From assembly GCA_048937485.1 (NCBI GenBank), contig JBHLND010000002.1, positions 7,068 through 49,997 of the forward strand: DNA of 42,930 nt, read 5' to 3'. The notes under the pieces are model-generated. The model was not told the origin of the DNA. It searched no databases and worked only from the letters and a program-made list of their open reading frames with translations. Shown here in pieces: positions 1 to 42,930 of the stretch. A program made the translations under genes and the position numbers. How positions within the stretch are numbered: the first letter of the stretch is position 1; each line of letters begins with the position of its first letter. The stretch comes from Promethearchaeota archaeon. Lineage in GTDB: Archaea > Asgardarchaeota > Thorarchaeia > Thorarchaeales > Thorarchaeaceae.

Positions 1-221
1 GTAAGCCGATCAGTAATGGTTTTTGGACTGCCCTTGACAGATTTCACAATTCTATTGAAACGAGCAACACCTTCGTTGGCAAGTACCCGAAGAATAGTGA
101 ATGTGTAAGGCTTGCCAAGAACTGCGAGGATTCTCTTATACGGACAATTCTCCTCGTCACAATATTCCATAATTCCTTCATTGCACGGTTTGAAACCTTT
201 CCTCGAGGCTACCGGCTCCAT
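1..221 (-). CDS. HxlR-type winged-helix transcriptional regulator; only the N-terminal 73 codons are present (gene runs off the left edge of the window)
   Basis: Hand translation of the minus strand from ATG (complement of 219-221): MEPVASRKGFKPCNEGIMEYCDEENCPYKRILAVLGKPYTFTILRVLANEGVARFNRIVKSVKGSPKTITDRL. The CP-x5-L-x2-LGK-x5-IL-x2-L-x4-RF-x2-I-x5-G-x-S/P-K-x-I/LT-x-RL pattern is typical of HxlR-family wHTH proteins. It is absent from the ORF track because it is open-ended. Confidence 0.55.
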   Translation of the reverse strand, partial: MEPVASRKGFKPCNEGIMEYCDEENCPYKRILAVLGKPYTFTILRVLANEGVARFNRIVKSVKGSPKTITDRL

Positions 222-281
222 TGTGATGTCCCGCCAATACTTTCTCAGAATGAAGTAACTTACTCACTTCACTCTTTCCCC

Positions 282-289
282 TTTAAATA
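282..289 (+). promoter_or_regulatory. TATA-box-like element (TTTAAATA) upstream of the methyltransferase gene
   Basis: TTTAAATA at 282-289 lies about 33 nt upstream of ATG 322, in the divergent intergenic region. The spacing fits an archaeal TATA box with a leaderless or very short-leader mRNA. Confidence 0.35.
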
Positions 290-312
290 GTTTAATTCCT
301 GAAGTATTGTAA

Positions 313-858
313 GTGATACAAATGTCTACAGCACAAAGACATCAATCTAATGTCAGTTATCGAGTAATGGCAGCTTACCTGAAATTTCGAGAACGATTCA
401 GAAAGCCAGAGCTGTTTGTTCAGGAGATAGGTGTCACAGAGGGTGACAGGGTCTTGGACTATGGTTGCGGGATAGGCAGCTATTCAATTCCACTTGCCAA
501 AGTAGTTGGAAACTCTGGGAGAATCTATGCTTTGGATATCCATCCCACAGCAATCGAACGTGTTTCCAAACGGGCTGAGAAGGAAGGACTCACCAACATT
601 GAAACCATTCAGTCCGATTTGGCAACAGGCATTCCGGATGCTCACCTAGACTATGCTCTACTAATCGACGTATGGACGTGGGTGCAAGACAAGAGAGGAC
701 TTCTCAAGGAAATGCATAGGGCCATGAAATCTAATGCGAAACTCATTATCCTTATAGACCATGCATCTCCTGAGGACGCAAAGAAGATAGTGGATGAGTC
801 AAATCTATTCAGCTTTGTTAGACAGGAGGATAATGTGCTTCACTACGAAAAGGAATGA
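313..858 (+). CDS. class I SAM-dependent methyltransferase
   Basis: Motif I VLDYGCGIGSYSIPLA followed by an acidic post-I residue (IYALDI). It is a clear paralogue of the core of ORF 35420-36124 (VVDIGCGSGFYTVAVAK...VYAVDI). ATG 322 is probably the real start; 313 is GTG. Confidence 0.8.
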   Translation: MIQMSTAQRHQSNVSYRVMAAYLKFRERFRKPELFVQEIGVTEGDRVLDYGCGIGSYSIPLAKVVGNSGRIYALDIHPTAIERVSKRAEKEGLTNIETIQSDLATGIPDAHLDYALLIDVWTWVQDKRGLLKEMHRAMKSNAKLIILIDHASPEDAKKIVDESNLFSFVRQEDNVLHYEKE

Positions 859-862
859 GGGA

Positions 863-2131
863 TTATCTTCCCTTGAGATACTCCCTGAGCATTCTGTGTA
901 CCTGGAGCGCCGCCAAATCATTACCAATTAGCCCATGGTCAACGAGGGACCAAATTGCATGAGTGAAAATTGTCACACTAGACGCCTGAGGCGATCCATT
1001 GACTGTAGGCATAGCATATTGAGCTGCCCTAATCGTTGACCAGTCCTTCTTTGGAATATCAGGGATGATCTTCTCAAAGGCTTCAGACTTGAGATCCATC
1101 ATCCTATCCCAATAGTCTGATGCATTCTTGACTAGCCAGAGTCTGACCTTGCCTGAGTCTGGGAGGTCAATGCCGCTTGGCAATTGCTCCCAATCAGCCT
1201 CAGGTTTCTTCCTTAAGAGATTCTCAACAGTCAATTGGCCTGATGTAAGAGGCTTGTTTCCGATATTCTTCTTCAATCTCTCCAGTAACCAACCGAGCGT
1301 ATCACAGTGTACATAACCTGCTTTGGCGGCTGCTGCTATCCTTTGTGCAAAGATTCCATTGTGTCCAAGGATCCCATAATCCACTGCTGCATTAGCGAAG
1401 ACATTCTTGTGTTTTGATAGCTCTGTTGGGATTGCCATCTTCTCCATCTGGGCATCTACTCGAAATCCATCTGGAGCTCTTTTAGGCACCTTTCTGACTA
1501 GATACTCAGTAAGGTGCCATAGAGTGGCTTGGTAGGGCAGCTTGAAATCAGTCCGAGGAAGTTCATTGATTAATGAGATGGGCATAATGAACGCATGTCC
1601 TTGGTTATCCGGGTCCTCCGCAGCAAGGGACGCAGTCATTCGTTTCAATCTTATGGGATCCTCTCTCTCACCCAGTCTTAGGGCTGCCTTCAGCGCACTC
1701 ACGTGTGATTGGTCCCGTATAGCCTGTTCGTAATTTCTAAGGCTACTGCTTAGTGATTCGAGCTGTGTTTCAATATTGTACTTTGGTCCTTTTTCCCTAA
1801 CCCAATGGTCAATTGCGGCAAGGTAAAGAGCCAGTCGTTCGGCTAATGCTCTCTGAAGAGGTTCCCTGAGATCATCAGGAACTCTTACTGGAGGTTTAGT
1901 AGTCTGTCCAACCAGAAGATTCGGATTATTTCCAAGGTCTTCAATCATCCTATGCGTCGAGTACACCATTGTAGTTGAGTGTGGAGTATCAAATTCACGT
2001 TGCTCATGCCATGCAGCTGCATGCATCAGGATAGCCCACAATGCATCCGGTTGCTCTCTAGAAATCATCTCTCTCGCAAGCTCAACTGCATCGGTTTCAT
2101 TGCCATTCAAGCAGGCTTGGAAGAGAGTCAT
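863..2131 (-). CDS. hypothetical protein, predicted mostly alpha-helical with recurrent His motifs; function unknown
   Basis: Long uninterrupted ORF. I trimmed it to internal ATG (complement 2129-2131, MTLFQACLNG...) because the 28-codon extension in the track overlaps the upstream gene. Repeated His-centred motifs occur (MHAAAWHEQ, QGHAFIMP, LGHNGIFAQR, FTHAIWSL). No family recognised by eye. Confidence 0.6.
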   Translation of the reverse strand: MTLFQACLNGNETDAVELAREMISREQPDALWAILMHAAAWHEQREFDTPHSTTMVYSTHRMIEDLGNNPNLLVGQTTKPPVRVPDDLREPLQRALAERLALYLAAIDHWVREKGPKYNIETQLESLSSSLRNYEQAIRDQSHVSALKAALRLGEREDPIRLKRMTASLAAEDPDNQGHAFIMPISLINELPRTDFKLPYQATLWHLTEYLVRKVPKRAPDGFRVDAQMEKMAIPTELSKHKNVFANAAVDYGILGHNGIFAQRIAAAAKAGYVHCDTLGWLLERLKKNIGNKPLTSGQLTVENLLRKKPEADWEQLPSGIDLPDSGKVRLWLVKNASDYWDRMMDLKSEAFEKIIPDIPKKDWSTIRAAQYAMPTVNGSPQASSVTIFTHAIWSLVDHGLIGNDLAALQVHRMLREYLKGR

Positions 2132-2180
2132 TGTATGTAACCTCTGTACTACGCAACAGTGATTAGATTGGGTACGCTTG

Positions 2181-2708
2181 TCATGAAACAATAAACGCTT
2201 CCCTGCAAACCTCACAGGTGACAGTTTCCCCTTTCACGGCAATACGCTTCATCTCACTTTTGCAGTAGGGGCAAGCTGCTATTGTCTTCGGGGGAGGGCC
2301 AGTACCAGTGCCAAGAATGAAGTCTCCTGCTTCGTGATCTATTCTGCCGGAAAGCTCACGTCCATCAAGCAGGTCGTTCAGAATGCTCGTGACCTGAATG
2401 GCTCCTACTCCCGCTTCTTGGGCAATTCGTTCAATCGCAATTCTACGCATGGATTGCACTGTCTTCTTCACTGCAGTCACAGGGTCAGTTAATGCCTGTT
2501 TTACAGGTTCATAAGGCGGAGATGCGAGTGATTCACGAGCTGCCGAGAGCCCAGTCGGAATTCCTCCCAGTTGTTCAAGTCTATCTCTAAACTTCCCAGA
2601 CTTCCTATTGTACTCCTCTTCCGACATCAGTCCACGCATAAAATCAAGGTCGAGATCTTTGATTGCCGCCTGAATTCGCTTGATTTCCTCAGGGTCGCTC
2701 ATTTTCAT
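2181..2708 (-). CDS. hypothetical protein: SHOCT-like N-terminal helix, winged-helix-like middle, C-terminal CxxC-x15-CxxC zinc ribbon
   Basis: N-terminus GLMSEEEYNRKSGKFRDRLEQL. Central segment VTSILNDLLDGRELSGRIDHEAGDFILG. C-terminus CPYC-KSEMKRIAVKGETVT-CEVC. Same strand as, and 58 nt downstream of, the geranylgeranyl reductase gene. Confidence 0.6.
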   Translation of the reverse strand: MKMSDPEEIKRIQAAIKDLDLDFMRGLMSEEEYNRKSGKFRDRLEQLGGIPTGLSAARESLASPPYEPVKQALTDPVTAVKKTVQSMRRIAIERIAQEAGVGAIQVTSILNDLLDGRELSGRIDHEAGDFILGTGTGPPPKTIAACPYCKSEMKRIAVKGETVTCEVCREAFIVS

Positions 2709-2766
2709 TATGGCCTCCTTTTACTGTCTTACTATGAGGATATCTTTTCAATATATTCTATTCAGA

Positions 2767-3972
2767 CTAGACAATTAGTCGTAGCGCTTGGCCAGGATGT
2801 TTTCTAAGCATTCTCTTCGTCATACGTGACCTGATTTGTCTGTGATTCGCGAATCCCATTACGAGATCAAATGCATGGTTTTTCATCACGTCATCCTTGT
2901 ATGCCATTTGAATAAATCGTTCCATATTATCAGTGGATTTGAATAGCAGCTTTTGCAAAAACCTTGCAATATTCAGGTCCTTACCGATTCCCTGCCTACA
3001 CTGCTTTTCGTAGGACTTTGTTGTGACACCTACTTCTCCTGATATTATTCCATGTGCTGCTTTTGCGGCAATCCTGCTACTTTCAATCGCAAAATGAATT
3101 CCCTCTCCTGTTGTAGGCGATACAAATCCAGCAGCATCACCTACCAGCATCGTTCTTTTGGAGCACATATTTGGAACTAGGCCGCCCAAAGGAACACGAG
3201 CTGCTGTTTGCTCAGAGAGATCACACTTAACACCGTGCCTCTCTTCGAATCTTTTCACAAATCTTAACCAAGATTCCTTCAGTCCATGCATCACTTTAAC
3301 AATGACACCAATCCCCAAGCTATACTCATTCTTCTTGGGAAATGCCCAAGCATAGCCCAGCGGAGTCGCTCCAAAGTGTATCTCGATGAAAACTCGTTCT
3401 CCTCCATCTGGTGTTCCAGAAATTCTGATTATATCACTAGGATCCATAGGGACAGCTGACTCTATGCACAGCCCAATCTTATCATCATCCCACCCCGGCA
3501 TAAGTCCCGTTTTTCTTCCAACGGTGCTATTGGGTCCATCGGCGCCTACCAGTAGCTTGGCTTTGAATATCTCATCATCAGTAACTATCTCTACCTTGTC
3601 TGCCTCCTCCCGAACATCAGTTACCTTCTTCCCTTGAATTACCAATGCGCCGGCTTCTTCTGCTTTCTTGAGGAGAAGATGGTCAAAATCTTCTCGTCGG
3701 ACAGTATATCCGGTCACTTCTTGCCTGTAACTCTCCACCATTACTCCAGATGGTCCGAAGAGTCTAAGTCCGCACTGATTTCGTTCAATGACTCTTGAGA
3801 TATCAAAATCTAAGGTTTCCTTTACACGAAGGGTCAGTCCTCCTCCACATGCCTTTCTTCTAGGATGAACTGCCTTCTCTAGCAATAAGACATCAAGTCC
3901 AAGTTGAGCAGCCTGTCTTGCACAGGTCGATCCAGCAGGTCCGCCACCAACAACTACTAAATCATGAGCCAA
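2767..3972 (-). CDS. geranylgeranyl reductase family flavoprotein (digeranylgeranylglycerophospholipid reductase-like)
   Basis: N-terminal FAD dinucleotide fold DLVVVGGGPAGSTCARQAAQLGLDVLLLEK. Also RRKACGGGL, LVGADGPNS and GDAAGFVSPTTGEGIHFA, all typical of archaeal GGR. Confidence 0.88.
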   Translation of the reverse strand: MAHDLVVVGGGPAGSTCARQAAQLGLDVLLLEKAVHPRRKACGGGLTLRVKETLDFDISRVIERNQCGLRLFGPSGVMVESYRQEVTGYTVRREDFDHLLLKKAEEAGALVIQGKKVTDVREEADKVEIVTDDEIFKAKLLVGADGPNSTVGRKTGLMPGWDDDKIGLCIESAVPMDPSDIIRISGTPDGGERVFIEIHFGATPLGYAWAFPKKNEYSLGIGVIVKVMHGLKESWLRFVKRFEERHGVKCDLSEQTAARVPLGGLVPNMCSKRTMLVGDAAGFVSPTTGEGIHFAIESSRIAAKAAHGIISGEVGVTTKSYEKQCRQGIGKDLNIARFLQKLLFKSTDNMERFIQMAYKDDVMKNHAFDLVMGFANHRQIRSRMTKRMLRKHPGQALRLIV

Positions 3973-4166
3973 CGGAAATCACCTTTTTGCAATCCTGCAA
4001 TACACCTTTTGCTTCTACTGAGTTGACACTTTCAATCGTTTAAAGGGTCCATAAAGCATCTTTGCCTATAATGAGAATGAATATGTCAGTTTCTAACCCC
4101 TTCTGGCTTATTCCATAAAACAGTCATTATATACTAACACGAAGCCATCATTGTTAGGCGAATACA

Positions 4167-5327
4167 TTGAACAAACAAACCACACTAATGCTTGGACTAC
4201 TACTCGCACTGTTTGCCTTACAACCAATGGTAATCACTGCGAACGCCCAGATGATGGGGCCGGGTGAGCATGATATGAGGCGAATGCCACACCATCAGAA
4301 ACACCATGACGGTTCCATAACTATCTTCACAGATATTGTTTCGATCAAGGCTCAAGCAGACATACCTATGTTCCACTTCTGGTATACAGATGATAACGGC
4401 TCATTGGCCTTGTTCAACGCAGGATATGTAACTCTCCTTGAGTTCGAGGATGCAAATGACGACAACGCGTTCCAAAGGAATGAAACTCTTCATTTTGCAC
4501 CATTATCTGCCTATGAATGGACGCTTCAAATCGGTAGTGTAAAAGACGGCGATCTTACTACCGAAATTTGGCTAAAGTACACCAAGGGTGGCCTCAAGGC
4601 GGACAGAATGATGGACCCAATGGATCCCATGAGACCGATGCCAGGAATTGGTTCAGCTTCTCACTTCGAAGATGTCACAATTCAGATATGGGCACATATC
4701 TACCTTGAAGACTACTCTGGCGAGGTCATTGATAGTAATGGCACACAGGCCCGCTACCTTGTTGAAGGTGGCACAGAGTTGAAGATGGATATCGAGATAG
4801 GGAACTTCCCATTTAGCTCCGAAACATCCATGGCAGCTATTCATACTCATCTGCATGAAGGCATGTCAAGAGAAGATGATGAGAGACTTCGTCATAGATT
4901 TGAAACCCGCGAGAGAACCCGCAATACCACCTTAACCTCTGACATGAACTGGAGCACTGAGGGTGGAAATGAAACCCGTTTCGAGGCAATGGAAGGCACT
5001 GACGTTCAGGAAATTACAATCTGTGATTCAATAACTGACATTGCTCAGGGCTTCTTCAGATGGGTTGATCAAGCAACCATAACCTGGCCTGGCGGCGAAC
5101 AAGAAGCAGTCGATGTCACTGCGTCCTATTTACCTCATGGCACCGGTTTGGCTGTTTTTCTTGCCTATCCCAACTTTGACAATGGAACTCTGCTACACGA
5201 TCCCTCGATTGGTGTCTATGAAGCAGGTGCGCCTTTTGCAGGACTACTCTCAGACCAAGTCATTATCCTTGGAATTGGTGCAATTGCCGTAGTTGCTCTT
5301 GCAGCTGTTGTGCTTCGCAGGAGATAG
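4167..5327 (+). CDS. secreted, C-terminally anchored surface protein of unknown function
   Basis: N-terminal signal-like hydrophobic segment (LMLGLLLALFALQPMVITANA). Many N-x-S/T sequons. C-terminal TM helix followed by RRR. The start is TTG (4167) or ATG (4188). Confidence 0.6.
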   Translation: MNKQTTLMLGLLLALFALQPMVITANAQMMGPGEHDMRRMPHHQKHHDGSITIFTDIVSIKAQADIPMFHFWYTDDNGSLALFNAGYVTLLEFEDANDDNAFQRNETLHFAPLSAYEWTLQIGSVKDGDLTTEIWLKYTKGGLKADRMMDPMDPMRPMPGIGSASHFEDVTIQIWAHIYLEDYSGEVIDSNGTQARYLVEGGTELKMDIEIGNFPFSSETSMAAIHTHLHEGMSREDDERLRHRFETRERTRNTTLTSDMNWSTEGGNETRFEAMEGTDVQEITICDSITDIAQGFFRWVDQATITWPGGEQEAVDVTASYLPHGTGLAVFLAYPNFDNGTLLHDPSIGVYEAGAPFAGLLSDQVIILGIGAIAVVALAAVVLRRR

Positions 5328-5443
5328 CATATTTCTGGGATAGTGGCACTCCCGCTATCCCTCTCTCTTCTTTGCAATTCTGCCAGATGCGGTCACTTCT
5401 TATTTAGGAAAGTTTCGAGATTCATAACCCAAGGTGGTCTTAC

Positions 5444-6436
5444 TTGAAGAAAACCCTTCTCACATTCGTGGTTTGTGTCATAGCCTTTTCACTGGCTACT
5501 CCCGCATTAGCCCAACTCGCCTTGGCACAGGATACTGACATTGAGTTAAACCCGATAGAGATAGTCGCAAGGATGTCTGAAAATGGAACCACCCACCTTG
5601 AGATTTCGGCCCAAATTCATAATATTGGCTCGACTGTAATTACAGAAGCAACTTTCCGAATTGATTCTCTATCCGTTGGAGTACTGCAGGCATCTGTGAA
5701 TTCTCAAAGTATAGCAGCAATTGCCAATCCGATGGATCGATACACTGAGGTTCTGATTCCTATCCCAAGTGGTTTGGAAATTAACAGCTCCGTATGGATG
5801 AAACTTGAACTCAGAGTCGCCGATCTACAATCCGACCCTGTAACGAGTTCAGATAGGACGTATCTCCTTAGTGACTTTATATTCTACATTCGTCCTTTAT
5901 CATCTTTCAAGAATTTCGCCTTGAGAGCAATTCTCCCAGCAAGTGCAATAATATCGCAGGATGCAGCAGTGCCTATCTTTCCAGGTGCCAATGCCAACTT
6001 CACAGATGGTTCTTCGCTTGTGTTTGAATGGAACGTTGGCAGTCTACAATCTGGTCAGGAGCAAGTATTCATCATTAAGTACGGTCTCCCATTATTCCAG
6101 ACTTCAAACATTGTACCTGCTTATTCGGAGGTCTTGCTATTAGTATTGGGAGCTGCACTAGGTGTGCTATTCGTTACTATTGGCCCTCGGGCTCTTAGGA
6201 GAATTCGGCAAATCGGCGCAGTTCGATTTGTTGGAGTCACCAATGAGGAGGAGGAGATACTTGAAACCCTGCGGCGTAAGGGGGGCTCCTGCTCGCAAAA
6301 GGACCTCTATACAGAGTTAGCTATGTCCCAATCGAAGATTAGTATAGTTCTGACTGGACTAGAAGAACGCGGACTTGTTCGAAGATTTCGAGAAGGTCGT
6401 GAAAACGTGATCCATATTGTTGAGAAGGATGAATAG
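5444..6436 (+). CDS. bitopic membrane protein with an extracytoplasmic domain and a C-terminal cytoplasmic MarR/TrmB-like winged-helix domain
   Basis: Signal or TM segment at residues 5-24, then a ~200-aa beta-rich domain and a TM helix at ~224-246 (nt 6113-6181). This is followed by NEEEEILETLRRKGGSCSQKDLYTELAMSQSKISIVLTGLEERGLVRRFREGRENVIHI (nt 6242-6424). TTG start preceded by AAGGTGG. Confidence 0.65.
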   Translation: MKKTLLTFVVCVIAFSLATPALAQLALAQDTDIELNPIEIVARMSENGTTHLEISAQIHNIGSTVITEATFRIDSLSVGVLQASVNSQSIAAIANPMDRYTEVLIPIPSGLEINSSVWMKLELRVADLQSDPVTSSDRTYLLSDFIFYIRPLSSFKNFALRAILPASAIISQDAAVPIFPGANANFTDGSSLVFEWNVGSLQSGQEQVFIIKYGLPLFQTSNIVPAYSEVLLLVLGAALGVLFVTIGPRALRRIRQIGAVRFVGVTNEEEEILETLRRKGGSCSQKDLYTELAMSQSKISIVLTGLEERGLVRRFREGRENVIHIVEKDE

Positions 6437-6440
6437 TGCT

Positions 6441-7040
6441 TCAGTCCATTCCTAGTTTCTTGCCTTCAGGAAGCTCATCTAGAAGCAGTCCTTTCTTTTC
6501 GGCCTCTCTGACAGCAGTAGCAGCTTTCTTGCCCCCAATGTTTTCTAATGCGCCAGCAACTGTTTGCCGGACAAATAGCGATTCATCGTTTAAAGATTCA
6601 ATAAGTGAAGCCACAGCTTTCTTGTCCTTTCGTTCTCCAAGCTGGACCGCTGCATAAATTCTGACCATATATCTCGAATCGGATAAGCATTCAATAAGAT
6701 ACTTAGTTGCAGCAGGATCCTGAACTCCTCCCAGACGATCAATGGCCCCTAGAGCCACCTGATCGTCGCTACTATGAATCTCTTTTGCTAATTCATCAGC
6801 AAGGGAATGCATCTTAGCCGCAGCTTTCTTGTCAGATTTTCTTGCTGATGCCCTCTTTGCAGGTTCCTTCGCTGGGGTCTTCTTGGTTGCCTTCCTCATC
6901 TCCTTAGGTTCAGTCTTCGCGGCTTTCTTCTTGGTTTTGCTATTAGTGGCTTTCTTTTTGGCTTCTGTTCTAGCCTTCTTGGTCTTTCCACTCTTACCTG
7001 AGGTCTTGGACACTTCCTCTCTGCCTCCATAAGGGTGCAT
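6441..7040 (-). CDS. HEAT-repeat (PBS-lyase-type) protein with a Lys/Ala-rich basic N-terminal tail
   Basis: C-terminal half: AIDRLGGVQDPAATKYLIECLSDSRYMVRIYAAVQLGERKDKKAVASLIESLNDESLFVRQTVAGALENIGG (tandem HEAT-like repeats). N-terminal ~75 aa: KTSGKSGKTKKARTEAKKKATNSKTKKKAAKTEPKEMRKATKKTPAKEPAKRASARKSDKKAAAK. Confidence 0.65.
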   Translation of the reverse strand: MHPYGGREEVSKTSGKSGKTKKARTEAKKKATNSKTKKKAAKTEPKEMRKATKKTPAKEPAKRASARKSDKKAAAKMHSLADELAKEIHSSDDQVALGAIDRLGGVQDPAATKYLIECLSDSRYMVRIYAAVQLGERKDKKAVASLIESLNDESLFVRQTVAGALENIGGKKAATAVREAEKKGLLLDELPEGKKLGMD

Positions 7041-7158
7041 TAGCGGAATGAGATAAACGCCAATAGTACCGGTTCATATAAAGAAGAGCTATGCTCTCAA
7101 TGCCATAACGGAAACACCTTAACGACTCCGCAGACCTCCTAATACGGAGCATCCTAGA

Positions 7159-7548
7159 ATGCATGAATTCTCCGCTGCCTGTTCTATAGTTGATGCAGCA
7201 GTAGAGGCTGCGAAAAGCCACAATGTGAAGAAGGTCTACGCCGTGAATGTTGATGTGGGGGAGTTCACATTTCTGATTCCTGAACAGCTGCAGTTCAATT
7301 TTGAGATTGCAAGCAAGAACACAATAGTTGAGAGAGCCGCCTTGAAGATCAATCTTGTAAAGGGGCAGCTAAAATGCAATGATTGTGGCTATGAAGGAGA
7401 GAGTCAGAGTGCTCTTGATCTACCACCACAAGTAGCCATCTTTGCTCCCATGAAATGTCCAAAATGCGATGGAAGTAATACTATCCTTACTGGAGGAAAA
7501 GACTTCATCATCACCAATATCGAGGCAGAAGTTGAGGCATCTACATGA
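7159..7548 (+). CDS. hypA: hydrogenase nickel-incorporation protein HypA
   Basis: MHEFSAACSIVDAAVEAA... N-terminus (metal-binding MHE) and a C-terminal CNDCGYE...CPKCDG zinc site. The length (129 aa) is typical. Confidence 0.88.
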   Translation: MHEFSAACSIVDAAVEAAKSHNVKKVYAVNVDVGEFTFLIPEQLQFNFEIASKNTIVERAALKINLVKGQLKCNDCGYEGESQSALDLPPQVAIFAPMKCPKCDGSNTILTGGKDFIITNIEAEVEAST

Positions 7549-7562
7549 TGCCAGTTCTAGAA

Positions 7563-7940
7563 TCAGACTAGGATGGCATTCAGGATACCATCTTGGCCTG
7601 GTCTGCTTGTGACCTTGGCACGACCCTTTGACGTCTTGATTACAGTTCCTCGTGTAATGACCTTTCGACGTTGGTAGTCCATGTTGGCTGGGTTATTCTC
7701 TACGTCCTCAATCTCTGCTCGGGATGTCTTGCCTGTCTTTGGGTCTGTAACGTTTACCATTCCTAAACGAAGAGCTGGCATCTTCTTGTGGGCACTCCTG
7801 CTGTCAATCCTTTTCCTCTTCCCTTCTCCCATAAGAGTTTCAGTCGGAGTGCGCCCCATCTGGTGCTTTCTCTTGCCTCTGAATCTCTTCAAGCGTGCTC
7901 CGCTTGGTGTTCGGTTGGATCTTCTATGCCAGACACCCAT
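7563..7940 (-). CDS. rps8e: 30S ribosomal protein S8e
   Basis: MGVWHRRSNRTPSGARLKRFRGKRKHQMGR... is a typical S8e N-terminus. It is 125 aa and very basic. GAGGT lies 12 nt upstream of the ATG. Confidence 0.9.
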   Translation of the reverse strand: MGVWHRRSNRTPSGARLKRFRGKRKHQMGRTPTETLMGEGKRKRIDSRSAHKKMPALRLGMVNVTDPKTGKTSRAEIEDVENNPANMDYQRRKVITRGTVIKTSKGRAKVTSRPGQDGILNAILV

Positions 7941-8093
7941 TTCTGACTACCTCTTAGTTCGGTCACTGACGCACTCAGTAGAGTGGTTTTAAATCTTGCT
8001 TACTGACAAAGCTCTTGCTTCATCTGGACAAATCATTCCCTTCAAATACAGTTGATAGTGTGGGATGAATTGTTCTTGACTGGAGGCCAACAA

Positions 8094-9107
8094 ATGACAA
8101 GAATCGAAACTGCTCACGGTGCCGGTGGCAAGATTATGCAGCGGCTACTTGAGGATACCATTATTCCCTCCTTTGGAAAGCGTCGTCTTGGTCCGATTGG
8201 TCTTGATGAGATGGATGACGGCGCAACGTTAACGGTTGAGGAGGATGGAATTATCGTCTGCACTGATGCCCACACAGTTCACCCGCTGTTCTTCCCTGGA
8301 GGAAACATTGGGTCTCTTACAGCATGTGGGACAGTTAATGACATAGCTGTCATGGGTGCAAGGCCAATTGCCATGACTAATACAGTCATCGTGGAGGAAG
8401 ACTTTGAGATTGATATGCTCAAGAAAATCTTGTCATCTCTTAATGACATCATTGAACCACTTGATATTGCCATGATAGCAGGTGACACGAAAGTCATGCC
8501 AAAAGGTACGCTTGACCAGCTCGTCATGTCCACAACGGGGATTGGAATAGTCTATGGAGACCGGCCGGTTTCAGACGCTGGTGCTCTTGTTGGAGATGAC
8601 CTCCTTGTCACAGGCTCAATTGGTGATCATGGTACGTCTCTTCTAGCACACCGCGAAGGCCTAGAGTTTGAAACCGACCTGATTAGCGATGTAGCGCCTC
8701 TCTGGGTACCAATACGTGACTGTCTTGAGGTAGGTGGCGTCCATGCCATGAAGGATCCAACCAGAGGCGGTACGGCAGTGGCTTTGAATGAGATTGCATC
8801 TAAATCAAGACTGGAGCTTGAGATTGAGGAGGAATACATTCCGGTACGTCCAGCAGTGAGGTCCATCTGCGAAATACTTGGCCTAAATCCGCTGCATATG
8901 AGTTGTGAAGGTACGGTCGTGATGGCCGTAGATTCATCAAAGACTGATGAACTACTGACAGCTCTACGCCGTCACAAGGCAACAGAAGGGGCAAAGGTAA
9001 TTGGGAGATTCAAGGAAGGAAAAGCCCGAGTCACAATGCGAACGACGGTGGGCGGCAGGAGAATCATTCAGGTGCCTTACGGAGAACCAATCCCCCGTGT
9101 TTGCTAG
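8094..9107 (+). CDS. hypE: hydrogenase maturation carbamoyl dehydratase HypE
   Basis: AIR-synthase-like fold motifs (HGAGG, DDGA, TDAHTVHPLFFPGGNIGSLTACGTVNDIAVMGARP) and the diagnostic C-terminal PRVC. I chose ATG 8094 because GGAGG lies 8 nt upstream; the track ORF begins at 8052. Confidence 0.9.
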   Translation: MTRIETAHGAGGKIMQRLLEDTIIPSFGKRRLGPIGLDEMDDGATLTVEEDGIIVCTDAHTVHPLFFPGGNIGSLTACGTVNDIAVMGARPIAMTNTVIVEEDFEIDMLKKILSSLNDIIEPLDIAMIAGDTKVMPKGTLDQLVMSTTGIGIVYGDRPVSDAGALVGDDLLVTGSIGDHGTSLLAHREGLEFETDLISDVAPLWVPIRDCLEVGGVHAMKDPTRGGTAVALNEIASKSRLELEIEEEYIPVRPAVRSICEILGLNPLHMSCEGTVVMAVDSSKTDELLTALRRHKATEGAKVIGRFKEGKARVTMRTTVGGRRIIQVPYGEPIPRVC

Positions 9108-9127
9108 AAAATGTTAACCTGAAGCAA

Positions 9128-9682
9128 TTAGTCGAAGCCCAATTCTGCTTTGGCCTCTGCTTCCTGTTGACTCTCCAATATGCGCTTCATCTTGAATTTT
9201 AGCTGAGCTTTCATTTTGACCCTGTCCGAATCCAAGCCAAAGTAGTCTGCAAAGAGTTGTGTTGTCTTCAGGAGTTTGCTTCGCCCTTCCGGCACTGCGT
9301 CTATGAACTTCTTTTCCATGAGCTCTTTAATGTGGTCATAGCAATGCGTGCCTCTTTGTGCTACAAGCTCCGATTGCAGAATTGGTTGTTTTAAAGCGAC
9401 ATAAACAAGCGTCTGCAATGTTGCAAAGGATAGCAAGCCTCCTGGTATCAACCTGGCCACCTCTGGAGTAAGCTCAGGTTTGAGCTGCATCACATATCTC
9501 TCACGAGGAAGCTCCACTACCTCTAGAGCCCCTTTTCGTTTTCTGTACTCAAAACCGAGGTTTTCAAGTAGTCTCTTAGTAGTTGATTCTGCTTTACCTA
9601 TGATGGAGGCAAGCTCATCCAATGCAATTGGTCTGCCAGCCACGTAAAGGGCCGCTTCAAGCTTGACTACATCCTCGTCCAA
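9128..9682 (-). CDS. scpB: segregation and condensation protein B (ScpB)
   Basis: LEAALYVAGRPIALDELASIIG... tandem winged-helix pattern. Lies immediately downstream of scpA (9-nt gap). Confidence 0.85.
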   Translation of the reverse strand: MDEDVVKLEAALYVAGRPIALDELASIIGKAESTTKRLLENLGFEYRKRKGALEVVELPRERYVMQLKPELTPEVARLIPGGLLSFATLQTLVYVALKQPILQSELVAQRGTHCYDHIKELMEKKFIDAVPEGRSKLLKTTQLFADYFGLDSDRVKMKAQLKFKMKRILESQQEAEAKAELGFD

Positions 9683-9691
9683 CTACATCAC

Positions 9692-10411
9692 CTATGGTTC
9701 AATTACTGATTCCGCTACTGCTTCTTCGTCTTCTTCCTCTGGAGGTGGAGGAGATTGAAGCTTGACCCAGATCACGTCTTCTTCATCCATCCATATGTCT
9801 ATGTACGCCCTAGCAAAGAGATGAAGAAGTGCAAAGAACACGCGCACAATCTCTCGCCGGGTGTTATTCATAAGCAGCTCAACAAAACTGGAAACTTCTC
9901 CAATCTTCATTACCTTACACAGGTCTGAATAGACTTCAGAGATGTTCTCTTCAACATCTGCACGCATGGACTCCATTTTGAAGGCCAGCGGGTCCGCTCT
10001 TGTGCTGTATCTTCTTCTCCTTGATGGACTAGAGCGTTGGCGAACGCCTTTGCTCATCACCCGATCCATGGCAATAAGCAGCTCTTCCAATGTTACTCTC
10101 TGATTGCCAACTCTAAATGGAGGGCGAATTAAGGGAATAATCAGTTCTTCATCATCATCCATATCTTCAGGCGGAAGTAAACCAAGCTCAACAAGTTCTT
10201 TCGTTTTCTTCATGAATATGACAGAAGCTGAATACAGAGCGCTTCCTGAGATTCGAAAATCAATATCACCCAGTAGCCTCATCTCTTTGAGAAATCCCGC
10301 CACAAGTTTCCCGACATTAACATTCCAGGGCTCAACCTTGTCAAGCTGAAGGACATCGGTCAATAGAATATATGGCGGAACCGCCCAGAATGGAGCGTTC
10401 TCTTCGCTCAT
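9692..10411 (-). CDS. scpA: segregation and condensation protein A (kleisin ScpA)
   Basis: The N-terminal LDKVEPWNVNVGKLVAGFLKEM and C-terminal winged-helix pattern match kleisins. Its start overlaps the smc stop in an ATGA (10408-10411), implying translational coupling. Confidence 0.85.
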   Translation of the reverse strand: MSEENAPFWAVPPYILLTDVLQLDKVEPWNVNVGKLVAGFLKEMRLLGDIDFRISGSALYSASVIFMKKTKELVELGLLPPEDMDDDEELIIPLIRPPFRVGNQRVTLEELLIAMDRVMSKGVRQRSSPSRRRRYSTRADPLAFKMESMRADVEENISEVYSDLCKVMKIGEVSSFVELLMNNTRREIVRVFFALLHLFARAYIDIWMDEEDVIWVKLQSPPPPEEEDEEAVAESVIEP

Positions 10412-13400
10412 GCTGTTGAACCAACCTCCTCCAGATCAACCTTAACAATGCGTGATATTCCGTCTTGGTTGGAAACTCCTATCAATAGGTCTGCCTTCTG
10501 CACAGTAGTATCTCTTAGTGACACGACAACAAATTGAGATGACTTGGACATTTCGGATATCAGAAGCGCGACGTTATGAGCATTGACGTCGTCAAGAGCT
10601 GCATCAATCTCATCGAATATGTAAAAGCTGGCTGGATTATACATCTGAATTGCGAAGATTAGCGCAAGTCCAGTAATCGTCTTCTCACCCCCGCTCATGG
10701 CATCTAAGGTTACAAGCTCCTTTCCTCTGGGCTTGGACTTGACAGTGATTCCTCCCATCAAAGGATGCTCTGGATTCTCAAGCATGAGGGTCGCTTCTCC
10801 ACCAGGTGAGAGCTTGGAGAACACGAGGGCAAAATTATCAGCAATATCATTATAGACTTGAAGAAACTTGCGTGTTTTTTCTGCCTCTATCTCTTCCATG
10901 AACGCAAGAATCTCTTTGTGTTCCTCTTCAAGGCTAGCTTTCTTGTCCACAATCTCCTCATATCTGTCCTTTTCTATATCATAGTCTGTGAGGGACTTGA
11001 GATTCACTGGCCCCAGGGCCTCTAATTCTCTCTCACGCTCCTTAATCTTCTCGTCAAAATCATCAATTTCCTTGTAGGTCAGCTCTCTCAGAGAAATTCT
11101 CTTTGCGATTTCTTCATCCGCCTTTGCGACTTCGTTAAGCTCTGCAACATAACCAACCATATCTGTTTCCAGACGTGACTGTTCCGTTTGGAGTCGATAA
11201 ACTGCTTTCTCATTTGCAGTCTGTTCTTCTCGAATCTCTTCATGTCTCAATCTGAAGTTGCGAAGCTGTTCTTTAAGCTCAAGCTGAAGGACACGCTTGT
11301 CCTTTACCGCATCATCAATCTTCTCTCGTTCCGATTTGAGCTTTAGAAAGTCCTTTTCCTTCTTTGATAGCTCATCCTCAAAGGCCTTCACTTTTTCATC
11401 TAGCGACGGAATGCCTTTGACAAGAGTCTGATAGCGAAGGTCAAACTCCATTAGTTTCGGTTTCAGTCTCTCTTCAAGCGCAACTCTTAGAGATGTTATT
11501 TCACTAGTTAATGCTTCACGTTCCTTCTTGTGATGAGCAATGACCTCCTTCAGGTCTTTCAAGTACTGCGTGAGTTTTGCTGTATCTGATGTGGCCAGCT
11601 GCTCATTGACATCATCTCTCTGTTCTCGAACCATCTCCCGATGTTCCGTTAGCTCACCATCTCTTTCGGTAAGCTCAGCGATCTGCTTCTCCAATGCCTC
11701 AATTGTGACATTGGCTGTTTCAATTCGGCCTTTCAGAACTTCAGAACGATTCTCTCTCTCTTTCAAACGCTCTTCATGCCCATCTAGTTCTAATTTGGCT
11801 CGATAGTTTGACCTAGAAAGGTCCTGTATCTCTTGATCATGGATGTTCTTCTGTCGTCTTAGGTTCTCCTGCTGTGTTCTGAGTTCAGACAGTATCTCTT
11901 CAAGACCTTTCAATTTCTCTGCAATTTGAGGGCTAATATCCTTCTCCTGCAAGGAGAGTCCCACATCAGCACGGTGATAATGTCCACCTGTAATCAAACC
12001 GGATTTCTCCACCAGATCGCCCTCGAGAGACACTGCTCTCAGTCCCTTGAATCCTAGCTTCTTCGCGGTTTCAAAATCTTCAGTGACAAAGGTGTCTGAA
12101 AACACGAACTCGAACGCTGGACGCATTTTCGAATCAAAAGTGACAAGATCTATTGCATAGCCAATAATCCCATCATCCTTCGGTAGCTTCCCGGGAGCTC
12201 GAGATTTTATTCTATTGAGAGGAATGAATGATGCTCTGCCTACACGTTCTCTCTTCAAGAAGTCGACGCAGTCACTTGCAACATCATCATTCTCCACTAC
12301 CACATATGATAGGCGGCTCCCTCCAGCTACTTCAAGCGCTGTAGCATACTCTGGATTAATGACACCAAGCTCCGCAACAGTTCCGTAAATTCCTTCGATG
12401 GTGCTTGAGTCACGTAGTTCAAGCACCCTTGCAAGGGCTCGCTTTCTCTTTAAGAACGCCTCCTCTGCATCCTTTAGAGCGTCTTGTCGAGCTTGAACGC
12501 GAATCAGTTCTTCTCTTGTAGCCTTTACAATTCTCGCCGATTCTTTCTCCTCTTTGTCAACAGTGGCTAGCTGTTCCTCTAGGCTCTCTACCTTAGACCG
12601 CTTGGATGCTTCTTCTTCTTCTGACTTCTGGAGTCCATCACGCTTGACAGGAATGACTCTTCTCAGTTCTGCAAGCTCATTGTCAGTTCTTTCCAAGAGA
12701 TCCTTTGCATCGCGAAGCTCTTCGTAAGCCATGCCCAATTCCTTACTGTCACTCTTTATAGCTGAGCGAACCTCAGAAACACCCTCATCAAGCATTCTCA
12801 TCTGATTGTTGAGATCTTGCATTCGCTGAGTAGCTTCAAGCACACTCTCCTGTTCCTTCTCAATGTGATTCTCCAAATTATCAATTTTAGAGGCACACTC
12901 TGAAATTTCATCATCAAGTCTTGCTAGTTCCTGGTCCTTTTCACCAATGAGGGATTTGGAGCCGCTTATCTGTTCCTGAATAGACTCCATCTCCACATGA
13001 AGTGCATCTCTCTCACTTGTAGCGGCATTAAACTCGCTTTTGGAACGTTCCAAGTCACTCTTGGCATGGTCTACTGCTGCCGAAACGACTCCATATTGCT
13101 CTGAAACTCTAGCTGAGGCCCCACCTGTTATCTCGTCTATTTCTGCATCTATCCCATCAATCTGTTCTTCAGTGGCTTTGACCTTTTCCTCAACCTCTGC
13201 CTGTTCCCTGACAAGTTTCTCTGCTTCCTCAGCTCTCTCTGCTAGTGTTTCATGAATTGCTTCAATTCGATTCTTGCCCTTCACTGTTCTCCATGCGAGA
13301 CTGTCAATCGAAATCTGGCGAATTTGATTTGTCAGTTTCTGATGTCGTAAAGCATCCGTCCTCTCTTCATCAAGCTTCTCAAGCTGTCGTCTTCGTTCCT

Positions 13401-13998
13401 GTAATTGCATCTCTACTTTTCCAAGATTAGCCTCACTCTCTGCCAATTTCTTCAGAGCACGTTCTTTTTGCTCGTCATAGGCCGCTATTCCAGCAATCTC
13501 CTCAATTAACTTACGACGGTCAATTGGACTTACTTTCACAATCTGTGCAATTTCGCCCTGAAGAACAAGATTGTACCCGTTCGGATCAACCCCGATAGCG
13601 CCTAGTATGTCAAGAACTGTTGTTCTTGTCACAACTTTACCATTGATTCTACAAACGGATTTTCCAGAATCGTCAAGTTCTCTCTCAATAACAACCTTGT
13701 CCGCTTCAATCTGTAGCTTCCTATCACGATTATCAAAGTGCAGTTCAACTACAGCAGATTTTGCCTTTGGTGGCATATTGGGTTTTGGTGGAGAGTATAG
13801 AAGGTCTGAGAATACATTTGCTCGAAGCGTCTTGGCACTCAGCTGACCAAGGACAAAAAGAATCGCATCAACAACATTCGATTTACCGGAGCCATTGGGA
13901 CCAACAATACAAGTGAATCCCTTACTGAGATTAATCGTTACATTCTCTCGTCCAAATGACTTGAAGCCCCTGCACACCAGCTTGTCAATATGGACCAA
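10408..13998 (-). CDS. smc: chromosome segregation ATPase SMC (condensin)
   Basis: Walker A GPNGSGKSN, hinge GIYGTVAELG...ALEVAGG, signature SGGEKT, Walker B FYIFDEIDAALD, and long coiled coils (1196 aa). The TTG start is forced (see findings). Confidence 0.95.
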   Translation of the reverse strand: MVHIDKLVCRGFKSFGRENVTINLSKGFTCIVGPNGSGKSNVVDAILFVLGQLSAKTLRANVFSDLLYSPPKPNMPPKAKSAVVELHFDNRDRKLQIEADKVVIERELDDSGKSVCRINGKVVTRTTVLDILGAIGVDPNGYNLVLQGEIAQIVKVSPIDRRKLIEEIAGIAAYDEQKERALKKLAESEANLGKVEMQLQERRRQLEKLDEERTDALRHQKLTNQIRQISIDSLAWRTVKGKNRIEAIHETLAERAEEAEKLVREQAEVEEKVKATEEQIDGIDAEIDEITGGASARVSEQYGVVSAAVDHAKSDLERSKSEFNAATSERDALHVEMESIQEQISGSKSLIGEKDQELARLDDEISECASKIDNLENHIEKEQESVLEATQRMQDLNNQMRMLDEGVSEVRSAIKSDSKELGMAYEELRDAKDLLERTDNELAELRRVIPVKRDGLQKSEEEEASKRSKVESLEEQLATVDKEEKESARIVKATREELIRVQARQDALKDAEEAFLKRKRALARVLELRDSSTIEGIYGTVAELGVINPEYATALEVAGGSRLSYVVVENDDVASDCVDFLKRERVGRASFIPLNRIKSRAPGKLPKDDGIIGYAIDLVTFDSKMRPAFEFVFSDTFVTEDFETAKKLGFKGLRAVSLEGDLVEKSGLITGGHYHRADVGLSLQEKDISPQIAEKLKGLEEILSELRTQQENLRRQKNIHDQEIQDLSRSNYRAKLELDGHEERLKERENRSEVLKGRIETANVTIEALEKQIAELTERDGELTEHREMVREQRDDVNEQLATSDTAKLTQYLKDLKEVIAHHKKEREALTSEITSLRVALEERLKPKLMEFDLRYQTLVKGIPSLDEKVKAFEDELSKKEKDFLKLKSEREKIDDAVKDKRVLQLELKEQLRNFRLRHEEIREEQTANEKAVYRLQTEQSRLETDMVGYVAELNEVAKADEEIAKRISLRELTYKEIDDFDEKIKERERELEALGPVNLKSLTDYDIEKDRYEEIVDKKASLEEEHKEILAFMEEIEAEKTRKFLQVYNDIADNFALVFSKLSPGGEATLMLENPEHPLMGGITVKSKPRGKELVTLDAMSGGEKTITGLALIFAIQMYNPASFYIFDEIDAALDDVNAHNVALLISEMSKSSQFVVVSLRDTTVQKADLLIGVSNQDGISRIVKVDLEEVGSTA

Positions 13999-14154
13999 GA
14001 TGCATTCCCTTCCAACTATCTACCAACACTCAAAGACTTTGGCGTGTCTACATCGAACATCCTCCACAGCCCCTAATATGGTTGGTACTACCCGTGTAAT
14101 ACCCTGACCATATTCAGGTATTGCTGTGTGTACCTAGATGAGCATACTATAGCC

Positions 14155-14161
14155 AAAAAAA
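14155..14161 (-). terminator. T7 tract (minus strand) downstream of the Roadblock gene; candidate archaeal oligo-T terminator
   Basis: The plus strand shows A7 at 14155-14161, i.e. TTTTTTT on the coding strand about 33 nt after the stop of ORF 14194-14586. Confidence 0.3.
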
Positions 14162-14193
14162 GGTAGCTCTGTGGTTCCGGAGCGCCCTCTTGA

Positions 14194-14586
14194 TTAATCT
14201 AGCATTGACAATAGGGCGCGTTTCAAGGCCATTCGAATGAGGCCCATAGATTCGCGCGCTCCTTCACCTGCAATTCCAGCCAGCACTATTTTGACATCGC
14301 CTAGGACGACAATGAATCCATTATCTGCAGCAATTGACACTTCCTTTAAGCCGCCCTTGTCCAGACCACTCGCCAGCTGAGATGAGTTTGATGCAATCTT
14401 TACCGCTAGAGATGCAATGTCAGAGTGCTTCACTCCTGCAGCAACAGTGTGGCCAAAGACCACATCTCCTTTTGCGTTGCAAACTACAATTCCTTCAAGA
14501 TTCTCATTCGCTGACATTGTGTTTGCCACGACTTTCTCAATCTTGGATTTGTCGACCATCTCAAAATTTCCTCCGTGCGATGCCAT
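14194..14586 (-). CDS. Roadblock/LC7 (MglB-like) domain protein
   Basis: IEKVVANTMSANENLEGIVVCNAKGDVVFGH...ASLAVKIASNSSQLASGLDKGGLKEVSIAADNGFIVVLGDVKIVLAGIAG follows the alpha-beta-alpha Roadblock pattern seen in the three paralogues at 17.4-19.3 kb. Confidence 0.75.
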   Translation of the reverse strand: MASHGGNFEMVDKSKIEKVVANTMSANENLEGIVVCNAKGDVVFGHTVAAGVKHSDIASLAVKIASNSSQLASGLDKGGLKEVSIAADNGFIVVLGDVKIVLAGIAGEGARESMGLIRMALKRALLSMLD

Positions 14587-14701
14587 ACATGTCTACATTG
14601 TGTGGGGTTTGAGTCGTTTATATGTTATGCGTTGGTAGGTGTTGTTCTGCTCGCAACGAATATATCACACCTGAAACTTCCAAATTGAAGGGGGTGGCTA
14701 C

Positions 14702-15424
14702 GTGAAACGGCGTAAGAAATCTGGTTTCATAATGATTGCTTGTATCTTGTTCCTACCAGCGTTTGTTGTTGCGAACAACCAGGGTTTAAGATGGGCCGTA
14801 CAGATCGGAAATAGGCACGAGTTTTCCTTCACCTTTAGGCAGGTTGAGCATCGTACTGGCTGGCCAGATGAAGTGATAGCAATTAATGATGAAGCTATTT
14901 ACTTTGAAGTTGTGGATCTTCCCACTATCCCTGACAATATCCAATATGTTGAAGAACTAGTCTATCCGGAGATTTCCCTACATTATGAGAATGGGACTCC
15001 ACTGTCACTTTCAGATTCCCGTGTGCATTTCGCATATATTGATGGAATATTCATAGCGCCTGTGGGCAATTGGCAATTGCTGACCTCATTACCGTCCAAT
15101 ATGACCACCACAACAACTACAACAACAACAGTCACATACGAACACGAAGTAACACGTATAGACAATCTCATACACTGGGGCTGGACGTCTTCATACTCTG
15201 ATTCATGGAGTTCGCAAAACATAACCCAGGAATACTACAAATCAGATGGAGTTCTTGGCTACCTTTCACTTAACATAACAGCTTACAATGACTTCTCCAC
15301 ATTGATATCATTCGAACGATTGAATCCGCCCTCAGCTATCGGACTTGTCGAGCTCAGTCTAATCATTGGAGGAGCAGCCGCTGTTGTCATTGTTGCTATC
15401 ATTATTATAAAACGAAAAACATAG
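14702..15424 (+). CDS. surface protein with signal/anchor, poly-Thr linker and C-terminal TM + KRK tail
   Basis: N-terminal hydrophobic segment, a run of nine Thr, several N-x-S/T sequons, and a C-terminal TM (LIIGGAAAVVIVAIIII) followed by KRKT. Distant paralogue of ORF 32760-33413. GTG start. Confidence 0.6.
   Translation: MKRRKKSGFIMIACILFLPAFVVANNQGLRWAVQIGNRHEFSFTFRQVEHRTGWPDEVIAINDEAIYFEVVDLPTIPDNIQYVEELVYPEISLHYENGTPLSLSDSRVHFAYIDGIFIAPVGNWQLLTSLPSNMTTTTTTTTTVTYEHEVTRIDNLIHWGWTSSYSDSWSSQNITQEYYKSDGVLGYLSLNITAYNDFSTLISFERLNPPSAIGLVELSLIIGGAAAVVIVAIIIIKRKT
15104..15130 (+). repeat. ACC/ACA/ACT codon run encoding nine consecutive Thr
   Basis: ACCACCACAACAACTACAACAACAACA read directly from the sequence. 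It lies inside CDS 14702-15424, preceded by the sequon N-M-T. Confidence 0.9.
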
Positions 15425-15515
15425 ACAGTCATCTCACACTTTCAACAAGAAAATCGTGAAAGACCTTTTAACTGCAAATGTGAACTCCCTCACACCTTTT
15501 TGAGGTAGAATTAAC

Positions 15516-17144
15516 ATGCCTATGCTGAGAACTAGCTCGGAGACCTTTCCGGCCTCCAAGAAAGTCATGAGCGATGTTCCTTACGTTGTTCGTGTTGAGT
15601 TCGGCGAACTAGCACGTGAAACGAAGAAGATCGTAGGAAAGCCAATTGCCTGCCATAAATGCAATGGCTTTCTACTAAGTGTGGATCAGATTAAGGATGA
15701 TCCGAAGGTTGGACAGCACTTCGTCTGTCCGTTCTGTGGAACGTTAAACGTAATTGAAGGAGAGATTGTTGTCGCTGGTGAGGACACCGACTTCGTTGTA
15801 AAGCCTCCAGAAGAAACAGTTACTGAAACTGGAGGAGTGTCTACTGGCGGTCGTTCGTTCTTGGCTCTTATTGATGTATCAGGGTCAATGGCAGGAGCTA
15901 ATCTTGCCGCAGTGAAGCGAAGCTTGACAACATCCATTGATAGTCTAGCGGCCAATGCTCCAAATACCATGTTTGGACTTATCGAGTTCGAGAGTACAGT
16001 CTTGGTTCGAAACCTAGAAACAGGTGCACCCATTGAGTTGCCTTCAGATACATTCATGAATTTGGACGATATCAAGAAAGCGACAAAGAAACTCCTTGAC
16101 AAGGTTCGCCTTGTTCAAGTGGGTGACAATGCCCCAAAGCTAAAGCAGCACGTGAGTGCTCTTCGCGACCAAGGAGGCACTGCACTTGGTCCTGCAATGG
16201 TCATGGCATCTGTTATTGCCAAGCATCGTGATGTTGGTCGGGTTGTACTTCTAACCGACGGACTTGCAAACGAGGGAATTGGAGCTCTCGAAGGCTACCA
16301 AGTCACTCCAGCAAATGCATTCTATGAGGATCTTGGAAAGTCTTTCCTAGACATGGGCGCTGCGGTAGATGTGGTTGGCATCGCATCCGGTGGCGCTATG
16401 GAGCTTCGTACCTTAGGTCTCCTACCTGAGGCAACGGGCGGTACAATGTACTACGTGACACCAAACGAACTCGATCGCAGTCTTTCAGAACTTGCTGGTG
16501 CTTCATTACTTGGTCGTGACGTCGAAGTAAAGCTGGTTACTCCTGAGGGAGTAAAGGTGAAGGACGCTTCAGGCGCGTCACGTGCAGTTCTTGATGAACT
16601 AAAGAAGAAGGGCAGCGGCAAGATAGGAGTGGTTGGAGAAGACCACGAACTCTACTTTGAGATTGAACCCGAGTCTAAAATCAAGGAGGAAGAGATTCCA
16701 ATACAGGTGCAAGTTGCCTACACAGATGAAGAAGGTGCTCGACGTGTGCGTGCAGTCACAACTAAGCTTCGTGTTTCAGACAAAGAAGACGAGATCATGA
16801 AGACCCTTGACCCCACAGTGGGGGCTACTTTCGTCACCCAGAAAGCTGGAGAAGATGCTGTTAGAGGTGACAGAAAGAAGGGCAAGGAGAGACTCGCAGC
16901 TTTCAGGTCTGCAATGAAGGTTCATGCCAAAGCGGCACCTGCCCCAGTGCAGAAGATGCTTGACAAGGCCGATGATGTTCTCGCTAGTGAAGAGGAAGAG
17001 CTTGAGCGTCAGGAGGAACGCATGAGAGAAGCTCCTGCTGGTGGTGCAGCTCCCTCTGCTGCAGCTGATATGTCTGCTGTTGAGAGCTTGGCCCAAATGA
17101 AGAGAAGCTCGAAGAAAATGTTTGACGACGAGGACGAAGCATAG
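15516..17144 (+). CDS. zinc-ribbon + von Willebrand A (MIDAS) + beta-rich domain protein with an acidic tail; Sec23/24-like domain order
   Basis: CHKC...CPFC ribbon (nt 15651-15737). vWA with DVSGS (nt 15873-15887), GGTALG and LLTDG. A beta-rich segment is followed by a helical, acidic C-terminus ending DDEDEA. GAGGT lies about 10 nt upstream of the ATG. Confidence 0.8.
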   Translation: MPMLRTSSETFPASKKVMSDVPYVVRVEFGELARETKKIVGKPIACHKCNGFLLSVDQIKDDPKVGQHFVCPFCGTLNVIEGEIVVAGEDTDFVVKPPEETVTETGGVSTGGRSFLALIDVSGSMAGANLAAVKRSLTTSIDSLAANAPNTMFGLIEFESTVLVRNLETGAPIELPSDTFMNLDDIKKATKKLLDKVRLVQVGDNAPKLKQHVSALRDQGGTALGPAMVMASVIAKHRDVGRVVLLTDGLANEGIGALEGYQVTPANAFYEDLGKSFLDMGAAVDVVGIASGGAMELRTLGLLPEATGGTMYYVTPNELDRSLSELAGASLLGRDVEVKLVTPEGVKVKDASGASRAVLDELKKKGSGKIGVVGEDHELYFEIEPESKIKEEEIPIQVQVAYTDEEGARRVRAVTTKLRVSDKEDEIMKTLDPTVGATFVTQKAGEDAVRGDRKKGKERLAAFRSAMKVHAKAAPAPVQKMLDKADDVLASEEEELERQEERMREAPAGGAAPSAAADMSAVESLAQMKRSSKKMFDDEDEA

Positions 17145-17155
17145 TCCAGATAATG

Positions 17156-17206
17156 GAGTGACACTAATTGCTGCAGTGTCACTCAGCCTTTCTTTTCATT
17201 TTGATT
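17156..17206 (+). terminator. perfect 10-bp hairpin followed by a T-rich tract; candidate terminator of the vWA gene
   Basis: GAGTGACACT (17156-17165), loop AATTGCTGC, AGTGTCACTC (17175-17184), then CTTTCTTTTCATTTTGATT (17189-17206). It begins 12 nt after the stop codon. Confidence 0.5.
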
Positions 17207-17251
17207 CCTGTAGCCCGAATGTATTACCAAGGTAACACCACAATTGAGTGA

Positions 17252-17290
17252 ATTGCGCAATCTATTGCGCAAAAGGGCTTACTGCGCCAA
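17252..17290. promoter_or_regulatory. tandem copies of the palindromic motif ATTGCGCAA; candidate transcription-factor operator upstream of the Roadblock operon
   Basis: ATTGCGCAA at 17252-17260 and again at 17264-17272 (12-nt period). The core TTGCGCAA is its own reverse complement. A degenerate third copy, TGCGCCAA, is at 17283-17290. A TATA-like CCTAAAATAC follows at 17307-17316, 60 nt before the TTG start at 17376. Confidence 0.35.
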
Positions 17291-17375
17291 GCAATATCAT
17301 GATAATCCTAAAATACCCAACTGCGGCGTAAGGAGTTGGCAAATGCCCAATTGATATCGGTGGAGTCTCTTCAGG

Positions 17376-17672
17376 TTGATAAGTCAAGAGAAGCTGCAGT
17401 CGATTCTTAATCGGCTCAAAGACCAAGATGGCGTTCGTGGAGTCGTTGTGACTACCATGGAGGGCCTTCCTCTCAGCAGCGATCTTGACCCTGACACCAC
17501 AGAGAATATTGCTGCTATCATTACCTCTCTCGTTGGAAAGGCCCTGGATGCAGTGCGCCTTCTTCGCGAGGGGTCGTTGTCCTTCCTCACGTTGGACACA
17601 ACACAAGGTCAAATAAACATCGCACCAGATGAAAAAGAGGGCCTGATATTAGTGGTCCTAAAGAAGAATTAG
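17376..17672 (+). CDS. Roadblock/LC7 (MglB-like) domain protein
   Basis: LQSILNRLKDQDGVRGVVVTTMEGLPLSS...IAAIITSLVGKALDAV...LSFLTLDTTQGQINIAPDEKEGLILVVL. TTG start with GGTGGAG 10 nt upstream. The only nearby upstream ATG, at 17343, runs into a stop after 3 codons. Confidence 0.8.
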   Translation: MISQEKLQSILNRLKDQDGVRGVVVTTMEGLPLSSDLDPDTTENIAAIITSLVGKALDAVRLLREGSLSFLTLDTTQGQINIAPDEKEGLILVVLKKN

Positions 17673-17689
17673 TATGGGGATGTAGCGGA

Positions 17690-18160
17690 ATGAGTGATCC
17701 GAAAGCTTTCGACAAAATCCTGACTGAAATCATCAGACAGGACAAGGGGATCAAGAAAGTAATCCTGGTTGACAAAACAGGACTGACAATTGCCAATGTG
17801 AGTAAGCTGAGCTATTACCCGGTGGACGTTGATAGCATCGGTGCGATTGCCAGTGCTGTGTTCTGTGCCAGTGAAGAACAGGGAAAGAACCTCCAGATTG
17901 GAGAACTGGAGATAGTGACATCGGAGTTTAGCGAAGGCAAGATCTTCGCCTCAGCCTGTGGAAAAGGTGTGCTCTGTGTGGTATCCGAGGCGGAAGTCAA
18001 CATTGGCCTTATACGCCTCGTCATGAAGAAACAGGGTGTACAGCTTGCTGATGAACTTGACAAGTTCTTGGCCGTTGAACCGATCTCTCCAAGTGGCAAG
18101 GACAAGGAGCTTGATGAGGAAGACCTCAAGTCTGCACTGGCGGAGCTCGAGAGGGTCTAA
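17690..18160 (+). CDS. Roadblock/LC7 domain protein with an acidic helical C-terminal extension
   Basis: FDKILTEIIRQDKGIKKVILVDKTGLTIAN...IGAIASAVFCASEEQGKNLQIGELEIVTSEFSEGKIFASACGKGVLCVV, plus a ~40-aa tail (KDKELDEEDLKSALAELERV). Lies 17 nt after the previous Roadblock gene. Confidence 0.8.
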   Translation: MSDPKAFDKILTEIIRQDKGIKKVILVDKTGLTIANVSKLSYYPVDVDSIGAIASAVFCASEEQGKNLQIGELEIVTSEFSEGKIFASACGKGVLCVVSEAEVNIGLIRLVMKKQGVQLADELDKFLAVEPISPSGKDKELDEEDLKSALAELERV

Positions 18161-18222
18161 CTATACAACAGATGACCCCTAGATGCTCCAATTGTGCCAC
18201 AAAGGCTTTTATGAGACCACAG

Positions 18223-18230
18223 TTTTAAAT
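18223..18230 (+). promoter_or_regulatory. TATA-box-like TTTTAAAT inside the 189-nt spacer; candidate internal promoter for the GTPase-Roadblock pair
   Basis: TTTTAAAT at 18223-18230 matches the archaeal A/T-rich TATA consensus. It lies 73 nt before the upstream mini-ORF ATG (18303) and 120 nt before the GTPase ATG (18350). Confidence 0.3.
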
Positions 18231-18349
18231 CATCAGCCCACTGAGCAAGGGCCTTTGGCTCAGGGACCTATGGAATAGATGCAGTGAAGCGAGGCAAACG
18301 GAATGCGCAAGGAAGACGTTCGGGAACTCAACGGTGAGGTGACGGCCTA

Positions 18350-18913
18350 ATGCGTAAAGATCAACAAGGTCGCATTCATCTCAAGTTAGTCTTCTACGGA
18401 CCTTCCCTCGGCGGTAAAACAACGGCCCTGAGATGGCTCTACGGGAAAGTTGAGGGTCTCCAGAAGGGTGAGTTCACTGCAATAGAAGATGAAACCAACC
18501 GTACCTTGTTCTTTGACTATGTGCCAATGAGTGCCGGCGGGCGTGTTCTCTTTGACGTATTCACTGTTGCAGGTCAGAAGCGACATAGACACCAGCGCAA
18601 GGTTGTACTCCAGGGCACTGACGGCATTCTGTTTGTTGCAGACTCGTCTCCTGACCAGAGAGATGAGAACACGGAGAGCTTTGAAGAACTAAAGCTGTTC
18701 TTGGGTGATGCGCTAGGGCGTGAGATACCCATTGTCGTTATGCTGAACAAACGAGACCTACCGAACCGGATGTCTCGCGATGAGATGCTTGACCTACTAG
18801 GTCTTGGTGGAAATGTGCCAATATACGAAACCATCGCCGTTCAAGGAGTTGGTGTCAAGAGGGCCTTTCAATCAATAGCGCGAGAGGTCATCCTTAAACG
18901 AATGTACAAGTAA
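18350..18913 (+). CDS. small Ras-superfamily GTPase of the MglA type
   Basis: G1 GPSLGGKT (nt 18398-18421), switch-I Thr (NRTLFFDY), G3 TVAGQ (nt 18563-18577; Thr instead of Asp, as in MglA), G4 NKRD (nt 18746-18757), and a G5-like ETIAVQGVGV. GGTGAGGTGA lies upstream of the ATG. Confidence 0.85.
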   Translation: MRKDQQGRIHLKLVFYGPSLGGKTTALRWLYGKVEGLQKGEFTAIEDETNRTLFFDYVPMSAGGRVLFDVFTVAGQKRHRHQRKVVLQGTDGILFVADSSPDQRDENTESFEELKLFLGDALGREIPIVVMLNKRDLPNRMSRDEMLDLLGLGGNVPIYETIAVQGVGVKRAFQSIAREVILKRMYK

Positions 18914-18921
18914 ATACCAAA

Positions 18922-19305
18922 ATGGTGAAGCCAATGGCAGAGAGCCGCGGAGATACATTGGAAAGCGTTCTTAATGAGCTGCAAGGCAGTATTCCTGAGA
19001 TTGAAGCTTGTGCTATTGTGAGTGTAGAAGGGCTTCCAATTGTATCAGCCCTACCAACTGATGTTGACGAAGCTAAAGTTGCAGCAATGACTGCAGCTAT
19101 GTTGACCCTTGGAGAGAAAGCAGCCATAGAATTAGGGAAAGGGAATCTAGAACAGGTCAACATCAAGGGAGTTGATGGGTGGCTACTTGTTGTTCAGGCA
19201 GGAATGAATGCATGTCTTACTGTTTCAACAACTGCAAGCGCCAAGCTTGGAATGGTATTTCTTGAAATGAAGAGAGCTGCTGAGAAAGTATCAGGGATGA
19301 TTTAG
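18922..19305 (+). CDS. Roadblock/LC7 (MglB-like) domain protein
   Basis: LESVLNELQGSIPEIEACAIVSVEGLPIVSALP...VAAMTAAMLTLGEKAAIELGKGNLEQVNIKGVDGWLLVVQAG. Lies 8 nt after the GTPase stop, the classic MglA-MglB adjacency. Confidence 0.8.
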   Translation: MVKPMAESRGDTLESVLNELQGSIPEIEACAIVSVEGLPIVSALPTDVDEAKVAAMTAAMLTLGEKAAIELGKGNLEQVNIKGVDGWLLVVQAGMNACLTVSTTASAKLGMVFLEMKRAAEKVSGMI

Positions 19306-19378
19306 TACACACACTCAGCTAGCACCAAGGCTATTAGGACATGCAAATTGTTTGGTACAATACTGGAACGTGAATTTA

Positions 19379-20146
19379 ATGAACCTGGCCGGACCCGTCT
19401 ACAGACTATACGAGTTCTATCTTCATAGTCAGTTAGACAAGGATAAGGCTCCTCGTCATGTAGGCATAATCTTGGATGGCAATCGTCGATATGCACGACA
19501 GCATGGTGCTGAAGTTCCATGGTTTGGCCATCACAAAGGTGCTCAGAAGGTAATGGAAGTTCTGAGAATCCTCTGGGAGGCTCAGGTGAAAGTCTGCACG
19601 CTCTATGCCTTTTCAGTGGAGAACTTTGAGAGAAACAAGGACGAAGTAAATGAGATCATGGCAATTGCTAAGGATAAGTTCAGTGAGGTTGTTGGAAATC
19701 CGGATGTTCATCGACATAAAGTACGGATTAGAGCTATTGGCCGAGTTGATCTCTTGCCCGAAGACGTTCAAAATGCCATTGCGCAGGCGGAAGCCGAAAC
19801 GATGGAATATACAGACCATGTTCTTAATGTCGCCATAGGATATTCAGGTAGAGCTGAGCTTGTTGATGCCGTCCAAGCGATTGGTCAAAAGATACGAGAC
19901 GGCGAGCTTGACCCTTCAGCAATAGATGAGAATATCATTGAAAGCCATCTTTACACCAATGGCATTCCTGATCCGGACCTCATTATAAGGACCTCTGGAG
20001 AGGAGCGTCTATCCGGATTCCTTCTTTGGCAGTCTGCTTATTCAGAGTTGTACTTCGCACAAATCTACTGGCCAGCTGTCAGGCGAATTGACGTTTGGCG
20101 AGCTCTTCGTTCATACCAGCAAAGAGCGCGTCGTTTTGGAAAGTAG
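19379..20146 (+). CDS. uppS: cis-prenyltransferase (undecaprenyl/dehydrodolichyl diphosphate synthase family)
   Basis: HVGIILDGNRRYA, FSVENFERNKDEV and IRTSGEERLSGFLLWQSAYSELYF. I prefer ATG 19379 (MNLAGPVYRLYEFY...); the track ORF starts at TTG 19352. Confidence 0.9.
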   Translation: MNLAGPVYRLYEFYLHSQLDKDKAPRHVGIILDGNRRYARQHGAEVPWFGHHKGAQKVMEVLRILWEAQVKVCTLYAFSVENFERNKDEVNEIMAIAKDKFSEVVGNPDVHRHKVRIRAIGRVDLLPEDVQNAIAQAEAETMEYTDHVLNVAIGYSGRAELVDAVQAIGQKIRDGELDPSAIDENIIESHLYTNGIPDPDLIIRTSGEERLSGFLLWQSAYSELYFAQIYWPAVRRIDVWRALRSYQQRARRFGK

Positions 20147-20233
20147 ATGAGATTGCCAGTATCACTGGTGACACAGTGTTTTATATGATATTCATCAGAA
20201 CTCTATCTGAATCAATGAGGAGGCTGTGCAGCC

Positions 20234-21430
20234 TTGGCTAGGAAGCCTATCGATGTCTACCGTGGACTGATCGCAACAACAATCCCCAGCGACGTCGCAT
20301 CACATATTGACTCTGTAGTAGGTCGCTACTCCACTCAGGTCTATGCGGGACAGAAGTTGACAATGCACCTTTCACGATTTGTGGAGATATGCTGCAAGCT
20401 AATCACCTTTCTTGATTCTAGGAATGCATCAGACCTCTCTGATCTTGCTAACGCTATCGATGTTCTCGACTACTTCACCTCAACCTCCAAGTGGTGGACT
20501 ATGTCTAGAGAAGACCCTGGTTTTCTTCTAAGACCCCCATCCCGAGATCCTAGAGAATTCATGCTCTCTTTGGCAGCTGTTCAGATTGGAGGAGATACAT
20601 CTGGAAGAGTCGCAGGAGCATCTGAAAAGCTTGCGAGATTCTTCGAAGACCATGGAATCACTGATACCAGAGTATGTGAGAAATTATGCGAGCGTTTTGT
20701 TTCGTCTTGGATCCTCCTGAGCGGCCTCGTATGCAAGAGCCAAGGGCGTAATATCACTACTGAAGGTGATTTCGAAATCGCCTATGACATCATGCGAGTT
20801 CTTCTCTTCTATACATCCCTTGACGACTTCAAAGCTCTCACCGCGATTCGTAGACTCGCAACTGATCCAAAGATTCCAAAACTTGCTGAAGTTTCCTTTA
20901 CTCCGGGATTCGAACGCAAACTAGATTCATCGATGGCTGCACGTCTTGAAAGATCAAACGAGGAAAAACTCGCGAAAATTGTTCCATCCTCACCAAGTGC
21001 ATCTCGCAACCTACTCACCAACTCGCTAAAGCTCCTAGCACAGATGAAGGCTATCGAACAAGGACTAATACGCATTGAGGAAAGCAACTATGATAGTCTA
21101 ATTCTTGGAGCCATGGAGATGCTGGAGCAAGTGGGAATCTCGCAGGATAGCTTCCGCGATGAAACATCTGTAAAAGCACTCTTTCTAGCTATACAGCCGG
21201 ATACGGGAACTGATGAGAAGATTGGTCTACTGATTAGAAGACTTGAAGGGCTACTGGTTGATTCCACTGGAAGCAAGGACTTTTTGCTACAGAATGCCAA
21301 ATTAATCCCAAGAATGGTCGCTTTGCTACTTCTTCTAGCTGGAGTGACCAAAGTATCTGAAATAGCAGGTTTGCAAGATGCAGACCTGAAGCGTGGTTTG
21401 ATTCTGTTTCACAGACTGCTTAATGGCTAG
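20234..21430 (+). CDS. hypothetical protein, predicted helical (398 aa); no recognisable family
   Basis: Long ORF with a TTG start preceded by a strong GAGGAGG about 10 nt upstream. Helix-favouring, Leu-rich composition throughout, with no TM segments. Its 3' end overlaps the convergent acdB gene by 11 nt. Confidence 0.6.
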   Translation: MARKPIDVYRGLIATTIPSDVASHIDSVVGRYSTQVYAGQKLTMHLSRFVEICCKLITFLDSRNASDLSDLANAIDVLDYFTSTSKWWTMSREDPGFLLRPPSRDPREFMLSLAAVQIGGDTSGRVAGASEKLARFFEDHGITDTRVCEKLCERFVSSWILLSGLVCKSQGRNITTEGDFEIAYDIMRVLLFYTSLDDFKALTAIRRLATDPKIPKLAEVSFTPGFERKLDSSMAARLERSNEEKLAKIVPSSPSASRNLLTNSLKLLAQMKAIEQGLIRIEESNYDSLILGAMEMLEQVGISQDSFRDETSVKALFLAIQPDTGTDEKIGLLIRRLEGLLVDSTGSKDFLLQNAKLIPRMVALLLLLAGVTKVSEIAGLQDADLKRGLILFHRLLNG

Positions 21431-22166
21431 AGGCTTCGGTCTTGGAAGGGTCATCAATCAGAATTCGTGCATCTACAACTAGTGCACCCTTTCCTTTTTC
21501 ATATACAAAGGTGGGATTGCAGTCAATCTCATTGATTTCCGGATTATCGGCAACCATTTTCGATACTGACATAATGATTTCGATGAGCGCGTCGATATCC
21601 CGTGGTCCCTGTCCTCGGGCCCCCTCCAGAATCTTGGCTGCCTTTATCTCAGAAACCATTTCCTGGGCATCCGTTCTTGTCAGGGGTATCAGTCGAAAGG
21701 TCACGTCTTTCAGAATTTCCACAAATATGCCGCCAAGTCCAAACATTATTGCATGACCGAATTGGGGATCTTTCGTGACTCCAACTATAACTTCTGTACC
21801 CATATCTGCAAAGTCTGAGATGAACACTCCTCTACTCAAATCCACCTCAATTCCCTTTTCTTTTCCATACTCCTTTGCATTGTTCATAATCTCTTGGAAT
21901 GCTTCCCGTACCTCTTCTTCAGTCTTCAGATTGATTTTGACTCCCCCTGCATCTGACTTATGGAGGATGTCCTTTGAGAGTATCTTTAGTACCACCGGAA
22001 ATCCAATTGCTTTAGACTTCTCAACAGCTTCATCCGCTGTTGATGCAGTATCGTAGGCTGGTACAGGCATTCCATATGCTTTCATGATGTCCTTTGCCTC
22101 ATGTTCAAGAACAAAGGTTCTACCCTCTTTAAGGGCAGTCTCAAAAATCTTCTTGGCAGCCTTCAT
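21420..22166 (-). CDS. acdB: acetyl-CoA synthetase (ADP-forming), beta subunit (ATP-grasp)
   Basis: LEHEAKDIMKAYGMPVP...FPVVLKILSKDILHKSDAGGVKINL... is an ATP-grasp pattern. It is directly downstream of the alpha subunit, as in the split Pyrococcus-type ACD. Confidence 0.88.
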   Translation of the reverse strand: MKAAKKIFETALKEGRTFVLEHEAKDIMKAYGMPVPAYDTASTADEAVEKSKAIGFPVVLKILSKDILHKSDAGGVKINLKTEEEVREAFQEIMNNAKEYGKEKGIEVDLSRGVFISDFADMGTEVIVGVTKDPQFGHAIMFGLGGIFVEILKDVTFRLIPLTRTDAQEMVSEIKAAKILEGARGQGPRDIDALIEIIMSVSKMVADNPEINEIDCNPTFVYEKGKGALVVDARILIDDPSKTEASSH

Positions 22167-22209
22167 TACTTGTATGACCCCTTCTTATTTGCTGGATTGT
22201 TCCTCGTAT

Positions 22210-23661
22210 TTATGGTTTCTCCGAGCCCATAGTCCTATTGAACTTGTCCCCGTACAAGATTTCCCCATATCTTGCCAACGCCTTGGCAGCCAGAGCTCCC
22301 TTCTCTCCTGTTGCATATGTGGGAACGCCCATCAGTTCCATAATCTCTCCTGCCTTTGTTGTGAATCCACCCCCCATGGCTATCACCACAAAGGGTTTCT
22401 TGGATTGCTTTTGATAGTTGGCAATTTGATTGGTGATCTCCATTCCAAGACTTGGTGTTTGTAGCAACATTCCGATTACAAAGATGTCATATTCGTCACT
22501 TGCAATAGCTTCTTCAAACACTGCATCATATCTACTGGCTCCCGCATCTCCCACCACATCGAAAGGATTTCCAAAGGCGCAATAAGCAGGAAGTCGATCT
22601 CGGAGTTTCGCTTCAAGCTCAGGTGAAGGGTTTGGGATTGCTAGTCCTAAATCCTCCAAAGCATCAGTGGTCATTACACCTAGGCCGCCTCCATTCGTGA
22701 TCATGAGAACTCGGTCGCCCTTTCCAGGGGGTTGCATTGAGAGAGCCTTAGCCATATCGAACATGTGTTCGAAGTTATCGGCTCGTATCACTCCTGATTG
22801 CCTATATGCCGCATCTACGATGGTATCTAAGCCTGCCAGGGAGCCAGTATGAGAGCTTGCTGCGGCCTTGGCACGGCTTCCTCTACCAGATTTCACAACA
22901 AGAACTGGCTTGGTCGGAGTAATGGTCTTTGCAGTGTCAAAGAAAGAACGTCCTTTGTTGCTGTCATAGCCCTCCGTGTAATAGCAAATAACCTGTGTGG
23001 CTGAGTCTTCTCCCAGAAAACAGAGGAGGTCGTCATCATCCACATCGCATTTGTTTCCGAGGCTGATGATTTTGCTGACTCCTAGACCAAGCTCTGATGT
23101 CCAGTCGGCAATAGCCGCTGCAAAGGCTCCGGATTGCGAAACCAACGCGATATTGGCTACATTACTTGCCTTCGGCCGTGCACACCGATACTCCGGAAGG
23201 AAAAATGTATCTACGTGCGAGTGAGTGTCAATGACCCCCACACAGTTGGGTCCAATTACCCTGATTCCATATTTCTTTGCTATACTAACAACCTGGTTCT
23301 CTAATTCAGCTCCTATTGCTCCTGTTTCAGAGAAACCTCCCGATATGATGATAGCTGCCTTTGAGCCTTTCTTACCAATATCCTCAAACACCCTCGGAGC
23401 AAGCCTAGCTGGAACTGCCACTACAACCAGGTCGACTTTGTCTGGAATTTCCTGTAGTGACGGGTAGCACGGAACCCCAAGAACAGTCGAATACTTCGGA
23501 TTAACAGCATATACCTTGCCTGTGTACTGTGGCTTAATGAAGTTCTGAACTATGGCTTGTCCAACACTATTTTGGCTCGTTGAGGCTCCATAGATGGCAA
23601 CGCTCTTTGCGTTGAAGAAAATATCAATTCCATCGATATTGGCGCATGACAATGTGAGCAC
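22210..23661 (-). CDS. acdA: acetyl-CoA synthetase (ADP-forming), alpha subunit (CoA-binding + succinyl-CoA-synthetase-like domains)
   Basis: FFNAKSVAIYGAS, GPNCVGV, SQSGAF and the phosphohistidine loop ASSHTGSLAG. GTG start. Confidence 0.9.
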   Translation of the reverse strand: MLTLSCANIDGIDIFFNAKSVAIYGASTSQNSVGQAIVQNFIKPQYTGKVYAVNPKYSTVLGVPCYPSLQEIPDKVDLVVVAVPARLAPRVFEDIGKKGSKAAIIISGGFSETGAIGAELENQVVSIAKKYGIRVIGPNCVGVIDTHSHVDTFFLPEYRCARPKASNVANIALVSQSGAFAAAIADWTSELGLGVSKIISLGNKCDVDDDDLLCFLGEDSATQVICYYTEGYDSNKGRSFFDTAKTITPTKPVLVVKSGRGSRAKAAASSHTGSLAGLDTIVDAAYRQSGVIRADNFEHMFDMAKALSMQPPGKGDRVLMITNGGGLGVMTTDALEDLGLAIPNPSPELEAKLRDRLPAYCAFGNPFDVVGDAGASRYDAVFEEAIASDEYDIFVIGMLLQTPSLGMEITNQIANYQKQSKKPFVVIAMGGGFTTKAGEIMELMGVPTYATGEKGALAAKALARYGEILYGDKFNRTMGSEKP

Positions 23662-23772
23662 CCTCGGCTTTCGTGTGTCGACTGGAATATCATGCCTACT
23701 TGATTGTTGTTGTCCAGCGACAAATCACAACTCTAATAGCATAAACACCAAAACAACGTTTGTTGAGATACC

Positions 23773-24780
23773 TTGACCTTTGACATTTCCAGTGATGGCG
23801 GTGCCATACTCAATGCATCAGCCTCCGATTTGGAACATATGATGACACTTGCATTTGAGAGTAGAATCAATACATTCGGGAGAAATCTCACCTGTTATAG
23901 TCCGACCGCTTATCCTTACAAGATTCGCGATCATCAACATACAAGCTCTCATACATTCACTTCCCTCAGTATTACTGGCACCTCATGCGCTCTTGGATGT
24001 GAACATTGTAAGGGTCGTTTGCTAAAGGGCATGGAATCAACAACTTCCCCAGAAACACTTCTTGAACGTTGCAGAGAACTTGCCAGCCGTGGAGCAAAAG
24101 GAGTCCTCATCAGCGGAGGTTCTGATGCAAGAGGCCATGTTCCGTTGCTTGAATTTGGTGATGCGATAAAAGAAGTAAAAGACACCCTAGATCTGACAGT
24201 TGTTGTCCATACTGGATTAGTGGATGAACAGACGGTTCACATCCTAAAAGAAGCTAGAATTGATGCAGCGATGCTGGATATCATCGGAGATGAGGCCGTT
24301 GCCAGAAAAGTGTACCATATAGAGAATGGGCCTGAAAAGATGGGAAGATCTCTGGAGCTGCTCAAAGCAAATGAAGTTCCAACTGTCCCCCATGTACTTG
24401 TAGGTTTGAATTATGGAAGGCCGGCCGGTGAGCTGAATGCATTACAGATGATATCTGAAAACAGTCCCGCCGCAGTTGTCATAATTGCCTTGAGTCCTGT
24501 ACGCAGCACACCCATGGCTGATGTTAGACCTCCTGCACCTGAACTGATTGGACGTGTCCTTACTGTTACACGCTTAGCGCTGAGAAATACACCTGTCTTG
24601 CTTGGCTGCGCAAGACCAATTGGCCAACATAAGATAGACACTGACAAGTACGCAATTTCGTCCGGGGTCAATGGGGTGGCCTACGTTAGTCAAGAAGGAG
24701 CAGACTTTGCTCGGTCCAAGCGCCTCAACCCAATCTTTGTTGACGAATGCTGTAGTCTTGCATTTCTCTCCCTGCTCTAG
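23773..24780 (+). CDS. radical SAM enzyme (BioB/LipA-like size and layout); specific function not determinable
   Basis: CALGCEHC (CxxxCxxC) cluster motif after SLSITGTS, and a glycine-rich GVLISGGSD. TTG start in the track; an in-frame ATG-ATG pair (MMTLAFES...) lies 21 codons downstream. Confidence 0.75.
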   Translation: MTFDISSDGGAILNASASDLEHMMTLAFESRINTFGRNLTCYSPTAYPYKIRDHQHTSSHTFTSLSITGTSCALGCEHCKGRLLKGMESTTSPETLLERCRELASRGAKGVLISGGSDARGHVPLLEFGDAIKEVKDTLDLTVVVHTGLVDEQTVHILKEARIDAAMLDIIGDEAVARKVYHIENGPEKMGRSLELLKANEVPTVPHVLVGLNYGRPAGELNALQMISENSPAAVVIIALSPVRSTPMADVRPPAPELIGRVLTVTRLALRNTPVLLGCARPIGQHKIDTDKYAISSGVNGVAYVSQEGADFARSKRLNPIFVDECCSLAFLSLL

Positions 24781-25312
24781 AACGACCGACTAGCCATCCA
24801 GCTAGCTCATAGCCGAAATCAAAAACCCAAAGTCCAATTGCTGCTAGGAGGAAATCTGGCCAAGGTATGCATAGCCCAAGAACCACTACCTTCAACGTGA
24901 AACGGTAACGGAAGAACTTGAATGCAAAGGTCTCTTGATTGCTATCTACTCTCTCATTTTGAATCTCATCAACAACTGCGGCGAGCAGAAGAACAACTAG
25001 TATCGTGAACCATACTGCAATGTCCGAAACCACAGGAACTCCATTCAGCAATAGAGTCACTCCAATCAGAATGAAACCGATTAGAAACTGAGGTCTGTTC
25101 ACTTTTCCGGAAACTACTACTCCAATCAAAATCGCTGTCAGTAGAACCAAGTCCCATTCTGAATAAGACATGAGCAATCCAAATGAAAACCCAGAGAAAC
25201 CGAGAGGTAGTAGTGATAGTTTTGGCTGCTTCAGGAGATCAAGAAGGTCATCACCGAGCTTTAGTGTGAACCCAGCGGACCAGTATATAATAAGAATCAA
25301 CCACTCAAGCAT
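24725..25312 (-). CDS. polytopic membrane protein, unknown function
   Basis: At least five hydrophobic helices (LILIIYWSAGF, LLTAILIGVVVSG, FLIGFILIGVTLLL, VWFTILVVLLLAAVV, VVVLGLCIPWPDFLLAAIGLWVF). Its 3' end overlaps the radical SAM gene by 56 nt. Confidence 0.55.
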   Translation of the reverse strand: MLEWLILIIYWSAGFTLKLGDDLLDLLKQPKLSLLPLGFSGFSFGLLMSYSEWDLVLLTAILIGVVVSGKVNRPQFLIGFILIGVTLLLNGVPVVSDIAVWFTILVVLLLAAVVDEIQNERVDSNQETFAFKFFRYRFTLKVVVLGLCIPWPDFLLAAIGLWVFDFGYELAGWLVGRSRAGREMQDYSIRQQRLG

Positions 25313-25468
25313 GTTTTAACCTCTGGGACTATAGCTCTGAGAGATTTAGAAAGGGGCTCCTCAGTCTAACTATGACTCGTCGCTGGACAATCTGTCCTCG
25401 GATAGCCAATTGCATCATCGGAGCCACTGATGAATCCGATGATTCTCTGATAAAACTTGGTGCTTGGC

Positions 25469-25753
25469 CTAAAGCAATACAACGGGTGTGCCTATAGCCT
25501 GTCCGGGAAGATTCGTACGGAATTTTGCACGAACCACTCCACCGTTACCATGCGCCCCAAGGACCTTTCCGAGAAACTCTCTTCCCTCAGATGAAGTCCA
25601 ACGAACTTTTCGACCCACCAATGATGCAGCTCCTGCTCTCGTCTTAATCTCATCAAACAGTAGAAGAACCTGGTTCGGGTGTTGAAGATGCTTTCCTCTA
25701 CGGTAGCTGGTCACTACACCTTTCAGACCCTTCTTAACGCTAGTTTCCGACAT
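25469..25753 (-). CDS. rpl35ae: 50S ribosomal protein L35Ae
   Basis: GVVTSYRRGKHLQHPNQVLLLF...GRKVRW...GKVLGAHGNGGVVRAKFRTNLPGQAIG. I start it at ATG (complement 25751-25753) because GGAG lies 10 nt upstream and a TATA-like TTATATGAAA lies at 25797-25806. The track begins at GTG 25783. Confidence 0.88.
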   Translation of the reverse strand: MSETSVKKGLKGVVTSYRRGKHLQHPNQVLLLFDEIKTRAGAASLVGRKVRWTSSEGREFLGKVLGAHGNGGVVRAKFRTNLPGQAIGTPVVLL

Positions 25754-25835
25754 TGGACTTTCTCCTAAGGAGTTCTGGTTCACGCCTTTCGGATTTCATA
25801 TAAGACTTGTGTCAGAGGAACAACAACTGATTGGG

Positions 25836-26480
25836 CTATTCAATTCTTGGACCCTCTGATGAGGGCGGTGAATCGGACTCTCTTGCAGTCTCTGCATCAA
25901 GCTGCCTTTGCATCATCCTGCCCTTCTCCATTAACACATCGCGGACTGCCCATCCTATCGCATTCTGTTGTGAAGAGATTCTGAACATGATAAACCACAG
26001 TCTGCCATCTGCAAATTGACCTGCGCTGGACAAATCATCAACTATGTTCTTCGCCTCTTCAATCTTGAATTCAGACGAATTCAACCGCCTCACAATCATT
26101 GCTTCTTTATCAACGATGAATGCTACCCTTCGTGCAAGTTGACCGATGCCGACTATGGTCAAGAACACAACAAAGACTAGTAGTGGCATAAGAGGGAATA
26201 GGATCATAATATCCCCTGCAAGCAAAGCAAGACCCGCTATCGTCGATATGAGGACTGCTTCAAGTATCATACCCTCAAGAACAATATTGGCAGTCTGAGT
26301 CATGCGCCACCTGTAGAATCTTGACAGTGATGACTTTGGTGTTCGAAAGTTTGTCAAATCATCGATGTAAGCCTGTTCTCCCTTTCGGCCAATGTAAATC
26401 CAGACTCCCTGTATAAAGAGCGCATTGATTACAATCAGGTAGGAAAACATGTCACGGATTATTTCGATGGGAGCCTGCAT
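25836..26480 (-). CDS. membrane protein, unknown function
   Basis: Two hydrophobic regions (MFSYLIVINALFIQGVWIYI; a long one at AVLISTIAGLALLAGDIMILFPLMPLLVFVVFLTIVGI) followed by a soluble C-terminal domain. A TATA-like GCTTTAAA on the coding strand sits 25 nt upstream of the ATG. Confidence 0.55.
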   Translation of the reverse strand: MQAPIEIIRDMFSYLIVINALFIQGVWIYIGRKGEQAYIDDLTNFRTPKSSLSRFYRWRMTQTANIVLEGMILEAVLISTIAGLALLAGDIMILFPLMPLLVFVVFLTIVGIGQLARRVAFIVDKEAMIVRRLNSSEFKIEEAKNIVDDLSSAGQFADGRLWFIMFRISSQQNAIGWAVRDVLMEKGRMMQRQLDAETARESDSPPSSEGPRIE

Positions 26481-26504
26481 AGTCAGAGTAGACTCCGTTG
26501 CATG

Positions 26505-26512
26505 TTTAAAGC
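26505..26512 (-). promoter_or_regulatory. TATA-like element positioned for a leaderless transcript of ORF 25836-26480
   Basis: Plus strand TTTAAAGC (26505-26512) equals GCTTTAAA on the minus strand. Its near edge is 25 nt from the ATG at 26480. Confidence 0.3.
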
Positions 26513-26750
26513 TATTGTACTCGGCGGCATAGTGATTAGTTTCGCTTTTCTCTCCGCCCGTTTAGAGTACGGGCAAGTAGATTGCGGACCCCAGAAAACA
26601 TGAATCCAGTATGTATTCCTCTGTATCTTGATTCATTTTTGGATTCACGAGCCCGGGTTTGCCCTCCCGGAATATACCTGGGCTCGTGTTACTATCTATG
26701 CTGCGAATGACTTATCTCTCGTCATCAAACCTGGTCTTTCGGTTACTATA

Positions 26751-27674
26751 ATGCATCGCGTTCAACATATTGATCCCGATAAACATGACAGTGTCAAAAG
26801 CCTCCTTGATGGCATGAATGAGGTTGGAGTTCTTGGTGCCGGTCGAATTGGGCGAGCGAAGTCAATCATTGAGAGGATGTTTGAGGATACTGAGTGCCTC
26901 AAGTTTCTCTCGCTATCCGGTCCTATGGTTCCAGGGGGTCTCCGCTACATCATTAGTCATCTTGTAGAACACGGATACATCAATGCTATTGTCACAAGCG
27001 GTGCAAACATAGTTCATGATCTTGTTGAAGCCTATGGTGGAGGTCACTATAGAGTTCCTCATGGCGATGATGATTTCTCTTTGAGAGAGGCTGGCATGGG
27101 TCGCATAGCTGACATTGTTGTCCCTGAGAAGGACTTTGAGGTTTTTGAGAGCGAGACCTACAAGTTCTTGGACAATCTTCCAGAGGGTAAGATGAAAGGG
27201 CTATCACCAAGTGAAATTATAACAGAGATTGGACAAACACTTGAGGATGAGAAGTCCATAGTCTACCAAGCAGCTCAGAAGAATGTTCCAATATTCTCTC
27301 CAGGTCTCATGGATTCGATGCTCGGTTTTCACATGTTCACCTACAGCACTGCAAAGGATTTCTCACTTGACTTTGTAAAGGACCTTCGAATTCTTGCTGG
27401 CATCATTAACGAAACTAGGAAGACTGGTGCGATGATTCTTGGCGGGGGTCTGACGAAACACTTCACAATGGGTTCCACCATCCTAAAGGGCGGTCTCGAT
27501 ATGGCAATTCAGATTACTCTGGATCGTCCTGAAGGGGGAAGTCTAGGCGGAGCACCTTTGGTCGAAGGTGTGTCTTGGCAAAAGATGCAGACTGAAGCCA
27601 ACTTTGAAACCGTGATTGGTGACGCTACAATTCTCTTTCCGCTGTTGATTCTGGGCGTTCTGAGTAGACACTAG
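26751..27674 (+). CDS. dys: deoxyhypusine synthase
   Basis: FLSLSGPMVPGGLR, NAIVTSGANIVHDL, ILGGGLTKHF and SWQK are typical of DHS. I trimmed it to ATG 26751 (307 aa) because the 41-codon TTG-initiated extension contains GC-rich inverted repeats and has no DHS-like sequence. Confidence 0.88.
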   Translation: MHRVQHIDPDKHDSVKSLLDGMNEVGVLGAGRIGRAKSIIERMFEDTECLKFLSLSGPMVPGGLRYIISHLVEHGYINAIVTSGANIVHDLVEAYGGGHYRVPHGDDDFSLREAGMGRIADIVVPEKDFEVFESETYKFLDNLPEGKMKGLSPSEIITEIGQTLEDEKSIVYQAAQKNVPIFSPGLMDSMLGFHMFTYSTAKDFSLDFVKDLRILAGIINETRKTGAMILGGGLTKHFTMGSTILKGGLDMAIQITLDRPEGGSLGGAPLVEGVSWQKMQTEANFETVIGDATILFPLLILGVLSRH

Positions 27675-27785
27675 TTCTTTGACTCCAGAAAACCAAGGTC
27701 CGATGCGAGTTCATGCACTCAATTGCGAAGACTTATCTCCGTTTATGGTTAACGAATGTTAAGATATTACTTGAGAGGAGTAGAA

Positions 27786-28184
27786 ATGACTGACAAGTAT
27801 CCAATTCCCTACAGCAAGGAATCCGTGTACTTCCAGTACAATGTCAAGGATTTTGACCGAGCCAGAAAGTTCTATGGAGAAATCCTAGGACTCGAGAAGA
27901 CCTGGGACGGCGGTGAAGAAGCTGGTTGGATGGAGTTTGCTCTGCCAATCACCGGTGCAAGACTTGGTCTGAACTACCAACGCGAGGGGGAGATTCGACG
28001 TGGGTCAGGTGTTCTGACTCTAGTAGTTGATGACCTTGAAGTCACTAGGAAGTATCTTTCAAGCAAAAAGGTCGAATCGGATGACATCGTAGATATCCCT
28101 GATATGGTGTCATACTTCAATTTCCACGACTCAGAAGGCAATCCAATACAGGTTGTGTCGGATCCGCGAGTTAAATCAAAGTAA
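27786..28184 (+). CDS. VOC (glyoxalase/bleomycin-resistance/dioxygenase) fold protein
   Basis: YFQYNVKDFDRARKFYGEILGLEK...FHDSEGNPIQVV is a beta-alpha-beta-beta-beta module pattern. ATG 27786 is preceded by GAGAGGAG. Confidence 0.75.
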   Translation: MTDKYPIPYSKESVYFQYNVKDFDRARKFYGEILGLEKTWDGGEEAGWMEFALPITGARLGLNYQREGEIRRGSGVLTLVVDDLEVTRKYLSSKKVESDDIVDIPDMVSYFNFHDSEGNPIQVVSDPRVKSK

Positions 28185-28198
28185 TTGGCGATGATAGT

Positions 28199-28453
28199 TC
28201 ACGCCATTATAGGTTGCTCCTGAGTCTGATATCTGGAAGTCAAGACTCTGAATTGCAGGTAGAATAGACTAGTGAATATAGCAATATACATGACAGCAAC
28301 ATAAAGCGGCAAATCGCTGCCAAAACCAAGGTTTTCTATCATCGGGGAAAGCAAATAGATTAGCGGCGTGCCTATTATCAGGGTGCCCACGAAGCTGACC
28401 AAGAGCATCCTACTACAATCTTCATCCACGATGTAATCCTCATTCCCTCTCAT
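28199..28453 (-). CDS. small two-helix membrane protein, unknown function
   Basis: 84 aa with two hydrophobic helices (MLLVSFVGTLIIGTPLIYLLSP; LPLYVAVMYIAIFTSLFYL). Confidence 0.4.
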   Translation of the reverse strand: MRGNEDYIVDEDCSRMLLVSFVGTLIIGTPLIYLLSPMIENLGFGSDLPLYVAVMYIAIFTSLFYLQFRVLTSRYQTQEQPIMA

Positions 28454-28543
28454 GAATGAAGCAGACTTATAGATATGATGTGGAATATCGAGGCAAAGAA
28501 AGGGGTGAAGAATGGATTAGCAAGCCACCGCTAGGCAGCCATA

Positions 28544-28801
28544 CTAACCCGGTTCTCCCCGACACAAGCATTCTCGACCCTCGTCCATAGCTCCCCCTTT
28601 TCTTCTTGCTAGGAACACCAACACTATCACCACATCAAGAACTGCTGCACCTATAATAAGGAGGGGTTCAACTGGTAGCCCAATCGATACCACAGTCAAG
28701 ACAGCAAATCTGCTATTCGATTCCATATACCTTTGAACTAGCATTATTGCTGGTTTAACAATGCACCCATCTATCTTCCTCGCCATCTTCGATAGATCCA
28801 A
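28544..28801 (-). CDS. small membrane protein, unknown function (real start possibly ATG at 28744)
   Basis: Hydrophobic helices FAVLTVVSIGLPVEPLLIIGAAVLDVVIVLVFL. The first 19 codons overlap the end of ORF 28771-29979. The internal Met20 would remove the overlap. Confidence 0.35.
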   Translation of the reverse strand: MDLSKMARKIDGCIVKPAIMLVQRYMESNSRFAVLTVVSIGLPVEPLLIIGAAVLDVVIVLVFLARRKGGAMDEGRECLCRGEPG

Positions 28802-29979
28802 TCCGCTACTATCAATGTACTCACAACAATAGTAATGATCCCATTTGCTAGAAATGCCGCCGCCGGGAATCTTACTATTCCAAAGCCAATACTAAACCAA
28901 GGTCCGTCAGTGATGAGCCTTTTTCCATACAAATTCCCATTTTCTGTTCGGACAATGACGCCATCCCATCCGACGGCCCAGCCATGAGTTTCGTTGATGA
29001 AATCAACAGCGTTGAGACTTGCGGATCTTGGCATCTGGTCATACCACGTTTTTCCCCCGTCAGGCGTATAGGCCACTGCCGGATTGCCTGATCCTACAAG
29101 CCAGCCTTTTTGGTTGCCAATGAATTCCATGTCTTTATAGAAATCGATTCTCCAGCTTCGCTGCGAGACAACCATGTCAGGGCTCCAATTTTGACCATCT
29201 GTTGTGTGTGCGATTCCCAGGTCATAGCCTAACGCCCATGCATGAGTTCCGTTGGAAGCAGACATGGAATATGCCCTTTGCTCTCGCTCATGAATCCAAG
29301 TTTCTCCTCCATCCGCAGAATGGAAGATTCCGTCATAACCACAACACCATATGTTTGTTCTATTAACAAAATGAATCTGATACAAAGACGAGTCAAACGA
29401 CCATGATTGGACTTCTTGCCAGGTTTCGCCTGAGTCAAAGGTCTCGAAGAGCTGGTGATTACCGCTGGCGAGACCATAAGTATTATTGAGGAATTCCACA
29501 GTTGATGCCCTTCCGTAAACGCCGTAGACGGATTGCCATGTCTGCCCCCTATCTTCTGTGCGGAGCAGACCCCATCGAGTTGCTACCCAAATTCTCTCAG
29601 AATCCACTATCTCGATATGCATAATATAGTCATTCTGTCGGGAATAAACGATATCCCAAGTTTCCCCGCCATCATCAGTGTGCCAGATAATTCCATGCCC
29701 TATGTCTTCATATTCCATTCCAACATCACCTTTACCAACGACCCATCCTTCTGTGGCATTATAGAAGGCAACATCAAAATGCTGTTCTACCTCCCATTCA
29801 TGTGACTCAACAAGATATTCCCAAGTCGCTTGAGGTTCGCGAATTGCTGTTTCCAACTCAGTCACCGCTACTGTGCATATTACAAGCAGAATGGACAGTA
29901 GAACCAATCCCATCAATTCTCGGCTTGGCACGAAGTTATTCCCACCTACACCTCTTCGGATTACAGCGAAACGTTTCAA
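28771..29979 (-). CDS. membrane-anchored seven-bladed Asp-box (BNR/Ycf48-like) beta-propeller protein
   Basis: Six clear Asp-boxes: HTDDGGETW, RTEDRGQTW, TFDSGETW, SADGGETW, TTDGQNW, TPDGGKTW. A seventh, degenerate one is RTENGNLY. There is an N-terminal TM (LMGLVLLSILLVICTVAV) and a C-terminal hydrophobic segment followed by RRWRGR. Confidence 0.75.
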   Translation of the reverse strand: MKRFAVIRRGVGGNNFVPSRELMGLVLLSILLVICTVAVTELETAIREPQATWEYLVESHEWEVEQHFDVAFYNATEGWVVGKGDVGMEYEDIGHGIIWHTDDGGETWDIVYSRQNDYIMHIEIVDSERIWVATRWGLLRTEDRGQTWQSVYGVYGRASTVEFLNNTYGLASGNHQLFETFDSGETWQEVQSWSFDSSLYQIHFVNRTNIWCCGYDGIFHSADGGETWIHEREQRAYSMSASNGTHAWALGYDLGIAHTTDGQNWSPDMVVSQRSWRIDFYKDMEFIGNQKGWLVGSGNPAVAYTPDGGKTWYDQMPRSASLNAVDFINETHGWAVGWDGVIVRTENGNLYGKRLITDGPWFSIGFGIVRFPAAAFLANGIITIVVSTLIVADWIYRRWRGR

Positions 29980-30022
29980 CTATTTGGTTCTCAAAATGTC
30001 CTCCTCTTTGGCCATAATCCTT

Positions 30023-30433
30023 TTACTTGAGCTTCTGCATTTGCCAGACCGTATCTACAAGCATGAGAATCGAAAGAAGCATCATTGGAAACCAAGTAGA
30101 AAAGGGGACCAGCTTTTCAGTAATTCCTTCAAGAAATTCGTATGTCATTAGGGCAAGGTTTGAAGCATAAGCTAACAAGAGCAGAGCCAGAAGAATTCGA
30201 GTCAAGCCTGTTGTAATGCTTATTCTAGCCCGGAACCGCAAGACCAAGTATATGACTAATATGAATAGAGCTGTCGCTTCCCACCATACAATCACAATCA
30301 TTATCGTGTATGTATCTGGTTCAACGGCTATCAAATATTCGCCTTGATACAATCCACATGCAATTGCAGGTGGAATGAGGGTAATAGTAGTTCTAAATGC
30401 TACAGATTGCAGATTGAGGAAGTGAGCCCTCAA
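30023..30433 (-). CDS. four-helix membrane protein, unknown function
   Basis: 136 aa and almost entirely hydrophobic helices. Same strand as, and 43 nt downstream of, the propeller gene. Confidence 0.5.
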   Translation of the reverse strand: MRAHFLNLQSVAFRTTITLIPPAIACGLYQGEYLIAVEPDTYTIMIVIVWWEATALFILVIYLVLRFRARISITTGLTRILLALLLLAYASNLALMTYEFLEGITEKLVPFSTWFPMMLLSILMLVDTVWQMQKLK

Positions 30434-30545
30434 ACCCCTGTTATGAACCTCCTACTCAAGTAAGTAGTTAGACAGAGGGAAGTACAGATAAAGCTGCACG
30501 GAATATGTATGCAATTAGCGATTCGTTGGAGGCGGCACAAAACCA

Positions 30546-32204
30546 TTGACTCGTCACTGGCTGGCAATAGCTAGGGCGGAGTTCCTTGTCTGGAGTTCAA
30601 GAGCTAGGGGCAAAAGAGCTTTAGTTTTCTCAATCACATTGGTCCTTGGATTTCTTTGGGCCTTTTACCTTATCCCAGAAGTATGGAGGCTTGTTATTGG
30701 TGAGAATCAGCTGCTGTATATCTTGCTAATGGCAGGGCTTCCAGGGCTTATGCGAGTGGCAATGCTGCTTTTGTGGATGCTCATCTTTGTGTATCCAATT
30801 CTCTACGCTCTTCAGGAAATCCACATAGGCCAATGGGAGATAATCTTAAGCTGCGATGTATCGACTAGATCCCTACTAATAGGCACTTTTGTTGGCAAAA
30901 TTCCCAGTTACGGACTCATGGTATTGTTCCTAGCACCTGTTCTCCTATCTCCTTTTATCTTGGCCTATGAAGTGGCTCTGCTTGGCCAACTGATAATGCT
31001 TGGAGCAACGCTTCTGGTTGTATTGTCAACTCTATGGCTTTCAAACCTCGTTTCAATGGCCGTTCAGGCAAAGATTGGTGAGTCGCCAAGAGGGGCCGAT
31101 CTTGCAAGGGCGTTGTCAATGGTCATTGGACTGGTAGTAGGTCTGCCACTCTATGGAATGATGTTTTTCGCAGGACCTCTTTCAGAGGCATTGGGTATGA
31201 GTGTGTTTCTACTTTTTCCATTCACTTGGGGCGCCGACTTGACATCATGGGGCGCCATTATATTTAGTCCCAAAGTAACTTCTGAGATGCTGGACCTTTT
31301 CCTTCCAATCCTTGGTTTTGACATCCTAGCTGATGCTTCGCTACTGGTTCTGTTTACGGTGATCACCGTGGTTCTTGCTTTCAAAGCAGCAGACAGAGTG
31401 TTTACCTTTCAACTTGGAGAACGGACAGAAGTCGTCACTACGGTTGTAAGGGAGAACTTCGTTCTTAGGGGAATTCGAAGAATATGCCCCGGAACTCTTG
31501 GTGTCCTTGTTGTCACAAGTCTCAAGGACTTTTTCAGAAAGGCGGAGAATTTGTCGAGGCTTGCATACGGTGTAATGATGGCAGTGCTCATGCCACTCAT
31601 CATGAACATGACCTCCTCAAGCTACCCCGGTGATGATCCATTCTTCCAAGTATTCATGCCAATGTTCATGATGTCCTATATGCTCATGATTATAGTGGCC
31701 CTAACCTTCGGCGGAACTGGTTTCATTGAGAGCAAAGACCATCTCTGGGTCATAAAAAGCGCTCCTTTTGGCGGAAAGAAGTTCATAACAGGACGACTTG
31801 TCAGTTACTTCATTTCAGGACTGCCAATGGCGATAATACCCTCAATTGCAGTTGCTTTAATCACTGGAATTGAACTGGTTTTCATCTTGGGAATGTTCCT
31901 CTACAGTTATACACTGCTCTGTTGTACCGTGATGGTTTCTGTTGGCATTATGGCAATCAATCCCAACTACGAGAACACACGCTCTCGTGCCTTTGCTATG
32001 AACGCAGCCATTATCGGAATCATCGTCTTTGGTACATCATTTCTGTCAATAATTGTTGGAATCCTCTACCTGGGGGACCAGCTATTGCTAGGTCCACTTG
32101 GCTTAGTGGGCAGCATTGTAATACTGACAGTCCTGCCTCTTTTGTTTATAGGACTCTTGATGAGCTGGGTGGGCATCAAATTCCTGGCGCGACCTGAGAA
32201 GTGA
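30546..32204 (+). CDS. large polytopic membrane protein (about 12-14 TM helices), unknown function
   Basis: 552 aa with hydrophobic helices throughout. No Walker, P-loop or other catalytic motif. TTG start. The layout is loosely reminiscent of ABC-2-type permeases, but no ATPase gene is adjacent. Confidence 0.6.
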   Translation: MTRHWLAIARAEFLVWSSRARGKRALVFSITLVLGFLWAFYLIPEVWRLVIGENQLLYILLMAGLPGLMRVAMLLLWMLIFVYPILYALQEIHIGQWEIILSCDVSTRSLLIGTFVGKIPSYGLMVLFLAPVLLSPFILAYEVALLGQLIMLGATLLVVLSTLWLSNLVSMAVQAKIGESPRGADLARALSMVIGLVVGLPLYGMMFFAGPLSEALGMSVFLLFPFTWGADLTSWGAIIFSPKVTSEMLDLFLPILGFDILADASLLVLFTVITVVLAFKAADRVFTFQLGERTEVVTTVVRENFVLRGIRRICPGTLGVLVVTSLKDFFRKAENLSRLAYGVMMAVLMPLIMNMTSSSYPGDDPFFQVFMPMFMMSYMLMIIVALTFGGTGFIESKDHLWVIKSAPFGGKKFITGRLVSYFISGLPMAIIPSIAVALITGIELVFILGMFLYSYTLLCCTVMVSVGIMAINPNYENTRSRAFAMNAAIIGIIVFGTSFLSIIVGILYLGDQLLLGPLGLVGSIVILTVLPLLFIGLLMSWVGIKFLARPEK

Positions 32205-32324
32205 TTTTTCCAGTTCACAACATATGGAAGAGTCAGGTTATACACTGAATCTGCTTAATGACTGTAATAGCAGTGCCGGGCGTAGCCGAGCAAAAGGAAA
32301 AAACTCAACTAGCATCTGCACCTA

Positions 32325-32690
32325 GTGTTATTGGGTACCAAGGTGCTAGAGAGAATAAGGGCTAGGTTCCAAGATTTCATTTATTATATTCGGACTAGAG
32401 ATAAACAGTACTGGAACTATAGAATTGCAGGACCAACACGCATTGCGTTTCTAGGGAATCTGATACTAATCCTCATACTTGCTTACGTCGACGTTATTCC
32501 TTTAGAAATGCAGCCCACTTTCCTTCTTGCTTGGATTATAGTTCAGGTGATTCTTGCAGCAATATCCATCGCCGCACAATCAATGACTTTCAACCGAACT
32601 GGTAGGATGGCCATTGGAATTTTGGTCACTGTTATTCTCCTCACAGCAATCGGATATCTTATAGTCCGCTGGTATATCTCAATCATCTAA
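32325..32690 (+). CDS. small membrane protein (3-4 TM), unknown function
   Basis: 121 aa with helices IAFLGNLILILILAYVDVI, FLLAWIIVQVILAAISIAA and AIGILVTVILLTAIGYLIV. Confidence 0.45.
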   Translation: MLLGTKVLERIRARFQDFIYYIRTRDKQYWNYRIAGPTRIAFLGNLILILILAYVDVIPLEMQPTFLLAWIIVQVILAAISIAAQSMTFNRTGRMAIGILVTVILLTAIGYLIVRWYISII

Positions 32691-32759
32691 TTCAATAGCC
32701 ATTCCCATTTGGATGTGCCTGCAATAATGTCTTCCTCATAAGCCTGAGAGATGATTCCT

Positions 32760-33413
32760 CTAGTTTACAATGCACAGAAGAGTAAGGTTGTATATCGAAT
32801 CAGCTCCATGGCGGTAGTAGTAGGAAACCACTTTTGGCAGTCCTGTTTCATAGGACACAGAACTCGACATTCGAGTGACGCTATCAATGCCAAAGGCATA
32901 GTACCCAAAATGAAAAGAATCTGTATCACTATATGACCAGTATGTGTCAGTACCTGGCCCTGTGCCGTGCGTAGCTGGATAGAAGCTGTCAATCAATAGC
33001 CAGGATCCCGTTGGGAGAATGCAAGCTGAGAGCATGGATTTCAGTCTGACCGAAATATCCTCCGGAATGGCTGTGCCATTCTGAAACGTAACATTCATCT
33101 TCTCTTTCCGAACGACCCTCTCTGCAAAGTCGCCGCCATTCAGGAACCATCCCAATTCCGGAAGCGCAATTATATCTGCACTAATATTGAGTCCGTTCAA
33201 TAGTGCATACCTCGAAGGCGGCGGCACTACATATGACACATTACTCTGCCACGCATCGACAGTAACATGATATGATGCTTCGTCGCCCAAGCTGACACTC
33301 CAAGTAAGGGTTGAAGACATTGCCGCAGGGACTACTACCGTGATAGACACAATGACAATGGTTGCTAATATGATGGCTATAATTGCGCCCGTCTTCCTAC
33401 TTCGTTCTAGCAC
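32760..33413 (-). CDS. N-terminally anchored extracytoplasmic protein, distant paralogue of ORF 14702-15424
   Basis: TM GAIIAIILATIVIVSITVVV followed by a beta-rich domain. It shares ordered motifs with 14702-15424 (LTWSVSLGDEASYHVT / LRWAVQIGNRHEFSFT; VTFQNGTAI / LHYENGTPL; ILPTGSWLLI / IAPVGNWQLL). Confidence 0.55.
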   Translation of the reverse strand: MLERSRKTGAIIAIILATIVIVSITVVVPAAMSSTLTWSVSLGDEASYHVTVDAWQSNVSYVVPPPSRYALLNGLNISADIIALPELGWFLNGGDFAERVVRKEKMNVTFQNGTAIPEDISVRLKSMLSACILPTGSWLLIDSFYPATHGTGPGTDTYWSYSDTDSFHFGYYAFGIDSVTRMSSSVSYETGLPKVVSYYYRHGADSIYNLTLLCIVN

Positions 33414-33461
33414 CCCACAATACTCCTCTTAGTTATCGCTGATGATCTGGCTTCAAGGCAA

Positions 33462-33680
33462 CTACTCATCATACTTCATAGCTAAGGCCAACCCTATCAG
33501 CATAATCAGGATACCAATGTACAAATGATGCAAATGGAACCCAAAGATGATGTAGGGGTCAAAGTCAGGCAAAAAGTGAAGAAAATCTGTACCTGCCACA
33601 AAGTCATGAAGGTCATCTACGAATAGCACCAAGCCCATGAGGAACACCAAGACTCCTGCTGCGACTCCTTTCTTTCCCAT
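33462..33680 (-). CDS. small two-helix membrane protein, unknown function
   Basis: 72 aa: GVAAGVLVFLMGLVLFV ... HLYIGILIMLIGLALAM. Confidence 0.4.
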   Translation of the reverse strand: MGKKGVAAGVLVFLMGLVLFVDDLHDFVAGTDFLHFLPDFDPYIIFGFHLHHLYIGILIMLIGLALAMKYDE

Positions 33681-33848
33681 GATTCATTACTCCTTTTGCG
33701 TATCTTGCTAAATCCCTGCAACAAGTATGGTATTGAATAGTTATCAATGAATCCACATCTCGCACAAGCCATAATCCTTTTATTGAAACCCTCGGGCGAA
33801 ACGTGAGTTTAGCCACTCAAGACCATAAATCTCAACTAGGTGATAGAA

Positions 33849-34388
33849 ATGGGAAAGAGACCAGGTCACTGTTACAGAGAGCAGGATCGCCAGCCATTCG
33901 TGCGTAGGCGCTATATCCACAGACAGCCAGCTAGCCGTATAGTTAGCTTTGATATGGGCGAAGCAAGTGGGAAATTCGATGTCGAGCTCTCCCTCTATGG
34001 TCTTGAGAAGTGTCAGATTCGTCACCAGGCTCTTGAGGCTGCTCGAGTCGCGTCCAACAGGCACATGACAAAGAAGGTTGGCAGAAGAAACTACCACCTG
34101 CGAATTAGAGTCAAGCCGTACCATTACCTTCGAGAGAACAAGATGATCTCCGGAGCTGGTGCAGACCGTGTACAGGATGGGATGCGAAAAGCCTTTGGCA
34201 AGGTCATAGGTGTCGCAGCACGAGTAGGAACAGACCAGCCACTCATCACAATCCGAACCAACCCGGCATTTATCAAGGAAGCAATGGTTGCTCTAAAGAA
34301 GGCTGCTCCCAAAATGCCTACCCCGTGCAAGATTCGTTTCGACAAGATTGATCCTGAGCTTAAGAAGAAACTCGGGTACGGCTCATAG
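33849..34388 (+). CDS. rpl10e: 50S ribosomal protein L10e (uL16)
   Basis: MGKRPGHCYRE... N-terminus and RIRVKPYHYLRENKM...GAGADRVQDGMRKAFGK. AGGTGAT Shine-Dalgarno lies 5 nt upstream of ATG 33849; the track begins at 33840. Confidence 0.92.
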   Translation: MGKRPGHCYREQDRQPFVRRRYIHRQPASRIVSFDMGEASGKFDVELSLYGLEKCQIRHQALEAARVASNRHMTKKVGRRNYHLRIRVKPYHYLRENKMISGAGADRVQDGMRKAFGKVIGVAARVGTDQPLITIRTNPAFIKEAMVALKKAAPKMPTPCKIRFDKIDPELKKKLGYGS

Positions 34389-34450
34389 AAGCCTTTGCTA
34401 TTGAGTCACTCGGATGATTTTTACATTGGGGTGCATTACACTGAAGTAGA

Positions 34451-35425
34451 ATGTATGAGGAGAACAACCCCCCTGACATTGACTTCTCTGATGTTTGCAT
34501 GATTATCCAAAAACACATTCCCGGCGCCAAAAAGAGTGAGATTCAGTTTCTCTACCATGGAACGCACAATGTTTACGATGTGCAGAATCGTTACATCTTC
34601 CGATTCCCGAGCACAATTTTCCCTTCAGAAGAGCGCAGCGCACTGATACAAAGAGAAGCACGCCTGCTTAGAACGCTGCAACCGCATATTTCCCTACAAA
34701 TTCCTAACCCAGAATTTGTTGACGATAATCATGAGCACCCGCACATGGGGTATCGTAAGCTTCCAGGAACCTCAGTATATCGATTCTATGACAATGCATC
34801 TGATGAAAAGAGGAGCAGACTTGGCGAAACCTTGGGACGTTTCCTTGGTGAGCTTCACGAACTGGATTTGAGCGAATTGTGGAGGGGCAATCACGAACCA
34901 TCATTTGATCCACGGGCTGACCGTGAAGATTCCCGACGCTTCTTCACTAGAATCCAGAAGGAGGTCTATCCTAATCTATCCGACTCGCAGAAGGAGTGGA
35001 CAGAGAAGCTGTTTCATGATTTCCTTGATTGTGATGAGAATTTCGACTATGATCCCGGTCTCGTTCACGGTGACTTTGACACCACGAACATCCTAGCCAA
35101 TCCTCAAACAATGGAAGTAACTGGCATAATCGATTTCGAAGAAACACGCATGTATGACCCTGCTGCAGATTTCCTATTTCAAGGGGAGGGAGCAGAATGT
35201 ATGAAAGCGATGCTGAAGTCATACCCAGGAAGGATTGATTCGCATCTCCCTCATAGAATGACTTTCCGGTTAGGAAGACAACCTATCATCTATATCCTCT
35301 CAGGTATTGACCTCGGACTAGATGGAATGATCTCCTACGGATATCATGCTCTTAATGAAATGATGGGTACTTGGGATCAACTATCTTCAGTATTGAATGA
35401 GAGCTTTGCTGCTTTGAAGTTATGA
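34451..35425 (+). CDS. aminoglycoside-phosphotransferase-fold (APH/choline-kinase-like) kinase
   Basis: Brenner motif LVHGDFDTTNIL and the metal-binding IIDFEE. The N-lobe is FLYHGTHNVYDV...FRFP. Confidence 0.75.
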   Translation: MYEENNPPDIDFSDVCMIIQKHIPGAKKSEIQFLYHGTHNVYDVQNRYIFRFPSTIFPSEERSALIQREARLLRTLQPHISLQIPNPEFVDDNHEHPHMGYRKLPGTSVYRFYDNASDEKRSRLGETLGRFLGELHELDLSELWRGNHEPSFDPRADREDSRRFFTRIQKEVYPNLSDSQKEWTEKLFHDFLDCDENFDYDPGLVHGDFDTTNILANPQTMEVTGIIDFEETRMYDPAADFLFQGEGAECMKAMLKSYPGRIDSHLPHRMTFRLGRQPIIYILSGIDLGLDGMISYGYHALNEMMGTWDQLSSVLNESFAALKL

Positions 35426-36124
35426 GTTCTTTCGAAATACAAGCACGTATCGTAGGAAATGTCCAACCTGCTTTTCGTAAGCAAGACCTGCGTTCTCTGC
35501 CCATTTCTTGACAGTTCTTCGCATGGGAAAATCAGGGTCAAGGAAGAGCTCCGCCTCTGCAAAAATGCCACCATCTTTCAGCAAACGCTTAGCTTGTATG
35601 ATTGCCTTAACAGGATTTGGAATCTCCGGGATGACAGCTACGGAAATCACAGCATCCGCAATTCCATCCTCAAGGGGGACATCTCCCTCTGCATCAGCAA
35701 GGATTGGAGTAATGTTCCTTACACCTTCACGCACCATTCTGTCATTTAGCTTCTCCAACATTTCCTCCTGTATGTCAACAGCATAGACCACTCCGTCCGG
35801 CTGGATTGCTTTCGCGACGGCAACTGTGTAGAATCCGGAACCACACCCGATGTCTACGACAGTCATTCCAGGTTTGGCATTTATGGCTTCTACCAGCATT
35901 GATGGAGGTTGGACCCGGTTCCGATAGGGTCCGGCGGCAATTGCATTGCCCATAGCTGCAGGCATTGGGAATTTCCAGAAGTAGCGTACTGACCTAACAC
36001 AGCAGCAAACCCAGAGAAGGATGAAGAGGAACACTAGTAGAATAATCTCTAGTAGCCAGTGCACTCCGTGGAAGAGGAAGTCCTGCGGAAATATCGAGTA
36101 GATAATTGGTTCAATGCTATGCAC
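35420..36124 (-). CDS. class I SAM-dependent methyltransferase with an N-terminal membrane anchor
   Basis: TM WLLEIILLVFLFILLWVCCCV, then VVDIGCGSGFYTVAVAKAIQPDGVVYAVDI. Paralogue of ORF 313-858. It overlaps the convergent kinase gene by 6 nt. Confidence 0.78.
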   Translation of the reverse strand: MHSIEPIIYSIFPQDFLFHGVHWLLEIILLVFLFILLWVCCCVRSVRYFWKFPMPAAMGNAIAAGPYRNRVQPPSMLVEAINAKPGMTVVDIGCGSGFYTVAVAKAIQPDGVVYAVDIQEEMLEKLNDRMVREGVRNITPILADAEGDVPLEDGIADAVISVAVIPEIPNPVKAIIQAKRLLKDGGIFAEAELFLDPDFPMRRTVKKWAENAGLAYEKQVGHFLRYVLVFRKNS

Positions 36125-36160
36125 AATACCAACCTTATGGATTGCATGGTCAATCTCACG

Positions 36161-36967
36161 TTAGTTCTTTTCGGATTTCCCCGGATTTTCGCGGCGCACA
36201 GCTATTTCCTTGATTTTTCTTACCACGCCGGTCAATGTGGCGACTTCTCGCCCAGTCATGTATGCCCTACCTAGGAGATTGCGAAAGACTCTCTTGGCAA
36301 TAGGCCTTCTGTAATCTTTGATCTCAAGCTCATCAATGACTTGGTCAAAGAAGCGATATACTATTTCTCTTTCCTCCCGTGTGGCGGGTCTAGCTTCAGT
36401 TGGACTAGAAGAACGCGTAAGAACATACTTGGAATGCAGCTCATAGAGTACTACTGCAATTGCATGACTGAGATTCAGGCTGGGATAGTTAGGCGAAACA
36501 GGTATTGTGAAGGCCAAGTCACAGAGAGCAATCTCTTCGTTTGTTAGACCAATGTCCTCACGGCCAAATACAAGAGCAACTTTTCCAGTCATTGCCAAGG
36601 GATTTGGCAGTTCCTTTAGAGGCACCAAGGCGCGAGTCACGCTATGGTTCCGTCCTGCTCTTGCAGTTGCCGCCCAAGAGGCATGCATATCTTCTACCGC
36701 TGACTCCAAATTCGGGAAGATTTCGGCTGCCTCAAGGAGGCGAATTGCATGAACTGAGAATATTCTTGCATCATTATCATTTCTTAGGTCCTGGCCTACG
36801 ATTCGGAGTTCTCGGACACCAAAATTGGACAGCACTCTGGCGGCAAATCCAACATTCCCTGGTGACTTGGGTTCTACCATTATCACCACAAGATTTTCGA
36901 GCTCAGTCACTGAGTGTCCCTCAGAAAACATCCCATTAGCGATGTGCAAGCTGGAGAATGTCCCCAT
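36161..36967 (-). CDS. trmJ: SpoU/TrmH-family RNA 2'-O-methyltransferase (archaeal TrmJ-like)
   Basis: LVVIMVEPKSPGNVGFAARVLSNFGVRELRIV, FGREDIGLTNEE and IPVSPNYPSLNLSHAIAVVLYEL. The alternative start ATG at 36931 would remove the 32-nt overlap with the DRG gene. Confidence 0.8.
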   Translation of the reverse strand: MGTFSSLHIANGMFSEGHSVTELENLVVIMVEPKSPGNVGFAARVLSNFGVRELRIVGQDLRNDNDARIFSVHAIRLLEAAEIFPNLESAVEDMHASWAATARAGRNHSVTRALVPLKELPNPLAMTGKVALVFGREDIGLTNEEIALCDLAFTIPVSPNYPSLNLSHAIAVVLYELHSKYVLTRSSSPTEARPATREEREIVYRFFDQVIDELEIKDYRRPIAKRVFRNLLGRAYMTGREVATLTGVVRKIKEIAVRRENPGKSEKN

Positions 36968-38126
36968 CCTGAAGAGGATAGGACAGTCCTACTTGTCTTC
37001 TCTTGATTTTATCATTTGCCCGAATAATAGTTGCACTGCGAAATCTCTTGACGAATAGATCCTTGTGGACTTTGCTCGCAGCATCCTCAACAACCGAACC
37101 TTCTGGAAGGACAATTGGCCTGTCTTCGCGTTTCTTGCCAGGAATTTTCGTGTACACCCTAAGAATATCCAGATGGTCGTAAAATGCCCAGCTCATCCCA
37201 TCTAGGTTTTCTCTTTGAACGACGGAGGTTGGAATGATATCAAACCGTGTTCCATATTTGTTATGCAGTTCTTGGAATCGCCCCTCGGACCCTGCCACAT
37301 CCCCTTTTGTTGCAACTATCATTGCGCGAACATAGGCAACACTTGCATCCATGGCGTCCACAAACTGCTCGAAAGTTGCTTCCTTCTGAAATCTGACAAT
37401 GATATTGGTGATTTTTCGAGCGAGAAGATACTCTTTGACCTCGTCAATGTTTCCTTGGTAGTTCTGCGCACCGTATATCATATGGCCTCCGAGACCTACT
37501 CTCTCAATCCTGACTGCGCTCTTCTCTTTGTTTAAGCGGATTCTTGCCTTGTCCAGCTCTCCAAGAATAGTGTTCATTTGAGCATCAATATCCTGCGAGA
37601 GGTCAACCACAAGCGCGATACAATCGGTATTTCTAGCCACTGAGAGCGCCTGTCTACCTATTCCTGTTTCGTGACTTCCTTTAAAGATTCCAGGCAGCTC
37701 AACGAGCTGGATATTGATGTCCTGAAGAACAAGCATTGCCGGAGCTGGGATTGGTGTTGTAAAGGGATAGTCTCCAACATCGAGTTCCGCATTCGTGACA
37801 GCGTTGATTAAGGATGATTTCCCGCTGTTAGTCACCCCAATAAGGCACACTTGTCCGGCGCCTTCTTTTCTTACGACCCCCTCTTCTGAGGCACCACCAC
37901 TTTTTCGAACTCGATCCTGCTCTTTCTGTTTCTCCAGTTTTGCCTTCAGCTGAGCGAGCTTCTTTCTGTAGTCGCCTCGCATTCTTTCAGCACCCTTGTG
38001 ATTGGGGGCAAGTGATAATAGCTTCTCCAACTCTACTATCCGCTGTGCAAGGTCTTCAGTATCCTCATAGACCTGCCTTTGCTTATCGAATTCAGGGGTA
38101 ACATTGGTTGGCACAGCGAGCCACAT
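36936..38126 (-). CDS. developmentally regulated GTP-binding protein (DRG/Rbg; OBG-HflX class) with C-terminal TGS domain
   Basis: N-terminal helical region (KGAERMRGDYRKKLAQLKAKLEKQKE), G1 GVTNSGKSS, G2 YPFTT, G3 VELPG, G4-like ATKGD, and a C-terminal TGS-like VLPEGSVVEDAASKVHKDL...LQDGDILQL. Confidence 0.85.
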   Translation of the reverse strand: MWLAVPTNVTPEFDKQRQVYEDTEDLAQRIVELEKLLSLAPNHKGAERMRGDYRKKLAQLKAKLEKQKEQDRVRKSGGASEEGVVRKEGAGQVCLIGVTNSGKSSLINAVTNAELDVGDYPFTTPIPAPAMLVLQDINIQLVELPGIFKGSHETGIGRQALSVARNTDCIALVVDLSQDIDAQMNTILGELDKARIRLNKEKSAVRIERVGLGGHMIYGAQNYQGNIDEVKEYLLARKITNIIVRFQKEATFEQFVDAMDASVAYVRAMIVATKGDVAGSEGRFQELHNKYGTRFDIIPTSVVQRENLDGMSWAFYDHLDILRVYTKIPGKKREDRPIVLPEGSVVEDAASKVHKDLFVKRFRSATIIRANDKIKRRQVGLSYPLQDGDILQLAHR

Positions 38127-38164
38127 CCTGTCTATGTGTTTCGAGGTTTATTCGAATGCTGTCA

Positions 38165-38752
38165 TTATGAAGATTTCTCAACGCACTCTTTTGCTCTATC
38201 ATGGAGCAGATTCATCTCTAGAATGAACTGCTCGGGATGAGCAGGTCGAAATAACGGAGCAATGGGAATATTCAATGGCCCATCCAAAAGATCCCCTTCG
38301 GTTCCTTCAAAGATATATACTCCTGAATCAGAACTCTGCGTTTCTTCAGTATAGAGAGTACCTTTCTTTGCAGTGTGAACCTCTGTGACTTCCCACTGTT
38401 TTAAAAATTCGTCAAGGCTGGCTCTATTTACTGTGATTCCATTTGGCAGTTGCCTCATTTCTCCCATGGCAAGTTTTTCCAACTCGTTTTTCGCCTTGAG
38501 AAGAAAGAAAGTGATTGAGCGTTCATCTGGCGAAACGCGTCTCAATCTTGAGCCGGGGAAGACAATTGCTTTCAAATCCTGGGTTGCGCCTGTTAGTATG
38601 ATGACCTCAACATCTCGCCGCATATCTCCCGAAAGAAAGAGTCCCACATTGACACATCTATATGCAGTTACTACTTGAGAAACATTTTGACCCGCCTTAA
38701 CATCCTTGGCAATAATTGGTAACTCTCTGAAGTGGACTACAAACCGTCGCAT
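38165..38752 (-). CDS. trmY: SPOUT-fold tRNA (pseudouridine54-N1)-methyltransferase TrmY-like protein
   Basis: RCVNVGLFLSGDMRRDVEVIILTG...IVFPGSRLRRVSPDERSITFFLLKA matches the pattern I recall for the archaeal TrmY (DUF358) family. Confidence 0.65.
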   Translation of the reverse strand: MRRFVVHFRELPIIAKDVKAGQNVSQVVTAYRCVNVGLFLSGDMRRDVEVIILTGATQDLKAIVFPGSRLRRVSPDERSITFFLLKAKNELEKLAMGEMRQLPNGITVNRASLDEFLKQWEVTEVHTAKKGTLYTEETQSSDSGVYIFEGTEGDLLDGPLNIPIAPLFRPAHPEQFILEMNLLHDRAKECVEKSS

Positions 38753-38781
38753 TCGAGCTCAGATGCTCCTTTCCAAGTGAG

Positions 38782-40125
38782 TCACATTCCTGGTAATCCC
38801 GGAATGCCTGGTATTCCGCCTCTTCTGCCACGGCGCTGTTTTCCGAATTGCTTCATCATTTTCTGCATCTGCTGGTGCTGTTTCAGCAATTCGCGAACAT
38901 CTTTTGCACTAGTTCCTGAACCGTGGGCAATTCGTGCAATTCTGGAGGATTTGATTATCCTAGGATTGTCGAGTTCGTCTTTCGTCATCGAGTTCATAAT
39001 GACTTCCCATCGCTTCATGTTATCCTCCTGAATCTCAGCGATGTCATCTGGTAGTTTATACTTCAAACCAAGCATTTCCATTACTTTGCCTATCGGTCCC
39101 ATCTTTTTGAGCTGCTTGAGCTGCGCCATCATATCATTTAGTGAGAACTGTCCCTTCATGAAGCGCATGGTGGCATCTTCGTCAACCTCTATCTGAGCTT
39201 CTCGCACCTTGTCAATCAAACCACGGATGTCTGACATCCCGAGAAGCCTACCGGCGAATTTTGTTGGATTGAATGGCTCTATTGCATCCATTCCTTCGCC
39301 TGTGCCTATGAACTTAATCGGCGCTCCAGTTGCAGCAACCGCTGAAAGTGCTCCACCACCCTTAGCACTTCCATCCAGCTTTGTCACAATGATTGATCCA
39401 ATATCAGTAGCGTCCTTAAACGCTCCTGCCTGAACACCTGCCTGCTGACCAAGTGTTCCATCAACGACAAGTACAATCTCCTTTGGTTTTACACCCTTAG
39501 AGATATCACGCATTTCCTTAATTAACCCAGTTTCTTCGCGGTGTCTGCCTGAAGTGTCAAGAAGAATCAGTTCGATGCCTCTCTTTTTCATCTCCTCATA
39601 GCCCATCTTGGCCAGTTTGACTGCATCCTTCTGTTCCTCATCTCCGTAGAAGGGCACATTTGATTTTTCAGCCAATTGCTTTAGCTGACTGTATGCACCT
39701 GGTCTGAAGTTGTCAGCACAGATGACTCCTGTCTTTATCCCCCTCTTCTGGTAGTATCTTGCCAGTTTCCCTATGGTGGTGGTCTTTCCAGATCCTTGAA
39801 TTCCTACCATCATCACAAGATTCGGTTTTCCTGGATCAATACTGAAAGGAACTGGCTTCTCGCCCAAAAAATAGGCAAGAGTATCCCACACTGTCTTGAC
39901 AATATGCTCACGGCGAGAAATTCCCCTGGGCAGGGACTCATCTAGGGCCTGTTCCTCAACTCGTTTTGTTATGGCCATGACCAAATTCACATCAACATCA
40001 GCCATAAGCAGAGCACGTTGGATGTCTTTGACAAGCTCCTTTACGAGTTCCTCGTCTATGACAGTGGCTCCAAACAATCGTTTCAGAGCCGAGTTGAGTG
40101 ATTTTCCAAGACCTTCTAAAACCAA
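38782..40125 (-). CDS. srp54: signal recognition particle protein SRP54
   Basis: MVLEGLGKSLNSALKRL N-domain, G-domain GIQGSGKTTT, DTSGR and TKLDG, and a Met-rich M-domain with a C-terminal basic tail. The TTG start is forced (see findings). Confidence 0.95.
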   Translation of the reverse strand: MVLEGLGKSLNSALKRLFGATVIDEELVKELVKDIQRALLMADVDVNLVMAITKRVEEQALDESLPRGISRREHIVKTVWDTLAYFLGEKPVPFSIDPGKPNLVMMVGIQGSGKTTTIGKLARYYQKRGIKTGVICADNFRPGAYSQLKQLAEKSNVPFYGDEEQKDAVKLAKMGYEEMKKRGIELILLDTSGRHREETGLIKEMRDISKGVKPKEIVLVVDGTLGQQAGVQAGAFKDATDIGSIIVTKLDGSAKGGGALSAVAATGAPIKFIGTGEGMDAIEPFNPTKFAGRLLGMSDIRGLIDKVREAQIEVDEDATMRFMKGQFSLNDMMAQLKQLKKMGPIGKVMEMLGLKYKLPDDIAEIQEDNMKRWEVIMNSMTKDELDNPRIIKSSRIARIAHGSGTSAKDVRELLKQHQQMQKMMKQFGKQRRGRRGGIPGIPGLPGM

Positions 40126-40268
40126 TTCAGCTCACCATGGTAACTTAGGTGTCGTCTGGAGATTCTGCATATCAACCTTCGCCTCTGTGGCTTTTAAGCC
40201 GTGCAACAAATAGTGTCTAAACAGCAGCACAAGGAATAAAACTGAGAGAAGCGGTCACTCACTCCCAG

Positions 40269-40769
40269 ATGATTTCAATGGATGAGAGAAAAAAAGTCGA
40301 AGGCATCAGGGTTGTCAAGATAGATGACGGAACTGTCATTGACCACATCAGGGCTGGACACGCTCTAGAAGTATTGAAGATACTCGGAATCACTGGTAGG
40401 GAAGGCTCAGTCATTACTTTGGCTATGAATATCACCAGCTCTAAGATTGGCCGAAAGGACATAGTCAAATTGGAGAAAAGAGCTCTTGAGGATCATGAGG
40501 TAGCCAAAATCGCCTTGGTGGCTCCTGAGGCCACAATCAATCTGATCGAATCTGGCAAGGTAACAAAGAAGATTCATGTTCAGCTACCAGAAACCATTGT
40601 CAGTGTGATTCAGTGTCCGAATCAAAGGTGCGTCACAAACAAGGAACGTGAGCCGATAACGCCCAGATATGAAGTCACATCCAAGGAACCAATCTCCCTG
40701 AAATGCAAGTACTGCTGGACATTGATTGATGAAGAGCAGATAATTTCTCAATTCACAGAAGATCAATGA
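40269..40769 (+). CDS. pyrI: aspartate carbamoyltransferase regulatory chain PyrI
   Basis: VVKIDDGTVIDHIRAGHALEVLKILGI allosteric domain and the zinc domain CPNQRC...LKCKYC. Confidence 0.88.
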   Translation: MISMDERKKVEGIRVVKIDDGTVIDHIRAGHALEVLKILGITGREGSVITLAMNITSSKIGRKDIVKLEKRALEDHEVAKIALVAPEATINLIESGKVTKKIHVQLPETIVSVIQCPNQRCVTNKEREPITPRYEVTSKEPISLKCKYCWTLIDEEQIISQFTEDQ

Positions 40770-40878
40770 TTGACCTTTCTCTCTCTCAGCCGGATGGAAA
40801 CCTTATTTAGAGGACATCTTAAGCAGCACGTCACGCTGCAAGAACTAGAAACAAGGATTGGCTAGAGGCAAATCTAAC

Positions 40879-41202
40879 ATGGTCAGCAACAAAATCGTTG
40901 TTATTGGAGATCGGGATACAGCCACTGGATTCCAGATGGTTGGAGTCAAAGATGTCTATATACCCGGTACTCCTTCAGAAACCCGTGAGATGCTGACCAA
41001 GAACTTCAGAAATCCTGCGACAGGTCTGATCATAATGACTGAAGCTCTTGCAGAAACTGTAGAAGATACTATAATGGAACTGTCCGAAGCTCCTGTTCCT
41101 GTGATTCTTCTGGTCCCTGACCGTGATGGAACGACAGGAACATATGAGGCTGTTCTAAAAGAGTTGATTCGAAGGGCTGTTGGTATAGAAATCAACGTCT
41201 AA
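40879..41202 (+). CDS. atpF: A/V-type ATP synthase subunit F
   Basis: KIVVIGDRDTATGFQMVGVKDVY...GLIIMTEALAE. ATG 40879 has GAGG about 8 nt upstream; the track begins at TTG 40858. Confidence 0.85.
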   Translation: MVSNKIVVIGDRDTATGFQMVGVKDVYIPGTPSETREMLTKNFRNPATGLIIMTEALAETVEDTIMELSEAPVPVILLVPDRDGTTGTYEAVLKELIRRAVGIEINV

Positions 41203-41226
41203 ATCACTTTGATGGAGTTAGCAACG

Positions 41227-42930
41227 ATGGCAAGTGACACAGGAAAGATTGAGAGCATTGCGGGTCCCGTTGTAAGATGCGAAGGACTGCGTTCAGTCCG
41301 AATGTACGAGGTTGTTCGCGTAGGCCACCAGCAACTCATCGGTGAAGTCATTGAGGTTGCGGAGAACACTTGTACTGTGCAATGCTACGAAGAAACCTCA
41401 GGTTTGGCTCCTGGAGAGCCAGTTGAGGCTACCGGTGATTCACTGTCAGTGGAATTAGGGCCGGGTCTTCTTGGCTCCATCTACGACGGTATTCAAAGAC
41501 CACTCCCTGAGCTAAGGGAGATGTCCGGCGACTTCATCTCCAGAGGTCTAACTGTAGAGGGTCTCAACAAGGAGAAGAAGTGGCAATTCAATCCCAAGAT
41601 TAAGGTTGGCGACAAAGTCGAGCCTGGCGATATTATTGGTGAGGTTCCCGAAACCAGCATCATCACTTCGCGAGTCATGATTCCTGTAGGTATTAGGGGT
41701 GAAGTTGTTGAGGTAGTTCCTGCTGGCGAGTATACAGTAGTCGAAACCATTTGCAAAATCAAGGACAGTTATGGTGATGTTCATGAAGTGATCATGATGC
41801 AGAAGACACCAGTACGTGTAGGTCGTTCATTCAAGGAACGAGCTCCAATGGACACTCCACTCGTTACTGGACAGCGTGTGATTGATACATTCATGCCTCA
41901 GGCGAAGGGAGGTACCGGGGCAATTCCTGGTGGTTTTGGCACTGGAAAAACAGTAACTCTTCATCAGTTTGCAAAATGGGCCGATGCACAAGTTGTGGTG
42001 TATGTTGGTTGTGGAGAGAGAGGAAATGAAATGACAGAGGCCCTAGAAGAATGGCCACATCTCAAAGATCCAAAGTCTGGACAACCCCTTATGGAACGGA
42101 CCGTGCTAATTGCAAACACATCAAATATGCCCGTAGCTGCAAGAGAAGCATCAATCTATGTGGCTGTTACACTTGCAGAGTATTTCAGGGACCAAGGTTT
42201 CGATGTTGCTCTGATGGCAGATTCAACGTCTCGCTGGGCTGAGGCTCTTCGAGAAATATCCGGTAGACTTGGACAGCTGCCTTCCGAAGAAGGATATCCC
42301 GCATATCTTGGTTCACGGCTGGCTCAGTTCTATGAAAGAGGCGGAAGAGTCAGAACTTTGGGTTCAGAGGAAAAACTTGGTTCAATCACTCTCTGCGGTG
42401 CAGTTTCGCCTCCTGGAGGGGACTTCTCAGAACCTGTGACGCAAGCAACACTCCGAATTGTAAAGGTGTTTTGGGCACTTGATAAGGATCTCGCGGCGCG
42501 CAGATTCTTTCCAGCCATAAACACACTGACTAGTTACTCATTATATCTGAATACGCTCGAAGAGTGGCACAAGACCAACCTTGGGGCGGATTGGCCCACT
42601 CTAGTGAGAGATGCAATGGCGCTCCTCCAGAAAGATCAGGAACTTCGAGAGATTGTCCAGCTCGTAGGCCCAGATGCTCTCCCAGAATCTGAACGTGCAA
42701 CTCTTGAGGCAGCACGAATGATCAAGGAAGACTTCCTCACACAGAGTGCCCTCCATGAGATTGATACATTCTGTCCCATAGAGAAGACATACCGTATGCT
42801 GCGAATAATTATCAGGTTCGCTGAGAAGATGGCAGAAGCTGTCAGTATGGGGGCCCAGGTGCGACGAATACTCGAATTCAGTGTCTTGGATAATATCGCA
42901 AGAATGAAGATTGCTCCATGGGACGAGTAC
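41227..42930 (+). CDS. atpA: A/V-type ATP synthase catalytic subunit A (3' end truncated by the window edge)
   Basis: Hand-read frame from ATG 41227 (GGAG upstream): MASDTGKIESIAGPVVRCEGL...YDGIQRPL...PGGFGTGKTV (P-loop near 41930)...ADSTSRWAEALREISGRL. The frame stays open to position 42930 (568 codons). It is absent from the ORF track because it is open-ended. Confidence 0.92.
   Translation, partial: MASDTGKIESIAGPVVRCEGLRSVRMYEVVRVGHQQLIGEVIEVAENTCTVQCYEETSGLAPGEPVEATGDSLSVELGPGLLGSIYDGIQRPLPELREMSGDFISRGLTVEGLNKEKKWQFNPKIKVGDKVEPGDIIGEVPETSIITSRVMIPVGIRGEVVEVVPAGEYTVVETICKIKDSYGDVHEVIMMQKTPVRVGRSFKERAPMDTPLVTGQRVIDTFMPQAKGGTGAIPGGFGTGKTVTLHQFAKWADAQVVVYVGCGERGNEMTEALEEWPHLKDPKSGQPLMERTVLIANTSNMPVAAREASIYVAVTLAEYFRDQGFDVALMADSTSRWAEALREISGRLGQLPSEEGYPAYLGSRLAQFYERGGRVRTLGSEEKLGSITLCGAVSPPGGDFSEPVTQATLRIVKVFWALDKDLAARRFFPAINTLTSYSLYLNTLEEWHKTNLGADWPTLVRDAMALLQKDQELREIVQLVGPDALPESERATLEAARMIKEDFLTQSALHEIDTFCPIEKTYRMLRIIIRFAEKMAEAVSMGAQVRRILEFSVLDNIARMKIAPWDEY

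Follow-up and report, generated by a model that had tools for sequence, protein, structure and literature searches.

The window, a stretch of 42,930 nucleotides of Thorarchaeota DNA, carries at 15516..17144 of the plus strand an open reading frame with an ATG start and 542 codons for amino acids, whose translation agrees with the one quoted earlier. The mapped parts of this gene and the genes that adjoin it are as follows.

15516..17144, plus strand: Sec23/24-like gene, 542 aa (ORF, Pfam, AlphaFold, Foldseek), comprising a split beta-sandwich, an inserted zinc ribbon, a MIDAS-bearing vWA "trunk" and a helical C-terminal domain, without gelsolin domain
15516..15635, plus strand: residues 1-40, N-terminal strands 4-6, 10-12, 23-28 and 37-40 (model pLDDT 87-95)
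15642..15755, plus strand: four-Cys zinc ribbon, residues 43-80, motif C46-x2-C49 ... C71-P-F-C74-G-T-L-N78 (Pfam match below cut-off)
15855..16505, plus strand: vWA / Sec23 trunk domain, residues 114-330 (Pfam; alternating strands and helices in the model)
15873..15887, plus strand: MIDAS loop 1, D120-V-S122-G-S124 (invariant in alignments)
16179..16181, plus strand: MIDAS Thr222, in GGTALGPA (invariant in alignments)
16257..16259, plus strand: MIDAS Asp248, inside LLTDGLANEGIG (alignments)
16506..16778, plus strand: beta-sandwich (Sec23_BS), residues 331-421 (Pfam residues 335-421; model strands)
16785..17141, plus strand: helical domain, residues 424-542, with a conserved ...[KR]xSxKxxF motif and acidic tail at its end (model)
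14194..14586, minus strand: weak Roadblock-like gene in divergent orientation (Robl_LC7 15.8 bits, below cut-off)
17376..17672, plus strand: RoblA, short Roadblock of the RBLC7 / dynein light chain type (Robl_LC7 59 bits)
17690..18160, plus strand: RoblB, long Roadblock, MglB / LAMTOR2-3-like (Pfam and profile matches)
18350..18913, plus strand: MglA-type small GTPase with G3 motif TVAGQ (133 bits, E=8e-38 to MglA)
18922..19305, plus strand: RoblC, Roadblock located 9 nt downstream of the GTPase, in the position of an MglB-like partner (Robl_LC7 59.5 bits)

The sequence elements named in the initial annotation, namely the four-Cys ribbon (C46, C49, C71 and C74, nt 15651-15737), D120-V-S-G-S124, GGT222ALG, LLTD248G, the beta-rich segments and the acidic tail (C-terminus ...KKMFDDEDEA), are all present in the translation, although the spacer between NGFL and FVC, given there as 17 residues, is in fact 15 residues long (54-68). 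An AlphaFold model built on a diverse alignment of 31 sequences (pLDDT 89.4, pTM 0.90) resolves the sandwich into strands 331-341, 346-352, 367-374, 378-385, 393-403 and 409-421 and the C-terminal region into helices 433-449, 453-471, 476-504 and 515-528. The linker of about 40 residues proposed to follow the finger is borne out only in part, as disorder in the confident model is limited to residues 101-111 and residues 91-96 form a strand. Residues 1-40 presumably pack onto the beta-sandwich, and the N-terminus of Sec24A aligns with the family profile from position 9 on.

The N-terminal core of the eukaryotic COPII subunits Sec23 and Sec24 consists of a zinc finger, an alpha/beta trunk and a beta-sandwich, and Sec23/24-domain proteins were reportedly already noted in Thorarchaeota when the Asgard superphylum was described. 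In the Pfam comparison that the initial annotation had proposed, Sec23_trunk (PF04811) scored 46.1 bits against a cut-off of 27 (E=6e-12), ahead of VWA_2 (36 bits) and VWA (27.1 bits), which also exceed their own cut-offs, and Sec23_BS (PF08033) passed narrowly with 34.2 bits against 33.5. The zf-Sec23_Sec24 model reached 16.5 bits, under its cut-off of 25, so it is the motif and the alignment to the profile, and not the curated threshold, that carry the assignment of the finger: the four cysteines and the CxFCxxxN signature are common to this protein, Sec24 and Sec23A, as the likeness first noted between the fingers had implied. With Sec23_trunk and Sec23_BS above their cut-offs and the metal-site residues invariant, the features of this reading frame are real and not due to chance. 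Compared with the family profile, yeast Sec24 scored 91 bits (E=5e-25) over profile positions 41-471, an alignment that takes in the beta-sandwich and reaches into the helical region before it ends. Foldseek searches with the model against the PDB agree: the best 46 matches are all Sec23 or Sec24 (E 5e-30 to 8e-21, TM 0.62-0.73), with alignments of about 520-650 columns. The trunk is thus identified by both Pfam and structure, the beta-sandwich by a marginal Pfam match and the alignment to Sec24, and residues 424-540 are helical in the model yet have no Sec23_helical match at E<=1. A gelsolin domain likewise has no Pfam match at E<=1, and the chain stops with the helical region, at residue 542. 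Homology to the Sec23/24 core extends through the zinc finger, the trunk and the beta-sandwich and takes in the beginning, at least, of the helical domain, and the Sec23/24-like layout recognized at the outset is upheld.

The two proteins of the coat differ from this one in having a gelsolin domain and in their metal site. Here the MIDAS pattern DxSxS ... T ... D is complete (D120, S122, S124, T222 and D248), as originally described, whereas it is degraded in the coat: yeast Sec24 retains DVSQS and has lost one residue, with Gly at the position of D248, and human Sec23A, which reads D-T-C-M-E at the loop and also has Gly at the D248 position, has lost more, the serines included. The strand around Asp248 shares its xNxGxG part with Sec23/24, the Asp itself being replaced by Gly there. 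The four cysteines and the five MIDAS residues are invariant in 35 Thorarchaeota orthologues and in 31 diverse relatives of 23-68% identity, and essentially invariant in 121 aligned family representatives (30 of the Asgard clade and 91 of the long-form/eukaryotic clade) whose overall identity is about 25-30%. The site is accordingly predicted to bind metal, and its strict conservation offers a concrete mutational handle at D120 and S122.

The gene is not new. Homology searches returned 279 homologues, the best 120 of which are 73-97% identical and, where a source is named, come from Thorarchaeota or Promethearchaeota. Many Thorarchaeota have orthologues of 75-97% identity, and one orthologue, P0017 of Thorarchaeota SMTZ1-45, already carries the name "SEC24 family transport protein"; it is 78% identical, of equal length and set in the same gene neighbourhood. 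A recent study described Asgard Sec23-like proteins, all of which lack gelsolin and keep every other Sec23 domain (zinc finger, trunk, beta-sandwich and helical), and for which Foldseek returns Sec23 (PMC11914678, 2025). By Pfam, AlphaFold and Foldseek the protein in the window has these same properties and differs from them in nothing substantive, being an orthologue. The main text of that study makes no mention of MIDAS, vWA, gene neighbourhood or cpRAS relatives (PMC11914678), and the window, while contributing no new gene, adds three details that refine the reading of the family.

Placement of the protein among its wider relatives points away from the coat. The query scores 96-141 bits against long-form and eukaryotic representatives and about 23 bits against Sec24, and a Sec24 fragment reaches at most 29 bits with any family member. 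Named sources on the eukaryotic side include sea urchin, starfish, amphioxus, a choanoflagellate, Entamoeba and Platysulcus. In a rough neighbour-joining tree, a quick distance tree in which Sec24 sits on a saturated long branch and the "eukaryotic" clade is source-named only in part, an Asgard clade stands apart from a clade with all named eukaryotic members. The latter correspond to a cpRAS-VWA family described by Elias & Novotny in 2008, to which relatives without the cpRAS domain also belong (PMC2430557). Both sides share a four-Cys finger before a vWA domain that Pfam calls Sec23 trunk, with the same invariant cysteines and intact MIDAS, a beta-sandwich and a C-terminal helical region, and they are collinear nearly to the end (for example over query residues 130-534). 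They differ at the N-terminus, where most eukaryotic members have an extension of 200-450 residues, a circularly permuted Ras GTPase (cpRAS) in 18 of the 150 best representatives; in the protein of the window about 45 residues precede the finger, and a GTPase domain is absent by ORF and Pfam analysis. The family is common to Asgard archaea and eukaryotes and is homologous to, yet distinct from, Sec23/24 proper; by sequence comparison, its nearest eukaryotic relatives are these little-studied Ras-fused vWA and zinc-finger-VWA proteins and not the COPII coat. No paper treating cpRAS together with Asgard archaea was found in the literature searched.

The neighbouring genes resemble another known system, the MglA/MglB polarity switch. 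The GTPase matches MglA at 133 bits and any Arf or Sar1 at 49 bits at most, with Thr instead of Asp in its G3 motif, as in MglA (TVAGQ); RoblC directly follows it (83.7 bits to 7f8m; median GTPase-RoblC gap 13 nt), and the long RoblB is MglB-like as well. Unlike the switch, with its one MglB, the locus has three to four Roadblock paralogues. By junction statistics, RoblA (88 bits to 7f8f, 50 bits to dynein roadblock light chain) invariably follows the Sec23-like gene in Thorarchaeota at a distance of about 200 nt and is tightly coupled to RoblB (median gap 24 nt), whereas the RoblB-GTPase junction is an insertion hot spot: 8 of 22 Thorarchaeota genomes have insertions of more than 600 nt there. 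The weak Roadblock-like gene upstream recurs in every Thorarchaeota locus that reaches that far (L001-L025). No tRNA gene was detected in the window by a tRNA scan.

The synteny with GTPase and Roadblock genes, whose conservation the initial annotation proposed to examine, holds within Thorarchaeota, where these genes adjoin the Sec23-like gene in at least 20 genomes, and is gone beyond them: in 24 more distant Asgard loci, HMM searches did not find a single Roadblock gene. Moreover, adjacency is kept only in Thorarchaeota at 55% identity or more, where SMC, ScpAB, UPPS and others are collinear too, and since this whole region is collinear, the adjacency says little. Among the distant loci a GTPase lies nearby in a single clade (L039/41/44/46/50). 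We rejected this Ras GTPase as independent synteny support, because seven GTPase ORFs in 382 kb correspond to roughly the 2% background of Asgard genes. The Ras-family GTPases beside an Rce1-like protease in distant loci were negative for a CAAX box.

Several explanations of the protein's role can be weighed against these observations. A primordial role as cargo adaptor or COPII-like inner coat, with recruitment and regulation by the adjoining GTPase and Roadblock proteins in the way that Sar1 recruits Sec23/24, is favoured by the fold and domain order, which match Sec23/24, by the GTPase and Roadblock genes that adjoin the gene in all Thorarchaeota loci, and by the fusion of the same core to a GTPase in eukaryotic relatives. 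We nevertheless consider this unlikely. The key catalytic GAP residue of Sec23 is contributed by the gelsolin domain (PMC11914678), so that with gelsolin missing its equivalent is missing here; Sar1-contact residues are also absent from Asgard Sec23-like proteins, three of which co-precipitate with Asgard Arf in yeast only weakly and independently of nucleotide (PMC11914678). The partner of the coat is Sar1 and the GTPase here is of MglA type, so the parallel initially drawn to a coat subunit with its regulatory GTPase is not like-for-like, and the adjacency fails in all 24 distant loci. The cluster revealed no membrane element and no element of an outer coat, and the window ORFs that were scanned included neither a second Sec23-like copy nor any recognized gene of an outer coat.

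A quite improbable alternative, though of the same general layout, is a signalling module of the ArnB type, in which the C-terminal helices would be regulated by phosphorylation and an ArnA-like zinc finger would act in cis. ArnB/ArnE, regulators of the Sulfolobus archaellum that work with ArnA (PDB 8S05, PMC12852372), have a split beta-sandwich that holds a MIDAS vWA domain, with a helical bundle behind it, and the finger of ArnA docks in trans on the sandwich and helical domains (PMC12852372). ArnB (8s05) matches at 22 bits with the single protein and 51.5 bits with the profile, yet the best profile stretch is confined to positions 109-175, and although the first non-coat Foldseek match is an ArnB-like protein (4fx5), the E-values of Sec23/24 are over 10 orders of magnitude better and their TM-score is higher (0.73 vs 0.49), with ArnB entries absent from the best 50; the structural check originally suggested thus places Sec23/24 far ahead. 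The finger of the Arn system resides on a separate protein, which has an FHA domain as well, whereas the finger here is in cis and has the CxFCxxxN signature of Sec23/24. The Arn system is controlled by a kinase and a phosphatase, neither of which was seen here, and Pfam scans of the window ORFs gave no FHA or Ser/Thr kinase family. Least credible of all is that the protein is a generic prokaryotic vWA protein (MoxR/BatA/YfbK-like or defence-related) whose resemblance to Sec23/24 reflects nothing more than the common vWA fold. The VWA_2 and VWA matches and weak matches to bacterial vWA proteins over residues ~116-400 would suit it, but the bacterial matches do not reach the zinc-finger region, the Sec23-specific beta-sandwich and finger align as well, the structural match to Sec23/24 spans almost the entire protein, and the window ORFs hold no AAA+ (MoxR-type) family by Pfam scans. 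The family profile alignment and the Foldseek results largely refute this reading. A defence-system role was dropped after a PADLOC scan of the cluster gave no match.

The explanation we favour, and regard as probable, is that the gene product is the orthologue, in Thorarchaeota, of the Asgard Sec23/24-like proteins already published as lacking gelsolin, and that it would function as a metal-dependent adaptor with a small-GTPase switch. The protein is soluble and four-domained, its beta-sandwich split by the zinc ribbon and the vWA trunk and followed by the helical domain, and it would mediate metal-dependent protein-protein contacts. In other MIDAS vWA domains an acidic residue of the partner completes the coordination of the cation, and by analogy a partner's acidic residue may complete that of the cation bound here. 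The GTPase switch with which it would operate is fused in cis, as cpRAS, in many eukaryotic relatives, and in Thorarchaeota it may be supplied in trans by the adjoining MglA/Roadblock genes. A Sar1-type GAP or a self-sufficient coat is unlikely. The original reading of the locus thus survives in its Sec23/24 homology and complete MIDAS, and is unsupported or weakened in its GTPase parallel, its gene adjacency and its simple intermediate.

Sec23/24-like proteins are cited among the Asgard precursors of the eukaryotic endomembrane system. As the family has its own eukaryotic descendants, the cpRAS-VWA proteins, which lie far closer to it than Sec23/24 do, the proposal of an intermediate between ordinary vWA proteins and the coat oversimplifies matters, and a direct line from Asgard protein to Sec23 is called into question. 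We tentatively entertain, while thinking it less likely than not, a scenario in which the GTPase partnership is ancestral to the family, fused in eukaryotes and encoded alongside as MglA/Roadblock in Thorarchaeota, with a GTPase-switched, metal-dependent adaptor predating COPII; this would have been duplicated, and would have lost its MIDAS and acquired gelsolin, to give rise to Sec23/24. The cpRAS proteins of Dictyostelium (PMC2430557) provide a eukaryotic model for the possible ancestral function, and the Thorarchaeota cluster, with an MglA/Roadblock module in place of an Arf/Sar GTPase, supplies candidate partners that can be tested.

The Sec23-like protein was found to be a close orthologue of annotated and published Asgard Sec23/24-like proteins, so that in its essentials the finding is not new. 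Among its 279 detectable homologues, the top 120 listed are 73-97% identical and those with a named source are Thorarchaeota or Promethearchaeota MAGs; one, from Thorarchaeota SMTZ1-45 (P0017, 78% identical), already bears the name 'SEC24 family transport protein'. COPII Sec23/24 homologues are listed among the Asgard eukaryotic signature proteins in reviews and later genomic papers, and a detailed analysis from 2025 reported that neither the gelsolin domain nor the Sar1-contact residues are present in any of the Asgard Sec23-like proteins, that Foldseek searches with these proteins return Sec23, and that three of them co-precipitate only weakly and independently of nucleotide with an Asgard Arf in yeast (PMC11914678). 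The most interesting remainder is a close kinship with the eukaryotic cpRAS-VWA proteins, which, as far as we searched, earlier descriptions do not cover; no paper combining cpRAS with Asgard was found in the literature searched. The gene and its Roadblock and GTPase neighbours are:

14194-14586 (-), weak, divergent Roadblock-like gene, upstream of the Sec23-like gene
15516-17144 (+), Sec23-like ORF, ATG start, 542 aa
17376-17672 (+), RoblA, short Roadblock of the dynein-light-chain/RBLC7 type, downstream of the Sec23-like gene
17690-18160 (+), RoblB, long Roadblock, most similar to MglB and LAMTOR2
18350-18913 (+), small GTPase, MglA-type, with the G3 motif TVAGQ in place of DxxGQ
18922-19305 (+), RoblC, Roadblock starting 9 nt after the GTPase

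The translation is as quoted in the initial annotation, including the motifs C46, C49, C71 and C74, D120-V-S-G-S124, GGT222ALG and LLTD248G, the segments rich in beta structure and the acidic C-terminus (...KKMFDDEDEA). Two details required revision: the spacer within the zinc ribbon counts 15 residues rather than 17, and the stretch of about 40 residues between ribbon and vWA domain, described as a linker, is disordered at 101-111 only, residues 91-96 forming a strand in a confident model. The surrounding window is ordinary archaeal chromosome (GC about 46%) that also encodes ribosomal proteins S8e and L10e, SRP54, deoxyhypusine synthase, a DRG-type GTPase, SMC/ScpA/ScpB, HypA, a HypE-like protein and a prenyltransferase of the undecaprenyl-diphosphate-synthase family.

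The Sec23/24-like assignment proved correct. In Pfam scans, Sec23_trunk (46.1 bits, cut-off 27) and Sec23_BS (34.2 bits, cut-off 33.5) exceeded their cut-offs and zf-Sec23_Sec24 fell below its own (16.5 bits, cut-off 25); the generic models VWA_2 (36 bits) and VWA (27.1 bits) matched too, and Sec23_helical and gelsolin gave no match even at E<=1. As a single sequence the protein reached Sec24C/D in the PDB weakly (23 bits), about level with ArnB (8S05, 22 bits). A family profile built from 31 diverse relatives matched both yeast Sec24 (91 bits, E=5e-25, profile positions 41-471) and human Sec24A (88 bits, positions 9-457) from end to end, as against 51.5 bits for ArnB, where positions 109-175 form the best stretch, and 43 bits for Sec23A. 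An AlphaFold model computed on the 31-sequence alignment is confident (pLDDT 89.4, pTM 0.90), and in a Foldseek search of the PDB with it places 1-46 were all Sec23 or Sec24 chains (E 5e-30 to 8e-21, TM-score on the query 0.62-0.73, 507-694 columns aligned), followed by 4fx5, an ArnB-like vWA protein of Catenulispora (E=2e-17, TM 0.49). Profile and structural matches to Sec23/24 are thus significant, and a refutation for want of such matches does not apply. A CxFCxxxN finger is common to the Sec23-like protein (FVCPFCGTLN), yeast Sec24 (WRCNFCRLAN) and human Sec23A (WACNFCYQRN).

The description of a Sec23/24 layout with an intact MIDAS was likewise borne out, the site being complete here and degraded in both coat proteins compared. 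D120, S122, S124, T222 and D248 are invariant in 35/35 aligned Thorarchaeota orthologues and across the 31-sequence alignment (23-68% identity), and these residues, the four cysteines and the N252-x-G254-x-G256 strand are essentially invariant among 121 aligned representatives. In contrast, yeast Sec24 retains D-V-S-Q-S and the NxGxG strand but carries Gly at the D248 position (VVSGTLPNLGIG), while human Sec23A (the sequence used being 100% identical to PDB 3eg9_A over residues 1-557) reads D-T-C-M-E in the first loop and, by eye, MFIGGPATQGPG in the last strand. Judged from these sequences, the coat proteins look like derivatives that have lost the MIDAS.

Searched exhaustively with HMMER, 1.84 billion cluster representatives yielded 962 matches, 587 of them below 1e-10. 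Some 30-40 are collinear proteins of 500-570 aa, the named ones from Helarchaeota, Hermodarchaeota and Promethearchaeota. A larger group of 580-900 aa (96-141 bits) aligns from about query residue 129 to the C-terminus; its named members are eukaryotic, comprising 'circularly permutated Ras protein 1-like' of sea urchin, starfish and amphioxus, choanoflagellate transcripts, Platysulcus, and an Entamoeba vWA protein of 547 aa. Proteins of this group also carry the zinc finger/VWA/Sec23_trunk/Sec23_BS set, preceded in one (P0167) by a Ras domain (162 bits), and an N-terminal Ras-like GTPase occurs in 18 of the 150 top representatives. The group corresponds to the cpRAS-VWA family and its relatives without cpRAS, published in 2008 before any archaeal members were known (PMC2430557). 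A yeast Sec24 fragment scored at most 29 bits against any member of either group, and a rough neighbour-joining tree, with source names for only part of the eukaryote-holding clade, separated a clade of Asgard proteins from one containing every named eukaryotic member, Sec24 forming a long outgroup branch. In a 1089-aa representative (P0229) the zinc finger-VWA core is joined to Kelch and ankyrin repeats, so the core has been reused in architectures other than the cpRAS fusion.

The neighbouring genes bear on the proposal of a coat subunit beside its regulatory GTPase. Pfam's best match for the GTPase is Arf, an assignment we reject: it scores 133 bits (E=8e-38) against Thermus and Myxococcus MglA and at most 49 bits against any Arf or Sar1. 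Together with RoblC it makes up an MglA/MglB-like pair in an Asgard genome. The order ScpB-ScpA-SMC-Robl / Sec23L-RoblA-RoblB-GTPase-RoblC-UPPS-hyp398-ACD (Sec23L being the Sec23-like gene) is kept in 26 Thorarchaeota loci (at least 55% identity), which says little about function because the housekeeping flanks are kept too. Median gaps are 202 nt for Sec23L/RoblA, 24 nt for RoblA/RoblB and 13 nt for GTPase/RoblC; insertions exceeding 600 nt (0.7-3.9 kb) occupy the RoblB/GTPase junction in 8/22 Thorarchaeota genomes (L004, L006, L009, L010, L011, L019, L022, L025), and in L015 an inversion breakpoint immediately follows the GTPase. These junction statistics suggest separate units. Across 24 more distant Asgard loci (25-44% identity; Hermod-, Jord-, Frey- and 'Odin'-labelled, Lokiarchaeum ossiferum and others), HMM searches found no Roadblock gene within about 10 kb, and the 7 GTPase ORFs in 382 kb match what a GTPase share of roughly 2% in Asgard genomes would predict. 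The conserved GTPase/Roadblock synteny expected in relatives is therefore essentially absent beyond Thorarchaeota, and the coat-plus-GTPase proposal, favoured by the Thorarchaeota order but weakened by this loss and by the MglA type of the GTPase, is only weakly supported.

A small GTPase near the distant Sec23-like genes is confined to one clade of five loci (L039, L041, L044, L046, L050), ordered Rce1-like protease, Ras-family GTPase (155 bits to Pfam Ras), beta-flower protein, peroxiredoxin, Sec23-like gene. The gene of the Rce1-like CAAX prenyl protease immediately precedes that of the GTPase (about 7.4-9.2 kb in locus coordinates); the GTPases of this clade have no CAAX box, their ends reading ...FEKYSK/FENC.

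The Sec23-like protein is soluble, consists of several domains and has the Sec23/24 core fold; it is devoid of a gelsolin domain, and its zinc and MIDAS sites are strictly conserved. In vWA domains that carry a MIDAS, such as integrin I domains and those of midasin and CbbO-type proteins, the ligand supplies an acidic side chain to complete the cation. Metal binding is predicted here, and since a partner's acidic side chain would complete the cation in the same way, the most likely role of the protein is that of a metal-dependent adaptor that binds other proteins. We infer that it would work together with a small-GTPase switch, because a Ras-like fusion in cis recurs in its nearest eukaryotic relatives and, less strongly, because of the Thorarchaeota gene cluster. 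Sec23-type GAP activity is unlikely given the missing gelsolin domain, and for a coat function, a less likely possibility, we found no positive evidence. A phospho-switch of the ArnB kind is also a weaker alternative. A 2026 structure paper on ArnA/ArnB notes that the ArnB-type vWA/beta-sandwich/helical arrangement is common to Sec23/24, the zinc finger of ArnA docking in trans (PMC12852372), but structural similarity to the ArnB-like protein is far lower than to Sec23/24, and Pfam scans of the window ORFs revealed no FHA or Ser/Thr kinase family. A PADLOC scan of the cluster lent no support to a role in defence.

Other features of the window deserve mention. A 240-aa ORF (14702-15424, +), hydrophobic near both termini and containing nine consecutive threonines, separates the upstream Roadblock-like gene from the Sec23-like gene; no Pfam model matches it and none of the 26 syntenic Thorarchaeota loci has an equivalent, which suggests an insertion specific to its lineage. 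Downstream of the prenyltransferase gene, a 398-aa protein (20234-21430, +) without Pfam or PADLOC match is conserved in the Thorarchaeota loci reaching that far. A BNR/Sortilin-Vps10-like beta-propeller protein (28771-29979, -) and a HEAT-repeat protein (6441-7040, -) are encoded by genes that do not adjoin the Sec23-like gene. A 175-aa protein (2181-2708, -) matches the PCI domain (24.7 bits, cut-off 22), a domain typically found in the proteasome lid, COP9 and eIF3, and its gene overlaps the start of a 450-aa ORF without Pfam match (863-2215, -).

Follow-up and report, generated by a model that had tools for sequence, protein, structure and literature searches.

Four Roadblock paralogues encoded around a predicted MglA-type GTPase suggest an extended MglA/MglB switch in Asgard archaea

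When several Roadblock-fold proteins are encoded beside a single small GTPase, as in the Asgard archaeon (Thorarchaeota) from which the window analyzed here derives (the whole stretch of 42,930 nt), the question arises whether they act on that GTPase together, and which known switch such an assembly resembles. The initial annotation had described three Roadblock genes (RB1, RB2 and RB3) and a GTPase gene as one module, and an ORF check together with a 24-sequence alignment reproduced the ORFs, their orientation, the spacers and the G1, G3 and G4 motifs. With a probability of about 0.6, we favor an Asgard version of the MglA/MglB switch that would be extended by three further, ancient Roadblock paralogues. 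The features of the locus are as follows.

14194..14586, minus strand: RB0, divergent fourth Roadblock paralogue, 130 aa (Robl_LC7 matches in orthologues, hhalign)
15516..17144, plus strand: Sec23/24-like protein, 542 aa (Pfam, PDB profile search, Foldseek)
17158..17182, plus strand: hairpin and T-rich run, possible transcript end of the Sec23-like gene (sequence read directly)
17307..17315, plus strand: conserved TATA-like box, TCTAAAATA consensus, ~60 nt 5′ of RB1 (58 distinct Thor upstream regions)
17376..17672, plus strand: RB1, truncated Roadblock of RLC7 / dynein-light-chain type, 98 aa, TTG start (Pfam, structure match)
17690..18160, plus strand: RB2, MglB-like Roadblock, 156 aa (Pfam, structure match, LVDKxG)
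18197..18218, plus strand: promoter-like block CCACAAAGGCTTTTATGAGAC, ~135 nt 5′ of the GTPase start codon (Thor upstream alignment)
18350..18913, plus strand: predicted Group-1-type MglA small GTPase, 187 aa (profile match, motifs)
18922..19305, plus strand: RB3, full-length Roadblock, 127 aa (Pfam Robl_LC7)
19352..20146, plus strand: cis-prenyltransferase of the UPP/dolichyl-PP synthase family, UPPS (Pfam Prenyltransf 4.5e-77)

RB1, RB2, the GTPase and RB3 all lie on the plus strand at the coordinates first described, with spacers in the window of 17 nt (RB1-RB2), 189 nt (RB2-GTPase) and 8 nt (GTPase-RB3). RB0 points away from the cluster and is followed downstream, on the same strand, by SMC-ScpA-ScpB, and the Sec23-like gene, which had been overlooked, sits directly 5′ of RB1 on the same strand as the latter. 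Orthologues of all module ORFs keep their order across Thorarchaeota and other Asgard classes, and the ORFs are therefore real genes and not chance reading frames. This order was found in over 70 representatives of Thorarchaeota species, and each Roadblock paralogue occupies a place of its own in Thor, Baldr, Frey, Hermod and the L073, L076 and L094 loci; for RB0, positional orthologues are known from Thor, Baldr, Frey and Hermod and from L094, the last having RB3 inverted yet still adjacent. The linkage on which the description as a module relied thus proved conserved across Asgard classes, the genes not being generally scattered. Heimdall and Hod loci retain just three of the genes (RB2, the GTPase and RB3), with an inserted gene separating RB3 and the proximity otherwise retained, and at the L084 locus the cluster genes are dispersed. 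This dispersal and the missing RB0 and RB1 of Heimdall and Hod indicate that the full five-gene set is not obligatory.

The GTPase and the Roadblock RB2

The family profile of the GTPase matched the MglA structures of M. xanthus and T. thermophilus with E-values of 2e-49 to 4e-49, followed by Arf5 (2.7e-17, the best Arf) and Thor-Rab (4.8e-11), closeness to MglA being judged by these profile E-values. Pfam returned Arf (3e-14, 53 bits) and Ras (8e-8), of which the Arf match reflects general Ras-superfamily similarity. That the protein is of MglA type, with Thr in G3 as initially annotated, is nearly certain from these matches and its motifs. Group 1 MglA proteins have a Ras-like G domain with G1 GxxxxGK[ST] and G4 [NT]KxD, a Thr replacing the universal Asp in G3 (TVPGQ), and an intrinsic Arg finger just before the G2 Thr, where Groups 2-5 carry Thr; they are closer in sequence to MglA than to other Ras-superfamily groups, have mglB within four genes, and a Roadblock dimer stimulates their GTP hydrolysis (PMC4316618). 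The G1/G4 motifs, the G3 Thr, the Arg-Thr pair, the closeness to MglA and the coupling to mglB were all found here. Specifically, among 24 aligned Asgard orthologues, G17, G22, K23 and T24 of G1 (GPSLGGKT, residues 17-24) and N133, K134 and D136 of G4 (N133-K-R-D136) are invariant, as are T72, A74 and G75 of G3 (T72-V-A-G-Q76), in which Q76 is at least 90% conserved and Ala stands at the Pro position of the bacterial TVPGQ, a slight departure. R51-T52 in G2 is likewise invariant, its aligned counterpart in M. xanthus MglA being the Arg-Thr in DRTLFFDF, the G1-G2 region aligns gap-free with MglA, and the flanking of the GTPase by RB2 (189 nt upstream) and RB3 (8 nt downstream) is conserved. A total of 1828 homologues were found, of which the source-named ones all came from Asgard MAGs.

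Two other GTPase identities were rejected. Arf and Sar proteins begin with an amphipathic helix (myristoylated at Gly2 in Arf) and have DxxGQ in G3; here the N-terminus MRKDQQGRIHLK is hydrophilic, the P-loop starts from residue 17 and G3 has Thr, not Asp. Rag/Gtr GTPases carry a C-terminal Roadblock domain fused to the G domain and a Gtr1_RagA signature; the 187 aa of the window protein are a G domain alone, and Pfam found no Gtr1_RagA match in it.

MglB is a dimer whose two-helix face binds one MglA, and RB2 is likely to be a direct MglB-like regulator of the GTPase. RB2 matched Robl_LC7 (1.4e-9), as expected of a Roadblock/LC7 fold, and MAPKK1_Int (1.6e-7), and a low-confidence monomer model (pLDDT 41) gave the secondary structure alpha-beta-beta-alpha-beta-beta-beta-alpha. 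Its closest solved structure is M. xanthus MglB (1e-4), in an alignment that runs into the C-terminal tail, and the LVDKxG motif common to RB2 and MglB is absent from the other three Roadblocks. In the protein, a variable linker joins the Roadblock core to an acidic C-terminal helix (residues ~140-156, nt 18107-18157), the tail ELDEEDLKSALAELERV being invariant in Thor and conserved across Asgard classes, with the pattern [DE][DE]L[KE][AS]AL.[EK]LE[KR][VF] kept in Thor, Heimdall, Frey, Hermod and Baldr. The same plan of core, variable linker and D/E-rich C-terminal helix is that of MglB, whose helix co-evolves with a basic alpha-5 of the GTPase (PMC6785124). Alpha-5 of the present GTPase is basic (K170, R171, R178, K182 and R183, with R178 aligning with M. 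xanthus K185), and the two sequences fit this co-evolution rule. The acidic helical extension of RB2, which the initial annotation had suggested as a possible docking arm, is thus no novelty but known MglB architecture (PMC6785124). RB2 did not pass the MglB NCBIfam equivalog model NF052242, which was built for Thermus-type MglB (it scored 20.9 bits where 200 are required), and is for this reason named MglB-like and not an equivalog.

Compared with bacterial MglA/MglB of M. xanthus and T. thermophilus, the GTPase thus shares the Group-1 hallmarks, the Arg-Thr pair and Thr-Val-x-Gly-Gln, while the host is an Asgard archaeon, RomR, RomX, RomY and motility genes were not found near the cluster, one Roadblock is a truncated dynein-LC7-like form, and four Roadblock paralogues accompany one MglA, against known ratios of 1:1 or 1:2 (PMC4316618). 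The set does, as had been claimed, go beyond a one-to-one pair, but bacteria, too, can have more than a single Roadblock for one MglA, as in the 1:2 MglA:MglB systems (PMC4316618) and with MglC, a second Roadblock dimer on MglB whose interaction with MglB is controlled by MglA-GTP in M. xanthus (PMC10329633).

The other Roadblocks and the comparison with Ragulator

The three Roadblock genes first recognized were supported by Robl_LC7 matches of RB1 (2.9e-16), RB2 and RB3 (2.7e-16), RB1 also matching LAMTOR5 (7.6e-7). For the proposed fourth Roadblock, RB0, the window copy had no Pfam match; four of its five orthologues matched Robl_LC7 (best 6.5e-13), and its family profile aligned with the RB3 family at an hhalign probability of 98.1% (E 6e-14), which substantiated the assignment. 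RB0, RB1 and RB3 each form an orthologous group of their own whose place in the cluster is fixed. Judged by their pairwise identities of 22-33%, the four Roadblocks are ancient divergent paralogues and not recent local duplicates, in agreement with the initial annotation; none of the findings that it had said would speak against it, such as scattered genes or recent duplication, was encountered.

The closest solved structure to RB1 is 7F8F (2.3e-24), followed by human DYNLRB1 (1.8e-12 to 2.7e-12). 7F8F, whose 94-aa chain carries the deposited name 'Robl_LC7 domain-containing protein', is 48-63% identical to the cluster RB1 genes, and is probably the Odin-RBLC7 of PMC10933270, a Roadblock without the C-helix. 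At 98 aa, close to the ~96 aa expected of DYNLRB, which lacks the C-terminal helix, and similar to DYNLRB in sequence, RB1 is by its sequence a truncated Roadblock type related to dynein LC7/DYNLRB. DYNLRB binds the dynein intermediate chain, and archaea are not known to possess dynein; the similarity concerns ancestry, not function. RB3 is closest to 7F8M (1e-22), a paralogue whose gene is found at another site in Thor genomes (83% match, L086:2590-2952) and probably the Thor-RB structure. Among the solved Asgard Roadblocks (Odin-RBLC7, Thor-RB and MKD1-RB), RB1 is thus a member of the 7F8F family and RB3 is a paralogue of 7F8M. Tran et al. (2024) studied Asgard Roadblocks singly, stated that GTPase genes of MK-D1 do not, as a rule, share operons with Roadblock genes, obtained homodimers in crystals of RB1 orthologues and of an RB3 paralogue, and pointed to truncated and full-length Roadblocks as the two kinds that form Ragulator dimers (PMC10933270). 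The preprint of PMC13408092 named Thor-Rab and Thor-RB, neither of which is in this cluster, as Thor counterparts of MglA and MglB; in the published version a Thor pair, probably the same, was modelled by AF3, with no C-terminal-helix binding reported. The homodimers seen in crystals do not favor obligate heterodimers.

In Ragulator, a LAMTOR1-type scaffold and two Roadblock heterodimers dock the Roadblock domains of Rag. On this pattern, which takes up the reading of the initial annotation, all three or four Roadblocks of the locus would form one hetero-oligomeric platform of stacked heterodimers on which the GTPase docks, with GAP, GEF and scaffold roles split among the paralogues, and the assembly would be a proto-Ragulator. 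Like Ragulator, the locus joins several Roadblock subunits with a small GTPase, and its one truncated and three full-length Roadblocks supply both Ragulator dimer kinds; RB1 passes the Pfam cut-off for LAMTOR5 (29.6 vs 27 bits) and RB2 that for MAPKK1_Int/LAMTOR3 (31.6 vs 25 bits), the four distinct orthogroups are conserved jointly across Asgard classes, and two gene pairs, RB1-RB2 and GTPase-RB3, show tight coupling. However, the LAMTOR scores of RB1 and RB2 fall below their own generic Robl_LC7 scores, RB1 is nearer to dynein DYNLRB1 than to LAMTOR5, and the Roadblock, dynein-LC7 and MglB similarities are altogether stronger than the LAMTOR ones. The GTPase is not Rag-like and has no C-terminal Roadblock domain of the kind by which Rag sits on Ragulator, and Pfam found no LAMTOR1-like gene among the neighbors; with the LAMTOR scores, these two absences led us to reject an identity with Ragulator. 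RB1 and RB0 are moreover missing at the Heimdall and Hod loci, and related Asgard Roadblocks form homodimers in crystals, so that we regard such a platform of heterodimers as unlikely. Because the Group-1-type MglA has no fused Roadblock and a LAMTOR1-like gene is missing, the Rag/Ragulator frame of the initial annotation reduces to an analogy. By this analogy and that with MglB/MglC, a physical multi-Roadblock platform is plausible.

Gene order, transcription units and the Sec23/24-like neighbor

Median spacers in Thor loci are 18 nt for RB1-RB2, 4 nt for GTPase-RB3 and 47 nt for RB3-UPPS (70 loci), and these lengths suggest that RB1-RB2 and GTPase-RB3(-UPPS) are probably two transcription units rather than one operon, UPPS possibly being co-transcribed with GTPase-RB3. 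The spacer between RB2 and the GTPase is a hotspot for insertions of unrelated genes, including insertions of kilobase size, which makes co-transcription of all four genes unlikely. Of 72 distinct Thor upstream sequences, at least 90% retain the core of the CCACAAAGGCTTTTATGAGAC block, and the block is kept even where kilobase insertions lie upstream of it; we infer that it is the GTPase promoter, and the TCTAAAATA box would likewise be that of RB1. The shared orientation of the four-gene module holds, and the module probably comprises two transcription units, given the hotspot and the promoter-like box of the GTPase.

UPPS is a conserved downstream neighbor, adjacent or nearby also in Hermod, Baldr, Frey, L084 and L094, and synteny between Thor and Frey extends to a wider AIRS-ScpB-ScpA-SMC...UPPS...ACS block. 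Inherited gene order, not selection, could thus account for part of the linkage. Carried further, this would mean that only RB2 and the GTPase cooperate, with RB0, RB1 and RB3 serving other GTPases or complexes and being placed here by the inherited order of a housekeeping region, as would accord with the opposite direction of RB0 upstream of SMC, the lack of RB0 and RB1 at Heimdall and Hod loci, and the dozens of Roadblocks and GTPases per Asgard genome (PMC4917890; bioRxiv 10.1101/2020.10.19.343400). We consider this improbable, since the short RB1-RB2 and GTPase-RB3 spacers indicate co-translation or co-transcription, RB3 stays close although inverted in L094 or split off by an inserted gene in Heimdall and Hod, and RB1 and RB3, with median identities among Thor species of 83% and 89%, exceed the 68-80% of housekeeping neighbors in conservation. 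The corresponding medians are 97% for the GTPase (72 species loci) and 94% for RB2, the most constrained Roadblock, in line with its assignment as the MglB-like partner.

The Sec23-like protein consists of a zinc ribbon, a vWA-type trunk, a beta-sandwich and a helical acidic tail, ending at residue 542. Its trunk (Sec23_trunk 6.2e-12, 46.1 bits, cut-off 27) and beta-sandwich (Sec23_BS 4e-8, 34.2 bits, cut-off 33.5) were recognized by Pfam and its zinc finger weakly (zf-Sec23_Sec24, 16.5 bits, cut-off 25), with CxxC...CxxC invariant in the family, so that the zinc finger, trunk and beta-sandwich of Sec23/Sec24, the COPII inner coat that works with Sar1, are all represented. Its profile retrieved Sec24 chains alone from the PDB, and the top 35 Foldseek matches of a poor model (pLDDT 52) were Sec23/Sec24. 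It differs from COPII in an intact vWA MIDAS motif, in an adjacent GTPase of MglA and not Sar1/Arf type, and in the gelsolin-like domain, which in Sec23 bears the Sar1-GAP arginine and was not found here by Pfam. This absence agrees with that in Asgard Sec23-like proteins (PMC11914678).

The Sec23-like gene adjoins RB1 in the Thor loci reaching that far and in all 12 further metagenome loci, out of 13, that reach past it. At 20 other Sec23-like loci, a Thor paralogue included, no MglA/Roadblock cluster was found within 10 kb; the linkage is seen in Thorarchaeota only, in one Thor orthogroup, and Frey, Hermod, Baldr, Heimdall and Hod have the Roadblock-GTPase cluster without a Sec23-like gene. 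The spacer to RB1 is at least 148 nt (56 Thor loci) and holds, 14 nt past the Sec23-like stop codon, a perfect 8-bp hairpin GTGACACT...AGTGTCAC with a T-rich run after it, which may be the transcript end of the Sec23-like gene. That the Thor Sec23/24-like protein is effector or co-regulator of the MglA-type GTPase, with the Roadblocks as GAP/GEF set and MglA replacing Sar1 in an inner-coat-like, proto-COPII module, would suit the shared strand, the three Sec23/24 domains and the finding of no nucleotide-dependent binding between Asgard Sec23-like proteins and an Asgard Arf (PMC11914678), which leaves room for another cognate GTPase, but it is very improbable given the missing gelsolin domain, the spacer with its hairpin and separate promoter-like box, and a single-class synteny that can be inherited gene order.

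A proposed Asgard MglA/MglB-type switch

In the extended MglA/MglB switch that we favor, an RB2-containing Roadblock dimer would dock on GTP-bound MglA and reposition R51 and Q76, resulting in GAP activity, the GTPase itself providing both catalytic residues, Arg R51 beside the G2 Thr and Gln Q76. With its acidic tail, RB2 would bind the basic alpha-5 of the GTPase and tune nucleotide exchange or affinity, much as MglB does in Myxococcus. The other three, RB1, RB3 and RB0, would be accessory dimers that recruit, stack on or localize the RB2-GTPase complex, a role modelled on MglC with MglB and on the LAMTOR dimers in Ragulator; that these three work physically with the GTPase we put at somewhat less than an even chance. 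The genes would be expressed as the two units RB1-RB2 and GTPase-RB3(-cis-prenyltransferase), and their output most likely falls in the class of spatial or polarity control, exerted at the cell envelope or the membrane. Conserved across most Asgard classes, the set points to the probable regulators of this one Asgard GTPase.

Gene content and surroundings of the Roadblock cluster

Inspection of the open reading frames bore out the coordinates, strand and spacers that the initial annotation had given for a Roadblock-Roadblock-GTPase-Roadblock module (RB1, RB2, GTPase, RB3), with 17 nt between RB1 and RB2, 189 nt between RB2 and the GTPase gene, and 8 nt between the GTPase gene and RB3; the Sec23/24-like gene directly upstream of RB1 had been missed. 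The quoted GTPase motifs GPSLGGKT, T72-V-A-G-Q76 and NKRD were likewise found in the sequence. The ORF proposed as a fourth Roadblock is indeed one (RB0): four of five of its orthologues match Robl_LC7, and its family profile aligns with that of RB3 (hhalign probability 98.1%, E 6e-14).

Features of the cluster and its neighbours in the window
14194-14586 (-): RB0, 130 aa, Roadblock paralogue; window copy without Pfam match
14702-15424 (+): 240-aa predicted membrane protein, hydrophobic N- and C-terminal segments, run of 11 threonines
15516-17144 (+): Sec23/24-like protein; zinc ribbon, vWA trunk, beta-sandwich
17158-17182: perfect hairpin and T-run after the Sec23-like stop codon
17307-17315: conserved box TCTAAAATA upstream of RB1
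17376-17672 (+): RB1, 98 aa, TTG start; Robl_LC7 2.9e-16 (Pfam)
17690-18160 (+): RB2, 156 aa; Robl_LC7 1.4e-9 (Pfam)
18197-18218: block CCACAAAGGCTTTTATGAGAC upstream of the GTPase gene, conserved in at least 90% of 72 sequences
18350-18913 (+): GTPase, 187 aa; Arf and Ras matches (Pfam)
18922-19305 (+): RB3, 127 aa; Robl_LC7 2.7e-16 (Pfam)
19352-20146 (+): UPPS, cis-prenyltransferase (UPP/dolichyl-PP synthase family), 3′ of RB3
20234-21430 (+): p398, 398-aa protein without Pfam match, kept 3′ of UPPS in Thorarchaeota loci

The region around the cluster is housekeeping in character. Genes for an AIR synthase-related protein, ScpB, ScpA, SMC and RB0 lie on the minus strand, while the plus strand carries, in order, the genes of the 240-aa membrane protein, the Sec23/24-like protein, RB1, RB2, GTPase, RB3, UPPS and p398, followed by those of the ADP-forming acyl-CoA synthetase (ACS) subunits. 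Rfam and tRNA scans found no Rfam family or tRNA in the window. The 240-aa protein has no Pfam match and no relative in any of about 90 syntenic loci, and its gene appears to be an insertion, peculiar to this genome, that separates RB0 from the Sec23-like gene. Elsewhere in the window, a small PCI-domain protein (2181-2708 (-), 2.8e-5) and a BNR/Sortilin-Vps10-like repeat protein (28771-29979 (-)) are encoded, both with domains best known from eukaryotes.

Conservation of the arrangement and predicted transcription units

A scan of one genome per species recovered about 75 Thorarchaeota loci whose GTPase is 90-98% identical to that of the window at the protein level, which places the window in a Thorarchaeote. 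The Thorarchaeota loci that extend far enough have SMC and RB0 on the minus strand, and Sec23-like, RB1, RB2, GTPase, RB3, UPPS and p398 on the plus strand. For the homologous loci fetched from other Asgard groups (L-numbers denote loci throughout), the family assigned to each ORF by HMM agrees with that expected from its position, and RB0 beside RB1, RB2, GTPase and RB3 was found in an outlying Thorarchaeota-like locus (L073), two Baldr loci (L077 and L080), a Freyarchaeia locus (L082), a Hermod locus (L085) and L094, where RB3 is inverted yet still adjoining. In Heimdall and Hodarchaeales, RB2 and the GTPase gene are still paired, and RB3 follows about 0.7 kb further downstream. At one locus (L084) the genes are dispersed, which fits the remark that in MK-D1 the GTPase genes as a rule do not share operons with Roadblock genes (PMC10933270).

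Two records carry taxon labels that may be wrong. L076, titled Thermoproteota archaeon S9B3_HD70, has RB1-RB2-GTPase-RB3 with Freyarchaeia-type downstream synteny (RB3, NTPase_I-T, M24 peptidase), and L078, titled Odinarchaeota AUK032, gives tblastn identities and HMM scores for the cluster genes that are the same or nearly the same as those of the Baldr locus L077.

Among Thorarchaeota species, the median identity was 97% for the GTPase, 94% for RB2, 89% for RB3 and 83% for RB1, compared with 80% for UPPS, 78-80% for the ACS subunits, 74% for the Sec23-like protein and 68% each for RB0 and SMC; thus, constraint on the GTPase and RB2 far exceeds that on the housekeeping proteins encoded around them. 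The p398 protein evolves fast (median 50%).

Several features of the neighbourhood reach beyond Thorarchaeota. The block from the AIR synthase-related gene through ScpB, ScpA and SMC to RB0 (window 8052-14586 (-)) is shared with Freyarchaeia (L082 70-6615), and in Thorarchaeota, Freyarchaeia and Hermod, though not in Baldr, RB0 is the gene immediately 5′ of SMC, in the same orientation. UPPS adjoins RB3 or stays within about 2 kb of it in L085, L077, L080, L094, L082 and L084 (Hermod, Baldr, Freyarchaeia and other Asgard), and the GTPase unit may be linked to lipid-carrier synthesis for the cell envelope.

A scan for sigma-70 promoters says little about archaeal DNA, and its counts were near those obtained with shuffled sequence; promoter-like elements were instead sought as conserved stretches between genes.

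Spacers in Thorarchaeota loci
Sec23-like to RB1: median 195 nt, never <148 nt
RB1 to RB2: median 18 nt, <60 nt in 58 of 60 loci
RB2 to GTPase: median 245 nt, >1 kb in 14 of 68 loci
GTPase to RB3: median 4 nt, <60 nt in 68 of 72 loci
RB3 to UPPS: median 47 nt, <60 nt in 64 of 70 loci

The RB2-GTPase spacer (window 18161-18349) is an insertion hotspot, in which the 14 long examples (including L001, L002, L025, L030, L034, L063, L065 and L071) contain unrelated genes, on one strand or the other, amounting to 1-4 kb, and the promoter-like block remains next to the GTPase gene in the loci with insertions. These spacers, the conserved boxes, and the hairpin and T-run behind the Sec23-like gene point to RB1-RB2 and GTPase-RB3(-UPPS) as the likely transcription units, and to a transcript of its own for the Sec23-like gene. 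Upstream of RB1, a palindromic octamer TTGCGCAA occurs as a direct repeat (TTGCGCAAtctaTTGCGCAA, window 17252-17271 (+)), the second copy of which is conserved among Thorarchaeota loci; the repeat may serve as a binding site for a regulator.

An MglA-type GTPase with a probable MglB-like partner and three further Roadblocks

A profile of 24 GTPase orthologues matched the solved MglA of M. xanthus and T. thermophilus at E 2e-49, compared with 3e-17 for the best Arf and 5e-11 for the solved Thorarchaeota Rab. Group-1 MglA proteins are defined by an intrinsic Arg directly before the G2 Thr and a TVPGQ G3 motif, instead of which Groups 2-5 have Thr-Thr and GTPGQ (PMC4316618, Wuichet and Sogaard-Andersen). 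In the present family, R51-T52 is invariant in 24/24 sequences, G3 reads TVAGQ, and the G1-G2 region aligns with bacterial MglA free of gaps. Classification as Arf or Rag was rejected on the defining features of those families: the protein has neither an N-terminal amphipathic helix nor a fused Roadblock domain, and so belongs to neither the Arf/Sar nor the Rag family. The protein itself is not new, since the 'MglA1' GTPases of Asgard archaea are already a recognised group (bioRxiv 10.1101/2024.02.28.582541).

Thorarchaeota genomes also encode a second MglA-like GTPase of 268-298 aa, about 52% identical and with a C-terminal extension (L086 10001-10849; homologues P0097-P0120). One such protein, P0102, is encoded at a locus that has no Sec23-like gene and no adjoining Roadblock gene, the nearest Robl_LC7 gene being about 7 kb upstream. 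Another paralogue, P0096, has neither Roadblock nor Sec23-like neighbours. These paralogues give no independent support.

The initial annotation had named recent, undiverged local duplication as an alternative origin of the Roadblock genes. With pairwise identities of 22-33%, RB0 to RB3 are, judged by sequence, ancient paralogues, and each of the three within the row has its own closest solved relative. For RB2 this is M. xanthus MglB (1e-4), in an alignment that extends into the C-terminal extension, and RB2 shares with MglB an LVDKxG motif that the other three Roadblocks do not have. Its tail consists of a variable Pro-rich linker and a helix, ELDEEDLKSALAELERV, which is invariant in Thorarchaeota and whose pattern [DE][DE]L[KE][AS]AL.[EK]LE[KR][VF] is kept in Heimdall, Freyarchaeia, Hermod, Baldr and others. 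This linker plus acidic C-terminal helix is the architecture known from MglB, whose D/E-rich C-terminal helix binds the basic alpha-5 of MglA, acts allosterically on nucleotide exchange and co-evolves with the basic alpha-5 residues (PMC6785124, Baranwal et al.). The alpha-5 helix of the GTPase carries K170, R171, R178, K182 and R183, with R178 aligned to M. xanthus K185. As RB2 scores below the NCBIfam MglB equivalog cut-off, we call it MglB-like.

RB1 is a truncated Roadblock whose best match is 7F8F (2.3e-24, a 94-aa chain), probably the Odin-RBLC7 of Tran et al., which is without the C-terminal helix (PMC10933270); next comes human dynein light chain DYNLRB1 (about 2e-12), and the 'RLC7 dynein homolog' reported from Lokiarchaeum (PMC4917890) is the counterpart of RB1. 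RB3 is full-length, and its best solved relative, 7F8M (1e-22), is an RB3 paralogue encoded elsewhere in Thorarchaeota genomes (83% match at L086:2590-2952) and probably Thor-RB. The L086 copy sits about 7 kb upstream of the second MglA-like GTPase gene.

Homologue searches with RB2 and the Sec23-like protein had Thorarchaeota proteins only among the 120 matches listed, and orthologues from other classes were taken from the fetched loci. Because the alignments consisted of Thorarchaeota sequences only, the AlphaFold2 monomer models of these two proteins were poor (pLDDT 41 and 52, respectively) and were used solely for secondary-structure patterns and a Foldseek family check.

The homology, motifs, conservation and linkage observed for the cluster are best accounted for by an MglA/MglB-type switch, from which we infer all contacts and activities of its proteins. 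A Roadblock dimer with RB2 would bring R51 and Q76 of the GTPase itself into position and so activate hydrolysis, the RB2 acidic tail would act on the basic alpha-5 helix, and RB1, RB3 and RB0 would serve as accessory Roadblock dimers. Precedent for such accessory dimers exists in M. xanthus, where MglC, as a Roadblock dimer, engages two dimers of MglB in a contact that MglA-GTP disrupts; the authors of that study liken the arrangement directly to Ragulator (PMC10329633). The observation behind the initial annotation was thus confirmed, and its interpretation is supported in part.

The Sec23/24-like neighbour and the meaning of the cluster

The Sec23-like protein matches Sec23_trunk (6e-12), Sec23_BS (4e-8) and, weakly, the Sec23/24 zinc finger in Pfam; in the PDB, its profile matched only Sec24 chains, and the poor model gave Sec23/Sec24 for all of the top 35 Foldseek matches, followed by the archaeal ArnAB complex. 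Throughout the family, CxxC...CxxC is invariant and the vWA MIDAS motif is intact. Since its SMTZ1-45 orthologue is annotated 'SEC24 family transport protein', it is probably the known Thorarchaeota Sec23/24 signature protein. Thorarchaeota homologues of Sec23/24 were reportedly first described in a 2017 Nature paper. The family lacks a gelsolin domain, in agreement with what is known of Asgard Sec23-like proteins (PMC11914678).

Adjacency of the Sec23-like gene and RB1 holds in the Thorarchaeota loci that reach so far and in 12 further metagenome loci (12 of 13 extend past the Sec23-like gene). A general Sec23-MglA coupling was rejected, as 20 loci of other Sec23-like members, including a Thorarchaeota paralogue (SMTZ1 contig), have no MglA/Roadblock cluster within 10 kb. 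The linkage is lineage-specific, and functional coupling to the cluster is therefore of low probability. A much wider reading, which we consider a long shot, takes stacked RB0-RB3 dimers around an MglA-type GTPase, Asgard-wide, as the common ancestor of dynein LC7/DYNLRB (through RB1) and of LAMTOR scaffolds (through RB2-like subunits), coupled in Thorarchaeota to the Sec23/24-like protein as a coat-like effector driven by MglA and not Sar1; if true, this would explain why Asgard Sec23-like proteins did not respond to an Asgard Arf.

Returning to the MglA/MglB-type switch, the cluster is an MglA/MglB module to which three conserved Roadblock paralogues are added; the ratios of MglA to MglB known so far are 1:1 and 1:2 (PMC4316618). 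Three Roadblock/longin and two small-GTPase families are in the Asgard core gene sets, and the conserved neighbourhoods reported with them are ESCRT and a LAMTOR1-like/Rab-like/DENN operon (bioRxiv 10.1101/2020.10.19.343400). No description of the five-gene set was found in the main texts of the papers searched. A 'Thorarchaeota' MglA/MglB pair was modelled by AF3 in a 2026 paper, with no C-terminal-helix binding (PMC13408092), and its preprint names Thor-Rab and Thor-RB as the counterparts. Neither is in this cluster, and the published pair is probably the same two proteins, which suggests that recent discussion and modelling used proteins outside the cluster. The pair indicated by the gene context of the cluster is better founded as a cognate one.

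Small GTPases and Roadblock or longin proteins number in the dozens in Asgard genomes (PMC4917890; bioRxiv 10.1101/2020.10.19.343400). According to one published statement, genome layout does not allow regulators to be assigned to GTPases (PMC10933270), and the cluster clearly runs counter to this; another holds that the targets of the GTPases might come to light through operon analysis (PMC4917890). In the cluster, across most Asgard classes, a single highly conserved GTPase is joined by a specific MglB-like protein and three more Roadblocks, which makes five small soluble proteins a defined and testable set for reconstitution. The cluster also has an archaeal protein related to the Roadblock light chain of dynein among the genes of a GTPase and its regulators, which fits the old proposal, said to be that of Koonin and Aravind in 2000, that the Roadblock family began as NTPase regulators.
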